A stretch of DNA of 62,903 nucleotides, filler included, from Reclinomonas americana ATCC 50394 (lineage: Eukaryota), in the NCBI GenBank assembly GCA_048213135.1. It is 21 parts of 21 records of this genome, joined end to end, with 100 filler letters (N's around TTAATTAATTAA, not from the genome) between each part and the next. Parts side by side here need not be neighbours in the genome. Positions count along the whole stretch, not along the records: positions 21,793 to 30,304 come from AFZH01023881.1; 20 more parts are not named here. The stretch is one strand, 5' to 3'. A program made the translations under genes and the position numbers. The notes beneath the pieces were generated by a model that was not told the origin of the DNA, ran no database searches, and was given only the letters and a program-made list of their open reading frames with translations. Shown here in pieces: positions 1-62,903 of this stretch (position 1 is the first letter of the stretch; every line of letters starts with the position of its first letter).

Positions 1-429
1 AGTGCATGGAAGGGGCGAGTGGGTATGTCATCGCACAAGGAACTCAACATGCGTTTCGTATTCCTCGCTGTACGGCCAAGGCGGATGTACGGTACAGCAG
101 AGGGAGGGAGAGAGAGAGAGAGAGAGAGACAGCAACGCGAAACAACACTGAGAAACAAAAGCATCCCCACGCCACTCACCGCTTTCTGTCAAACGAGATT
201 GAATTGAATGGGTGACCGTTCGAAAGTTCGGTTCGCGTAATATGCAACGCGCTCACGTGCCGTGAGCCTGCGCAGCATTGGCGAGAAAGTGCCACGATGC
301 TCTGCAGCCGTCCTCTTCCTGTCCCGACATCAACAATTCAATTGCAAACATGAGCACTCCACATGGAATGATACAATGTATATCGCACGTCATCCTCCGT
401 TCTCCCTAATAATCCTACCAGGCAGTCAC

Positions 430-1915
430 TCACTCGCGAGGGGCGCCACCATCCATGCCCCACCGCATCACCTCCATGGTGCTTGTCATGACGCGACTGG
501 AGACCTCGCTCTCGCTGATGCGACGGACGGTGCTGCCGGGCATCATGGTCGACAGCCACACAGTGCCCATGCTGGTAGTCCCGTTGGAGTCGGTGGTCGA
601 CCTGAATCGGGCACACGTGTAGCGGCCGGCGGGCACTTCTATTTCATCCGCGCTGTAAACCGGGATTTGGTGAGAACGTGGGAGACGAGAGGATGCGCTT
701 GAATTGGTGGGGACACGCAACAACGACTCGATCTCTGTGAGCGCGGTAGTGCGCGAGCCCGCCGTTGAGGTCACTATCAGTCGGCGCACAGGCAGGTGGC
801 ACCCAGTGACAAATTCCTGCGATAGCAACACGAAAGATGAGAAGGGAGGACCGGAAGGCGACAATGTACTCGCCCGCAACGGCCGTGTGCTCCGTCACAG
901 CGAGTGCACGACTGCCGTCGGCGCCCTGCGCACACGATGATGACGATTATGAAGGAGGCACCAGACAACGACTGTCTCCACAAGCTCACATACCGGCGCG
1001 TCACTCGCCGAGGCTCCGACAACTGGATTTCGATGCAACATAAGTAAGGTGAGAGGGAAAGGAATGTGCCGACGCCACGCAACGTTGCGGATTCTTCACC
1101 GCGTACTCGCGCAATCTGGCAGAGCTGAGCGGACCCAACTTGTCACCCTCTTCGTCATCGCCGTCGTCATCAGCACCGTCGGTTGATTCGGTCGACTTCA
1201 TGGCTGCATTACAATGGGGTATAAGAAGGGAGAAGTGCGGAAGGGCGCAGGAGGACGACATGCAACTCTGATCGATTTTCTGCGTGCGGTAGGTGATCCC
1301 GTCCACTTCAATCGTTCCGTAGCCGATTACATTGCGCTGTGAACCGGGATGCGCACCGAGCTCCAGTGGCATTGTGGTCTCGTGATCCTGCACACGCTCG
1401 CGCGATGAGAACTTGAGCAGGATGTTGACGGAAAGAGAAATACGCTGCTGGCGAGACACACCCTTTTCACGGCAGTGGTTCCGCTTCGCACCGACGTCTG
1501 TGTGGCCACGTAAGTGAGAGGGCACCAAGGCAAGAGAGGCAACAGAATGTGAACCTTGTAGGCGCGCTTGTTGCAACCCACGAATGTGGTCGAGATCATC
1601 GTGTCCTTGGTCATGGTGGCCACGCGAGTTTGGACTGTGGAGTAGAGGGAGAAGGGAAAAGGGGGAAGGGAGAAGGGAAAAAGGGGAAGTGATTGGGAGG
1701 GGTGAAAAAAGGGAAGGGGATGAGAGGGGGTGAAAAAAGGGAAGGGAATGGGAGGGGAGAAGAAGGAGAAGGGAACGGGAGGGGAGAAGAGGGAATGCAT
1801 GGAAGGGGCAGTGGGTATGTCATCGCACAAGGAACTCAACATGCGTTTCGATTTCGCATCTCCACCCAGGATCCACGCGGCCACGCCACCCACGCGTGAT
1901 GCGCACCGGGCTGCG
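430..1915 (-). CDS. C-terminal beta-rich domain exons of the Clu gene (bacterial-like EIEVPAG motif)
   Basis: Exons encode HHAWVAWPRGSWVEMR, GTIEVDGITYRTQKI and DEIEVPAGRYTCARF...WLSTMMPGSTVR, ending at a stop at 430. Splice phases are compatible with the upstream 2090-2240 exon. Confidence 0.5.
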
Positions 1916-4900
1916 ATATGATAAGCACACAGAGAAAAGAAAGGAACGCAAAGCATAACCAATCACCACTGCACTTCCTTCCCTGTCCGTGGGATACAGC
2001 AAGTGCGCTGGACGTGGAGAACTCATGAGCAGCAGGGAAACCAGAATAGTGACATCTTCTCGACGCAACGGTATTCAACCTCCAGTGACTCACGCACCAA
2101 ACTCTGCGAGCCATCAGCACTGCCACCCACAGCAGGTGGAGCGGCAGCAGGTGCTTCCTCGATATGCAGCAGGTGCTCTTGCGTGGAGAACGAAGCCACC
2201 GCCTCATCCATGTTCATGAATCGAGACACTGAGCAATGGTGTGTGTCAGAGCAGGATGCAATCGCACGTGTGCAGGGAAGAACGCACCCTCCGAGACAAA
2301 CGATCGCTCCGCTGCATCGCTCAGCTGCTCTGCAATTGCCTCACGCGCAGCTCCTTTGCCGTACGCTAAGAGGGGATTAGCGCTGCCGCCATTCTCAAAA
2401 AAAGACGAAGGACTCTCACCGGCGGTGTGCAAGCGGACGTGGCGCTTCTGTGACTCTTGCTGGCGCTTGAGGGTGCTGCCTTCCTCATTCGCCCTGCGGA
2501 AGCGATCTGCAAACTGCATGAATGTTGGATTGGCCTCGCCGAAGATGGCCACCATGCCGGCCTGCGATGTGAAAGGGATGATGAAGGTGAAGCGGGGGAG
2601 GAGTATGGGGGGACGGGACGCGTGAGAACGGAATGGGGAAAGGGTTATAGGAAGGAAAGCCGGGGAAGAGAGACACACACACACACCTCGGTCGACGGCA
2701 ACACAACCGCGTTCAGGAGGTTGAAGACGTCGGCGTAGTAGGGCGACATGCTGAATTTCATGTCGAGCTTGAAAAGCATGCAGGCGAGTCGGTTGGCCAT
2801 GACGAGCATGAATGGGTGACCGCGGCGATGCACGGTGGTGGGGCGTCGTTGTAGGGCGCGGGGTTTGACCATGCCGGTGAGGCCTGGAAGGGGGAAGGGG
2901 GAGGAAAAGGGAAGGGAGGTAAGGGGAAAAGGGGAAGGGGGAAAGTGGGGAAAGTGGGGAAAGTGGGGAAGGGGGAAGGGAGGGTTGGAGGGTGGAGGGT
3001 GGAGGGTTGGAGGGTGGAGGGTGGAGGGTTGGAGGGTGGAGGGTGGAGGGTGGAGGAGTGGAGGGTGGAGGATGGAGGGTGGAGGGATGGAGGATGGAGG
3101 GTGGAGGATGGAGGATGGAGGATGGAGGATGGAGGATGGAGGATGGAGGATGGAGGATGGAGGATGGAGGATGGAGGATGGAGGATGGAGGGTGAGAGAG
3201 TCGATGAGAGAGGGTGAGAGGGTGGAGGATGGAGGGTGGAGGATGGAGGATGGAGGGTGGAGGGTGGAGGGTGGAGCGAAGGAAATTTGAGGCAGAGCGC
3301 TCGAAAAGAGAAGAGAGAGAGAAAGAGAGAGAGAGAGAGAATGCAAATGAAATCCTGTGGACGCGCACAAATTGGCGGAGAGCAGCAGCGTAAACATCTC
3401 TGTCGACCGATGTATAACGTGATACACGCAAATCATGAAAGACAAACAAAGACACTCGCTGCTGATGACACCAATCGCAAAAGCGAGCAACACGACTATC
3501 AAGCGGGACTGGCGCTCATATTCTTTGCTGTCCACACATCTCACCGTACATCCATTGCAAGACTTGTGGAATCTCCTCGCCCTCCTCCACAAGGTAGAAG
3601 ATCTCGGTTCCGAGTCCGTACGCCCCACGCAGCTTGCGCATGCCCATCTCGTAGTGCTGTGGCGTTGTGGATGCATATGAGTTGTGAGTGGAGAAGAGGG
3701 AAGGGCGACGCAGAAGAAACAACAAGGACAGAGATGGTGACTGAGAGTGAAAGCGCGATGAACGAAAGAACATAAAGCAAGGAGGTGACTGAGAGAAGGG
3801 ATACCGTGATGAGTTGGAGTACCTACGAGACCAAGTGAACCACTGCCTCGCATGCCACACGAGATAAAGATGAGAGAATTCTCTCTTGTGGCCAACAAGG
3901 GAGATAATCAAGGATTGTACAGGTGAGACGAGAGAATGGCGAGAGAACTAAAGTCGACGTGCACAGAAAAAAACACGAGTGTATCCAAGGCTGCTGTCAC
4001 GTACTTTGGAGGCCTCAAATATCCTGCAAGAAGAAAGAGCGAGTGAGACAAACATGACAAAATCGCCATTTGCATGCAGGATAGAACGCAACCGTCCCAT
4101 CGCCTCAAGCGCCAATCCAACATGCTGCCAGGAGAATGCGTGACTGAATGAAATGCGACGTGACAAGTACAACAATCAAACTCACATAGTGAAACACGCT
4201 GTATACAAAAATGAGAATGAGAACAGAGAACAGGCACCGCACAATCGCACCAGCACGCAACACTGGCTCATCGGGGGAAATGAGAACGGCACGTTCGCAC
4301 ATGCCGTGTGCCTGGAACAGTGCCGCCATAGCGAACTCGTTCTCGCCGGCGTCTAGATGCAGTTTGGCCAGTCGGTAGAGACAGCGCACAATACGGGAAC
4401 TGCTGGCTGCGTAGGCGGGGCCCTCAAAGTCGTGCAGCAATTGGAGCTGCCGATGAAAGAGGACATCAGCAAGGAAGCAGTGATTGAGAGAGAGAGAGCT
4501 ACAAGGCTCACCACTGCAAACTCGGCAGCAATGCGCGATTCGGTGGTCTCAAGCGCAGAGAATCGTTCGTGAATGATTTGCTGCAACTGCTCGTCGACAT
4601 CGTAGTCGTGGTCCTTGGTCACCTGTGGGTGCGTGGAAGGATGAGGGGACGGAGGTGAAAGGAAGGGAGGGGGAAGGGAGGGGGAAGGGAGGAGGAAGGG
4701 AGGGGAAAGGAGGGAAGAGAGTGGAGGAGAGGGGAGAAGAAAGTAAAAAGGAGAAGCCGGGAGAACGCAGGAGAACAAAGGAAGACAAAGGAAAACAAAT
4801 GAAAACAAAGGAAAACAAAGGAAAACAAAGGAAAACAAAGGAAAACATAGGAGAAGGAAGGAGAACGAAGGAGAGCGAAGGAGAGCGAAGGTAAACGGAG

Positions 4901-7900
4901 GAGGACAGAAGAGAACGAAAAAGAAAGAAGGTGAGCAAAGGAGAAGGAAGGAGAAGGAAGGAGAAGGAAGGAGAAGGAAGGAGAGCGAAGGAGAGCGAAG
5001 GAGAGCGAAGGAGAGCGAAGGTGAACAGAAGATAACGAAAAAAGAAAGAAGGTGAGCAAAGGAGAAGGAAGGAAAAGGACGGACAGAGAGGAGGAGAAGG
5101 GAGAGAAAGGAAGAGATGGGAAGTGAAGGGAGGAGAGGACCAAGAAGGAAGTTGGCGCGTGAGAGAAGAGATTCATAAAGAGCGAGAGCGAGCGAGAGCA
5201 ACAGAGGGAGCAAGAGATTGCGACCTCACAGTCGATCACGCAGCCACAAACCGGAATGATGTCAACAAGGTCGTCGAGTGTCACCACCTCGGGAGACGAC
5301 AGCGAAGCAAGAGATGTGAAGCGCCCTTGCGTTTCGCTGGAGAAGATGATGCCTGTTTCACACCAGGCGATGAGAAAGAAGCATATTCCCCAGCTCGCAT
5401 GGGATGACATACCGGTCTGCAGTTGAAGCGACTGGAACAACACTTGAACCTACAACAGAGTATTGTGAGCAGATATTCGTCTTCCTGAGCAAGCTCACGC
5501 ACGAACCTGAATCAGTGTCCGCATATCGTAGAACACGGTTTGCTGACGGTCCTCGATTGAAAACAATGCACCGTCGATCGCGAATCGTCCCCACTTGTCG
5601 AGAACGAAGCAAGGGAGCTCGATGCGCCAGAAGCGGTCACTGTTCGAGAGAGTAAGGATTGTAACGTGAATGCGACTGAGCGTGGAGACGCAACGTTGCG
5701 GGCGAGCGGCCAAACACCTTGTTGAAGAACATGATGATCTCGGTCTTGTACGCCATGTCGTCGGCGGAGGCGATGGAGCGCAGCCGACTGCGCAGCAGGT
5801 TCTTCAGCGTGCGAGTGACCATGTCGGTGAGCAAACTGGCGGGGAGGAGAAGAAGGGAGAGAATGAGTGCGACGACAGAGGTGCATGCGGCAAGCCAAGA
5901 TTCACATCATGGACGCCATTGGCGCTTTCTTGCTGTAGGCACGCACTCGAGCCATGTATCGAATGTTGATGCCGCTGGCGTGGAGGGTGGAGCTAGCGGG
6001 GGAGCAGGGTGAGGTGTGTTAATGTGATGGCGGAGAGAGGGAAGCGAAAGGAACAAACCTGATTTGTCGCGGGTTGGTGACTGTGAGCATACCTATGGCC
6101 AGTTTGGTGCCGACTTGGGGGATGATGTCATTGAGGAGCATGTCGCGAGCGCGGAGTACCTGGCGTGGAGAGGAAGAGGTAAGGAGACAAGAAAATGAAA
6201 GGAATGAGAAATGGGGGAAGGAATAGGGGAAGGAAAAGGAACAGGGGGAAGAAGGAGGGGGAAGGAACAGGGGAAGGAACAGGGGAAGGAACAGGGGAAG
6301 GAACAGGGGTAGGAACAGGGGAAGGAGAAGGGGGAAGGAGAAGGAGAAGGGGGAAGGAACAGGGGAAGGAACAGGGGAAGGAACAGGGGAAGGAACAGGG
6401 GAAGGAACAGGGGAAGGAACAGGGGAAGGAACAGGGGAAGGAACAGGGGGAAGGAGCAGNNNNNNNNNNNNNNNNNNNNNNNNNNNNNNNNNNNNNNNNN
6501 NNNTTAATTAATTAANNNNNNNNNNNNNNNNNNNNNNNNNNNNNNNNNNNNNNNNNNNNGGAGACAGGGGAAGGAACAGGGGGAAGGAACATGGGAGAGA
6601 GAAGGGAAGAAGGAAAGCTCTGAAACGGAAGGTGCAACGAGAGATGCGACTGATGTCCAATCGTAAAGAACCCTTGTCTCACAGGCGCGAAAAACAACAA
6701 ACTCAACGTACCTCCGCATTGTGCTCATCAGCATTGTCACGGCCGAATCCAGTGAAGGCGTCGGAAGAGAGTGGAACGGGGCTCTGCTTGACGAGTTCTG
6801 GCCGCATCAGCTGACACAAGTGTGCTCCACGCAACCTATCAAGCAGCGTGTCACTTGAAGCGAGTATCACAAGAGGAGAGCAGAGAGTAGAACAACACAC
6901 ATCGAGGAAGGAGCACACAGAGAGAGAGAGCGCGCTATTTACAATCTATGCACACCGTCGGAAGAGCAACACATCACCGCGACATCCCCGATACCCGTTG
7001 CAAAAGGCAACAATGGACTCGTTGACAATGGTTGCGTCGGCTTGAAAGAAGGCCACCTGTCGCCTGCCTGTGTCAGCGACGCGGCAAATGGATGAATTGA
7101 GGCTGCAGACTGACCGTGTGCACATCAATGATGATGCGGGAGACACGGGCGCCCAGATGCTCGGTGACCAGTGAGTGCAGGTCGTTGGTCTCGACAGGCA
7201 GGATTTCGATCGATTGTGTTCGTGGCAGCGGAACGAAGAGGGCGACGAGTTCCTCTGTTTATCGCGAATTGAGAGATGAGATAAACATGAGTGGAGGGAT
7301 ATGCAAGCATAAACAAACCGCCTTGTTGGAGTGGCAGTGGTGGCATGACACGCGCAGTGTCCAGGACGTACAGGCGACCATCTGGGTGGGAAAGGGGGGA
7401 ACAGGAGAGAAAGGGACGGAAGATGATTAATGACACGAAAGTACGAGGACAGAACCAAGGCTGCCAGTGAGGGAAATGGAAAGGTAAGAGCGAGACGCAT
7501 CTCTCTGTTGTCTCTCTGACAAGCCCACATATCAAACGCATTAGAAGATCGAGGCAAGAGTGTGCAGCAGGGCTGAAAGACTGGATCAAATCACTGAACC
7601 CTGCCCGAAGCGCACTCACCATCGCCACGATGTACTTCGATATCGCACGGCGCACAGAGCGGAGCACCGGCATGGCCAGCGCGGTGCTCCTTCAGATTCA
7701 TGAAGCTACCGGCTTGCTGCATCAGTGGTGCCACTTGCGGGTCGCACTGCACGGAACGGCCGCCGTCGTTGGAGCCATAGAGAGGTGGAGAGCCGCGGGG
7801 AAGTGGAAGGACGGCGGTGGCCAGCACTCGCCAGCCGCGGTAGTCGACTGATTGGTGAGGGAGGAAGGGGTGAGAGTGGGGAAAGATATGGAAAAGGCTG

Positions 7901-9768
7901 AGAGAAGAATACAGAGAGAGACAGAGAGAGACATAGAAAGAGGGAGAGAGATAAAGGGAGGAGATAGAGAGAGAGAAAGAAAGGAGAGAGAGAGAGATTA
8001 AGGGAGGAGAGAGAATGCGTGCGTAAGAGAGAGAAAGGGAGAGAGAGAGGGAGAGACGGTCAAAGAGAGATGTGTGCGGGGGAGAGACAGGAAAGGAGGG
8101 GGTCAAAGAGAGTGAGTGAGAGAGGGAGAGAGAGGGAGAGAGGGAAAGAGGGAGAGAGGGAGAGAGATAGGAAAGAGCAGAGAGAAAGAAATGAGCAGGA
8201 GTCGGTATTGAAGTGGTTGTCACGGTACGACTATTGAGGAGGATTGAAAGAAGTTGGGAGGCAGAAGAAAGGAGAGAGAAAAATGAGCCAAGATCCAAGG
8301 GAGCGCGACGTAGAGACAGGGTAAGAGTGGTGCAGAAGAACTGCAAAGACGTACAAACTTGTAACAAGTGTAACGGCAAAGATGAGGACATGGATGTAAA
8401 CAGGGCAACCGACAATAGCAGTCAGCGCAACTGAGGGTGATCAGCGGAGCGCGCAGCTCGGGAATGTTGCACTTGAGGTACTGCTGCATGCCGCGCATCT
8501 CGTGCGAGGCAGCCTGCGCGAGGGCTCGTTCAGAACGCAAGCAGATTACCGTTCAGCTCTCCGTCTCACCTTCATCGCATACTCGACACTTCCGTACAAG
8601 CCGCTGGAGTCGGTGACCACCTTGAGGAAGACGCCGTCCACAATGTACTGCACGAAAAGATATCAGTAGCCAGCCTTGCACTCATAAAAATCGTCTGCAT
8701 AGGAATACCTTCTCGCCACCGGCCACACCACCGACACCGGCAGCAGTGTGGAGCGTGCGCTGGGCCACCGGTAGTGCCATTTCGCGGATGATTTGTCGAG
8801 CGGCACGTTTCGCCGTCTCGCGGAAGGCGTTAACCAGGCTGCGCATGCGACAGAGGCGTGTCATTTTGTCGGCGGCGGTGACCAGCGGTGAGTCGAGGAT
8901 GGACTGGAACTGCGATAGGAGAAGAGGGTGACGGTGGGGAAAAGGGAAGAAGTTGAAAGATTCTCATTCACATGACAAACCTCAGCGTTCCAATCCATTC
9001 CGCCAGCTGGCAACGGGGCGGGAGAGGAAGACAGAGATGACGTAGCGTGCTCGTAGTAGGGGCTCACGGAGACAATGACAGAGTCGGCTGTGTGCGCGAT
9101 TCGTTCGCCGGCAAATTCAATCACTGGAATGCACTCGCCAGTGAGAGAAGGTGATAGAGATAAGAGACAGAGGCGGAGACAGGGTGTGAGGATAGGTGAG
9201 AGGAGGCACGGAGACAGGACCAGTGGCAGAGACAAGAGACAGAGGAGGAGACAGGGTGTTAATACAAGAGGGAGGAGACACGAAGATCGGATAGTGACAG
9301 AGAGATGAGACCGAGGCGGAGACAGGGCAGCAACGAGCGGTGCGAAATGAGCCAAGAGATGAAACACCTGGAGTGGGTCGTGAGATGGATGAGGAGCCAG
9401 ATGCCTCAGGTGCCGCTACGGGTTCTGGTGCGGCGACCACGGTCGGCGTCGGTTCTGCAAGACGGCGATGAGAACCAGTCGGCGGTGATGGAAACGGTGT
9501 ATGAAAACCTTCGTCAACAGGGGCAGGCTGTGCTGCTCGCGTTTCCGCTTCCCGCACCTCCTCAATGACGACGTCCAGTTGTGCCAACGATTCAGCGAGC
9601 GAGGCTTCCACTTGCCTGTAGTTAGAGAGGAATGAAGAGAAAGTGATCGTGAGCCAAGACGATGGGAACAGCATAGCGATAAGCGGGAGAGAAGGAGAAT
9701 CACACAACTGCTTCTGCTCGGCAAAGTACTCCTCGACATCTGCAGGTGCCTCTCCGTTGTGATCGGCA
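430..9768 (-). CDS. Large multi-exon eukaryotic Clu-domain protein (5'-truncated, spans the 6460-6559 gap)
   Basis: Spliced exons give Clu-family motifs in order: DWNAE|FQSIL, GGVAGGEK|YIVDGVFLK, AASHEMRG, LITL|IDYRGWRVLA, YGSNDGG, CDIEVHRG, LYVLDTARVMPP, LMRPELV..PLSSDAF..EHNAE. After the gap come VLRARDMLLNDIIP, LHASGINIRYM, MVTRTLKNLLR and VFGRSPAT|DRFW, then a helical TPR-like part at 4240-4440. The Clu core (5200-9000) is well supported; continuity to the stop at 430 is less certain. Confidence 0.75.
2990..3275 (+). repeat. Intronic 7-bp microsatellite (GGAGGAT/GGAGGGT)n
   Basis: Long, directly visible tandem run within a purine-rich tract from 2885 to 3340. Confidence 0.95.
4640..5140 (+). 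repeat. Intronic polypurine tract with 10-bp tandem units (GGAAAACAAA, GAAGGAGAGC, GAAGGAGAAG)
   Basis: Visible tandem units and a duplicated block AACGAAAAAGAAAGAAGGTGAGCAAAGGAGAAGGAAGG at about 4914 and 5034. Confidence 0.85.
6241..6590 (+). repeat. Intronic 12-bp minisatellite (ACAGGGGAAGGA)n flanking both sides of the first gap
   Basis: The same unit ends contig 1 and begins contig 2, which explains the assembly break. Confidence 0.9.
6460..6559. other. Artificial 100-bp contig spacer (first of 20)
   Basis: N44-TTAATTAATTAA-N44, giving stops in all six frames. Identical spacers start at 6460, 9769, 11327, 13023, 14193, 16224, 19832, 21693, 30305, 32947, 34648, 36336, 39307, 41535, 42761, 49651, 51775, 54717, 58690 and 61506. 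Confidence 0.99.
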
Positions 9769-9868
9769 NNNNNNNNNNNNNNNNNNNNNNNNNNNNNNNN
9801 NNNNNNNNNNNNTTAATTAATTAANNNNNNNNNNNNNNNNNNNNNNNNNNNNNNNNNNNNNNNNNNNN

Positions 9869-10113
9869 GTCCACGCGCGCTGCTCCGTCGCCCCCTCGAT
9901 GATGAGGCCGTGTTCGAGGAGGCTGCGCGTGACGCGCGTGAGGCTGGCTCGCGAGACCCCGAGGCGGCGAGCGATCTCCGCGCGGGGGAGTGGACCGTGG
10001 ATCAGGACCTCGCGCAGCGTCTCGCGCTCTCCGTGGTTCAGTCTCGGCCACGCGGTGGTCGCGGCAGGAGGGGGTGCGGAGCTCTTCGTCATCGCAGTTC
10101 TCTCTTCGTTCAT
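9869..10113 (-). CDS. ROK-family transcriptional regulator, N-terminal HTH (3'-truncated)
   Basis: LREVLIHGPLPRAEIARRLGVSRASLTRVTRSLLEHGLIIEG; divergent from a sugar ABC gene. Start is at 10113 or 10092. Confidence 0.8.
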
Positions 10114-10144
10114 CCCCATCATGCCGTAACGAAGAATTCCGAAG

Positions 10145-10186
10145 TTAGTTTCACTTGTTGACAAACACGCCCCGCGGCGGCAATCT
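10145..10186 (+). promoter_or_regulatory. Sigma70-type promoter and probable ROK operator
   Basis: TTGACA (10158) - 17 nt - CAATCT (10181), overlapped by the AT-rich dyad GTTTcacttgttgacAAAC in an otherwise very GC-rich contig. Confidence 0.55.
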
Positions 10187-10259
10187 AGGTGAGCCGGCAT
10201 TGTGACCGGTCCCGATGCCGGAGACAGTCCGGCGCACACAGCAATCAAAGGAGATGTTG

Positions 10260-11326
10260 ATGCGCACTCATCGACCGCTTGCCGCCGCCGTGGCGGGTCT
10301 TGCCATCATCGGTGTCGCCGGACTGGCCGGCTGCTCAGGTTCCGACGCGAACAGCGACGGTCCCGTGCAGCTCGAGTACTGGGCGTGGGCCTCGAACTCG
10401 CAGGACGTCGTCGACCAGTGGAACAAGGAGAACCCGGACATCCAGGTCAAGTACACGGATGCCGGAGGCGGGACCGACTCCTCGGCTAAGCTGCTGACCG
10501 CCAACCGTGCGGGGAACGCGCCGGATGTCGCGCTCGTCGAGTACACGACCCTTCCCGCCATGATCGTCGCGGATGTTCCCGCCGACATCACCGAGTACGT
10601 GGGCGATGTCGAGGATGCGTTCACGGAGGGCACCTGGGCGCAGACCACCTTCGGCGGCGTCGTGTACGGCATCCCGCAGGACGTCGGGCCGATGGCGAAC
10701 GTCTACCGCGCCGATCGGTTCGAGGAGCTCGGGGTGACTCCGCCCACGACGTGGGCGGAGTTCCGCACGGCCGCCGAGGCCGTGAAGGCTGCCGATCCCG
10801 CGACGGTGATCGCCGCACTCCCGCCTGCCGAGTTCGGATTCTGGGCCGGCGTCTCCACCCAGGCCGGTGGGCAGTGGTGGTCGAGCGAGGGCGACGAGTG
10901 GACCGTCGGCATCGCCGACGAGCCTTCGCTCGAGGTCGCCGACTTCTTCCAGGCGCTCGTCGAAGACGGCCTGGTCAGCACCGACCCGCTTCTGACGCCG
11001 GAGTACAACGCGGCGCTGAACAACGGGACGATGCTCTCCTGGCCCTCCGCCGTCTGGGCTCCCAGCGTGATCGAGAACGTCGCGGCCGACACGAGCGGCG
11101 GGTGGGCGATGGCTCCGCTCCCGCAGTGGACCGAGGGCGACGCGGCCGTGCCGTACCAGGGCGGATCCGCACTCGTGGTGACCACGAGCAGCGACCACCC
11201 CGAGGAGGCGGCGAAGTTCGCCAAGTGGCTGAACGCCTCGGAAGAGGGCAACGAGCTCATGATCAACACGCAGTCGCTCTACCCGGCGGCGATCGTCGGC
11301 CAAGAGATGACCGAGAGCAACGACCC
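10260..11326 (+). CDS. Carbohydrate ABC transporter substrate-binding lipoprotein (3'-truncated)
   Basis: AAGGAG RBS, signal peptide with lipobox LAGC, and motifs AGNAPDV, YGIPQDVGP and GGSAL. Confidence 0.92.
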
Positions 11327-11426
11327 NNNNNNNNNNNNNNNNNNNNNNNNNNNNNNNNNNNNNNNNNNNNTTAATTAATTAANNNNNNNNNNNNNNNNNN
11401 NNNNNNNNNNNNNNNNNNNNNNNNNN

Positions 11427-11875
11427 ACGTGCCGCTCGGCAACGGGATGACGGGCGGCTCCTGGACCGAGCTGCTGCATGCCGAGACCGCCGAGGTCGTC
11501 GCACGATACGGGTCGGGTCCTCTCGCGGGAGTGCCGGCCATCACCCGGCGCGAGCTCGGGGAGGGGAGCGCGACATACGTGTCGACGAAGCTCGAGCAGG
11601 AATCGCTGGATGCCTTCCTCGCCGGTGTCGCATCGACGGCCGGGGTGGAGGCGGTGTTCCCGGAGTCCCGCGCGTTCGGAGTGGAAGCGATCAGGCGTCG
11701 TGGAGCGGAGGGGGACTACCTCTTCCTGCTGCACCACGGCGAGCGGCCGGTGCGCGTGGGCGGTGCGGGGGTGGATCTGATCTCCGGTGCGGTCGACGGT
11801 GTCGTGCTGCAGCCGGGGGCGGTGGCGGTGATCCGGGAGGGCTCTTCCGCATGGTCGATTGAAGAGGCTGTGTGA
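11427..11875 (+). CDS. GH42 beta-galactosidase C-terminal region (5'-truncated)
   Basis: WTELLHAETAEVVARY..LAGVPAITRRELGEGSATYVST..YLFLLHH matches the GH42 trimerisation and C-terminal domains. Confidence 0.8.
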
Positions 11876-11934
11876 TGTGACTCCAGCTACATCGACCTCG
11901 ACCGCCGGTGACGCCTTTCTCCTCTCCCACACGT

Positions 11935-12143
11935 GCTCTGCTCGACCCGGCGAGGGTACGCCCGACGATCGCCTCCGCGGATTCCCGCTCGGCGGCTGGG
12001 GGGACGCCGGATCGGTCGAACGCTGACGTCGACCCGTAGACGTCAGCGGTATCGAAGAAGTTGATGCCGCACTGCAACGCCTCGCCGACGACGGCATCGG
12101 GATCCTGGGAACTCGGGGCGACACTGAACGTCGTGCTGCCCAA
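11935..12143 (-). pseudogene. Aldo/keto reductase fragment
   Basis: LGSTTFSVAP..EALQCGINFFDTADVYG..SAEAIVGRTLAG. About 70 codons, lacking both ends, in mid-contig. Confidence 0.75.
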
Positions 12144-12151
12144 GTGCGGGG

Positions 12152-12856
12152 CTACGAGGACTGTGCCGGTTCGAGAAGGTCATCTCGGTGGTGGGTTCGC
12201 AGCCATTCATCGGTTTCGCTTTGGATGTCCCCCATCGACCGCCCGGTCCATCGGGCGATGGCGGCATCGACGTGCCGACGGACCATCGCTTCGAGGTCGA
12301 GGTCGTCGCTCTGAATCCACTGGATCTCCAGGCCATCGAGCGTCGCGATCATGAGGCGCGCTTCAGCCTCGACGCTCTCCGCGCTCATGAACTCGACCTC
12401 TTGTCGCTCCACCGCGATGCGCAGATTCTCGGACATCCCCGTGATGGTGTCGAGTTGCCGCTCGAGGATGAACGGGCGGGCCGGGTGATCCTCCCGCGCG
12501 GCTTCGATGGACATCGTGAGGAAGAGCTCGATGAGGCCGCGCCGTTTCGCGTGGTATCGCATCAGGAAGGCGAACGAGCGGAAATAGTCCAGCCCATGGA
12601 AGACATCCGTCTCCGGCGCGGTCTCCTCCCGCCAGTGCTCGAGCACGGCGACGAGCAGCCCCTCCTTGCTTCCGAAATAGGCGATCAACGTGCCGTTGGT
12701 CGTGCCGACCTGGTCGGCGATCTGACGCAAGGATGCTCCGTGATATCCGTACTGCCCGAAGGCGAGGGATGCGGCGGCGACGATCTCACGTCGGCGCTTC
12801 ACGCCGTTTCTGTATGGGCCGCGCGCGCCGCGCCCCTCCTGCGTGCTCGAAGTCAT
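12152..12856 (-). CDS. TetR-family transcriptional regulator
   Basis: GGAGG RBS; RRREIVAAASLAFGQYGYHGASLRQIADQVGTT..YFGSKEGLL; C-terminal DGLEIQW. Confidence 0.93.
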   Translation of the reverse strand: MTSSTQEGRGARGPYRNGVKRRREIVAAASLAFGQYGYHGASLRQIADQVGTTNGTLIAYFGSKEGLLVAVLEHWREETAPETDVFHGLDYFRSFAFLMRYHAKRRGLIELFLTMSIEAAREDHPARPFILERQLDTITGMSENLRIAVERQEVEFMSAESVEAEARLMIATLDGLEIQWIQSDDLDLEAMVRRHVDAAIARWTGRSMGDIQSETDEWLRTHHRDDLLEPAQSS

Positions 12857-12889
12857 GAAACCACCTCCAGAGAACACCCTAATCTCGTC

Positions 12890-12944
12890 TTGCGCGAAAG
12901 TTGAGCATTCGGTTATAGTTCGATGAAACATGATCGATCGGTCA
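12890..12944 (+). promoter_or_regulatory. Promoter with two candidate TetR operators
   Basis: TTGCGC-N18-TATAGT (12890-12919). Near-palindrome TGATCGATCGGTCA (12931-12944) and related TGAGCATTCGGTTA (12902-12915). Confidence 0.55.
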
Positions 12945-12969
12945 AGGTTCAACTCGAGGGAGAGACAGG

Positions 12970-13726
12970 ATGTCGATGAAAGCCGACCGAGCGAGGTCCG
13001 AGCGGCTGCGAGTGGGCATCCGNNNNNNNNNNNNNNNNNNNNNNNNNNNNNNNNNNNNNNNNNNNNTTAATTAATTAANNNNNNNNNNNNNNNNNNNNNN
13101 NNNNNNNNNNNNNNNNNNNNNNCACCATCCGCTCCACCGTCGTTCTCCCGCCCAATTCACTGTTCGAGGACCTCGCCACCGACATCGTCGCGCGTGCGTC
13201 GTCGGCACCGTCCGGCGAGATCGATGAGGAGACAGCCGCCCGCGCCATCACCGATGGCATCATGGGGCTGGCCATCCACGACCTGCCCCTGATCCGTCAG
13301 TTCCTGCCCGCCACCTCCGACCTCGAAGTGCTGCGCGCCGAACTCACATCCTCCTGGGGCTACGTCATCTCGGGCACCGTCTCCGAGAAAGTCCTTCACT
13401 TCCAAGCCAGCATGACCGACGGGTGGGCCCCCCAATGGACACTCGAGGTGATCAGCGACGAACTGTCGCTGACCGTCACCTTCACCCCGTCCTATGTGCA
13501 GGGCGGGTCCGCGATCGCCACTCTCCACTCGAGCGAAGGAAGCCGAACATTCGGTCCCTTCGTGCTCAGCGGCTACGAGGCGGAATGGATCACCCTCGCC
13601 CGTGTCGCACGCGGTCAGGAGACGGCACCCCCACTGGGGAGGCTCATCGATGACCTCCGGTTCGCGATCGCCCTCGCCGACCAATCCGCCATCGAGATCC
13701 GTAGCAACTGGAAGTCTGTCGCATGA
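12970..13726 (+). CDS. Gfo/Idh/MocA oxidoreductase split by a gap (start 12970-13022, C-terminus 13123-13726)
   Basis: MSMKADRARSERLRVGI before the gap; GLAIHDLPLIR and F.PSYVQGGSA..GYEAEW after it. Confidence 0.7.
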
Positions 13727-14192
13727 GCCTCATCAAAATCGCCGCCGCCGACGAGTCGGCCCCCGCCGGCGCACTCGAATGGATTGCCGCATCCCTGCCG
13801 GGATCACTTGAACTCGTCGCGGATGACGCGGATGTGCGCGCCGTGTCCGGCTCGGCGGGCTGGACCGACAGAGCGGAACAGGCACTCGAAGACGGGGCAT
13901 CCGGAGTCGTCGTCGTGGCGCCTACGGCGGAGGCGGTCGACCGCCTGCAGACGACCGCCGCCCAAAGAGACGCGTTCGTGATCCTTGACCAGCGTTGGCG
14001 GTCGAACCCGAGCGTCGACGGGGCCCGTGATGCGGTCAGCAACCTCGACTCACCGGTGTCCTTCGCCGAGATCGCCGTGAACGTCACGACGTCAGACAGT
14101 ATCGACCGGACTGTTCTCGAAGCGGTCCAGATCGCGCTGCACATCGTCGGAGCGCTCGAGCATCTTCGTATCCTTCACCGGCAGCCGCACTC
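13723..14192 (+). CDS. Hypothetical protein, degenerate Gfo/Idh/MocA-like (3'-truncated)
   Basis: ATGA overlap with the upstream gene; AEQALEDGASGVVVVAP and ILDQRWRSNP echo the family layout. Confidence 0.55.
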
Positions 14193-14292
14193 NNNNNNNN
14201 NNNNNNNNNNNNNNNNNNNNNNNNNNNNNNNNNNNNTTAATTAATTAANNNNNNNNNNNNNNNNNNNNNNNNNNNNNNNNNNNNNNNNNNNN

Positions 14293-15502
14293 CGGCGGTG
14301 GTGGCGGAGGAACCAGCACCGGCACCCTGAAGTTCTGGGACATGCCATGGGGCCCGCAGAGCTACGCGGACGAGGTGAAGAAGGTCGTCACCGGCTACTC
14401 GCCTACCGGCGGACTCCCCTCGGCCAGTTACCAGCAGATCCAGTGGAACAACTTCTACCAGACGTTCTCGTCAGCGATCGCGTCGAAGACCGGACCGGCC
14501 GTCAGCAGCGGCGCCGGCTTCCAGGCCTTCCAGTTCGCCGAACAGGGCGCGATCGCCTACGCCGATGACCTCCTGGACGCGCTGCGCAAGAGCGGCAAGA
14601 TCGACGACTTCCTTCCCGGCACCATCGAGACGATGAAGACTCCCGACGGGTACGCTGCCATCCCGTGGCAGGCGGACTACCGTGTGCTCTGGTACCGGAA
14701 GTCGCTCCTCGAGCAGGCCGGTGTGCAGGCACCGACCGACTGGGCCTCGTACATTGAGGCCTCGAAGGCACTCGCGAAGAACGGCGTCTACGGATTCGGC
14801 ATCGGCGCGGGCGCGGGCAACAGCGTCGGGTCTCAGGCGCTGATCTCCCTGATGATCAACAACGGTGGCGGCCTGTTCAACGCGGACCAGAAGCCCGACG
14901 CGGTCACGGATGCCAACATCGAAGCGATGGACTTCGTGGCGGAGCTGATCGCGCAGAAGGCGGTCGACCCGGGCGCTCCGAGCTACACCGCCGACAACGT
15001 CATCGAGCAGTGGTCGTCCAAGAAGATCGGCATGGGCTGGCACACGGCCGGCCTTCAGCATCTCCTCGGTGATGACGACGTGGTCGTCGCCTCCCCGGTG
15101 ACGGCGTACAGCGGCGACACCGGAACGCTCGGATACGTCAACAACCTGATGATGTACACCAACACGCCCAGCCAGGAAGGTTCCGAGGCGTTCCTGACGT
15201 CATACCTCGACAGCATCAAGTCCTACTGGGACAACAAGGTCATCGACCAGCTGCCGGTGATGAAGTCGATCGTCGATTCCGAGGCGTTCCAGTCCGACGC
15301 CGAGTGGGTGAAGATCATCGACGAATGGCAGCCGGTGGGCAAGCCGCTGTCCTGGCAGGCATCCACGCTCTTCGCCGACCTCGCGGCAGTTGACGGCGGG
15401 CAGGGACTCCAGCAGTTCACGCAGTCCGTCCTCGGCGGCCAGACCACGTCGAAGGCGGCCCTGGAGACACTGCAGAAGACGCTGGAATCCGCGACCTCGT
15501 AA
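14293..15502 (+). CDS. Carbohydrate ABC substrate-binding protein (5'-truncated)
   Basis: LKFWDMPWG, YAAIPWQADYRVLWYRKSLLEQAG, PTDWASY. Confidence 0.9.
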
Positions 15503-15528
15503 GACGGCATCACCCAGGGAGCAAGAGC

Positions 15529-16223
15529 ATGACCACTTCACAGAACGCCGCGACGCGACTCAAACGGGTCAGATCCGGAGTCGGCGTCGGCGGTGCAGGG
15601 CGGCCGGGCCGCGGTCGCAACGTCATCGCGGCGCAAACACGACGGACCTATCCGCTGCTGATCATCCCGTCCGTCGTGCTCCTGGTGCTGATCAACGCGT
15701 ATCCGTTCATCGTCGCCGCGTATCAGTCGGTGCATGATGGCTCCTTGATCGCCGAGGGTGCGTTCATCGGACTGGACAACTACGCCGCGATCCTCGCATC
15801 GGAGGCCTTCTGGAAGGCGACCCGCTTCACTCTGCTCTTCACGGTCGTCGGAGTGTTCGGCTCGTGGGCGCTCGGTCTGGCGTTCGCCTTGCTGCTGCGT
15901 ACTCGGATCCCGGGCAACGGCGTCTTCAAAGTACTGCTCCTGCTTCCCTGGGTGGTCCCTGTCGTGGTATCGGCGACGGCGTGGAACTGGCTCGTCGCGA
16001 CACCGCAGAGCCCGGTCCCTTCCTTGTTGCGGCTGGTGGGCATCGAGAACGTGCTGTTCCTCGCTGACCCCACGCTGGCGGTCATCATGGTCTGCGTCTT
16101 CAAAGTCTGGATCAGCTTCCCGTTCATGATGATGATGACCGGGTCCGCGCTGGCATCGGTCGACCCGACGGTCTACGAGGCGTCCCAGATGGACGGCGCG
16201 GGCAAGTGGCAGCAGTTCCGGAT
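15529..16223 (+). CDS. Carbohydrate ABC transporter permease (3'-truncated)
   Basis: FIGLDNY, LLLPWVVP and EAA loop VYEASQMDGAGKWQQF. Confidence 0.93.
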
Positions 16224-16323
16224 NNNNNNNNNNNNNNNNNNNNNNNNNNNNNNNNNNNNNNNNNNNNTTAATTAATTAANNNNNNNNNNNNNNNNNNNNN
16301 NNNNNNNNNNNNNNNNNNNNNNN

Positions 16324-16874
16324 GTCGGGATCACGACCGTGATCGACCGTACGCGCGGTGGACCGGTGGCTGACCGAAGACGGCGTCGCTGACATCGCAG
16401 AGAGAATGAAACCGCGCTGCGGAGGTCGCCGCCGGATTCGGCCTTCGCGTCGGCTATCACAACCATGCGCAGGAGTTCGTCGCGACCTTCGACGGCGACA
16501 CGGCGTTCGAGCGCTTCGTCTCCCTGACGGACGAGACGGTGGAGATCGAACTGGATCTGTTCTGGGCTCTCGCGGGAGGGCAGGACGTCCCCGCGCTCGT
16601 CTCGCGCCTCGGATCGAGACTCGTCGCCGTGCACGTGAAGGACGGAGTGGTACCGCCGACCAACCCCTTCGCTCCGGACGCGCAGGCCTTCGGATCCGAG
16701 TCGCTCGACCAGAGGCACGCCGGTACAGGAGAGGTTCCCCTGGCCGCTTCGCTTCGGGCCGGAGCGAACGCAATCCGGTACACGGTCATCGAGTACGACA
16801 ACCCGCCAGGCGACGTCTTCGACGACGTGAGCGCAAGCCTGGCCTTCCTCCGCGACGGCGGCTTCGTCCGGTGA
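16324..16874 (+). CDS. Sugar phosphate isomerase/epimerase, IolE/AP-endonuclease-2 TIM barrel (5'-truncated)
   Basis: GLRVGYHNHAQEF, ELDLFWA, VHVKDG, VIEYD. Small indels near the contig start look like sequencing errors. Confidence 0.88.
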
Positions 16875-17995
16875 GCGCTGTCGGCGTCGGGCTGATCGGC
16901 AGCGGGGTCATCAGCGACACCTACCTGGAGAACCTCGCCTCCTTCCCCGACGTCGAAGTCCGAATAATCGGAGGCCTCAACGTCGAGCGAGCTCGCGCTC
17001 GCGCCGAGAAGCACGGGATACCGAGGTGGGGAACCGTCGATGACGTCCTGGGCCACCCCGACGTGCAGGTCATCGTGAACCTGACCGTGCCTGCCGTTCA
17101 CGTGGAGGTGTCTGCGGCGGCGATCGCTGCCGGGAAGCACGTGTGGACAGAGAAGCCCATCGGGCTCGAACTCGCCGACGTCGACGCGTTGCTGCGCAGT
17201 GCGGATGCTGCGGGGCTACGCGTCGGCTCTGCCCCGGATACGGTCCTCGGACCCGGTTTCCAGACGGCCAAACGTGCCATTGAGAGCGGCGTGATCGGTT
17301 CGCCGCTGTTCGCGTACACCTCGTTTCAGACCCAGGGGCCGGACGTCTGGCATCCGGGCCCGCAGTTTCTGTTCTCTCGCGGTGCGGGACCACTGTTCGA
17401 CATGGGGCCCTACTACTTCAGTGCACTTGTCAGCCTCCTGGGCCCGGTCGCCCGGGTCGTGGCCGCGGGCATGAAACCACAGGCTGAGCGCGAGATCCGC
17501 ACGGGTCCGAGCGCGGGCACACGGTTCCCTGTGCGGGTCCCCACCACCCTGCAGATGCTCACCATCTTCGAGGGCGGCCAGCAGGCGCACAGTCTGCTGA
17601 GCTTCGACTCGGCGTTGGAACGGCACGGCATCATCGAGATACACGGCACAGAAGGCTCGATCATCGTTCCCGATCCCAATAGGTTCACCGGGCGCACGGC
17701 CTACGTGAAACCACTGTCGGAGTTCCTGGACGGTCAGGAGATCGACCAGCCGCAGATCGAGATTCAGCCGATGGGCGCCGCTGTCGGGCGCGGGCTCGGG
17801 CTGCTCGAGATGGTCCGCGCCATCGCCGAGAATCGACCGCACATTGCTTCAGGAGAACTGGGCCGGCACGTCCTCGACATCATGCTCTCGGCGGAGGAGT
17901 CCGCTGCCACCGGTCAGTTCGTGACCGTCGACAGCTCCGTCGCACCGGTTCCCGCGCTCCCAGGAGGCTTTGATCCGTTCTCGTCGACTGTATGA
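16871..17995 (+). CDS. Gfo/Idh/MocA family oxidoreductase
   Basis: GTGA overlap; GVGLIGSGVIS, NLTVPAVH, GKHVWTEKP, GAGPLFDMGPYY, GTEGS. Confidence 0.92.
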   Translation: MSAVGVGLIGSGVISDTYLENLASFPDVEVRIIGGLNVERARARAEKHGIPRWGTVDDVLGHPDVQVIVNLTVPAVHVEVSAAAIAAGKHVWTEKPIGLELADVDALLRSADAAGLRVGSAPDTVLGPGFQTAKRAIESGVIGSPLFAYTSFQTQGPDVWHPGPQFLFSRGAGPLFDMGPYYFSALVSLLGPVARVVAAGMKPQAEREIRTGPSAGTRFPVRVPTTLQMLTIFEGGQQAHSLLSFDSALERHGIIEIHGTEGSIIVPDPNRFTGRTAYVKPLSEFLDGQEIDQPQIEIQPMGAAVGRGLGLLEMVRAIAENRPHIASGELGRHVLDIMLSAEESAATGQFVTVDSSVAPVPALPGGFDPFSSTV

Positions 17996-18089
17996 ACGAA
18001 ACGGCCGGGTGCGCTCGCCGCTGCGCTGCCGAAAGCACCGCGAGGGGTGCCCAGAGGGAGACTCTCCGGCGCGGCGCTGTGAAATCTCC

Positions 18090-18488
18090 TCATCGATTCC
18101 AGTGGCGGAGTTTCTCGGGGTTGCACACGACCCAGACGCTGGACAGGAGTCCCGATCGCTCCTCTGCGGTGACTGCTCCGATGACCTGTCCGCCGCGGAT
18201 CAGGGTGAACCCGGGAACGCTGTTGATCGACGCCATCGCGACGGACGTGTCCGACGTCATCAGGCTGAGCAGCTGCGAGGTAGCCGCGGCCGGTCCCTCG
18301 GCGGGCTCGGCCGCGTGGGGAACAAACCCGCCGCTGTCGATGATCACCACGACGTCCCGGTGCAGCATCTCGCGGAGCACATCCTCATCGTTCGACGTCA
18401 GAGCGCTCGCGAGTTCGCTCATCGTGCCCTCGGCGGCGGCACCACGAAGCCTCCGGCGCCACCACGCCGGGTAGTGCTTGCGGGTCAT
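18090..18488 (-). CDS. Stand-alone SnoaL-like protein resembling the ECF41 C-terminal extension
   Basis: ATGA overlap with the sigma gene; LHRDVVVIIDSGG, INSVPG and WVVCNPEKL correspond to the ECF41 DGGG and NPDKL motifs. Confidence 0.75.
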   Translation of the reverse strand: MTRKHYPAWWRRRLRGAAAEGTMSELASALTSNDEDVLREMLHRDVVVIIDSGGFVPHAAEPAEGPAAATSQLLSLMTSDTSVAMASINSVPGFTLIRGGQVIGAVTAEERSGLLSSVWVVCNPEKLRHWNR

Positions 18489-19405
18489 GCGCTGACCGCG
18501 GTGACATGTCCGAGCTTCTGCGGGCTCATGACCCAGAGGAGCTGAAGGATGCCTTCGGTCGATGTCGTCACGGTCACGATGGTGGTCACCGTGCCGTCCT
18601 CGGTGAGAGTCGCGGCGGGCTGACCGTTGACGTGAACCCAGTCGATCGTCTTGCCTGTCCAGAAGTGGTGGGCGAACGCGGCGACGAACTGCGCCACGCG
18701 GCGGCGTCCGTTCACGGGAGTGCGCGCGGCGAGCTTCACCCCGTTGCCGTCGGTGTAGCTCACGACGTCGGACGCGAACAGGCGCTCCAGCTCCTGGGCG
18801 TCACCCTTCTGCGCCGCGGTGAGGAAGGCTTCCAGCAATCGGCGTTGCGCGTGCGGATCCACGGTCGCCACCTTCGTGGAAGACAGATGCGCTCGCGCCC
18901 TGCTGACGAGCTGTCGCGCGCTGACGACGCTGCTGGAGATCACCTCGGCGATGCGGGGATACGGGTAGTCGAACGCTTCGCGGAGGATGTACGCCGCCCG
19001 CTCGGTCGGGGTCAGCTTCTCGAGCGTCAAGAGGATCGCGAACTGCAGCGCCTCAGCCCGCTCGGCACCGAGAGCCGGGTCGTCGTCCGTGTTGACCGGC
19101 TCGGGCAGCCACGGCCCGATGTAGGTCTCGCGTCGCGTGTGCGAGGACTGCAGGACGTTGATCGAGAGCCTGGTGGCGATCGTCGTGAGAAACGCCACGG
19201 GCTCCTGAATCTGCGTGCGATCCGTGTTCTGCCAACGGATCCACGTCTCCTGGACGATGTCCTCCGCATCCGCGACGCTGCTCAGCATGCGATAGGCGAT
19301 GCCGAACAGGCGTCGACGGTGGGTGTCGAAGACCCGCACGGCCTCGGCAAGGTCACCGCTTCTGCCGAGATCGTCAGGGCTCGACATCACCTCATCGATT
19401 CGCAT
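18485..19405 (-). CDS. sigJ: ECF41-family RNA polymerase sigma factor (SigJ-like) with SnoaL-like extension
   Basis: LFGIAYRMLSSVADAEDIVQETW, RRETYIGPWLPEP, LTPTERAAYILREAFDY, DVVSYTDGNG, VNGQPA, SPQKL. Confidence 0.92.
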   Translation of the reverse strand: MRIDEVMSSPDDLGRSGDLAEAVRVFDTHRRRLFGIAYRMLSSVADAEDIVQETWIRWQNTDRTQIQEPVAFLTTIATRLSINVLQSSHTRRETYIGPWLPEPVNTDDDPALGAERAEALQFAILLTLEKLTPTERAAYILREAFDYPYPRIAEVISSSVVSARQLVSRARAHLSSTKVATVDPHAQRRLLEAFLTAAQKGDAQELERLFASDVVSYTDGNGVKLAARTPVNGRRRVAQFVAAFAHHFWTGKTIDWVHVNGQPAATLTEDGTVTTIVTVTTSTEGILQLLWVMSPQKLGHVTAVSA

Positions 19406-19451
19406 CTCACCCGCTCCGTTCCGTGCCCGCGCACACCCCTACAGAAGCACA

Positions 19452-19478
19452 GACCGGTGGCGGCCACGATCTGTGACA
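19452..19478 (-). promoter_or_regulatory. ECF41-type promoter driving the sigma operon
   Basis: TGTCACA-N16-GGTC on the minus strand, versus the known ECF41 consensus TGTCACA-n16-CGTC. Confidence 0.8.
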
Positions 19479-19523
19479 GGTCGGGTGAGGAATCCGACGG
19501 GAGCCGATCGGTCGAAGGCGCGC

Positions 19524-19550
19524 TGTCACATCGAGCGTCTCTCCCCGGTC
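19524..19550 (+). promoter_or_regulatory. ECF41-type promoter driving the divergent oxidoreductase
   Basis: TGTCACA-N16-GGTC, 48 nt upstream of the ATG at 19599. Confidence 0.82.
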
Positions 19551-19598
19551 CTATCTGATGGGCGCCGAGCGGCGCTCTTGAGAACGGAAGGCAGGGAA

Positions 19599-19831
19599 AT
19601 GGCAAAGATCGTCGTCATCGGGGGCACGGGCCTCATCGGATCCAAGGTCGTGGCGAAACTGACGGAGCACGGCCACGAGGCCGTCGCGGCTTCGCCGAAC
19701 ACCGGTGTCAACTCCCTCACCGGAGAGGGCCTCGCCGAGGCATTGACAGGAGCGGATGTCGTCGTCGACGTCTCGAACTCGCCGTCGTTCGCACCGGACG
19801 ACGTGCTCGAGTTCTTCACCACCTCGACGCG
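19599..19831 (+). CDS. SDR/NmrA-like NAD(P)-binding oxidoreductase (3'-truncated)
   Basis: MAKIVVIGGTGLIGSKVV..GVNSLTGEGLAEALTGADVVVDVSNSPSF; a typical ECF41 neighbour. Confidence 0.88.
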
Positions 19832-20003
19832 NNNNNNNNNNNNNNNNNNNNNNNNNNNNNNNNNNNNNNNNNNNNTTAATTAATTAANNNNNNNNNNNNN
19901 NNNNNNNNNNNNNNNNNNNNNNNNNNNNNNNCGCGTCACCCGTCTGCCGTCGATCCACGTGTTCTGCGTCTTGCCAAGTCATATCGGCCCCCGGCTCACC
20001 ACC

Positions 20004-21206
20004 CTAGACGGCGCTCACCGTCTCATCGCCGGTCCCGAGCCGGAAGAGAGGCACGAAGTCGGGGTCGACGATCGCGGGTCGCGTCAGGCTGAACGACGAG
20101 ATGTCGTGCTCCGTGCGGCCGACCGTGAGCAGATCGGCGAGGATCCGCCCGACCAGGCTCGCGAACTTCCCCGCGTGCCCTGCGCCGTTGAACACGGCGA
20201 CGTGAGGATGCCCCGGCACGGTGTCGAGCACGAAGTCCCGGTCGGCGGGCATGTCGTACACGCACGTCTTGCTCATCAGCAGCGGTCCGTCGGCGCCCGG
20301 CAGGTGCGCACGGAGGAAGGCGCGGAGGACTTCCGGCTCGTCGTCGTCCGGGACGAACGAACGTTCCGAGGGGGAGATGAAGTGGCCGCGCATGTCGCGT
20401 GCGAGCTTGACCGCCGCTTCGCCGTACACCGGGAATCCGTAATGCACCTCGTCGCTGTGGTGGATCCAGATCGGGAATCTGTCCGGAGTGAAATCGGAGA
20501 GATTCTGCGAGGAGAAGTACCCCACCTGCTCCTGGCTCAGAGTGAGAGCGAACGACAGTCCGAGGTCGGGCATCAGGTCTCCGAGCCAGGATCCCGCGGA
20601 GACGACGAGATGGCCTCCGTCGAACGATCCCTCCGACGTCGAGACGGTCACCCCGTCGGCGTCGACCCGCACGCCCGTCACGACGACACCGGAGCGGAAC
20701 TCCACCCCGGCGGCCCTGGCCAGCGACACATGGGCCGACACGGAGCGGCGGATGTCGAGGATGCCGGCATCCGCCTGATGGATCCCGATCGTGTCGTCCG
20801 ACACGTTCCACTGCGGATACTGGCCGCGGATGTCGTCGATCGTCAACTCGTCGTAGCGGATGCCGGCCGCATCCATCGCCCGTCGGTACTCGTCGATCTC
20901 CGCCGCGCCCGGGCTGTCCGCCACCGCGAGGTCGATGCCTCCGGTCTGCGTGTAGATCTTCAGACCGGAGCGCTCCTCGACGTGCGCCCACGCGGCGAAC
21001 ATCGCGTCGGTGAGCTTCGTGTAGTCGTCGCGGTGGTACGCCCGACGGATGATCCTCGAGTGGTCGCCGGACGAGCCGAGGGCGTGGCCGAGCTCGAACT
21101 GCTCCAGCACGAGCACGCGTTCTGCGCCCGCCTGCGTCAGCCAGTAGGCGGCAGCGGATCCGATGGCTCCGGCGCCGATGACGATGTGGGAGTATCCCTG
21201 AGTCAT
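20004..21206 (-). CDS. solA: N-methyl-L-tryptophan oxidase / monomeric sarcosine oxidase family flavoprotein
   Basis: IVIGAGAIGSAAAYWL, HALGSSGDHSRIIRRAY, KTCVY (FAD-linked Cys) and GHAGKFAS. Exact substrate is uncertain. Confidence 0.82.
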   Translation of the reverse strand: MTQGYSHIVIGAGAIGSAAAYWLTQAGAERVLVLEQFELGHALGSSGDHSRIIRRAYHRDDYTKLTDAMFAAWAHVEERSGLKIYTQTGGIDLAVADSPGAAEIDEYRRAMDAAGIRYDELTIDDIRGQYPQWNVSDDTIGIHQADAGILDIRRSVSAHVSLARAAGVEFRSGVVVTGVRVDADGVTVSTSEGSFDGGHLVVSAGSWLGDLMPDLGLSFALTLSQEQVGYFSSQNLSDFTPDRFPIWIHHSDEVHYGFPVYGEAAVKLARDMRGHFISPSERSFVPDDDEPEVLRAFLRAHLPGADGPLLMSKTCVYDMPADRDFVLDTVPGHPHVAVFNGAGHAGKFASLVGRILADLLTVGRTEHDISSFSLTRPAIVDPDFVPLFRLGTGDETVSAV

Positions 21207-21692
21207 GTCGTTCCGTTCTTCCGATGATCCTCGAGGCGGGGCGTCGCGAACGATGCGATGAACCGCTCGGCCGCGGCATCCACCTCCTCGGAGGGGCTCA
21301 GCAGTCGTTGCAGCAGCAGGCCGCGTACGCACGCGATCGCGATGAGGCTCTGCTGCACGGCCTCCGCCTCGGGCCATCCCTCGCGTCGTGCCGCCGCCTG
21401 GAGAAGGCGGGTGAGGTCGTCGAGGTCGGCGACGAAACCGTCGAAGGCGCCGCGCTCGTACACCGCCAAGCCGATCAGGTGGAAGAAGGCGCGAGTCCGC
21501 TCCTCATGCCCGGTGTTGGCGTAGAAGCCCCAGATGGCGCGGAGCATGTCGACGAAGCCGAGGTCGTCGCCGGTCGCCGCGATGATGAGGTTGTCCCGAC
21601 GACGCGCCTCCGAGAGGACGGCGCTCAGCAGTGCCGGTCGAGACCCGAAGTGGTAGGTCAGGAGCGTGTGGTGCACGCCGAGGCGCTCGGCC
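21203..21692 (-). CDS. TetR-family regulator (5'-truncated)
   Basis: AERLGVHHTLLTYHFGSRPALLSAVL; ATGA overlap with the oxidase. Confidence 0.85.
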
Positions 21693-23826
21693 NNNNNNNN
21701 NNNNNNNNNNNNNNNNNNNNNNNNNNNNNNNNNNNNTTAATTAATTAANNNNNNNNNNNNNNNNNNNNNNNNNNNNNNNNNNNNNNNNNNNNCTCTCGTG
21801 CGTGTGTGTGTGTGTGTGTGTGTGTGATTTGCTCGCTCAGGATTGTCACTCCCGCCTTTCTTCTCCCGCCTTGCTCTGAGACGTCGTCCATCCCTCGCCA
21901 GGCTACAGCCAGTACGCCACACAACATACAGCAGTATGAGAGCGACGTGACTCCGATGATGCGTGTGGGCTTTCAAAGACCGACACGGGACACGTCGATG
22001 AGAAATCGGCATAATATCAATGGACAAGCAGGGTGGTGGCTCGAGGTGGCGCTCCACTGCACCGTGCTGCTGTCCAGCAACACTTCATATCAACTGACTT
22101 GCATTCTCTATCAACGAGGACTCGCATGTCGTGCTGCTTGGATACGCAGCTATGGCCCTATTGTGCTGATGCCACCGCAGAGTACATCGGAGAATCCAGT
22201 AAGCACGACGAGTCAGCGATACCGCACACCTCCTTGGATCGGCCCACAGCGAGGTTGATGAGGGCACGATGATGGCAACCGGTACAGGAGAGGAGCAACC
22301 ATAATAGCAGCAAGCGGTGGAAGAGGCAGCTGCGTCGTGAGACTCGCCTCCTCTCACCAACATCACAATCAATGCCTCGTGCCTTCAATCACACTCACAG
22401 TCGGTCGGTAAATCGTCTCATGCATGTACTGTGAGGCACGGAACCACGTGTTGCCCAGTGGACAATTACTTGCCAGCACGCCTGTGACACAGAATTGAGT
22501 CAGTCAATCGTCAAGTACTAGTCTCGTCAACTTGTTCCTCAACGCACGTGCAGAACACGCACGCACCGAATGTTGCTGGACACGCACGCGTCTTCAATCT
22601 CCTATGACCACCAGCAGCATCACTCGGCAGTGACAGCGACAACCAAGGAGCGCACATCATTGATTCGCTCCGACTTGCCAGTCGGGATTGAACGATCCAC
22701 CGGCCAGGACCATGTCGCACATAACGGCACGCATGCCACCCACGCCACGCTCTCCATGGCATGCACGACCTACACGACTGAGGTGAGTGGGAGGGAAAGC
22801 GGAAAGAGAGATCACGACGAAAAAGTCCACACACCTGCTTCGTGCAGGGTGGGATGCGAGTGGGGAGCAGAGTGAGTGAGGTGACAGCCGGCAACGGGCG
22901 ATGCACAGCATGCCTGTCTTCGTCATGGAACAACGAGGGGGACCTGCCCTAAGGTGCCTGCATGTCGGTGTGCTGTGAGCGAAAGAATGGAGGAAGGAGA
23001 GAGATATCTGCTCTGTCTCAACGACGAACACACCAATCAGCATCTGATACCAACTCAAGAGGCAAGCCAAGGGATGCTTCTGCACACACATCCATCCTGC
23101 GAAGGAGAGGGAGAGAAGAATCAGCATGCAGTCAGGCCATCTCACACACTTCGGCATCGGGAAGCTCACCATGATGAACTGGCAGGATGGCAGTCGGTGC
23201 ATCATGAGTAGGGAAGCATGCTCGACCTCGAGCGAGTGCGGAAAAGAGGAGTGGATGACTGGGGAGGCAAATGAGCGCACAAAGGCAGGGAGATGGCGGA
23301 GAAAGAGATAGACTCTGCAGGAGGCAGGAAAAAGAGAGCTGAAAGACAGGCATTCTTCAGAGCCGGAGGGAGAATGTCCCCGGCGCACAGGCACAATGGG
23401 AAGCAGAGCAGTGATGCCAAAGTGGTGCGCAAAAGAAGACGCGAGGAAACAAACATCGATGACTTGCTCTCCTGAGGCACATACGTGGGCGACGAAAGAT
23501 GCACGCACAACAGACATCACAAAGAGACAGAAAGACAAAACAGACTCCCAAGTGATTCATCTCGCTCGCACACACAAACTGAGGTGAGAAAAAGACACGC
23601 ACACAGAGGGAGACATGCTTCACGCCCGCACACTCACATTCTCATGACACGACAGGGCAACAAACACGGGAGAACAATTCTTCATCAACAACTTTCTCAT
23701 TGCCTTCCTCTGTCATCCTCTTCCCCCTCCTGCACCTCGCACAACCACCCGCTCTCCCTTGCAAGACACGGAATACAACTCACAATCACCAGCAGCCACC
23801 GCTCTCCCTCCCTCCGACTCACCGAT

Positions 23827-25000
23827 TCAGCACCGGAAGAGGACGACCTCGGCATCCTCGACGATGAAGCAGCGCAGAACCAGCTCGGGAAGGCATCGTG
23901 AATCTACTTCATCCTCCTGCATCTCCTGCACGTCGTGCATAACCGAGCGTGCGGCACCGAGTTCGAGACGAGCAAGGCCACGCGGCGTGGACCACACTCG
24001 CACGGTCTCGTCGTGGCCACCCGCACTCACGATGTGCTGGCCATCCGGAGTGGCGGCCACACACGACACCCATTCGTCATGACCCTCCAACCGTCGCACC
24101 TCCTCCCCGCTCGCCAGCAACCACACCCGCACGGTGCAGTCCCCGCTCCCACTCACAATATGCTGACTGTCAGGAGAGACCGCCACGGACGACACCCATT
24201 CTGTGTGCCCCTCCAACCGCCGCACCTCCTCCCCGCTTGCCAGCGACCACACCCGCACTGTGCAGTCCCAGCTCCCACTTACGATGTGATGACCCGCAGG
24301 AGTGATGGCGACAGACGTCACAGTGTCGGCGTGTCCCTCTAACCGTCGCACCTCTTCCCCACTCGCCAGCAACCACACCCGCACTGTGTTGTCTCCACCC
24401 CCACTCACAATGTGCTTACCATCGGGAGTGACAGCGACAGACTCCATCCAGTGAGTGTGTCCTTCCAACCGTCGCACCTCCTCCGCACTCGCCAGAGACC
24501 ACACCCGTACAGTCTTGTCGAAGCCGCCGCTGACGACGCGCTGACCATTGGGGGTGACGGCGACAGACATCACCTCATCGGTGTGGCCCGCCAGCCGTCG
24601 CACTTCTTCACCACTCGCCAGCGGCCACACACGTACGGTACAGTCTCCACCTCCACTCACGATGTGCTGGCCATCAGGAGTGACGGCGACAGAAAACACC
24701 ACATCAGCGTGTCCATCCAGTCGTCGCACTTCTTCCCCACTTGCCAAAGACCACATTCGAACGGCACTGTCCATGCACCCACCAACAATGTGCTTGCCAT
24801 CGGGAGTGACGGCGACGGATCGCACCACTGCGAGACTCTGAATGATCTGTGTCGATCACTCGCGGTGAGACGCACGCATCAGCAATCAAAGACAAACATA
24901 ACAACACAAGAACAACAACCGCACACATGCACAAGCACATGGATGCACATGCAGACACCAACCACGCAAAGTGCGCACACACTCACACCTTTGTTGCCAT
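23827..25000 (-). CDS. Stand-alone WD40 protein copy 1 (7 near-identical 42-aa repeats plus ~54-aa tail), intact, ~343 aa
   Basis: Micro-exon ATGGCAACAAAG (25000-24989), phase-0 GT-AG intron (24988-24847), exon 2 at 24846-23827. Repeat consensus is GHxxxVxSVAVTPDGQHIVSGxxDxTVRVWSLASGEEVRRLE. Confidence 0.9.
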
Positions 25001-27000
25001 TCTCCGTGTGTGTGTGTGTGTGATTTGCTCGCTCCGGATTGTCACCGTTTCCCGCCTTTCTTCGCCCGCCTTGCTCTGAGACGCTTCCGCATCCCTCGCT
25101 GCGCTGCAGCCAGCACCCCACACAGCATGCGGTAGTGTGTGAGTGATGTGGCTTCGTTGATGCGCGTGATCTTTCGAAGACCGACACGAGGCTCGTCGAT
25201 GCGAAATTGGCAGAATGGACATGCTGGTGGTGGTGGCACAAGGTGGCGCTCCACTGCACCGTGCTGCTGTCCAGCAACATTGCCTTTCGACTGACCTGCA
25301 TTCTCTCTCAACGAGGATTGGCATGTCGGCCTGCTTGGATACGCAGTTGTGGCCCTGGTGTGCTGATGCCACGGCACACCCGAGAATCCATGGAGCACCG
25401 AGTCTTCGAAACCGCACACCTCCTTGGCTCGGCCCACAGCGAAGCTGACGAGGTGCACGTCATGATGGTACGACGAAGAAGGAGAGTCATAGGGAATAGG
25501 AGAGGAACGACCACCACAGCAGCACAACGATGGAGCAGGCAGCTGTGTCGTGAGGCTCGCCTCCTCTCACCCAAGTCACAATCAATGCCTCGTGCCTTCA
25601 ATCACACTCACATTCGGTCGGTGAATCGTCTCCAGCATATACTGTGGCACGGAACCACGTGTCTTCGCATGCCAGTGACGAGTCACTTGCCAGCACGCTC
25701 ACACACAGAATTGAGTCAGTCAATCTCAAGTCTCACCAACTAGCTCCTCAGTGCAGAAGCAGAACACGTACGCACCAGGCCACGCGCGCGTCTGCAGTCT
25801 CCCATGACCATCACCATGGTCACTCGGCAGTGAGAGCGACAACCAAGAAGCGCACATCATCGATTCGCTCCGACTTGCCAGCCGGGATTCAAAAACGATC
25901 CACCAACCAGGCCACCATCGCACAGCACGGCACGCGTACGTACATCCACCCAGCCACGCACTCCATGGCATGGATGGTCTGCATGAATGAGGTGAGTGGG
26001 AGGGAAGGAGGAAAGAGCGATCAAGACGAACAAGTCCACACACCTGCTTCGTGCAGGGTGGGATTCGAATTAGTGAGGCGATAGCCGACAACCGGCGATG
26101 CACGACACGGCCAGTCATCGTCACGACCAACGAGAAGGAGAACGTGTTTCCAAGGTGTCTGCATGTCGGTACACTGTGAGCGAAAGAATGGAGGAAGGAG
26201 AGAGATATCTGCTCTGTCTCAATGACGAACACACCGATCAGCACTTGATACCAACACGCGTTTGGGCAAGCGGCAAGGCGAGGGACGCTCACACAACCAT
26301 CCTGCAAGGGAGAGAAGGAGCAGAGTCAGTATGCAGGTATGCCACCTCACACACTTCGGCATCGGGAAGCTCACCATGATGGGCTGGCAGGATGGCAGTC
26401 GGTGCATGATGAGCAGACCAGAATGTTCGACCTCGAGCGTGTGCGGCGAGGAGGGGTGGATGACTGGGGAAGCAGATGAGCGCATAAAGGCAGGGAGATG
26501 GCGGAGAAAGAGAGAGAGAGAGAGAGAGAGCGGAAAGACAGGCATCCTGCAGAGACGGACGGAGAATGTCCGCGGCTCACAGGCACAATGGGAAGCAGAG
26601 TATGGCGGTGCCAAGGAAGTGTGCAAAACGAGACGCGAGGGAAACAGACAACGGTGACTCGGTCTCATGAGGCACGTATATCAGCGACGAAAGATGCACG
26701 CACAACAGACATCACAACGAGGGGAAAAGAAATCATAGACTCCAATTGATTCATCTCGCTCGCATACACAAACGGAGGTGAGAAAGAGACACGTAAACAG
26801 AGGGAGACGTGCTTCACTACCTCTCTCTCACTCACATGATAGGGCAACAAGCACAGAGAACAATTCTGCATCATCCACGTCGACTTCCTCTCCTCTCGTC
26901 AGTCGTCCTCTCTTCCCCCACCCACTCTCCCCCGCAAGACACGAAAAAACAACTCACAATCACCAGCAGCCACCGCTCTCCCTCCCTCCGACTCACCGAT

Positions 27001-28048
27001 TCAGCACCGAAAAAGGACAACCTCGGCATCCTCGACGATAAAGCAGCGCAGAACCAGCTCGGGAAGGCATCGTGAATCTACTTCATCCTCCTGCATCTCC
27101 TGCACGTCGTGCATAACCGAGCGTGCGGCACCGAGTTCGAGACGAGCAAGGCCGCGCGGCGTGGACCACACTCGTATCGTCCCGTCAATGCCACCTGCAC
27201 TCACAATGTGCTGACCATCGGGAGAGACGGCCACAGACGATACCCATCCGTCATGTCCCTCCAACCGTTCCACTTCCTCCCCGCTCGCCATTCGCACGGT
27301 GCAGTCCCCGCTCCCACTCACAATGTGTATGCTGACTACCAGGGGTGACAGCGACTGACCACACCCAGTCAGCGTGTCCTTCCAGCCGTCGCACCTTCTC
27401 CCCACTCGCCAGAGACCACACTCGTACTGTGTAGTCCCAGCTCCCGCTAACAATGTGCTGGCCATTGGGGGTGACGGCGACAGACCACACCTTATCATCG
27501 TGTCCCTCTAACCGTCGCACCTCCTCGCCACTCTCCAGCGACCACACTCGCACTGTCTTGTCGAAGCCGCCGCTGACGACGTGCTGTCCATTGGGGGTGA
27601 CGGCGACTGACCACACCTCCCGGGAGTGACCCGTCAACCTTCGCACTTCATTGCCAGTCGCCAGCGACCACACGCGTACTGTGTTGTCTCGACTCCCACT
27701 GATAATGTGCTGACCATCGAGAGTGACGGCGACAGATGTCACCGTGGCGGTGTGTCCATCCAGCCGTAGCACTTCTTGCCCACTCGCCAGCGACCACACT
27801 CGAATGGTACTGTCCTCGCATCCACCCACAATGTGCTTGCCATCGGGAGTGACGGCAATGGACCGCGCCGCAGAAGCGAGACTCTGAATGATCTGTATCA
27901 AGCACTCGCAGTGAGACGCACGCACACAGCAACGTTGGAAGACACGCACATACACACAATCAACAACCGCACACACGCAGAAGCACACGAATGCACGCAC
28001 AGACACCAACCACGCAAAGCGCGCACAAATTCACACCTTTGTTGCCAT
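27001..28048 (-). pseudogene. WD40 copy 2 (6 repeats), frameshifted
   Basis: Same MATK micro-exon (28048-28037) and intron. Repeat 5 has a ~4-nt insertion near 27325 and a 9-nt deletion. The tail is identical in protein to copy 1. Confidence 0.8.
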
Positions 28049-30237
28049 TCTCCGCGTTGTGTGTGTGCGTGTGAGAGTGTGATTTGCTCGCTTAGGATTG
28101 TCACTGTTTCCCGCCTTCTTCTCCCGCCTTGCTCCGAGACGCCGTTCATCCCTCGCCAGGCTGCAGCCAGCACTCCACACATCATGCGGTAGTGTGTGCG
28201 ATGTGGCTCTTTGATACGTGTGGGCTTTTGAAGACCGACATGGGACTTGTCGATGGGAAATCGGCAGAATGGACAAGGGTGGTGGCTCGAGGTGGCGCTC
28301 CACTGCATCGCGCTGCTGTCCAGCGACACTCTCTTTCGACTGACCTGCATTATCTCTCAACGAGGACTGGCATGTCGGGCTGCTTGAATACGCAGTTGTG
28401 GCCCTGGTGTGCTGATGTCACGGCACACAAGAGAATCTATGGAGCACCGAGTCTTCGAAACCTCAAGCCTCCTTGGATCGGCCCAAAGCGAGGCTGATTA
28501 GGGCACGATGATGGTACGACGAAGAAGGAGAGTCACAGGGAACAGGAGAGGAGCGACCAGTACAATAGCACGTGTACAGCGATGGACGAGGCAGCTGTGA
28601 TAGTGAGTCTCCCTTTCCTCACCCGAATCACAATCAATGCCTCGTGCCTTCAATCACACTCACAGTCGGTCGGTTGAATCGTCTCATGCAGGCACTGTGA
28701 GGCACGGAACCATGTGTCTTCGCATGCCAATCCCTTGCCAGGACGCCTGTGTTCAGATGACACGTGCACGCAGAATTGAGTCAGTAAATCTCAAGTCTCA
28801 CCAACTTGCTCCTCAACGCACGTGTAGAACACACACGCACCGTATGTTGCTGGCCTCGCACGTATCTGCAGTCCCCCGTGGCCACCACCATCATCACTCA
28901 ACAGAGACGGCGGCAACCAAGAAGCGCACATCATCGATCCGCTCTGACTTGCCAACCGGGATCGAGAACGATCCACCGACCAGGCCACCCATCGGGAAAC
29001 ACGACACGCATCTGTGCATCCATGAGTAGATTGCCGAGCACGCGTCTGCAGTCACCCATGGCCACCAGCATCATCACTCGACAGAGACGGCGGCAGCCAA
29101 GGTGCGCACATCATCGATCCGCTTCGACTTGCCAGCCGGGATTGAAAACGATCCACCAACCAGGCCATCCATCGCACATCACGACACACATGTGTACATC
29201 CACCCAGCCACGCACTCCATGACGTGCACGGCCTGCATGAATGAAGTGAGTGGGAGGGAAGGAGGAAAAGAGAGATCACGAAGAACAGGGCCACACAACT
29301 GCTGAGTGCATGGTGGGATTCAGGTGTGGAGCCGAGTGCGTGAGGGGACGGTCGACAACGGGCAATGCACATCACGCCTGTCATCGCCACGACATGCTTT
29401 CCATGGCCTCTGCATGCCGGTGTGCTGTGGGCAAAGAATGGAGGACGGGGAGAGAAATCTGCTCTGTCTCACTGACAAACACACCGATCAGCACCTGATA
29501 CCAACACGCGTTTGTCAAGAGGCAAGCCAAGAGATGCTCACACAACCATCCTGCAAGGGAGAGAAGGAGCAGAGTCAGTATGCAGGTATGCCACCTCACA
29601 CACTTCGGTGCCGGGAAGCTCACCATGATGGACTGGCAGGATGGCAATCGTAACACGGTGAGCGGACCAGCATGCTCAGTCTCGAGCGTGTGCAAGGAGG
29701 GGCGGATTACTGGGGAATCAGATGAGCGCACAAAGGCAGGGAGATGGCGGAGAATGAGATAGACTCTGCAGGAGGCAGGAAAAAGAGAGCTGAAAGACAG
29801 GCATCCTGCAGAGACGGACGGAGAATGTCCGCGGCTCACAGGCACAATGGGAAGCAGAGTATGGCGGTGCCAAGGAAGTGCGCAAAACAAGACGCGAGGG
29901 AAACAGACAACGGTGACTCGCTCTCATGAGGTACGTATATCAGCGACGAAAGATGCACGCACAACAGACATCAAAACGAGGGGAAAAGAAATCACAGACT
30001 CCGCATACACAAATGGAGGTGAGAAAGAGACACGTAAACAGAGGGAGACGTGCTTCACCACCTCTCTCTCACTCACATGATAGGGCAACAAGCACAGAGA
30101 ACAATTCTGCATCATCCACGTCGACTTCCTCTCCTCTCGTCAGTCGTCCTCTCTTCCCCCACCCACTCTCCCCCGCAAGACACGAAAAAACAACTCACAA
30201 TCACCAGCAGCCATCTCTCTCAATTCGACTCACCGAC

Positions 30238-30304
30238 TCAGCACCGGAAACGGACGACCTCGGCATCCTCCGTGACGAAGCAGCGCAGAACCAGCTCGGG
30301 AAGA
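30238..30304 (-). CDS. WD40 copy 3, 3' end only
   Basis: LPELVLRCFVTEDAEVVRFRC-stop at the contig edge. Confidence 0.8.
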
Positions 30305-30776
30305 NNNNNNNNNNNNNNNNNNNNNNNNNNNNNNNNNNNNNNNNNNNNTTAATTAATTAANNNNNNNNNNNNNNNNNNNNNNNNNNNNNNNNNNNNNNNN
30401 NNNNCGGTGCCGGCGCCAGTGTGAGAAGGGGAGCTCGAGGCGGGCAATGATTGCCACTTGCCGCTGCTTCATGACAAGGCGACATGAAGGCACAAGCACA
30501 AGGCGGGTGTGTGGGTTGGTGAGCGAGGACTCGCCCAACGCCGAGCAGAACGCGTGTTAGTTCATTCCATGGTCTCATCTCAACCACCCACACACATCCA
30601 CACACACCTCGCACCCGGCATTCTCTTCTTGCACTCCCACTGCACTGTGCTGTGCCGTATCTGCTTCCCGGCTCCCTCCACTTGGCAAGGCAGTGGAGAA
30701 GCACGTGTGAGGCGGTACGGCAGTCAACAGGAGAGAGTTGCACACAGACAGATCGGTCTTCGTACATTCATTGAGC

Positions 30777-31062
30777 TCACTCCGTCCAGCACCTTCCAGG
30801 CGCACGGCGTTCAGTCACCTCTGCATCCTCCAGCACAAAACACCGCAGCACGACATCGACGAGGATCCAGTCACAGTCATCTTCGGCAAGCAGCTCGTTG
30901 ACGGCCAGCACGGCCAGTCGTGCGGCCACAACCTCTTGTCCCGCCAGCCCACGCGGCGTGAACCACACACGGATCGTTTTTTCCGCACTCCCACTGGCCA
31001 TCGGGAGTAACGACGACAGAGTATACCCATCCAGTGTGTTCCCCCCTAACCGTCCAACACTG
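30777..31062 (-). pseudogene. Divergent, degraded paralog of the same WD40 family
   Basis: EHTGWVYSVVVTPDGQ and, in another frame, SGSAEKTIRVWFTPRGLA..VVLRCFVLEDAEV. Confidence 0.7.
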
Positions 31063-31429
31063 CGCAACAGGAACAAAGGAAAGAAAGAAGAAACAATCAG
31101 ATGAGAAAGTGGGCTGTGAAGCAAGAGGGGACAGACATCGGCGAACGGGATGGAATGAGGAGAATGAGTGAGGAGTAGCGTGCTGCAATTACGTGGGTGC
31201 AAAAAGAAGAAGAAGAGAGAGAGAGAGGGTAGGCACAAATCGGAGTGGGGAGGAAGAGGATAGCAAGCGTGGAACGCGGCACAGTGACGAGCAAGCATCC
31301 CTCAATCGACACGAAGCAGAACAATGCGAGACGAGAAGAAAGAGAGAGTGGGCGCACGGAGGCATGAACAATGCAAGTACATGACATGAAGGAAGGAGAA
31401 AAAGGGCGGATCTTGAGGAGCGGACGATG

Positions 31430-31945
31430 GAGAGGCCAAGAAAGGAAGGCAAAATGGACATAAGAAAGAGCGAAACGAGACGAGCCGAGGAGAAGAAAGG
31501 AGAGTGGACAGAGTCGTGAAAGATGCAAGTGAAAAGAGATCAACGAAAGGCAACAAGGGCGGCTCACGGGAAGGGGACAATGGAGAGGGGAGATGCCAAG
31601 AAAGGAAGGCAAAAGAAGACACAAGAAAGAGCGAAACAAGACGAGACGAGGTGAGGAAAACGAGAGTGGGAGGAGGCGGGACAGATGCAAGTGAAAAGAG
31701 ATCAAGGAAGGAGAAAGGGACCGAAAAGGGAAGTCCTTGAAGCACAGAGAGGTGAGGAGAAGGAGAGTGAGAGTGGATGGATGCGTGAAGGATGCAAGTG
31801 AAAAGTGATCAACGAAAAGCAACAAGGGCGGCTCACGGGAAGGGGACAATGCAGAGGAGAGAGGCCAAGAGAGGAAGGCAATAGAAGACACAAGGAAGAG
31901 CGAGACGAGACGAGACGAGGTGAGGAAAAGGAGAGTGGGAGGAGT
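31430..31945 (+). repeat. Degenerate purine-rich tandem modules (probably intronic)
   Basis: Three copies each of GCCAAGA(A/G)AGGAAGGCAA..GAGAC and GATGCAAGTGAAAAG(A/T)GATCAA, and two of CAACAAGGGCGGCTCACGGGAAGGGGACAATG. Confidence 0.8.
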
Positions 31946-34228
31946 CGTGAAGGGTGCAATGGACGTGACCAATGCGAGTGCATAATGGAAGTGAGGAAGA
32001 ACGAGAGACAAAACGTGAATCGCTCACCTGCTCAGTATGTGAGACACAAGAACACAATTGGCGTAGCGTGTACTCGCTCCGCGTCATGGGTGTCGCACAA
32101 GGCGGGCAAGGAGAGATCTGAATGTGATGCTGGAGCGCGCCATTGCGAGGAACATGCACATCTCGTCGCCACGGCGCTCCGTCTCGCACAACACAATAGA
32201 CAGATGGTGCGATGGCAGGCCTCACTCCCCTGCGACATGAGAGCGCATGTGTGAGCAAAGAAAAAAACAGAGCAGCCAGCACTCGTGTTGCACCACCGCA
32301 AGCACACACCGATCGACAGAAAATGTGTGTGGGGATTCGAGCAGTCAAGGGACACATCGACAAGTGACCGGATGCCGCCCAGCAGCACCTGCTGCAGTAG
32401 AGCATGTGGACCAGGCGAGTCGAAATGCGTCACGCATCTGTCGCAGAAGTGGCATCATGCGTGTCAGTTCATGGCCATGCTGGTCGCCCTCCCTTCAACC
32501 TCAAGTCGCAAACGATCCTCTTCTCTCTCCACTCCTCTCACCGCTCCCGTCAACTCACCCCGCACGTGTGTATCGTCGAACGCTACCAGCATCACCAGTT
32601 GCTGTGGAGGAGTGCGTGACGGTCGATCAACGCAGAGCCACCAACAGGAAGAACAAGATGCGCCACATTGCGAATCCGGCGGTGGCCGACGACTGGCTCA
32701 CACGAGCTCCCATCGATATCACGCCGGCTGACAAGCGACGGTCGAATGGCACCGCTCTCTCACAATCATCGCCTGCAGGCGGAGAGCGCGATAAAGTGAG
32801 TGTGGGCGCAGAATTGGGCGAAGAAGGAGGGCGTAGAGAGTAAATCGGTGAATCTGAAGGGAGAGGGAGAGGTGGGTGGAGGAGAAAGAAGAAGGCAACG
32901 GTGGCATGGCGGACAAGGGGGAGAGGGGGGAGAGGGGTGCAGAGACNNNNNNNNNNNNNNNNNNNNNNNNNNNNNNNNNNNNNNNNNNNNTTAATTAATT
33001 AANNNNNNNNNNNNNNNNNNNNNNNNNNNNNNNNNNNNNNNNNNNNACTCGAGTGGCGGGAAAACTGAATCGAGGTACAACACGCACACATCTCAGCAGC
33101 AGACGTACATATGCGCACACGCACATGCACAAACACACAGCCATGCTCACTATGAGGAGGTGGATGAGAAAGAGAGGGAGAGAGAGAAATGAGAGAAAGA
33201 GACGCGAAACAATGAATGCCACTTTCACACACTCCACACTCTCTCCCTTTCCCACACACTCACTCACCTTGTGTGTGTGTGTGTGCAAGCAGCTGCTCAT
33301 GCACGATGTCGACAAGCGTGCCACACTCGTCCTCCTCCTCATTCTCCGAGTCTCCTCGCAAAACGCACACACGCGACGAGAGAATGTGTGCCAACGACGA
33401 AACACGGTCACTCGCTCACTCGCTCATGCATGCACGATCACACGCAAGCCACACCACTGATGCTTTGCTCGTGCATCAGCGCATCACACCACACAACAGA
33501 AGAAGAAGAAAGAGCGGCGGAGGTGCGGGGGACGGACAAACGATGCAACGTTGGACAACGTGTGGGCGTCTCTTCTCCCTCTCCTTGCTGGTATTCATCG
33601 CAGAGGCAGTGTGTGCAGGAGAGTGAGATGCAACGAGCTGATGCATTCATTGCGCCACCACGATAGCCACCACCACAGCCACCCAGTCCGCGATGATCGT
33701 GGTTCCCGAATCAATCGGCATTCACGCCACACTGCAGACCAAGGACGGACGCAAAAGCCACAGAGGAGGAGGAAGAGATGGATGGAGCGGCGCTGTGCCA
33801 ATCTCCTTGCACCGCATGAACATCGACTGTGGCCGATGGGAGAGAGAGAGCAAGGGAGGCGACGGAGTGGCGAGTCTGCCATCCCGCGCATTGCAGCAGA
33901 GGGGGGAATGTGGGGAAGGGGGAAGGGGAGAGAGCTCAAGGAGAATGTTGAGAGGTTGAGAGTGGGAGGAAGAGGAGAAGGATGGGGAGTGAGGAAAACA
34001 AACCAGCAGGAACAAGCATGCAAACACACACACACACTCTCTTTCTCTCTCTCTCTCACACACACATGCTGTTGCAATCGATGGCGGTTATTGTGAAGGA
34101 AGAAAACGACAAGCAGCGTGTCGCAATGCCGCGTGCGGTCTGCATGCAATACGCTCCTGTTTGACGAGCCAGGCATGATGGTGAAAGAGGAGAGCGAGAG
34201 TGGGGGAAAGGAGAGCGAGAGTGGGGGA

Positions 34229-34647
34229 GAAGGAACAATGCAACAGGAACAACTCACAGAGTCGTCCAAACCTTGCGATGCATGCACCGGCGATGATGGA
34301 GACAGGAAGAGAGAGACAGCTCTCCATTTGAGCAGGATCACGGATCGTGCTGCTGAACAGACACAATGAATGAATGAGTGAGCGCGAGGGAGGGGAAGAA
34401 GGAACAATGCAACAGGGACAACTCACAGAGACGTTCGAGCCTTGCGATGCATGCACCGGCGATGGTGGAGACAGGGAGAGACAACTCTGCATTTGAGCAG
34501 GATCACGGATCGTGCTGCTGAACAGACACAATGAGTGAATGATTGAGAAAGGAGAGCGAGAGAGGGAGAAGGAACAATGCAACACGGACAACTCACAGAG
34601 ACGTCCGAACCTTGCGATGCATGCACCGGCGATGGTGGAGACAGGGA
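34229..34647. repeat. ~170-bp tandem repeat (2.5 copies, truncated by the gap) shaped like exon plus intron on the minus strand
   Basis: GAAGGAACAATGCAAC starts at 34229, 34398 and 34568. On the minus strand each unit has a CAG acceptor, ~90 nt, and a GTGAGT donor. Confidence 0.88.
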
Positions 34648-34959
34648 NNNNNNNNNNNNNNNNNNNNNNNNNNNNNNNNNNNNNNNNNNNNTTAATTAAT
34701 TAANNNNNNNNNNNNNNNNNNNNNNNNNNNNNNNNNNNNNNNNNNNNAATGAGTGAGCGAGGCAGACGCGGTTGGTTTCCCATCCACACCGCAAGGCGCA
34801 CATACGCAAGTACCTCCAAAAGATGCCTATGTCGCCACATCCAGCAAATCTACCTCTTTTCTCCTTCTCCTCCTCACTCCTCCTCCTCAAGGGGAAGATG
34901 ATGAAACGGCACAACAACAATGACTGAGGGCCGCAAACGAAATTCGGTAGAGGCGAATT

Positions 34960-35340
34960 GGGATCAATAATCGTCCAGCAGACGGAGGTGGCGGTGGAGG
35001 TGCGAGTCGCGCTCCATGAGTGTCTCTTGCATCATCAACGAGAGCGTCTGTGCGAGCAGGAAACCATGCTGATGAGCACGCAGCGTGAGAAGAGAGAAAA
35101 AAAGAGAGAAACAAGACGATGGGCTGCTGCCAGAGTGGAGGCTTCTCTTTTCTTCATCTCTTTAACGACCAGTCTTTCTCTCTCTCTCTCCCCACACCGA
35201 CACCGCTTCTTGCGTCAAGTACACGAAGATTGATCTTCCTTCTGTGTTCTGCAAGCCAACGGCTCAAAATGGCAACAACAGCAACCACACACACGATCAC
35301 GAAGACATTCACTCGTTGCGCATCGGAAGAATAGAAAACG
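34960..35340 (-). CDS. Probable 3' exons of a eukaryotic membrane protein
   Basis: RVNVFVIVCVVAVVAILSRWLAEHRRKINLRV, then TLSLMMQETLMERDSHLHRHLRLLDDY-stop, separated by pyrimidine-rich intron-like DNA. Confidence 0.35.
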
Positions 35341-35379
35341 GGACAAGCGGCGGACAGCACGGCCGTGAGAACGAAGTGG

Positions 35380-36335
35380 GTAGAGAGAGAAGAGAGAAGA
35401 GAAAGAGAGTAGGGATGACGAATGAGGGAAGGAAGAGTGAATAAAGAAAGGATGGAGAAGGAATTGAGCGGCCGGGGGGATGAAGAAGGAAAGGAGCTCA
35501 AGCGGGAAAGAGGCGAAGAAGGAAAGGATGCGTAATGGGGAGAGGAACGAGGGAGGGGTGAAGAAGGACAGGAGTGGGGAAGAAGAAGAGGCGAAGAAGG
35601 AAGGGATGCAGAGGAAAAAGAGCGGTGAAGAAAAAAGAGAGCGGGAGTGGGAACAGGAAGAAAAAGAGAGAGGGGCGAAGAAGGAGCAGAGGGAAAGGAA
35701 TGGGGGAGAAAAAGGAGAGGGAGTGGGAAGAGGAAGAAAAAAGAGAGAGGCGAAGAAGGAAGGGATAAAGAGGGAAAGGAGCGCGCGAGGAAGAGGGAAG
35801 GGAGTGGGAAGAGGAAGAAGAAGAGAAAGAGGCGAAGAAGGAAAGGATAAAGAGAGAAAGGAGCGCGCGAGGAAGAGGAAGAAAGCCGAAACGATATATA
35901 GACAGAGAAAGAAGGCAGGAATATGAATGGCGGTGATATGCAACGATGGAGGAAAGGAGAGAGGCGCGCGGTAGGAGAGCAAGGGAGACAGGAAGAAGAA
36001 AGACAGAGAAAAAAGGTGGCGCGAGAGAGATAAAGTCGAGAAAGGAAAGGAAGGAGCGTGATCAGCAAACGGCCGATAATCACCGCCACACACGCACACA
36101 TACGGTGAAGAGGTACATGGAGAAGGAATAGAGGGAGAGAAAGGAAGGCAGCGCGGGAGAAGAGACGCAAAGAGAGAGCGAGAGAGTGTGCAATGCAGGC
36201 GGGGCGGCGGAATAACGGCATGAACACGCGGTGCACTGGCGAATCCATGCACGAAGACATTCAGGAAGGGGGAAAGGGAGGAGAAGAGGGCGAAGAGAGA
36301 GGAAGGGAGGAAGGAAGGGGAAGAGGTAGAGAGAG
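35380..36335 (+). repeat. ~1-kb low-complexity polypurine tract
   Basis: Almost entirely G/A, with recurring GAGGCGAAGAAGGAA and GGGAGTGGGAAGAGGAAG. Confidence 0.85.
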
Positions 36336-36435
36336 NNNNNNNNNNNNNNNNNNNNNNNNNNNNNNNNNNNNNNNNNNNNTTAATTAATTAANNNNNNNNN
36401 NNNNNNNNNNNNNNNNNNNNNNNNNNNNNNNNNNN

Positions 36436-36952
36436 GGTCGGGCCGATCGACATCCTGGTCAACAATGCCGGCACACAGCGGCGCGGTGCCTTCGTCGAGT
36501 TCCCGGCCGAGGACTGGCATTTCCTGATGGCGACGAACCTGCATTCGGTGTTCTACGTCACCCAGGCGGTGGCCAAGCGCATGGCGCCGCGCAACCGCGG
36601 CAAGATCGTCAATATCGGCTCGGTGATGAGCAAGCTCGGCCGGCCGAGCATCGTGCCCTACACGGCGTCGAAGGGCGCGGTCGCCCTGATGACGCAGGGG
36701 CTCGCCGCCGAGCTCGGCAAGCACAACATCCAAGTCAATGCGATCGGCCCCGGCTATTTCGTCACCGAGCTGAACCAGGCCCTGCTCGCCGACGAGACCT
36801 TCTCGAACTGGGTCAAGAGCCGCGCTCCGGTCGGCCGCTGGGGCGAGACCAAGGAGCTGGCGGGGGCGGCGATCTTCCTGTCCTCGGAAGCCTCCGACTA
36901 TGTCAGCGGCCATCTGCTGATGGTCGATGGCGGTTTGACCGCGGTGGTGTGA
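36436..36952 (+). CDS. Gluconate 5-dehydrogenase-like SDR (5'-truncated)
   Basis: IDILVNNAG, GKIVNIGSV, YTASKGAV, NAIGPGYFVTELNQAL, GRWG, VDGG. Confidence 0.85.
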
Positions 36953-36960
36953 GGCCGGAC

Positions 36961-37051
36961 CGTCATTGCGAGCGTAGCGAAGCAATCCAGGAGCGATAGC
37001 ACTCGACGTCTTCCTGGATTGCTTCGTCGGCTGCGCCTCCTCGCAATGACG
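36961..37051. repeat. Alphaproteobacterial REP-like palindromic element
   Basis: CGTCATTGCGAG..GAAGCAATCCAGGA..TCCTGGATTGCTTC..CTCGCAATGACG nested inverted repeats between convergent genes; may act as a terminator. Confidence 0.88.
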
Positions 37052-37061
37052 GGAGAGCCGG

Positions 37062-37751
37062 TCAGCTCTTCAAGAACGCATTCTGCGGGAAAAGGATCTT
37101 CCGCGCCTCATCGTCGACCTCGGTCTTCCAGGCGAACCTGTCCTTGAGCGCGACGGCCCGCTGCGCCGCCGGCCGGGCCGAGATTTCGTCGAGATGGCGC
37201 CGAACATTCGATAGCTTGGCGAAAGCCTCGTCGCCGAGGGCGAACTGCGCCCGCGTCGCCCAGCCCCAGACCGCCATGTCGATTAGGGTGTAGTCGTCGC
37301 CGAGCATGTAGCGGTGCTTGCCGAGCTGGTCGTCGAGGATACCCCAATGCCGCTCGGCCTCGCGGGCATAGCGGTTGATCGCATAGGGCACCTTCTCCGG
37401 CGCGAAGCGCGAGAAGTGCACGGTCTGGCCGGTATAGGGGCCGATGCCGGTCGCGACGAACATCAGCCAGGACAGCATCTGGCCGCGCATTTCGGCTGTG
37501 TCCGGCGGCAGGAACTGCCCGGTCTTTTCGGCGAGGTAGAGCAGGATGGCGTTGCTGTCGAAGATGCTGACGTCGCCATCGGTCAGGGCCGGGGTCTTGC
37601 CGTTCGGGTTGATGGCGAGGAAATCCGGCTTGAACTGGTCACCCTTGCGGGTATCGACCGGCACGAGCTCATAGGGCAGCCCGGCTTCCTCCAGGAAGAG
37701 CGCAATTTTCGCCGGGTTCGGCGAAGGGTGGTAGTAGAAGCGGATCATCAT
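37062..37751 (-). CDS. Glutathione S-transferase (YfcG/Nu-like)
   Basis: SPNPAKIALFLEE, INPNGKTPAL, FDSNAILLYLAEK, YTLIDMAVWGW. Confidence 0.93.
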   Translation of the reverse strand: MMIRFYYHPSPNPAKIALFLEEAGLPYELVPVDTRKGDQFKPDFLAINPNGKTPALTDGDVSIFDSNAILLYLAEKTGQFLPPDTAEMRGQMLSWLMFVATGIGPYTGQTVHFSRFAPEKVPYAINRYAREAERHWGILDDQLGKHRYMLGDDYTLIDMAVWGWATRAQFALGDEAFAKLSNVRRHLDEISARPAAQRAVALKDRFAWKTEVDDEARKILFPQNAFLKS

Positions 37752-37771
37752 TGGTCTCCTGGGTGGAAGGC

Positions 37772-38515
37772 TCAGCGGCGCGCCGCGACGTAAGGAACGA
37801 GCTCGGTCAGGGCGGAAATGGTGAGATCGGCGCCTGCACCGAGCTGCTCCTCCTGCATGCGCAGCGCCTTGAACAGGCTCTTGGGCCCGATCACCGCTGC
37901 GCCTGAGAGTTCGTCGCGCAGGGCCTGCAAGGTTACACGCTCGATGCGCGCCACCGTCATGCCGTAGGCCTTGGCGCCGGCGATGTCGAAGCCGTTGGAG
38001 GAGACGAACAGGATCTCGTCGCGCGTCAGCCCGAGCCGGTCCTCGACCAGGCGATAGCCGCGCGGATCGGGCTTGTAGGTCCTGACCTCGTCGACGCTGA
38101 TCACGGTTTCCAGCAGCCCGTCGATGCCGGCCTGCCTGGTGAGATTAGTCAGCATGGCCGGGCTGCCGTTGGAGAAGATGGCGAGACGCGTCGGTGCAAG
38201 GCCCTGCAGCGCAGCCATTGCTTCGGGATAGAGCGCGAGCGCGTCATAGGCCGCGGCGATGCGGGCAAGGAGATCGGGCGTGGTTTCGAGGCCGAGGGTC
38301 TTCAGCGTGAAGTCGAGCGAGGCCTGCGTCACGCTCCAGAAGTCCTCGTAATGGCCCATCAGCGCACGCAGCCAAGTGTATTCGAGCTGCTTCAGCCGCC
38401 AGATCTGGGTGATGGTCTCGCCATGGCCCGGAAAGGCATCCTCGGTAATGCCGGCGACCGACTGGACGTCGAACAGGGTTCCATAGGCATCGAAGACGAC
38501 GGCCTTGATCGGCAT
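37772..38515 (-). CDS. Haloacid dehalogenase type II
   Basis: FDAYGTLFDV, WRLKQLEYTW, SNG, YKPDP, FVSSNGFDIAGA. Confidence 0.93.
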   Translation of the reverse strand: MPIKAVVFDAYGTLFDVQSVAGITEDAFPGHGETITQIWRLKQLEYTWLRALMGHYEDFWSVTQASLDFTLKTLGLETTPDLLARIAAAYDALALYPEAMAALQGLAPTRLAIFSNGSPAMLTNLTRQAGIDGLLETVISVDEVRTYKPDPRGYRLVEDRLGLTRDEILFVSSNGFDIAGAKAYGMTVARIERVTLQALRDELSGAAVIGPKSLFKALRMQEEQLGAGADLTISALTELVPYVAARR

Positions 38516-38538
38516 GGCAATCTTCCCTTCTCAAACTC

Positions 38539-38652
38539 AGCCCTCATCCTGAGGAGTGCCGAAGGCACGTCTCGAAGGATGTTCCAGTTGCCTCATGAGC
38601 CTGCTGAAACATCCTTCGAGACGCCGCATTGCGGCTCCTCAGGATGAGGGCT
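38539..38652. repeat. Second REP-like palindromic element (different family)
   Basis: AGCCCTCATCCTGAGGAG..CGTCTCGAAGGATGTT..AACATCCTTCGAGACG..CTCCTCAGGATGAGGGCT. Confidence 0.88.
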
Positions 38653-38749
38653 TTGAGGAACCGCTGCGCTATTCTTAGCGCTCGCCTTGGCCGCGCGGAG
38701 CATGATATCCGCACAAGCACTTGTTCGCAGACGCACAGGATATACGCGC

Positions 38750-39306
38750 ATGTCCAGCCGCCCCGTCATGCTGATGATCCTCGATGGCTGGGGCTGGCGC
38801 GACGACAAGGACAACAACGCTGTCCTGCTGGCGAAGACCCCGAATTTCGACCGGTTCTGGGCCTCCTCGCCGCACGCCTTCCTGCGCACCTCCGGCCTCG
38901 ATGTCGGCCTGCCCGAGGGCCAGATGGGCAATTCGGAGGTCGGCCACCTCAATTTGGGCGCCGGCCGCGTCGTGATGCAGGACCTGCCGCGGATCCACCA
39001 GGCGGTCGCAGACGGCACGCTGAAACAGGCGCTCGACGAGAGCGGGCTGATCGACCGCCTGAAGGCCAGCGGCGGCACCTGCCATATCCTCGGCCTGGTC
39101 TCGCCGGGCGGCGTCCACGCCCATCAGGACCATGCCGTGGCGCTGGCGAAGCTCGTCGTCGCTGCCGGCGTGCCGGCGGTGGTCCACGTTTTCACCGACG
39201 GGCGCGATACCCCGCCGCGCTCGGCGGCCGAGTATGTCGCGGCGCTCGAGGCGGCGCTGCCGCCTGAAGTCAGGGTCGCGACGGTCAGCGGCCGCTATTA
39301 CGCGAT
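38750..39306 (+). CDS. gpmI: 2,3-bisphosphoglycerate-independent phosphoglycerate mutase (3'-truncated)
   Basis: PVMLMILDGWG, VGLPEGQMGNSEVGHLNLGAGR, GGVH, DGRDTPP, SGRYYA. Confidence 0.96.
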
Positions 39307-39406
39307 NNNNNNNNNNNNNNNNNNNNNNNNNNNNNNNNNNNNNNNNNNNNTTAATTAATTAANNNNNNNNNNNNNNNNNNNNNNNNNNNNNNNNNNNNNN
39401 NNNNNN

Positions 39407-40361
39407 CGAAAAGGCCAATATCCTGGCGACGATCGGGCCCGATGAGCCGGGCGGCATCGTCCTCTCCGGCCATACCGATGTCGTCCCGGTCGACGATCAG
39501 GACTGGATAAGCGATCCATTCTCGCTCGCGAGCCGGGATGGGCGACTGCATGGCCGCGGCGCCGTCGACATGAAGGGCTTCGTCGCGGCCTGTCTCGCTG
39601 CCGTTCCGGGCTGGCAGGCTCAAAGGTTGCGGCGGCCGATCCATCTGGCCCTGTCCTATGACGAGGAGGTCGGCTGCCTCGGCGTTCCCCTGCTGATCGC
39701 CGACATGCTGGCGCATTGCCAGCTTCCGGCACTCGCCATCATCGGTGAGCCAACGCAGATGCGGATCGGGCTCAGCCATCGCGGCTTCTACGGCTATCGC
39801 AGCGTCTTCCACGGCCGCGCCGCCCATTCCAGCGATCCGCGTCTGGGCGTCAGCGCGATCGAGCCGGCTGCGGCATTCGTCGCGGCGCTTGCTGGTCTCG
39901 GAGGGGGCGAAGGCGGAATGACCGTCAACATTGGCAAGATCGCCGGCGGCAGCGCCATCAACATCGTTCCCGAACGCTGCGAGGTCGTCTGGGAATTCCG
40001 GCCGCCAGACGAGGCCGCTGTCGGTGCCGTGGTTGCCGAGGTCGAGCGCTTCGCGGCCGAGCTGCCCGCCGGAGTGAGCGTCGAGACGATGCCACTGGCG
40101 CGTGTGCTGCCGCTCGACTGTGCGGCGAGCAGTCCAGCTGTCGGAGTGGCACGCGACCTTGGCTGCTTATGGCCGCCGATCGCGATGCCGTTCGGGACCG
40201 AGGCCGGTTTCTTCCAGCAGGCTGGGATTCCGGCTCTGGTTTGTGGCCCAGGCTCGATCGCGCAGGCGCATCAGCCGAACGAGTGGATCGCACGCGCCGA
40301 ACTGGAGGCCGCGGATCGATTTCTCGCGCGCATCGGCGGTTGGGCGGCAGCCGGGCGTTGA
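39407..40361 (+). CDS. argE: Acetylornithine deacetylase, M20 family (5'-truncated)
   Basis: LSGHTDVVP, GRGAVDMKGF, SYDEEVGCLG, IGEPT, FGTEAG, GPGSIAQAHQPNE. Confidence 0.9.
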
Positions 40362-40399
40362 GACTGGCTTTCCGGGTTTGGCTTGTGCCTTTTTTGTCG

Positions 40400-40445
40400 C
40401 TATTGTTCCCAAAAAGAATAATACAAGAATTATTGGGAGCAATAG
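40400..40445. promoter_or_regulatory. 13-bp inverted repeat, candidate operator
   Basis: CTATTGTTCCCAA-N20-TTGGGAGCAATAG (one mismatch) in an AT-rich gap 10 nt upstream of the HTH gene. Confidence 0.6.
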
Positions 40446-40455
40446 GGATGTTTGG

Positions 40456-40869
40456 ATGAATGTATTCCATACCGTCGAGCAGGTCGCGGAGCGCCTCGGA
40501 CTGCATCCAAAGACCGTGCTCCGCTTCATTCGTGAAGGCCGGCTTCGCGCGACCCGGGTCGGCAAGTCCTATCGCATCGTCGCCTCCGATCTGGACGCCT
40601 TTGCCGGCGTGGATACGTCTGCCGCGAAGCGCTCCGTTCGCGTGACGTCGATCCTGGAGGTGGGCGATCTCGATCTCGACCGGGCGCAGACAATCGCGAC
40701 CTTCCTGAGCGCGGCGATCATGAGCACAGAGGCAAGGCCAGATGCGATCCAGCTGACGACAGCATTCGATGGCGCGGCCAGACTTCTCAAGGTCGTTATC
40801 ATCGGCTCGCCGGCCGATACAGCCCAGCTGCTCCAGCTTGCCCAGGTCCAGCTGGAGAACCTGCGATGA
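40456..40869 (+). CDS. Excisionase-like (HTH_17) DNA-binding regulator with small C-terminal domain
   Basis: TVEQVAERLGLHPKTVLRFIREGRLRATRVGKSYRI. Confidence 0.85.
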   Translation: MNVFHTVEQVAERLGLHPKTVLRFIREGRLRATRVGKSYRIVASDLDAFAGVDTSAAKRSVRVTSILEVGDLDLDRAQTIATFLSAAIMSTEARPDAIQLTTAFDGAARLLKVVIIGSPADTAQLLQLAQVQLENLR

Positions 40870-41534
40870 CGACGGGGGCTTTCCGCTCAGCCGAGGGAGC
40901 CGAGACCGTACGGCGTCTCTATCGCAAGGTGCTGGACGGCTGGCCGGTGCCGGTCTGCGAATTGCGCCTGCCCACGCGCCAGGGCGAGACCTTCGTGCTG
41001 GCCTTTGGCCGGGAAGATGGGCCGCCGGTCGTCCTCCTCCACGGCGCGCAGGCCAATGCCGCGGCCTGGATTCTCGATGCGATGCCCTGGGCCGAGCATT
41101 TTAGGCTCTATGCCGTCGACATGATCGGGGAGGCCGGTTTCAGCGCGCCCTCCCGTCCGCCTCTTGCTTCGGACGCGCATGCGCTCTGGCTCGACGATGT
41201 CATGTCCGAGCTTGGCCTGTCGCGAGCCGCGGTGGTCGGGGTCTCGCTCGGCGGCTGGCTGGCGCTGGACTATGCCAATCGCCGGCCGGATTTTGTCGAG
41301 CGGCTCGCCCTGATCTGCCCCGCCGGAATTGGGCGGCAGAAGAACTTCCTGCTGCGGGCGGCGCCCCTGCTCCTCCTCGGCTCATGGGGAAAGCGACGGA
41401 TGCGCGAGCTCGTCCTGGGGCCTTCCGTAACCGAGCCGCCGGAGGCGCTGAAGCCTCTCATCGCCCTGATGCAAGCGATCGGGCGCTCGATCCGGCTTCG
41501 CCTGGAGACGATACCACGCCTGAGCGACGCCGAG
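40866..41534 (+). CDS. Alpha/beta hydrolase (3'-truncated)
   Basis: ATGA overlap; VVLLHG, YAVDMIGEAGFS and nucleophile elbow GVSLGG. Confidence 0.9.
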
Positions 41535-41634
41535 NNNNNNNNNNNNNNNNNNNNNNNNNNNNNNNNNNNNNNNNNNNNTTAATTAATTAANNNNNNNNNN
41601 NNNNNNNNNNNNNNNNNNNNNNNNNNNNNNNNNN

Positions 41635-41828
41635 CCCGGATTGGTCATGAAGGCGGTGAGCAAGCCCGCCTGCAGGATGAAGATCAGGAAGCCGATCAGC
41701 GCGAGGAAGACCAGCGCGCGGAGGACATAGCGCAGCGGGCGGGAGAAGCGGAACGTCTGCGGCCGACTGGGCGCCGTCGCTGGGGGCTCCAGCGGCGGGA
41801 CCTCCGGGGCCGCCTCGTCATTGGCCAT
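41635..41828 (-). CDS. Hypothetical membrane protein N-terminus (3'-truncated)
   Basis: Pro-rich start followed by YVLRALVFLALIGFLIFILQAGLL; GC-rich codon usage. Confidence 0.5.
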
Positions 41829-41960
41829 GCCTGCTCATCCGATCCGGTTTCGTCGCGGGGGCGACTGTCGCCTCCCGCCACGCCGGGATCAAGCGGGAAA
41901 GCGGCTTTTGCAGATCAAGTTCCTCAAGGCGATGACAATTCGCCGTCAGGCGAGGGTGAG

Positions 41961-42689
41961 TCAGGGCGATGCCGGGGACGAGATAGCTTCGGACTTGCTC
42001 TCGATCGCTTCGCTTATCAGCCAACCCTCGACGGCGTTGCGCAGGTCGCTATAGGCTGCTTTCACCGCAAGTCCGGACGCGGTCTGTAGCGCAACGGTAG
42101 CCCAGAGCAAATTCGTCATCAAATTTGTCTTCGAGCTGTGAATTTCGAACAGCTTGGCCCTTCTCTCCCACTGTCCAGACGATTCTTTCTGAATAAATTC
42201 AAATACTGAATCGTGATAATTAAATATTATTAATAGCCAAATAAAAGCTATGATAAAAAATGGAACCATATAAAGAAACGAAATTGCAGTGTATTCTCGA
42301 ATTAACCTGTCAATTTTGCTGTTTATGAGTGGTGTCATATCTTGCTGCGATGACATTTCGCTGATCGCTGCGAACTCTTTGAGGAGCGCGTTCTCAATGC
42401 GATCTGTCCGCGCGCGCTTGGGAGCGCGCCCTGGTGCTGCCGACGACAAGAAGCGAGCGGCTTTGTTGATCTTCCACAGCTCTCGTGATGCCAGGATTGG
42501 CAGCACTGCAAAAGCGAGCAGCGTCGCATTAAGTGCTATGTCAAAAATTGGTATTGGGTGAGTATCAAGGATGGCAGCAAGGTTGCTTATTATCGTAAGT
42601 TGATTTACAACAAGGAAGATCGTTATGTATTCATAGAATTGCTGATTTCTATTGTTCCTGCTGTAGAATGCAATCAGTTTCTCCAGCAT
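41961..42689 (-). CDS. AT-rich multi-pass membrane protein of unknown function
   Basis: 242-aa open frame with about four hydrophobic segments; composition is unlike the flanking genes. Confidence 0.65.
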   Translation of the reverse strand: MLEKLIAFYSRNNRNQQFYEYITIFLVVNQLTIISNLAAILDTHPIPIFDIALNATLLAFAVLPILASRELWKINKAARFLSSAAPGRAPKRARTDRIENALLKEFAAISEMSSQQDMTPLINSKIDRLIREYTAISFLYMVPFFIIAFIWLLIIFNYHDSVFEFIQKESSGQWERRAKLFEIHSSKTNLMTNLLWATVALQTASGLAVKAAYSDLRNAVEGWLISEAIESKSEAISSPASP

Positions 42690-43128
42690 TTACGTGCCTT
42701 CTGCTCATCCGAGGTGGCCTGCCCGGCAAAGTCTCGTCGGGCTGGCTTGCGCAACTCATGNNNNNNNNNNNNNNNNNNNNNNNNNNNNNNNNNNNNNNNN
42801 NNNNTTAATTAATTAANNNNNNNNNNNNNNNNNNNNNNNNNNNNNNNNNNNNNNNNNNNNGGCGCGTGCGTATGTTTTTCTTTCTTTTTTTTTTACCTTG
42901 TCCATGGTGTGAGTAAATGAGAGTGTGCTTGTACAACGTCGTGTCGTCGTCCCCCTCTCGTTTCAATCTAATCATTCGTTCAACAGCAGCAGATGGTGCT
43001 CCACATCAACCTGCCCAAAGGTCACAACCCTCTTCCCTGTCTCTCGTCCCTCCTCCACGCTCACTCACACTCAACTTGCAGAGTTATACTCGCGACTCGT
43101 GTTTCTGCATCGCCTTCCGAGTGCCGAG

Positions 43129-44771
43129 ATGAGCAGGCCCTCGGCGGGTCTCATTCGCGGGTGGATCACTGTCGGTGCCTCTGCCAAGCACGCCACCATC
43201 ACAGTTGAGTGCACCTCTCATGCACAGACATGCGCGTAGGTGCGCTGATTGATGCATTGTGCATGCAGGGATTCACGCCAGTCATGTCAGACGAGGACGC
43301 GATGCAGTTGTACACCGAGTCACTGGTGACTCCGGGAGCAGAGCAGTTCCTTGGCTGGTTCCTGGTGTGTCTCTCTGTCTCTCTGCACTCAAACCAGTGC
43401 GCATGTGGTGACAACGTGTTGCAGGTGTTTGATGACTCGAGCCTGACGACGATCAAGCGAGCGCAGGAGGAACGCGAGGCGTGGTGGACATCGCTGCAGT
43501 TGGCGTGTGTGGAACGCACCAAGGATGTGCCGCGGCTCGGCCAGTGCCTGGAGCTGCTCGACGAGTGCTTCTGCTTGCAGGTGTTTGTCGGCGTGGCGCA
43601 GGAGACTGGTGGATCGTTGTTCAAGATGGAGACGCAGGTGGGGTGTTTTGAGATCGTGAGAGGAGAGAGAGTGGGAGTGAGTCTGCATGCTGATGGAGTC
43701 GAGCAGGTTCATGGGTACTATGCGTCACGGGAGCACTTGGTGGCATTGCTAGAGACGGTTGCGCCGGGAGCAGCAGCAGCAGCAGCGGCAGCAGCAGCGG
43801 CGACAGCGGCTTCCTCAGCTGCAACCACAGAGCCGTCGGCGTCCGCCTTCTCAGAGGAGCCAGCGTCGTCGTCGATGGTGATGGATGTCACCGAGGTGGA
43901 GATGGTCTGCGAAGTCACCCCGAACACAGAGCGGACGGCGAGACGATTGCAAGAGGAGGAGGATGCGGCGTTGGCGGCGGCGCTGGCAGCCGAGGACTCG
44001 GATGGTGGCGGCCCGCCAAAGAAGCGGCGAGCCACCTCGGCTGCCGCCAGTGGCACGGGCAAGCGAGGCAAGCGTGCTGGCAAAGCGGGCAAGAGGGCGG
44101 CCAAGGCCGCGGCTGTGGAGATCACCGAGGTGCACGATGACGGCTCGTTCCATGTGCAAAACGGAGGCGATGCCGCAGAGTCGGCCGATGCCGAGAAGCA
44201 GCCGACGATTCTGAGCATGTTTGGAAGGGTGCGTTGCTCACTTGTTTTTGCTGTTTTCTCATTCCTACGTCTCACCGTGCTTGTCCCTCTCTCTCTCTCT
44301 CTCTGATAGAGCACACGCAGTTCGTCGGGCGCCTCCTCGTCGTCAACGGCGACCGGCGGCGGCAAGAAGCGTCGCATCGATGTGCAGACACGCAAGGACA
44401 TTTCGCTCATTGTGCGCACGGGCTTTGCGGGCGATTTGCACATGCAGAGCGAGCGATGGAAGGCAGGTGCTGTGGTGGGCGATTCTGCGGCCGTCGTGAA
44501 GGGCGAGGAGGGAGCGGCCAGCGGTGCTGGCGAGTGCAGCTGCTCTTCCTCTTCTTCGGTGGCATCCAGCCGACTCGCAAATGCCGCGCTGTTGGGAACT
44601 GTGCTGCGGCAGAGCAACGAGGCGGTGGTGGCCGCCATTCGCAAAGAGCTCGAGGAGCTGGCCGCCATGGCCGACGAGTACGAGCGCGAGTGTGCCGGCC
44701 TACCTCTACCGCACTTGCTACCGCCCGCACAGCCGCAGCCTGAGCAACCGGAACCGGAACAGGGTCGATAA
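43129..44771 (+). CDS. Multi-exon eukaryotic protein with UIM/MIU-like motif, basic NLS and C-terminal coiled coil; N-terminus possibly MPN-like
   Basis: Exons MSRPSAGLIRGWITVG..ATIT|GFTP..QFLGWFL|VFDD.., then ARRLQEEEDAALAAALAAED, PPKKRR and VAAIRKELEELAAMADEYERE. Confidence 0.6.
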
Positions 44772-44786
44772 TAAAAGCACCGGTAT

Positions 44787-47700
44787 TTACTGCTCACCAT
44801 CATCGTCTTCCACGTCGAACTCACTGTCGTCGGCCATCGATCGGATGGTGTACACACGCACCGACTTGTCCATCGAGCCGGTGGCCATGCGACAGCCGTC
44901 GGGACTCCATGCCACACTCATCACGGCAGACTTGACAAACGACGACCGCTGTCCCTCCTCGATGACGGCCACAGCATGCTGAGCGTCGCTGTCCTCTGCC
45001 TCTTCGTATGGTGCCCACACACGCACGCACTGATCAAAGCCACACGACGAGAGAAAATGTCCTTCTCCGCCTTGCCACGCCACACCCTTGACCCACGCAC
45101 GGTGTGCGGTGAAGGTGGCCACACTGGCGCCACACGCAACGTCCCACACACGCACCGTACCGTCGGTGGACGAGGTGGCCAGACGATCACCACGCGGACT
45201 CCACGCCACGCCGCTCACCATCTGTTCGTGCCCATGCAACTCGCACAGAAGCTCACCCGAGCGTGCTTCATACACGCGAGTCACACCGTCCACACATCCC
45301 ACTGCCAGTCGATGTCCAGTGGCATCGAACTGCACACTGAAAGCACCACCACCACCACCATGCACCTCCTCGTACCACTGCTTGACGTACGGGGTGCTGG
45401 TCACACGATAGACCGCCACGTAGCCTTTGCCGTGCGCGACGGCCAGCAGCGACGAGTGACTGGCGTAGCACACACCCCATACTGTGCCGGCGCCAGAGAC
45501 AACCGGCGACAACTGATGCAACAGCTTGGGTGGCTTCCGTGGCAGAACATGATACACCGCCACCGAGCCATCAAACAGACCCACTGCCAGCACGGGGAAG
45601 CGCGGATGCCACGACAGCGAGCAAGAAACATCCGGCAGTCGCATCACTGTCGGTTTCGTAGACGACTCCACCGCCGAGATGCACAGCTGCCCGTCGCCCG
45701 ACGACGACGCCAGCAGCGCGCCGTCGGCACTAAAGGCCACACTGTGCACCCACATGCGGTGCGTGGAAATCACATCTGTCAGCTCCCAGTAAAACGATGG
45801 ACATGGGCCTGTGCATAGTCGTGGTCAGTGCGACGAATGAGAGAAAAGAGGCGGATGAAACTATTATTACCAATGGACTTGGTCGACGCCGCCGATGCTG
45901 AGGCCACGGTGGCTTGCTCTGCGTCTGCCAAACAGAGAGTCAGTTTATCGGGGGGGCCGAAAGCAAGTTGTCACACAACACACCTTCTTCCGGCTCCACA
46001 CTCATCAGCTCCTCCAGCTGCGCGTCGATGGCGTCGCTCGCTTCCGCCTCCACCAACTCGTCCTCATTCACACGATCGTCGACATTGGTGCGCTCTCTCA
46101 CCACTGCTTATCGGTTGTGTGAGGCACCACCAACACACAGGCAGACCACTTACAGCAACGCAACTCGACTGATTTGTCACCACGGCCACAGTCCCGGCGG
46201 CGGGCAACAACACCGCAAGCCGGGTGCCGCTCTCGTCAACCGCCACCATGGTCGGCGCCGAACCGAGGGCACACTTGCCGTGCACGCGCCGCGCAGACAA
46301 GTCGCGCACTACTACACCACCACTGCTCATGCCGAGCACCGCTACACTGTCGGTCACGCCGCTGGAGTGCGGCGCCTGTGCCACACACGCCACGCCACGC
46401 GAAACCTGTGCCGTGGTACTCGTCGCGGTCTCGTCACCCGCGGTAGCCAGAGTGAGCGTACTCAGTGTCCCGTCGGTGGTGAGCACGTGCAGTGCGGCAG
46501 AGTTGGCACTCCACACAACGCTCGCCACCTTGTCGGTGCTGGCCATGATGGACGCAGCAGGCCACTCACTCCACACTCGGCACGACTGCGACTCCACCAC
46601 CAGCAGAGGCCGACGGTAGGAAAACGTCACCGCCAGCAGTTCGCCGGTCGGATTCGGAGCCAGCGATTGCACCACTCCACCACCCAGATGGCCGGTGGCG
46701 CTAGCCACCAGTGCGGAAAAGTCAGAGGTCACGTCTGCATGCACACAGACACAGGGGAGTGAGGCGGCGAAGTACCCCCCGAAAACATGCATCACACTCA
46801 TTCGCACCGACGGCCAGCAACTGGCCACTGCGGAGTGACACCCACAGTCGACCGGCTGTCCGTGGACACGCTGCCATGGCGGCCACGCGCGTTCCCACCC
46901 ACGTAAACACGTGGCCGGTGTGCGGATTCACCAGAAACAACTCGGCTCCACAGAGGCCAGCCACACCAATGTCTGCGCTGTCGTGTTTCGAGGAGTGGCG
47001 CACGCAGCAGAGATGGCGCACTGGCTGCGAGGTCCGCAGAGTGGCCACGTGATCGACTTCGTCCCCGGCATCAGCATTCCACCGAACAAGCGTGCTCTTC
47101 TGATCGGCCACGAATGGCCACAGCCACGATCGTCGTCCCGTCACCGCCGCAAACAACTGGTCCCCGTTGGGAGACCACGCCAGCGATGAAGCCTTGATAG
47201 GAAGCGAGTGTCGAATTCGCCAGGCAGCTATTGGAGGGCGACAGCGAGTGAGTGAGCATTCGGAGACCACAACGGATGCAAGAAGCAGCGGCCGTACCTC
47301 GATTTCCAGGACGCAGCAGCACTGCAAAAAAACGGCACGTCAGTCGGGCGTCATTACGCAAGAAGGTACACCGCTCGTGCGCAACTACTCCTTTCGCGAC
47401 GATTGGTCTCCTCGTCGTCGTCGCCGATCGCATCCCCCACCTCAAACTGATGCAACTGACGCGCCTTGACGGCCAGCACGCGTTGCCGGTCGCTAGACCA
47501 GCCCACGGCCAGCATTCGCGCGGCGGCGGTGGATGCTGTCGCCGGAACCCACGTTCCCAGTCGCGGCTCGTTGCCACCGCGGCCCGACGAGCGCAACCGG
47601 TGCAACGAGAGGGAGTGTGCAGTCGAGGCCAGCAGCAAGTGCGACGACGACGACGACGGCGAAGTGCACAATGCCACACACTCGCCATGCAGGGCAGTGA

Positions 47701-48574
47701 GTTCGCGCACCGCCACCGGCGCCCCTTGCCCTCTCCATCTCCACAACCGCACATGACCGCGCTTGTCGCCCGTCGCTGCACCACACATGAGATACAAGAA
47801 AGGCAAGCAGCAATCCATCGTTCACGCCACTCACCAATGTCGCAGTCGAGCGCATCGCCCACCAGCCACGTCGCACACAGCAGCGGATCGCGAACCACAA
47901 ACGCATGCACATCGCCCGCCTCCACATCCACAACACACGCACCAGCGTGGCCACCGCACAGCGCCACGGCGTCACGTTGCGGATGCACTCGCACAAACAC
48001 GCCCTGCTTGAGACAACTCCCTCCCGCCACTCTTCTCAACTCCTCATCACTCGACACGCCCACCAACAGACTCCACGACACCACCTCGCCACTCTCCAAC
48101 AGCGCCACCACCGCCACTCGCCTGCTTCATCGTGAGACACCAGAGGAGACAGGCATGCACGAACGCACGACGCACCCGACGTCCAACGCACACACCGCCT
48201 GCGGCACCTGCACCGCACGCAACCGCTGCTCACCACGCACACTCCACCCCGTCACCACATCACGACGCCGTCGCCCCACCACACTCATCCACTGCCCATC
48301 GCCAGACACCGCCACCAATGCACCCTCCACACGCCTTGCTCTCTCACTGACCGCCACCAGCGCCCTCTCACGCTCATCCTCGCGATACACAGTCACCGCA
48401 TAGCAACGAGAGCACACAGTCACGAGAAGACCAGTTGCCGAGTGAATGCTGTGGCGGGGAAGTCAGCACTGTGTCTGTGTGTGAGAGTGTGTGTGCGCGT
48501 AACATGCACGCGGCAAAGGCGCTCTTCTTCTTTGCGCACTCACAGGGCGCCCATGCGTCGTCTTCCGCGCTCAT
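44787..48574 (-). CDS. Large multi-exon WD40-repeat protein
   Basis: The last exon has clear repeats (GHEQMVSGVAWSPRGDRLATSSTDGTVRVWD; SVAWSPDGCRMATGSMDKSVRVY). Upstream exons carry degenerate blades. Probable start is MSAEDDAWAP followed by a GTGAGT donor. Confidence 0.8.
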
Positions 48575-48741
48575 GGCAAACCCCAAACAGTCAGGTTCTC
48601 CTCTACAAAAAAGGAAACTGCTTAGAAAGGAAATGCGAGCACTCCCGCCTTTTCTGCCACACACACACGCATTGACCGGCACATTTAACTCACATCCACA
48701 GCGGCAACTCTGCAGGGAGCTGGGACGAGATATACGCACTC

Positions 48742-48781
<40 letters not shown>

Positions 48782-49865
48782 TTCCGGTTCCATGAGTGCA
48801 CGGCTGTGCGTGAGTGACAGGAGAGTGTTTGAGAAAACTAGGGTCTTGCAAGTCGAGCCCATGAGCTGGCGGCGTCGGAGTATCTGGAGAGCGTGAAGCG
48901 TTTCAACGAGCAACCAGGCCATTGCCTGGTACACGTGCACTGGATAGTCTCACACCTCGTCACGTGCACTTGCATGTTGTTGGCAAGGTATATATTGTGT
49001 GTTTACGATGAGCCCTGCGTGTGTGTCTTCCGCTCCCCGTGACCAACGACCGCCGCACCTCCACAGACACCCGGCAGTGTTGTTCGTCGCGGGCCCATGA
49101 CAGGGGCGCGAGTGAAGACGAAGGAGCTGCATGCTCTTGTCACATATTCGACCCTTGGTGGCGGCAAGCGCGTCGCTCTCTGGAAAAACTCCTTCGTGTG
49201 CGCTGTTGTCACGGCGCGGACGTGATTGCCAAGGTGCTGAATTCGTGGGATATCGTTGAGTTATTGATCATCATCCACTGTCGTTTGTGCTGGCATGCAT
49301 CTCGTGTTGCCAACGTGTACTCTTGCGCATGTGGCAGGTGGGGCCCAACGGAGTCAAAAGAACTGTTGTGCAATTGTGGTTGTTTGACAGCCATCCGTAT
49401 CCCTCAGTTGCGCCAATTCATGTTTGATTGTTGTCTCCTGCAGTAGCGCTGACGTCGACAAGCATTGCTCTGCATGGCAGAAAAATGTCAGCGTTTGGGG
49501 TGAAACAGCAGCAGATATGGCCCAGCGCTTTCCTTGCCTCTTGGTGTGGCCGACACATCCGTCAACGACGGCTGTTGTGGAAATCACACTTGATTCTAAG
49601 ACAGTGCTCGGACGAGTTTCCAGTCCAGTTCCGATGGAACGATGTGGACANNNNNNNNNNNNNNNNNNNNNNNNNNNNNNNNNNNNNNNNNNNNTTAATT
49701 AATTAANNNNNNNNNNNNNNNNNNNNNNNNNNNNNNNNNNNNNNNNNNNNCGCCTTCTCCTCTTGCGCCCTGGCCACAATCGTCCCGTCTTTTTGTTCCT
49801 CATTCTCTTAATCATCTGTTCATATTTTCTTATGTCGTCTTTTTGTGTACATCTTCCGCTGCCTA

Positions 49866-51603
49866 GATTGTTGTCAGCATGTCGCGGGAGAACAACGTAT
49901 TTGCCGCGGCCTCAGTAGCACGATTTCTCACCGCTTCAGCCGACGGCAGCTGTAAGAGGGATGCCTTCTCCTTGATCATCCATGCGATTCGGAAATCGAC
50001 CACGTTCCACGCCCTGCTTCTATCGTGCCCAGCAAGTGCGATCCTCAACTTCGTAATGGACGCGCTCCTCTATTCTGGTGCTGAAAAGACCAGCAAATAC
50101 GAGATTGTCTTCATCGACTCTGCGCGCGACGCCGGAATTCGAAGCAGTGCCACAGGGCGCCCTCATCGGTGCGTGTGTACTGTAGTTGCTTGGCGGCGTT
50201 CGCTTGTCGAATTGTTTGCTCACACTCCTGCATCGTGCATGCGGATGCAGCTCCACCGCCAACAATACACCCTTGTCCGACCTAGATGCTTTTTGCTTCG
50301 ACATCACAAGAGCCGTCGAGCTTCTGACTCAGCGTCTTAACGCCGTCAAATCCAGCGCCAGTGGGGCGGCGAAGACGCGGAAACGGTACGTCTCACTGTT
50401 CTGCACATGCCCATCTCTCTTTCTCTTCGCTCCTCTGACTTTCTCTTGCTCTATCATCTCCCATCCCCCTCTCCCTCTCTCTGTCTGTATCTTTCTCCCA
50501 TCCTTTCCTCATGTCGTCCGCCTGACACTGTAAATTAACAAACAGTGCTGGAACTCTACATTCGACATCCCCCTTCTCTTGGGTCTGCGGGGAGAAGTTG
50601 CAGTTCGAGGCCACGTGCCCTGCAGGTTACGTCGTCGAGTACGAGTCGAAGGACCATGGCCAGAAGAGCATTATGTAAGTAGTTGACGTTCTCCGTTGTG
50701 TGTTCCACTGTTCATGATTTGCCCACACCTTTCTGCACACATACTTAGACTCTTCGCCAACCAGCTAGACTACGCCGTCGCGGTAGGCTCTCCCGCACAC
50801 CAACTCCTCGTACAAGCCGACTCAGAGTGGTATGTGTCCTTTCGAGTCCAGGCTGATGGCGCCGCCATCTCTCGCCGTCTGGAAGCCTCGGCGGCCGACG
50901 GGGATGCAAGCGCAGGCGTCGACTCTCTCTCTAACATGAACGTGTGCGACCTGTTCAACTTATGGTTTGTGTATGTACTTTGCTGCGATGCACGATGTGC
51001 TTGCTTTCTTGTCTGTGTTGTGGTGTCTGACTCGTGTGCATGTGACGCAATTAATTGCATGCAGCGTGGATGTTACTGCATCGCAAAATCGTCTGTCGAC
51101 ACGAAGATGCAAGAGAATCATGAACACGCTTTATCACAAGAATCGCCCAGCTGCAGAACAAGTTGGAAGCCTCGACAAGCAGCTGCACGCAACCAAAGGC
51201 GATCGAAGTGTGCCGATGGCAAACCGGATCTTTGTCAGTGATGATTCGGTCGCGCATCTGGTGGCCACAATGATGGTGCGTGCCTTCGGAATGCGAAGCG
51301 AAGAGAAGATATCATGGCAGATGCAATGCGCATATGCTGACACGGGCCGTACCTTCGCAGATGATGTATTCGTTTGTGTCAACAACAACCATGCTGGCGA
51401 AAGAACAGGCGGATTTCCTGGCGCTCATGGCGCCCAAGCTTGTGTACGCCAAGCCAGCGCGCGCACTCGAGGCCCCACCTGCAGTCGCAGCCGACGACGT
51501 GCAGCCTGTCGACGAGGACGGCGACGACAGTGATGGCGACCAGCCTCCGGCCACCAAGCGTCGCCGCTTGGAATCTGCTGCACAGTTGCAACTCGACACA
51601 ATG
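49866..51603 (+). CDS. Internal exons of an unknown eukaryotic protein
   Basis: Open segments bounded by GT..AG introns, including an acidic stretch and PATKRRRL. No family recognised. Confidence 0.5.
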
Positions 51604-51874
51604 GTGCGTGTGCCCTCCGTCGTTCCTCTCATGCCCTCACTCCCCATCTCCTTTTTACTCTTCTTCTCATTTTCGCCAGATCCTCACACATTCTCCGTTC
51701 GCGTTCCTTCTCTTCGTCCACCTCCCCACCCTCATGCATTCTTTCTTACTCAGCATCAGTCGCGATCCACTAGTNNNNNNNNNNNNNNNNNNNNNNNNNN
51801 NNNNNNNNNNNNNNNNNNTTAATTAATTAANNNNNNNNNNNNNNNNNNNNNNNNNNNNNNNNNNNNNNNNNNNN

Positions 51875-54716
51875 GTTGTTCAAACGTTCTTTGTCTGCAT
51901 CTTTCGCACTCTGCGCAATCATCAACAGCCGCTCTGTTTAGCAAGTACTGCGACACAGCCGGCAATGCGCTTTGCCTGCTTCTCGCACTTGGGCAGGATT
52001 TTCACATGGACGACGCGTTTGGCCCGACCGGCCTTTTTCGCTGCATCCCAGAAAATCAGAAGCAGTTCCAAAAGCACAATCTACAATCTGCTGGAGCTGC
52101 CGCTGCTGGTGCTGTTGACAATTTCGTTGAAGCTCTCGTTGAGCAGCACTACGTGCAGAACGGTGAGCGGTGGGCGATGTACACTTGGCTTTGCGCGCTC
52201 CAGCGATTCTTGTGCACTGACTTTGTGTTCAATTGGTTTTGCGACCAGAGCTGGACAATGATCCGCACGCAAAAAGGCTGGTAGCTAATTGGCAGCGGTC
52301 GCAGGACGCCAGCCAGCAGCTGCGGGGTGGCCGTGGCCTCGACAACCGTCGTACTGGCCAAGCCGACTTCGCTGTGCAGGAGACCTACGAAAGCGCTCGC
52401 CTGCAACTCTGTGGCATCGCAGAAAGACAGCGCCATAATTCTGATGTACTGGGTGAGTGGAAGTACATAGTAGCGACAGCCACTGCTACTTTGGCTCACA
52501 GTGCAGTGGGCGGTGAATGCGTGCAGAATCTGCGTGGAAGTCAGTCTTCTCTGTGATCGCCTGTCTCCGCCAGTGTTCTCTGGATCCGCCAGCAGTCCCA
52601 ATCGCTCCAGCTGCTCAATTGCCTGGAGGAGGAGCCGCTGCAAGTGCGCGTGCACCCGACACTGCTGCTGTACTACGTGGTGAGTGCATCTTTCTTGTCC
52701 ATTTTCGCGTGACTCTGTCGACATGTCTGCGAGCACGAGTCTCACTGATAATCATGTGTGAATCGCAGCTGCGGAAGCTGCACGTGGGCCTGCGGCAGCT
52801 GTGAACGCTGTGAGCCACCCACCACGGCGAGCTAGTCCCGTTTCTGTCAGTGGTGTGGAAATGCAGCCTGTTGTGGACAGGCTGGCAGAATTCCTCGATA
52901 CGCTCGCCACTGTCACCACAGACACTGTTGCTGCGCCCGTCAAACGCAACGGCGAGCCAACGAAACACCTTGATTGGCACCAGAGCATGCGCGCAACTGC
53001 GCGACGTGTACTGCGCCACCTTGTCTGCAACCTCGGTGCCGGCCTCCTCACAGAAGGCGCCGGTCGCACGTTGACGCTGGAGATGCTTGAGGGTTTTGTT
53101 GACGGCGCCGAGAAGTTGCTGCAGTTGATACCTGCGTCTCGCTGGGACGAAGAGGTTGAGGAGGCGGAGAAGGAGGACGAGGAGGAGGAGGAGGAAGAGG
53201 CGCTCCTTGACGGCATCCCGCTCCCGGACGGAGCGGAAGGTGTACAGGAGGATGATGATGGCGAGGAGGACGAGGAAGGCGAGAAGGACGGCGACTTGGC
53301 ATCAATTGCAAAGCGAGAGCGAAGCCGGCAAGGTACTGTTTGTGTGTGGTGTTTGTGCTCGCATGTCCTGTCCACACACTTTCCAGGGAACTCATTTGAT
53401 CAATTGATTCGATCAAGCTGCGGCTATGCGCGAGTTTATGGCGCTTGCGGCTCTCAAGCTGCAATATCAACGAGCACTGCGTACAATTGTGATGCATTCT
53501 GCTGCTTCGACTGCGCTGGACAACATCGCCAACTGCGATCGTACTAGCCACTTGCACGGGACTGCCGCAGACACGTTGGCTGACGTAGTGGGCGAATTGC
53601 CGTTGCCGATGGCGGAGGAGGAGGAGGAGAAGTTGACGGATCTCATATGCATGTACGTCTCCGCGCGCCTCCAATTCGTTCATATTCTCGTGTGCTCACG
53701 GCGAGTGCATGTGCGTGCAGGAAGACAAGTGTGTCGAAGAGGGCGCGCGAGAGAGCACGCGACTTGCGACAGTCTCTTGCGGATGACGCGATGACACACC
53801 AAGTTCTCCATTCCGACATACTCGCAAAATCTCGCGAGACTGCATTGCGCGTGGTGTCTTGGCTGAAATGCCATCTCGAGAATGCAACTTCATCGGCAGC
53901 ACCCAGGCCCGCCACAACGGCTGCACCGTCGCTGCCGGAGCCACCGCAGTCTGTGGCGTCGGCATCGGCATCGGCAGCGCAGGCTGAAGTGGTGTTCACG
54001 GTTGACTGCCGACGCATTCCGCCGTACGCACTCCAGTCGGCATCAACGAGACGGTTGCTTCTCAAATGTTGCGGTCGCACGTTCAGTGAATTGCGCGAGG
54101 AGCAGAAGCAAGACTTGGTGGACGTACTAAGCAGAGTTCTTCATGGTAAGCTTGAGATGCGTTCCGCTTGTTCCGAAACATCGTGCGCACATGCACTCAC
54201 TCAAGTCACACTGCGCGCGCCCAGGGAGCCTCGCTAATTCCAAGACAGACGTCGGGCAGCGAGAAGTGCGGACTCTTACGGCGATGCTGTGTCGCCTGAA
54301 ATCGAGCGACGTGGAGATGGATCGGGATGCAGATGGCGCCGCCATTGTTCGCAGTAACGATGCCGTATTGATTCAGTTGTTGGACTTATTCGATCGGCGA
54401 TTCGAGCAACTCATGCAGCACGGATGTCTCGTTTTGCGGGCTTATTTACAAGAGGGTGATGATAGCGGCAGTGACGGTGATGTCGACTCCTTGCGCCGTT
54501 GCATTTCGCTCGCCAGTGAGGTCGAACACAATGCCGACTGTCTGCGCGAGTTTCTTGGACTTGCGCGGGACGGAGACTGGCAGCAGCAGCAGCAGCAGCA
54601 GCACGACGGTGATGACGCTTGTCAACTACACGCCAACGGAATCCAAGCATTCAGTGACATTCATCTCCGGTCGGCTATGGCTACCTTGGTCGATTTCTGT
54701 GGCGTCGACGCCAACT
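51875..54716 (+). CDS. Internal exons of a large unknown helical eukaryotic protein
   Basis: Phase-consistent exons (..HYVQN|ELDNDPH..SDVL|ESAWKSVF..AVLR|..) with short GTGAG..CAG introns and acidic tracts. Confidence 0.55.
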
Positions 54717-54926
54717 NNNNNNNNNNNNNNNNNNNNNNNNNNNNNNNNNNNNNNNNNNNNTTAATTAATTAANNNNNNNNNNNNNNNNNNNNNNNNNNNN
54801 NNNNNNNNNNNNNNNNCTCTCACTCATTATTGTTCTACACGCATTCTCTCTCTCTCTCCTACTCGCAATATACTCAAGGTGTATATAGGATCGAGACGGG
54901 ATCCAGTGACTAGTGAATCGCTGCAG

Positions 54927-55300
54927 GAGAGAGGGCACCACTCCTTCATCAACACCGCTGTCACCGTCACGCGCGCCTTGCAACAAACCCACAATCGTCA
55001 CAATGCCGCCACTAATCAAGCCACCAGAGCTCACTGAGCCACCAAGCACAGCACCACCAGTGCACACCGAGCCGCCTTGCAATGAACCCACAGTGGTCAC
55101 AATGCCGCCACTAATCAAGCCACCAGAGCTCACCGAGCCACCAAGCACAGCACCACCAGTGCACACCGAGCCGCCAAGCACAGCACCACCAGTGCACACC
55201 GAGCCGCCAAGCAGTGCACCAATAGTGGTCACAATGCCGCCGCTGTTCAAGCCGCCAGAGCTCGCCAACCGCCTTGCAGCGAACCCACAGTCGTCACACT
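54927..55300 (+). repeat. Coding-like Pro/Thr-rich tandem repeat (102-bp and 30-bp units)
   Basis: Reads PCNEPTVVTMPPLIKPPELTEPPSTAPPVHTEP repeatedly after a CAG acceptor; unit lengths are multiples of three. Confidence 0.75.
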
Positions 55301-58300
55301 GCGGTAGCGCGACGACGGCTTGATCGTCTGGAACAGCTGCACGCAAGTGCCGGCAATGGCCGGGTTGGTGCCGCTGCCGAGCACAGCAGTGTTCAGACCC
55401 AGGCCGTCAGCGGCGGCCGGGTTGCCAGTCGACGCCAGGAAGCGGGTCGTCCACTGCCAGTACACCAGGTAGTACGTGGCGGCCGCAGTCGTGCCCGAGC
55501 CCACCGCAGTCCACGACACGCGGTACTCGTTGGCGGCGTAGAAGTCCAGCGACGGAGAGCCAGCAGCCGGCACAATGCCAGTCGTGGTCACCGGCGACGC
55601 CTGGATGTAGATCGACAGCGAGTTGTTGCCCGTGCCAATCGAGTTGGTGGCGTTGAGCCAGAAGCGGTAGAAGTTGCCGTTCACCACCGTCACAGACGCC
55701 GTGGTGTCGGTGGCACCCACCGCCACCGCCGGGTTCGACGCAGTCGTGCCCGACACACCAGTCAGAGCCTGGCCAGAGATGGCAGTCGACGCGCCAGTGG
55801 CAGTCGTCCACGAGAACGCAATCGCCGTGCCAGTGTTGCTGGTCACCGCAAAGTTGGTATGATCGTTCGGCACCTGGCCCGTCAGCACGTTGTTGTTGAG
55901 GCCGTTGCCGACAATGCCGTCGCCAAAGGTGGCCTGAGTGGTCGACGTGCCAATGCCGTTGATGCCGCGCACGTCGACAAAGTAGTTGGTGGCGTCAGTG
56001 AGGCCGCGGATCACAGCCTGCTGCACCGAGGTGGTGTTCTGGGTCAGCGTGCTGGCCGTAGCCGCGCGCCACGACACCTGCCACTTGGGCACAAAGCCCT
56101 GGCCGCCAGTCTCCTGCGGCTGTCCCCAGCTGAGCCAGATCGAGGTCGAACGCTTGAGCAAAAGGTTCGACGACAGCGACGTGATGCCGCCTGGGCGCTG
56201 CGGCGACGTGGCCGTGGTGATGGTGATGGCCGTCGCAGACCAGGCAGTCTGGTAGCCGTTGAACGACGACACGCCAATGCGGTACTTGGTGTTGGAGGTG
56301 AGGCCGTTCACCAGCAGCGACGAGGTGGTCGAGCCGAACGAGCCAGTGAACTGAGTCACAAAGGTGTCCGGCACGAAAGCAATCGAGGTGACGTTGGTCA
56401 GGTTCTGCACCAGCACCTGCACGCCGACATAGTTGTTGAAGCCATCCGACGTGGTCAGCGAGTACTGCGTGCCGATCACCGTCGACGGGGTCGACAGTGT
56501 AAAGGTGGCGTAGCCGGAGCCAGTCGTGCCAGCCGAGCCGCCAGTGGTCAGAGCCGGCAGCGGGTACGGGCGCACAATCGAGTTGGCAATCTGCGACAGA
56601 GTGCCCGACTGAGCACCGCTCTGCGTCGAGGTCACGCCAGAGTCCGAGCGGGTGTTGGTGGCCTGCACGGCGTAGGTGTACGACTTGCCCGGAATGGTCG
56701 GGAAGTTGAAGTTGGTGGTCAGCGTCGTCCACGTGTACGTGCGGTTGCAGTTGCTGGTGTTCTGCGTCACAACGTAGCCGTTGATCGAGGTGCCACCAAT
56801 GCCAATCGGCGACGCCCACGAGATGCTGGTGATGGTGTCCTGGTAGCAGTTGCCAGAGAAGCCCACACCGAGGGTACCAGCCACAGCAGCGCAGCCGGCG
56901 CTCGAGTTGGTGCCGTGCGAGTTCGCAATACCTCCAGTAAGCGTCGGGGCGGCGGGGGCGATCGGAGTATCGTCTGTGGTGGGAGAAGGGAGGCGGTGGA
57001 TGAGATACTGATATTCAAAAAAGCACATGTCTCCCTGTCACGCTCTCTTTCTCTCTCTCCCACCCTCTCCCTCTCCATCAATCTCAACCCCCTTCCCCTT
57101 TCCCCTTCAACAACGCAACTGCTGTTGTGAGTGGTCTGAGTGATCGGACCAGCAGCAGTGGCCGAGTTGGTCGACGTGGCAGTGGCGTACACCTGGTACG
57201 TATACGTGTACGACGTGTTGGCCGTCAGCGTAGTGTCGGCAGTGTAAGCGGCGGTGGTCGCCCAGCCAGCCGACAGGGTCACAGTGGCCACAGACACCGG
57301 GGTCGCGCTGCCCTGGCCGCGGAAGATCGTGAACACCGTCACGGCGTTGGAGCCAAAGTTCTGCGGAATCGTCCACTGCAGGAAGATGTTGTTGAGGCCG
57401 TACTGCGTCACGACCAGGCTGGTCGGCGGGTTCGGAACGACACCGGTGGCAGCCGGAGTGGTGAAGTTGACAGACGAGCTGAACACGCACGACACCGGGT
57501 TGGTGGTGGTGCCAGCCGGGTTGAAGGGCGACGTCGGGAAGGCGATCGAGAACTGGTTGCTGGCGCACACCTGCACGTTGACCGAGGTGCCAGCCGGCAG
57601 GCCAGTCACGTCAATGTAGTAGGTCGACAGGTTGTTGTTCCACGACGCCGCAGCGCCAGTGCCGTTGGTGGACGGGATGGAGCTGGTGTCAATGTTGACG
57701 GCAGAGCCGGCAGTGGCAGCAGTCACCGACGAGGCGCTGGTGGTCGAGTACACCACACGGTAGGCGCTCACGTTCGGAGTCGGCGTCGCCAGGTTGCTCT
57801 GCGTGGCGCTCGAGGCGGCAGTGTTGGAGCCGCCGACGCTGATCGGGGTCGAGAAGTTGAGGCGCACGCCAGTCGAGAACAGGCGCGAGTACGCCACACC
57901 AGTGGGCGCCAACGGCACCGCACCGTTGTTGTCGGCGGTGGCCTGGACGGAGCCGGCCGCCGAGGCAGTAGTGTTGTTGCTCACAGTGAACTTGGCCTTG
58001 ACCGTGTACTGCGTGGCAGCCACAAAGTTGTTGGTGGTGCCACTCACAGTGAAGCCGGTGATCTGCTGGTAGAAGCCAGAGTTGTACGAGAACAAGCCGA
58101 AGAACGAGGTGGTGAGCAAGCCAGAGCCAGTCGCGCCGGTGGTGATGGCAGGCTGGTCAGAGCTGGCGTTGGTCACCGTGTAGGCGGCGGTCGGCGCAGC
58201 GCCAGTGTCGCCCGTGCCAAAGGTGGCCGGGTAGTTGAAGGCGACGACAAACGACGTCGAAGTGACCTGGTCCACAGAGCCAGTGTACGGGGCCACAGTG

Positions 58301-58689
58301 TAGCCAGTCGGCGTGGCCGGCGCACCCGACGCCAGAGTCACCGTCACGGGTCAGGTTGTCACCGTTGGCACCCGGAGTGCCGCTGCCGTTGTTGTAGGTC
58401 GTCGAGATGGCGCAGCTAGCTGGTGCCAGTCAGACCAGTGACCTTGACAAGCACGCGGTTGCGCGACAGACCGGAGCTACCGGCCGGGATGCCGAAGTCG
58501 GTCAGGTCGGCAATGGTGGTGACCACAGTCACCGCACCGGTGCCGCAGTCCGACTTGATCATGACGTACAGTACCACGAGGCAGCACCAATCACACCCAC
58601 GTTGGCCGCCACACCCTCCCACTCCACCCACGTTGAGGTCGACGTAATGTAGCGCAGAGTGGACGACAGCGTCGGCGCCGCAGTCGAAA
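55300..58689 (-). CDS. Large Thr/Ser/Gly/Asn-rich fibronectin type III repeat surface protein (partial)
   Basis: FN3 motifs LQWTIPQNFGSNAVTVF, ISWASPIGIGGTSINGYVV, NGLTSNTKYRIGVSSFN and RGLTDATNYFVDVRGINGIG. One phase-1 intron at 57119-56974. Strong codon bias; indels near the contig end. Confidence 0.85.
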
Positions 58690-61600
58690 NNNNNNNNNNN
58701 NNNNNNNNNNNNNNNNNNNNNNNNNNNNNNNNNTTAATTAATTAANNNNNNNNNNNNNNNNNNNNNNNNNNNNNNNNNNNNNNNNNNNNGGTTGGTCGGC
58801 TGGCGCGGGGTACCACCGAGCCGCACCGTCACGACCTGCGACGAAGATCACCGTACAGATTGAATGAGCAGGCCTGTTGGTGGGGGAAAGAGGAGGGATC
58901 ACTGGTTAATTTTTCGGACGCGTATCACGGCGAATCACGGCGGAAAATCCCACCGGATTCGAGTCACTTTTTTCCTGCTGCGTTTCACAGCGCGTGCGAC
59001 ACGTGAGGTTGGAGGGCCCCTTGCACTGAGCATTTTGCGCTATAGTAAAGTGATGGTGCTACTGTGGAAGTGGGTGAAAAACCGAACACAAAATTTTTCG
59101 CAGTTTTTCGCGGCAAAAGTTGCCGTTTGCCTTGGTTTTTTTGGTGGCGAATACCGGTCGGCGAATCCGGCAGCCCCCCGAATACGCGCACACTTCTCAA
59201 ATATCGCTCTGCACGCAGATCGGAGCACAGCATCGGAGAGGCCGTCGTTCGCTCGTTCTAACGCACTATTGGGGTGGGTGGTGCGATGTTTGTGGGGGGA
59301 GAAAACAGTGTTCGAAAACTGCACACAAATTTCGCGAATTCGGCGGGCTGTCGGGCGTATCCGGCCGGTGGCCGCATTCGTGCGTGCTTTCGCCCACTTC
59401 TTTCCCGCTGCTCCTGGCGTGCTACGGAGCGTCAGAGTACCTTCGTAGCACCCTCTCTGAGTCATTCTCGTTGAGCAGATTGACGCCTGATGTTTGTGTG
59501 ATGAGTAGAGTGACGTTCGATTTACACTGCGCCACTGACCGCGAATTCGGTGCGTGCACGAGCGAATCCTGTGGGCGCGGGCGAATACGGCGAGACAAAG
59601 TTGACCAGTTTTCTCGGTCATTTTTCACTCTCTTTCGACGGTTCTTGCGGCACTCGGCGTGCAATAGTCCAATGTACTCGGTGTGCACAGCAAGCTGCTG
59701 GAGAGTGAGTGTGTGTGTTGCAACATTTCAGACCGGAGTTTCACGCAATGTTTGTTCGACTCCCACACGGCACTGCATCTCGCTTTTCTCACCCTGTGTT
59801 TGTCGCCTCGCACCAAGAGCACCACTGATATGCTCTCCAAACACCGCACCGCAGCATGTGTGTGCGTGGCATGCTTCGCTTCGTGTTTTCACGTCTCACA
59901 CGCAGGTCATCCCGATTTGGAATGCGGTTCTTTTTCCCTTTCGTGTCGCCAACAGAGTCGCAGTGCATGTGGAGGCTGCAGTGTATGCGCAGGTGTGGTG
60001 CAGTGCTACTTCGTATGCTACAAGCTGCAGGCCTCGGTAATCATGACGGAAGAGTGAGTGCAGCATGCATATGAAAGCGTGTGTGAGGTCGTCACCTTTG
60101 ATTGTACATGTGTCACCAACAGCAACGCAACAAACAACACCACTCAGTGCTGTGCACCACGTGCAACATGTGCAGACCACAAGCAAGCTTGCAGGCACTG
60201 AACGTGAACCCGACATCATGATAAAGACGTCATGAATGATCGTCTCATTGCACACACACACACACACACACACACACGAGCACGCACTCACACTGCTGTT
60301 GCAAGGAGCAGCGCTGCATGAGCATGCTAGCTATAGCGCTCCAGCTGTGGTCACTCGCTGGCCGTGCATGCGCATCGCGACCGCACACTGAGACGAGCAG
60401 GCGCATCTCTTTGCGAGTGCACTCCAACGCGGCAGTGCTGCGCAGTGTGTGGCAGAGTTGAGAAGTGGTCGCGTCGCGTGCTTTGGAGGATGCCAGGAAC
60501 CAGTGTGTCGCCGCTCGAGTGGCTGTCAAAGAGGAGTGTCGGCCGGCTGTGAACGAAAAACCAGTCAAGACGACAGCAGTCAGCTGCAGATGGCGTGCGA
60601 CACCCGCCCACTCACTCTCTTCTGTGTCGTGGCGGTGGTGAGAACACTCCACCACAAGCACACACACTGCACGCATAATCGCGCCACTGCCGTACGGAAA
60701 AATCGACGGCTCTCGTGTGGCGACGACCAGCGGTCACTCACGCACGCTGCCGAGCCACTCACTCTGTACTCTACACCACTGACGACTTCCCAGCGCTGTT
60801 GCGCTGCAGCGGCATCGACTTGGCGACGCAATTTGCAGTGCAGACACACTGACCACCACACGCGATGGGCATCATCACACGTAAGCAGGCGATCGTGCAG
60901 CGCCGTGCCGTGTGATAGACACAAGTTGCCTGGATGAGCGCCCCACTCAAAAGCGATCGAGCGTGCGTGGAACAGCACTTGCGCCAGTGCCAGTGTGCCG
61001 CGGCAAGTGCGTTGCCACATCGCACACACTCACTTGCACACGAAACCCCACGGTGAAGCGAGAGGAGAGTCACTGCGCTGCCACTGCACGAACGCGCGCT
61101 GGCCGTGCCGCTGCGTGTGTTGCACACTGCGATGTCTCGTCCGCCGACTGATCGACGGCGTGGACCGTGAAGTGTGACGGCTGGGAAGGAGCCTGGTGAC
61201 TTCGGAGGCCAGCCCAGGCCTCTGGAAGGCCGGCCAACTCGAGCCAAGCGAAGCCAGATGAAGGAAAAGTATGTGCAACGCGTAAAAGAAAGTTTCTCGA
61301 GCCTTCTAACGAGCAGAAAACGAATGGAGCTGATTTTGAGGGCTTGCAGCTCGACAACTGCATGGACTTCCAGCTGATTTTCCGGGAACGTTTTTTGTTT
61401 GCGAAGTATGCGCTCCTGCGTGGTCCGTTAAGCATTCTGAGCTGGCTAGCCGAGAGAGTACATCTTCGGCTACTGATGGCCGGTCTCTGTGGCCCAGGCA
61501 ACCAANNNNNNNNNNNNNNNNNNNNNNNNNNNNNNNNNNNNNNNNNNNNTTAATTAATTAANNNNNNNNNNNNNNNNNNNNNNNNNNNNNNNNNNNNNNN

Positions 61601-62629
61601 NNNNNAAACACTCTAGTCATCTTCATCGCAGGCAGCAGTGGTGGCGTGCGTAACCCGTTGCTGCGTCGTTCCACACTCACGCTCCATTCCGTCGAGACTC
61701 ACACACATTTTCTTCATTTGCTGTGAGCGGAGATCTCAGTTGTCACCATTTGCACGAGCGCCATGGCCCCCTCGGTAGTGCGCTCACTGCTCGCGTTGTC
61801 AAGGGGCTGAGGCAAGCACAGCAGTCGTTCCGCTTGTTGACAAAACCGCGCGACTGATCACCACTGGTCTGTGCCTCTTTGCGCGTGCTCCTGTTTCGCT
61901 CTCTCTCTCTTTGTATTCATATGAATGTGTTGCCCTCAAGCCCAGGCATGCTGCAGCACGTGTGTCTCGGTGTTGCAAGTGTGAGTGAGTGTGTTTCTTG
62001 TTGCACCGCATGTGGACATGTCGCATCTTCTCCCACTCACTTCCTCCTTCGCCTCTCTGTGTGTCGCAGCGCCACTGGCTGCATCTGTCTCAACTGCACT
62101 GTTCCCCGCTGCGTGCAAGTTGTTGCGTGGTGCGGGAGAGGGTGAGTGTGTTTGCGCGCGCTTTTGTTTGTGCGGGTTTGCATTGTTGTTTTTTGAGCGG
62201 GAATGGACTTCAACATTTTCTGACTTGTCTCGTACAGCGGAGCGCCGCTGTCGCGCGCCGTCGATGTTGTGCACTGTGCCACCGACAGCAGTGCTGGCGA
62301 GCCCTGGGCCATAGGCCTGCCCGTGCCTGCCGTCACGCCGCGCTGGCGCCCACAGCGGCCATTTTGCTGCAAGTACGATGGTGCACTTACGTCTTTGTGT
62401 TGAGAATGCGTGCGTGTCCGTGAGAGAGAGCACTAAGTGGGTGCTCTCGTGGCTTCCTGTGCTCCTCTTCCTCCTCCTCTGTCTCCCTCTCCTGTTGCTG
62501 CCGTTGGTGCCTCTTATCCTGCCCCTTTTCTTCCTCCTGCTTTACTTGCACTCCGCTGCTGCTGGTGGTGGTGCTCCGCTGCGTCCGCTTTCTGCTGCGT
62601 CTCATGTTGCTGTTCCACCTCTTGCTCAT

Positions 62630-62903
62630 CTCCTGGTGCTGGTGCTGCTCCTCCTCGTGCTCCTGTATGTGCTGCCGCTCCTCGTGCTCCTGCGTGTGCT
62701 GGTACTGTTGCTGCTCGTCTTGCTCGTGTGTGTGCTGCTCCTCCTCGTGCTCCTGTATGTGCTGCTCCTCCTCGTGCTCCTGCGTGTGCTGGTACTGTTG
62801 CTGCTCGTCTTGCTCCTGCGTGTGCTGCTCCTCCTCGTGCTCCTGTGTGTGCTGGTACTATTTCTGCTCGTCTTGCTCCTGCGTGTGCTGGTACTGTTGC
62901 TTC
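62630..62903. repeat. Tandem 24/33-bp-unit repeat (E/Q/H-rich if read on the minus strand)
   Basis: Recurring GTGCTGCTCCTCCTCGTGCTCCTG and GTGCTGGTACTGTTGCTGCTCGTCTTGCTC. Confidence 0.85.

What the first reader, a model, noticed from the sequence alone, without database searches (positions are those of the whole stretch)
23827..28048. Tandem array of stand-alone hypervariable WD40 genes: candidate protist non-self recognition repertoire
Seen: each gene is a 4-codon micro-exon plus one exon of near-identical 126-bp repeats. The scaffold is homogenised, but the residues after GH (ADVVF, TDEVM, THWME, ADTVT, TEWVS, DEWVS in copy 1; TATVT, SREVW, DDKVW, ADWVW, DGWVS in copy 2) and around SGxxDx (GGDC, GFDK, GGDN, SWDC, SRDN, SWDY) change radically, often to W/D/E/R. 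Repeat number differs (7 vs 6), one copy is frameshifted, and more copies lie beyond both contig ends and at 30777. Known: Podospora HNWD NLRs (HET-E/HET-D) have 42-aa WD repeats under concerted evolution with diversifying selection at equivalent top-face positions. Inference: this is a birth-and-death receptor family, but without any NACHT or effector domain, which would be an unusual minimal immune or substrate-recognition system.
Basis: partly seen in the sequence, partly recalled or inferred. Interest (0 to 1): 0.8.

Follow-up and report, generated by a model that had tools for sequence, protein, structure and literature searches.

The report
Tandem stand-alone WD40 propeller genes
A protist contig carries a tandem array of small genes that each encode a seven-bladed WD40 propeller with a family-specific tail; the blade-to-blade variation is the normal pattern for this kind of propeller, and nothing shown here points to an immune-receptor system.

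Summary
The sequence facts mostly hold. An 8.5-kb contig (21793-30304) carries about 2.7 copies of a 3.05-3.17 kb unit. Each unit has a minus-strand gene: a 4-codon first exon, a 142-144 nt GT..AG intron, then one exon with 42-codon WD40 repeats and a 42-residue tail. Gene 1 is intact, with 7 blades. Gene 2 has 6 repeats, a 4-nt insertion and a 9-nt deletion. Variation sits at repeat positions 3, 4, 5, 7, 22, 23 and 25, in the two top-face loops.

- **Repeats are not near-identical.** DNA identity is 56-80% and synonymous difference about 0.48. Most blades pair with their positional counterpart in the other gene. This looks like birth-and-death, not concerted evolution.
- **Positive selection is not shown.** dN/dS at the variable sites is 0.57-0.80 and non-significant.
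- **The variable positions are generic.** The same six are the most variable in 78 unrelated WD40 homologues.

No NACHT or other domain, and no codon-like substitution pattern, lies in the 2-kb spacers. The only true relative of the tail is a Reclinomonas americana EST product. Verdict: a lineage-specific WD40 family, of modest interest. The immune role is unsupported.

The parts
21793..30304 (.). Contig holding the array: about 2.7 copies of a 3.05-3.17 kb unit, cut at both ends by assembly gaps
   Evidence: N-run map and self-BLAST: units 79-86% identical. Linker sequence shown.
24989..25000 (-). Gene 1 exon 1: four codons (M-A-T-K), with A at -3 and G at +4 of the ATG
   Evidence: Read directly. 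The identical 12 nt occur in gene 2. Inferred exon; no RNA evidence.
24847..24988 (-). Gene 1 intron (142 nt), GTGTGAGT...ACAG
   Evidence: An in-frame TGA lies upstream of exon 2. This stretch is 70% identical between units, against 85-86% for the flanking windows.
23827..24846 (-). Gene 1 exon 2: 339 codons plus stop, giving seven 42-residue WD40 repeats (the last is 43) and then the tail
   Evidence: Pfam WD40 in 7 stretches, E 2.1e-77. Repeat table. AF2 model pLDDT 89.8 with 27 strands. Foldseek matches 7-bladed propellers at TM 0.95 normalised to the target.
23830..23955 (-). Gene 1 C-terminal tail, 42 residues, with the conserved core VLRCF(I/V)xE(D/E)A
   Evidence: Identical protein in gene 2, with 4 synonymous and 0 nonsynonymous differences. 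Also conserved in P0121, the gene 3 fragment and the remnant. No Pfam family at E<=10.
23775..23990 (-). Block 90-100% identical between units 1 and 2, covering the tail CDS and about 55 nt of 3' UTR
   Evidence: 30-column identity scan. The rest of the unit is about 80% identical.
28037..28048 (-). Gene 2 exon 1 (the same four codons)
27893..28036 (-). Gene 2 intron (144 nt), GTGTGAAT...ACAG
27001..27892 (-). Gene 2 exon 2: six repeats plus tail, reading frame broken; probable pseudogene
   Evidence: Split into ORFs 27251-28009 and 27001-27498. Three-frame read. One 126-bp unit is missing relative to gene 1.
27325..27328 (-). 4-nt insertion in repeat 5 of gene 2 (frameshift). A 9-nt deletion that removes the V-W-x codons follows 33 nt downstream.
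30241..30304 (-). C-terminal fragment of a third gene, cut by the contig end
   Evidence: tblastn: 18 of 21 residues match the gene 1 tail; 65% identical to P0121.
25001..27000 (.). Spacer between genes 2 and 1; no detectable coding content (likewise 21793-23826 and 28049-30240)
   Evidence: No real Pfam hit among 25 ORFs at E<=1. No phase bias of substitutions in any spacer window, all P>0.08.
30801..31038 (-). Dispersed remnant on another contig (30405-32946): one blade plus tail, 47-49% identical, read in two overlapping frames
   Evidence: No spacer homology of 250 bp or more to the array.

Best explanation
This is a tandem array of paralogous genes in an intron-bearing, GC-rich heterotrophic protist. 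At least four units are implied, and two complete genes are visible. The nearest relative found is an EST product of the jakobid Reclinomonas americana.

Each gene encodes a protein of about 343 residues. It consists only of a seven-bladed WD40 beta-propeller of the consensus-like, 'highly repetitive' class (as in 2YMU and PkwA) plus a family-specific C-terminal tail of about 42 residues.

The family evolves by duplication, divergence and loss:
- The blade scaffold and the tail are under purifying selection.
- The top-face residues of each blade change about four times faster, at or below the synonymous rate.
- One copy is already broken.

Inferred mechanism: the propeller's top face (the D-A and B-C loops) binds a protein or peptide ligand, and this ligand differs between paralogues. 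The invariant tail ties all paralogues to one common partner or location. This would make them interchangeable adaptors or substrate receptors.

Shown: the array, the fold, the site pattern and the selection regime. Inferred: the first-exon/intron model, ligand binding and the role of the tail.
For: - **Array and unit divergence.** Self-BLAST 79-86%; windowed identity.
- **Fold.** Pfam WD40 x7. AF2 with a 70-row alignment gives pLDDT 89.8 and 27 strands in seven blades. Foldseek matches 7BIG and 5YZV at TMt 0.95, rmsd 1.0 A. By sequence, 2YMU scores E 2e-188, followed by designed consensus propellers.
- **Selection regime.** In 5 ortholog blade pairs the scaffold gives dS 0.49, dN 0.083, ratio 0.17. 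The variable sites give dN 0.32, ratio 0.67. The N:S counts differ, 22:7 vs 30:49, Fisher P 0.0005.
- **Tail.** 0 nonsynonymous and 4 synonymous differences over 42 codons.
- **Orthology by position.** Eight of 13 blades have their best scaffold match in the other gene (g2r1 ties between g1r1 and g1r2). Orthologous pS is 0.37, against 0.48-0.49 within genes and 0.49 between non-orthologous blades.
- **Stand-alone status.** No domain in 25 spacer ORFs. Codon-phase bias of substitutions occurs only at 24410-23811 (P 6e-5 to 2e-3).
- **Expression and a real tail.** P0121, from EST EC795383.1 of Reclinomonas americana (EukProt), holds the last 1.5 repeats plus the tail in one frame, 64% identical.
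- **Generic site pattern.** In 78 of 120 homologues with 5 or more repeats, the most variable positions are 23, 7, 5, 25, 4 and 3.
Against: - There is no RNA evidence for this locus, so exon 1, the intron and the absence of further upstream exons are inferred from sequence alone.
- Only two complete genes were seen, and one is broken. The size and expression of the family in this genome are unknown.
- The tail is modelled with low confidence (pLDDT 28-59 for residues 290-339) and matches no known family. Its role as a common docking element is a guess.
- In older, within-gene comparisons, dN at the variable sites (pN 0.56) exceeds the scaffold dS (pS 0.48) after correction. Both are near saturation, so past episodes of diversifying selection are not excluded.
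- The low synonymous difference in the tail (0.14 vs 0.36, Fisher P 0.027), together with the identical 3' UTR stretch, may reflect gene conversion rather than selection on the tail protein.
Confidence: 0.6

Rival explanations
1. One reading: a HET-E/HET-D-like non-self recognition repertoire. WD repeats are homogenised by concerted evolution while top-face residues are driven apart by diversifying selection, here without a NACHT or effector domain.
For: - The variable positions are in exactly the register of the selected HET-E codons: ours 5/7 and 23/25 against theirs 7/9 and 25/27, flanking conserved residues.
- W, D, E and R are frequent at these sites.
- Blade number differs between copies.
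- Mosaic identity between units suggests local gene conversion.
- For the 4 sites alone, dN/dS on their own codons is 1.6, from counts of 11.5 vs 1.5.
Against: - Blade identity is 69-81% in protein, below the >85% criterion for high internal conservation (PMC4986451, passages).
- Synonymous difference between blades is 0.48-0.49, and most blades pair as orthologues between genes.
- No significant nonsynonymous excess: P 0.35-0.83, and ratio 0.57-0.80 against the all-codon dS.
- The same positions vary in 78 unrelated homologues.
- A permutation test for conversion tracts among the 13 blades gave no globally significant tract (best global P 0.17). The best pairwise P of 0.0005 becomes 0.04 after correcting for 78 pairs.
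- No signalling domain.
Confidence: 0.1
2. The WD exon is the 3' part of a larger gene (NACHT/NB-ARC or other). Its upstream exons lie outside the unit or were missed, so the genes are not stand-alone.
For: No RNA evidence exists for the 5' end. Exon 2 has no ATG of its own before the first blade. Many of the closest database relatives are longer proteins, 338-583 residues, some with TIR or kinase labels.
Against: - A conserved ATG in good context, followed by a GT donor, lies 142-144 nt upstream in both copies.
- The 2-kb spacers hold no Pfam domain and show no codon-phase signal.
- The next thing upstream is the stop codon and 3' end of the neighbouring copy.
- A HMMER search with the tail over 1.84 billion representatives of all lengths found no longer protein carrying it.
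Confidence: 0.07
3. The array is a decaying set of duplicates with no present function (pseudogenes).
For: Gene 2 has a frameshift, a lost Trp and a lost blade. The dispersed copy at 30801-31038 is a remnant. Units are about 20% diverged.
Against: Gene 1 keeps an open frame of 339 codons with scaffold dN/dS 0.17. The tail has only synonymous differences. A related copy is present in an EST library.
Confidence: 0.1
4. The contig is bacterial, like several other contigs in this window, and the WD40 ORFs are ordinary bacterial WD40 genes.
For: Several neighbouring contigs carry bacterial genes. The closest database proteins are metagenomic or bacterial WD40 proteins at 45-59% identity.
Against: - The 2-kb spacers are non-coding, microsatellite-rich and strand-skewed.
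- There is no in-frame ATG for the first blade without splicing.
- The only relative sharing the tail is a protist EST product.
Confidence: 0.03

Closest known systems
Product of Reclinomonas americana EST EC795383.1 (EukProt EP00694, our P0121)
   Same: Holds the last 1.5 WD repeats and the same tail (…WSTPxGLAR…DSRCLPExVLRCFIVE…). It is 64% identical over 107 residues and is the only true hit of the tail in 1.84 billion representatives.
   Different: It is a 116-residue fragment. It has a 6-residue longer acidic linker and 9 extra C-terminal residues with no counterpart in the window. Its N-terminus and genomic arrangement are unknown.
Highly repetitive bacterial WD40 propellers: Nostoc punctiforme 2YMU and the Thermomonospora curvata PkwA WD40 domain 5YZV (and designed consensus propellers 7BIG/7BIE)
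   Same: They are the best sequence and fold matches: E 2e-188 (2YMU), E 1e-67 (5YZV); Foldseek TMt 0.95 and rmsd 1.0 A for 5YZV and 7BIG, TMq 0.80 and rmsd 0.8 A for 2YMU. They share the consensus-like 42-residue blade with variable top-face positions.
   Different: Those are bacterial or designed proteins, 39-43% identical in the structural alignment. 2YMU has two propellers, and PkwA is the C-terminal domain of a kinase. None has this tail, an intron or a tandem gene array.
Podospora anserina HNWD/NWD NLRs (HET-E, HET-D, HET-R)
   Same: 42-residue WD repeats with variation concentrated at the same four top-face codons, and blade-number differences (PMC1805685 passages).
   Different: There is no NACHT or HET domain. 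Blades are 69-81% identical, against about 85% or more. There is no concerted evolution and no demonstrated positive selection.
Single-domain seven-bladed WD40 adaptors such as WDR5
   Same: A stand-alone seven-blade propeller of about 300-340 residues. Foldseek TMq 0.80-0.81.
   Different: 28-30% identity. WDR5 blades are dissimilar to one another, it is a single-copy conserved gene, and it has no such tail (its function is recalled, not tested here).

Membership tests
WD40 repeat beta-propeller (Pfam PF00400) | Several repeats of about 40 residues that match the WD40 profile above the gathering score | tested here: met
   7 stretches, 252.8 bits against a cut-off of 27, E 2.1e-77 for gene 1. 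Gene 2's 252-aa ORF has 4 stretches.
WD40 repeat beta-propeller (Pfam PF00400) | GH dipeptide at the start of the repeat, and a conserved Asp and Trp | tested here: met
   G1/H2 in 11 of 13 repeats, D24 in 13 of 13, W30 in 12 of 12 (one repeat has the codon deleted).
WD40 repeat beta-propeller (Pfam PF00400) | Closed propeller of four-stranded blades | tested here: met
   AF2 pLDDT 89.8, pTM 0.84, 27 strands (the D strand of blade 7 was not called). Foldseek to 7-bladed 7BIG/5YZV: TMt 0.95, rmsd 1.0 A.
Repeats with high internal conservation (HIC, Dyrka et al. 2014) | More than 85% identity between repeats over at least 100 residues | tested here: not met
   Internal blades r2-r6 of gene 1 are on average 74.8% identical, range 69-81%. 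The criterion is taken from PMC4986451 passages.
HNWD/NWD fungal NLRs (HET-E/D/R) | NACHT nucleotide-binding domain N-terminal to the WD repeats | tested here: not met
   No NACHT/NB-ARC in the gene products or in 25 spacer ORFs at E<=1. No hidden coding signal in the spacers.
HNWD/NWD fungal NLRs (HET-E/D/R) | N-terminal effector domain (HET or other) | tested here: not met
   The N-terminus is four residues plus the first blade. No HET or TIR hit.
HNWD/NWD fungal NLRs (HET-E/D/R) | Concerted evolution: repeats cluster by gene or genome rather than as orthologues | tested here: not met
   Best scaffold match lies in the other gene for 8 of 13 blades (one more ties). pS is 0.37 for orthologous pairs, 0.48-0.49 within genes and 0.49 between non-orthologous blades. 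The criterion is taken from PMC1805685 passages.
HNWD/NWD fungal NLRs (HET-E/D/R) | Positive diversifying selection at four top-face codons | tested here: inconclusive
   The sites are in the same register. However, dN/dS is 0.57 against the all-codon dS and 1.6 on the sites' own codons (sd 1.5, nd 11.5), binomial P 0.35. Only 5 independent pairs were available.
HNWD/NWD fungal NLRs (HET-E/D/R) | Repeat-number polymorphism between alleles or strains | not testable with these tools
   Only a paralogue difference (7 vs 6) was seen. No population data exist, and no sequencing run was listed.
F-box/WD40 or SOCS-box/WD40 substrate receptors | An F-box or SOCS-box domain next to the propeller | tested here: not met
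   The tail alone, P0121 and the remnant tail were scanned against Pfam at E<=10. There was no F-box or SOCS-box, and no family at all for the tail. The 'LPE..VLRCF' likeness to the start of an F-box is recalled and too short to count.

The most novel reading that the evidence does not exclude
The family is a modular recognition repertoire peculiar to jakobid-like protists. It would comprise many small propellers that share one invariant C-terminal docking tail and differ on the ligand-binding face. They would be generated by tandem duplication, blade gain and loss, and local gene conversion. They would serve as interchangeable receptors, for prey or bacterial molecules, for viruses, or as substrate adaptors of one common effector complex. 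On this reading the signalling part sits in a separate protein that binds the tail.
Probability: 0.1. Interest if true: 0.6.

Novelty: new member of a known kind. Interest (0 to 1): 0.27.

Why it matters
If the ordinary reading holds, this adds a lineage-specific WD40 family, with an unannotated C-terminal motif, to a poorly sampled group of protists. It also shows that the pattern of a conserved scaffold with a variable top face is not in itself a sign of an immune receptor.

The finding is a useful caution for scans. Consensus-like WD40 proteins show HET-E-like site patterns whether or not they undergo concerted evolution or positive selection. The telling tests are synonymous divergence between blades, orthologue-versus-gene clustering, and dN/dS.

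If the bolder reading were true, it would be a receptor repertoire without a NOD module in a deep-branching eukaryote.

Tried and rejected
- **Own genome.** None is held, so no family census was possible.
- **Sequencing runs.** None was listed and no RNA holder was listed, so splice junctions could not be checked and read laying was not used.
- **The search for homologous proteins.**
  - 'near': 2011 hits among 8000 scored candidates. The best 120 are generic WD40 proteins at 30-59% identity, and none shares the tail.
  - 'shorter', region 1-60: 1 weak hit.
  - 'shorter', whole protein: 145 hits, of which only P0121 belongs to the family.
  - No 'longer' search was run. The tail search over all lengths stands in for it.
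- **Exact look-up.** Neither reading of gene 1 is in the collection.
- **Tail search false hits.** P0122 and P0123 are low-complexity repeats and were rejected on reading them.
- **Single-sequence AF2.** pLDDT 52.7, discarded.
- **ESM Atlas on the tail.** No usable hit.
- **Earlier findings of this scan.** Nothing by place, sequence or words.
- **F-box-like reading of 'LPE..VLRCF'.** Rejected.
- **A 3' intron that removes the stop codon.** A GTGAGT lies 5 nt after the stop. However, P0121's last 9 residues have no counterpart anywhere in the window, so the idea was dropped.
- **GENECONV-like permutation test on the 13 blades.** No globally significant tract.
- **Literature.** 'Reclinomonas americana' + 'WD40' gave 6 papers, 5 listed. 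By title none is about this family, and none was opened.
Full report
**What the window is.** The 62.9-kb window is not one molecule. Twenty linkers of the form N44-TTAATTAATTAA-N44 join about 21 short contigs. Several of these contigs carry plainly bacterial genes: solute-binding proteins, an ABC permease, TetR and a GFO/IDH/MocA oxidoreductase. They have GC 0.61-0.64 and no strand skew. Other contigs are purine-skewed and rich in microsatellites. Neighbourhood in the window therefore means nothing beyond a contig. The finding lies in one contig, 21793-30304. The 'copy at 30777' lies in another, 30405-32946.

**The array.** Self-BLAST shows about 2.7 copies of a unit that are 79-86% identical. 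The distance is 3174 bp from stop to stop and 3048 bp from ATG to ATG between genes 2 and 1. The 126-bp difference is one WD repeat. The right contig end cuts a third gene in its C-terminal tail (30241-30304; 18 of 21 residues match gene 1). The left end cuts the 5' flank of a further unit. At least four units are thus implied, but only two genes are complete.

**Gene model.**
- All genes are on the minus strand.
- Exon 2 of gene 1 (24846-23827) is open for 339 codons. It is preceded by an in-frame TGA and has no ATG before the first blade.
- In both copies, 142 or 144 nt upstream, lies the identical 12-nt ATGGCAACAAAG. It has A at -3 and G at +4, is followed by GTGTGA(G/A)T, and the intervening stretch ends in ACAG.
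It rests on sequence alone. No sequencing run was listed for this contig and no genome is held.

**The protein.**
- Gene 1 matches Pfam WD40 in seven stretches (E 2.1e-77).
- A single-sequence fold was poor (pLDDT 52.7). With a 70-row alignment, AlphaFold2 gives pLDDT 89.8 and pTM 0.84, with 27 strands in seven blades. The tail has low confidence: helix 291-307, and residues 319-339 are below 50.
- Foldseek places the model on seven-bladed propellers: designed 7BIG and PkwA 5YZV at TM 0.95 normalised to the target, rmsd 1.0 A. 2YMU and WDR5 follow.
- By sequence, the nearest solved protein is the 'highly repetitive propeller' 2YMU (E 2e-188), followed by designed consensus WD40 proteins.

**The variable positions.** I cut the two genes into 13 repeats in a 42-residue register, with GH as positions 1-2.
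- Entropy is 2.1-2.7 bits at positions 3, 4, 5, 7, 23 and 25, and 1.46 at position 22. Other positions are 1.5 or less, apart from position 42 (1.88).
- On the model, positions 3-5 lie in the D-to-A loop and position 7 at the start of strand A. Positions 23-25 lie in the B-C turn, and position 22 is the last residue of strand B.
- Paoletti et al. 2007 (PMC1805685, passages read) place the positively selected HET-E codons 7/9 and 25/27 in these same two loops on the top face, flanking conserved residues. Our pairs 5/7 and 23/25 flank V6 and D24, so the register is the same.
- The location claim is therefore confirmed. I inferred the face from the secondary structure, not from coordinates.

**The site pattern is not special.** I built a repeat profile from eight blades and cut the repeats out of the 120 homologues. 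These are mostly metagenomic or bacterial and 30-59% identical to gene 1.
- 78 of the 120 homologues had five or more usable repeats.
- Within those proteins the six most variable positions are 23, 7, 5, 25, 4 and 3, the same six as here.
- Their within-protein blade identity averages 0.58 (range 0.36-0.77). Fifteen of the 78 reach 0.70 or more.
- The internal blades here average 0.75, at the high end of this class but inside it.

**No homogenisation.**
- TRF reports 74-76% matches for the 126- and 252-bp periods. Gene 1 blade pairs are 56-80% identical in DNA.
- Scaffold synonymous difference per site is 0.48 within gene 1 and 0.49 within gene 2. It is 0.49 between non-orthologous blades of the two genes, but 0.37 between positional counterparts.
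- Eight of the 13 blades have their best scaffold match in the other gene (g2r1 ties between g1r1 and g1r2): r1-r1, r3-r3, r6-r5, r7-r6 and others.
- The >85% threshold for 'high internal conservation' (PMC4986451, passages) is not reached.
- A permutation test for shared tracts among blades gave nothing globally significant (best global P 0.17). The best pairwise P of 0.0005 is about 0.04 after correction for 78 pairs.

**Selection.** Five positional blade pairs between the two genes serve as independent contrasts. The sixth pairing was ambiguous and was left out of the sums; it is shown.

| Site class | dS | dN | dN/dS | Test |
|---|---|---|---|---|
| Scaffold codons | 0.49 | 0.083 | 0.17 | n/a |
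| Seven variable codons | 0.47 | 0.32 | 0.67 | binomial P 0.83 for an excess |
| Four HET-E-equivalent codons | n/a | n/a | 0.57 vs all-codon dS; 1.6 on own codons | counts 11.5 vs 1.5, P 0.35 |

- Nonsynonymous to synonymous counts are 22:7 at variable codons against 30:49 at scaffold codons (Fisher P 0.0005).
- Amino acids differ in 16 of 35 variable-site comparisons, against 24 of 172 scaffold comparisons.
- The top-face residues therefore evolve about four times faster than the scaffold, but not demonstrably faster than neutral.
- In the older within-gene comparisons, pN at these sites is 0.56 against a scaffold pS of 0.48. After correction this would exceed 1, but both values are near saturation. 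I count the test as inconclusive rather than negative.

**The broken copy.**
- Gene 2 lacks one 126-bp unit.
- Its repeat 5 has a 4-nt insertion that shifts the frame. Thirty-three nt further on, a 9-nt deletion removes the conserved Trp.
- Its tail protein is nevertheless identical to that of gene 1, with four synonymous and no nonsynonymous differences in 42 codons.
- Either the breakage is recent, or the 3' end has been copied between units. A block of about 215 bp (about 23990-23775), covering the tail and about 55 nt of 3' UTR, is 90-100% identical between units 1 and 2, while the rest is about 80%.
- Units 2 and 3 are 100% identical over at least 150 nt of 3' flank, where unit 1 is only 40-57% identical.
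- Local gene conversion between units is therefore likely, but it does not reach the blades.

**Stand-alone status.**
- Twenty-five stop-to-stop ORFs of 45 residues or more were scanned. Twenty-two came from both strands of the gene 2 to gene 1 spacer, and three from the other spacers. None gave a Pfam domain at E<=1; the best hits were 0.096-0.66, all far below cut-offs.
- As a control-backed test for hidden exons, I counted substitutions between units by phase in 240-nt windows. A 3-periodic bias appears only at 24410-23811 (P 6e-5, 1e-3, 2e-3). No spacer window in three pairwise comparisons shows it (all P>0.08).
- Upstream of each gene lies non-coding spacer, and then the stop codon of the next copy.

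**Relatives.**
- The tail (58 residues) was searched with HMMER against 1.84 billion representatives of all lengths. Three hits were returned. Two are low-complexity repeat proteins and were rejected on inspection.
- The third, P0121 (116 residues, E 6e-13), is the product of EST EC795383.1 of Reclinomonas americana in EukProt.
- It holds the last one and a half blades and the tail in one frame. It is 64% identical to gene 1, with a 6-residue longer acidic linker.
- This shows that a family member is transcribed in a jakobid and that the tail is coding.
- The tail core, VLRCF(I/V)xE(D/E)A, also survives in the gene 3 fragment and in the remnant on the other contig.
- It matches no Pfam family at E<=10 and nothing usable in the ESM Atlas.

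**Conclusion.** The HET-E analogy fails on the features that define that system: a NOD module, an effector domain, blade identity above 85%, concerted evolution and demonstrated positive selection. What remains is a lineage-specific, tandemly duplicated family of small consensus-like propellers with a conserved tail of unknown role. My working mechanism is that the variable top face selects a ligand and the constant tail docks to a shared partner. This is an inference with no direct test here. I rate the finding as a new member of a known kind, of modest interest.

Noticed in passing
whole window; linkers e.g. 21693-21792: The window is about 21 short contigs joined by N44-TTAATTAATTAA-N44, so adjacency between contigs is artificial.
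   Followed up: yes
window 9869-21692 and 36436-41534: These contigs carry bacterial-type genes (SBP_bac_1 x2, BPD_transp_1, TetR, GFO/IDH/MocA, GST, HAD, M20 peptidase, alpha/beta hydrolase). They have GC 0.60-0.64 and no strand skew. Bacterial DNA appears to be mixed into a protist assembly.
   Followed up: partly
window 2979-3276: The heptamer GGAGGGT is repeated 41.6 times (88% matches), amid many purine-rich microsatellites on the plus strand of 1-9768.
   Followed up: no
window 44787-45773 (-): A separate WD40 ORF (328 aa, 4 Pfam WD40 stretches) is only 29-34% identical to gene 1. It is not a member of the tail-bearing family.
   Followed up: partly
window 55247-57028 (-): A 593-aa ORF with a fibronectin type III domain (E 6e-14), next to proline-rich 33/66/99-bp tandem repeats at 54974-55302.
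   Followed up: no
window 34211-34647: A 169-170 bp tandem repeat, 2.6 copies, 87-88% matches, running into a contig end.
   Followed up: no
window 23775-23990 vs 26950-27165; 3' flanks of units 2 and 3: Identity between array units is mosaic. The tail plus the first ~55 nt of 3' UTR is 90-100% identical between units 1 and 2. Units 2 and 3 are 100% identical over at least 150 nt of 3' flank, where unit 1 is only 40-57% identical. This suggests local gene conversion.
   Followed up: partly
window 28858-29202: A 180-bp direct duplication (1.9 copies, 86% matches) inside the spacer of unit 3 only.
   Followed up: no
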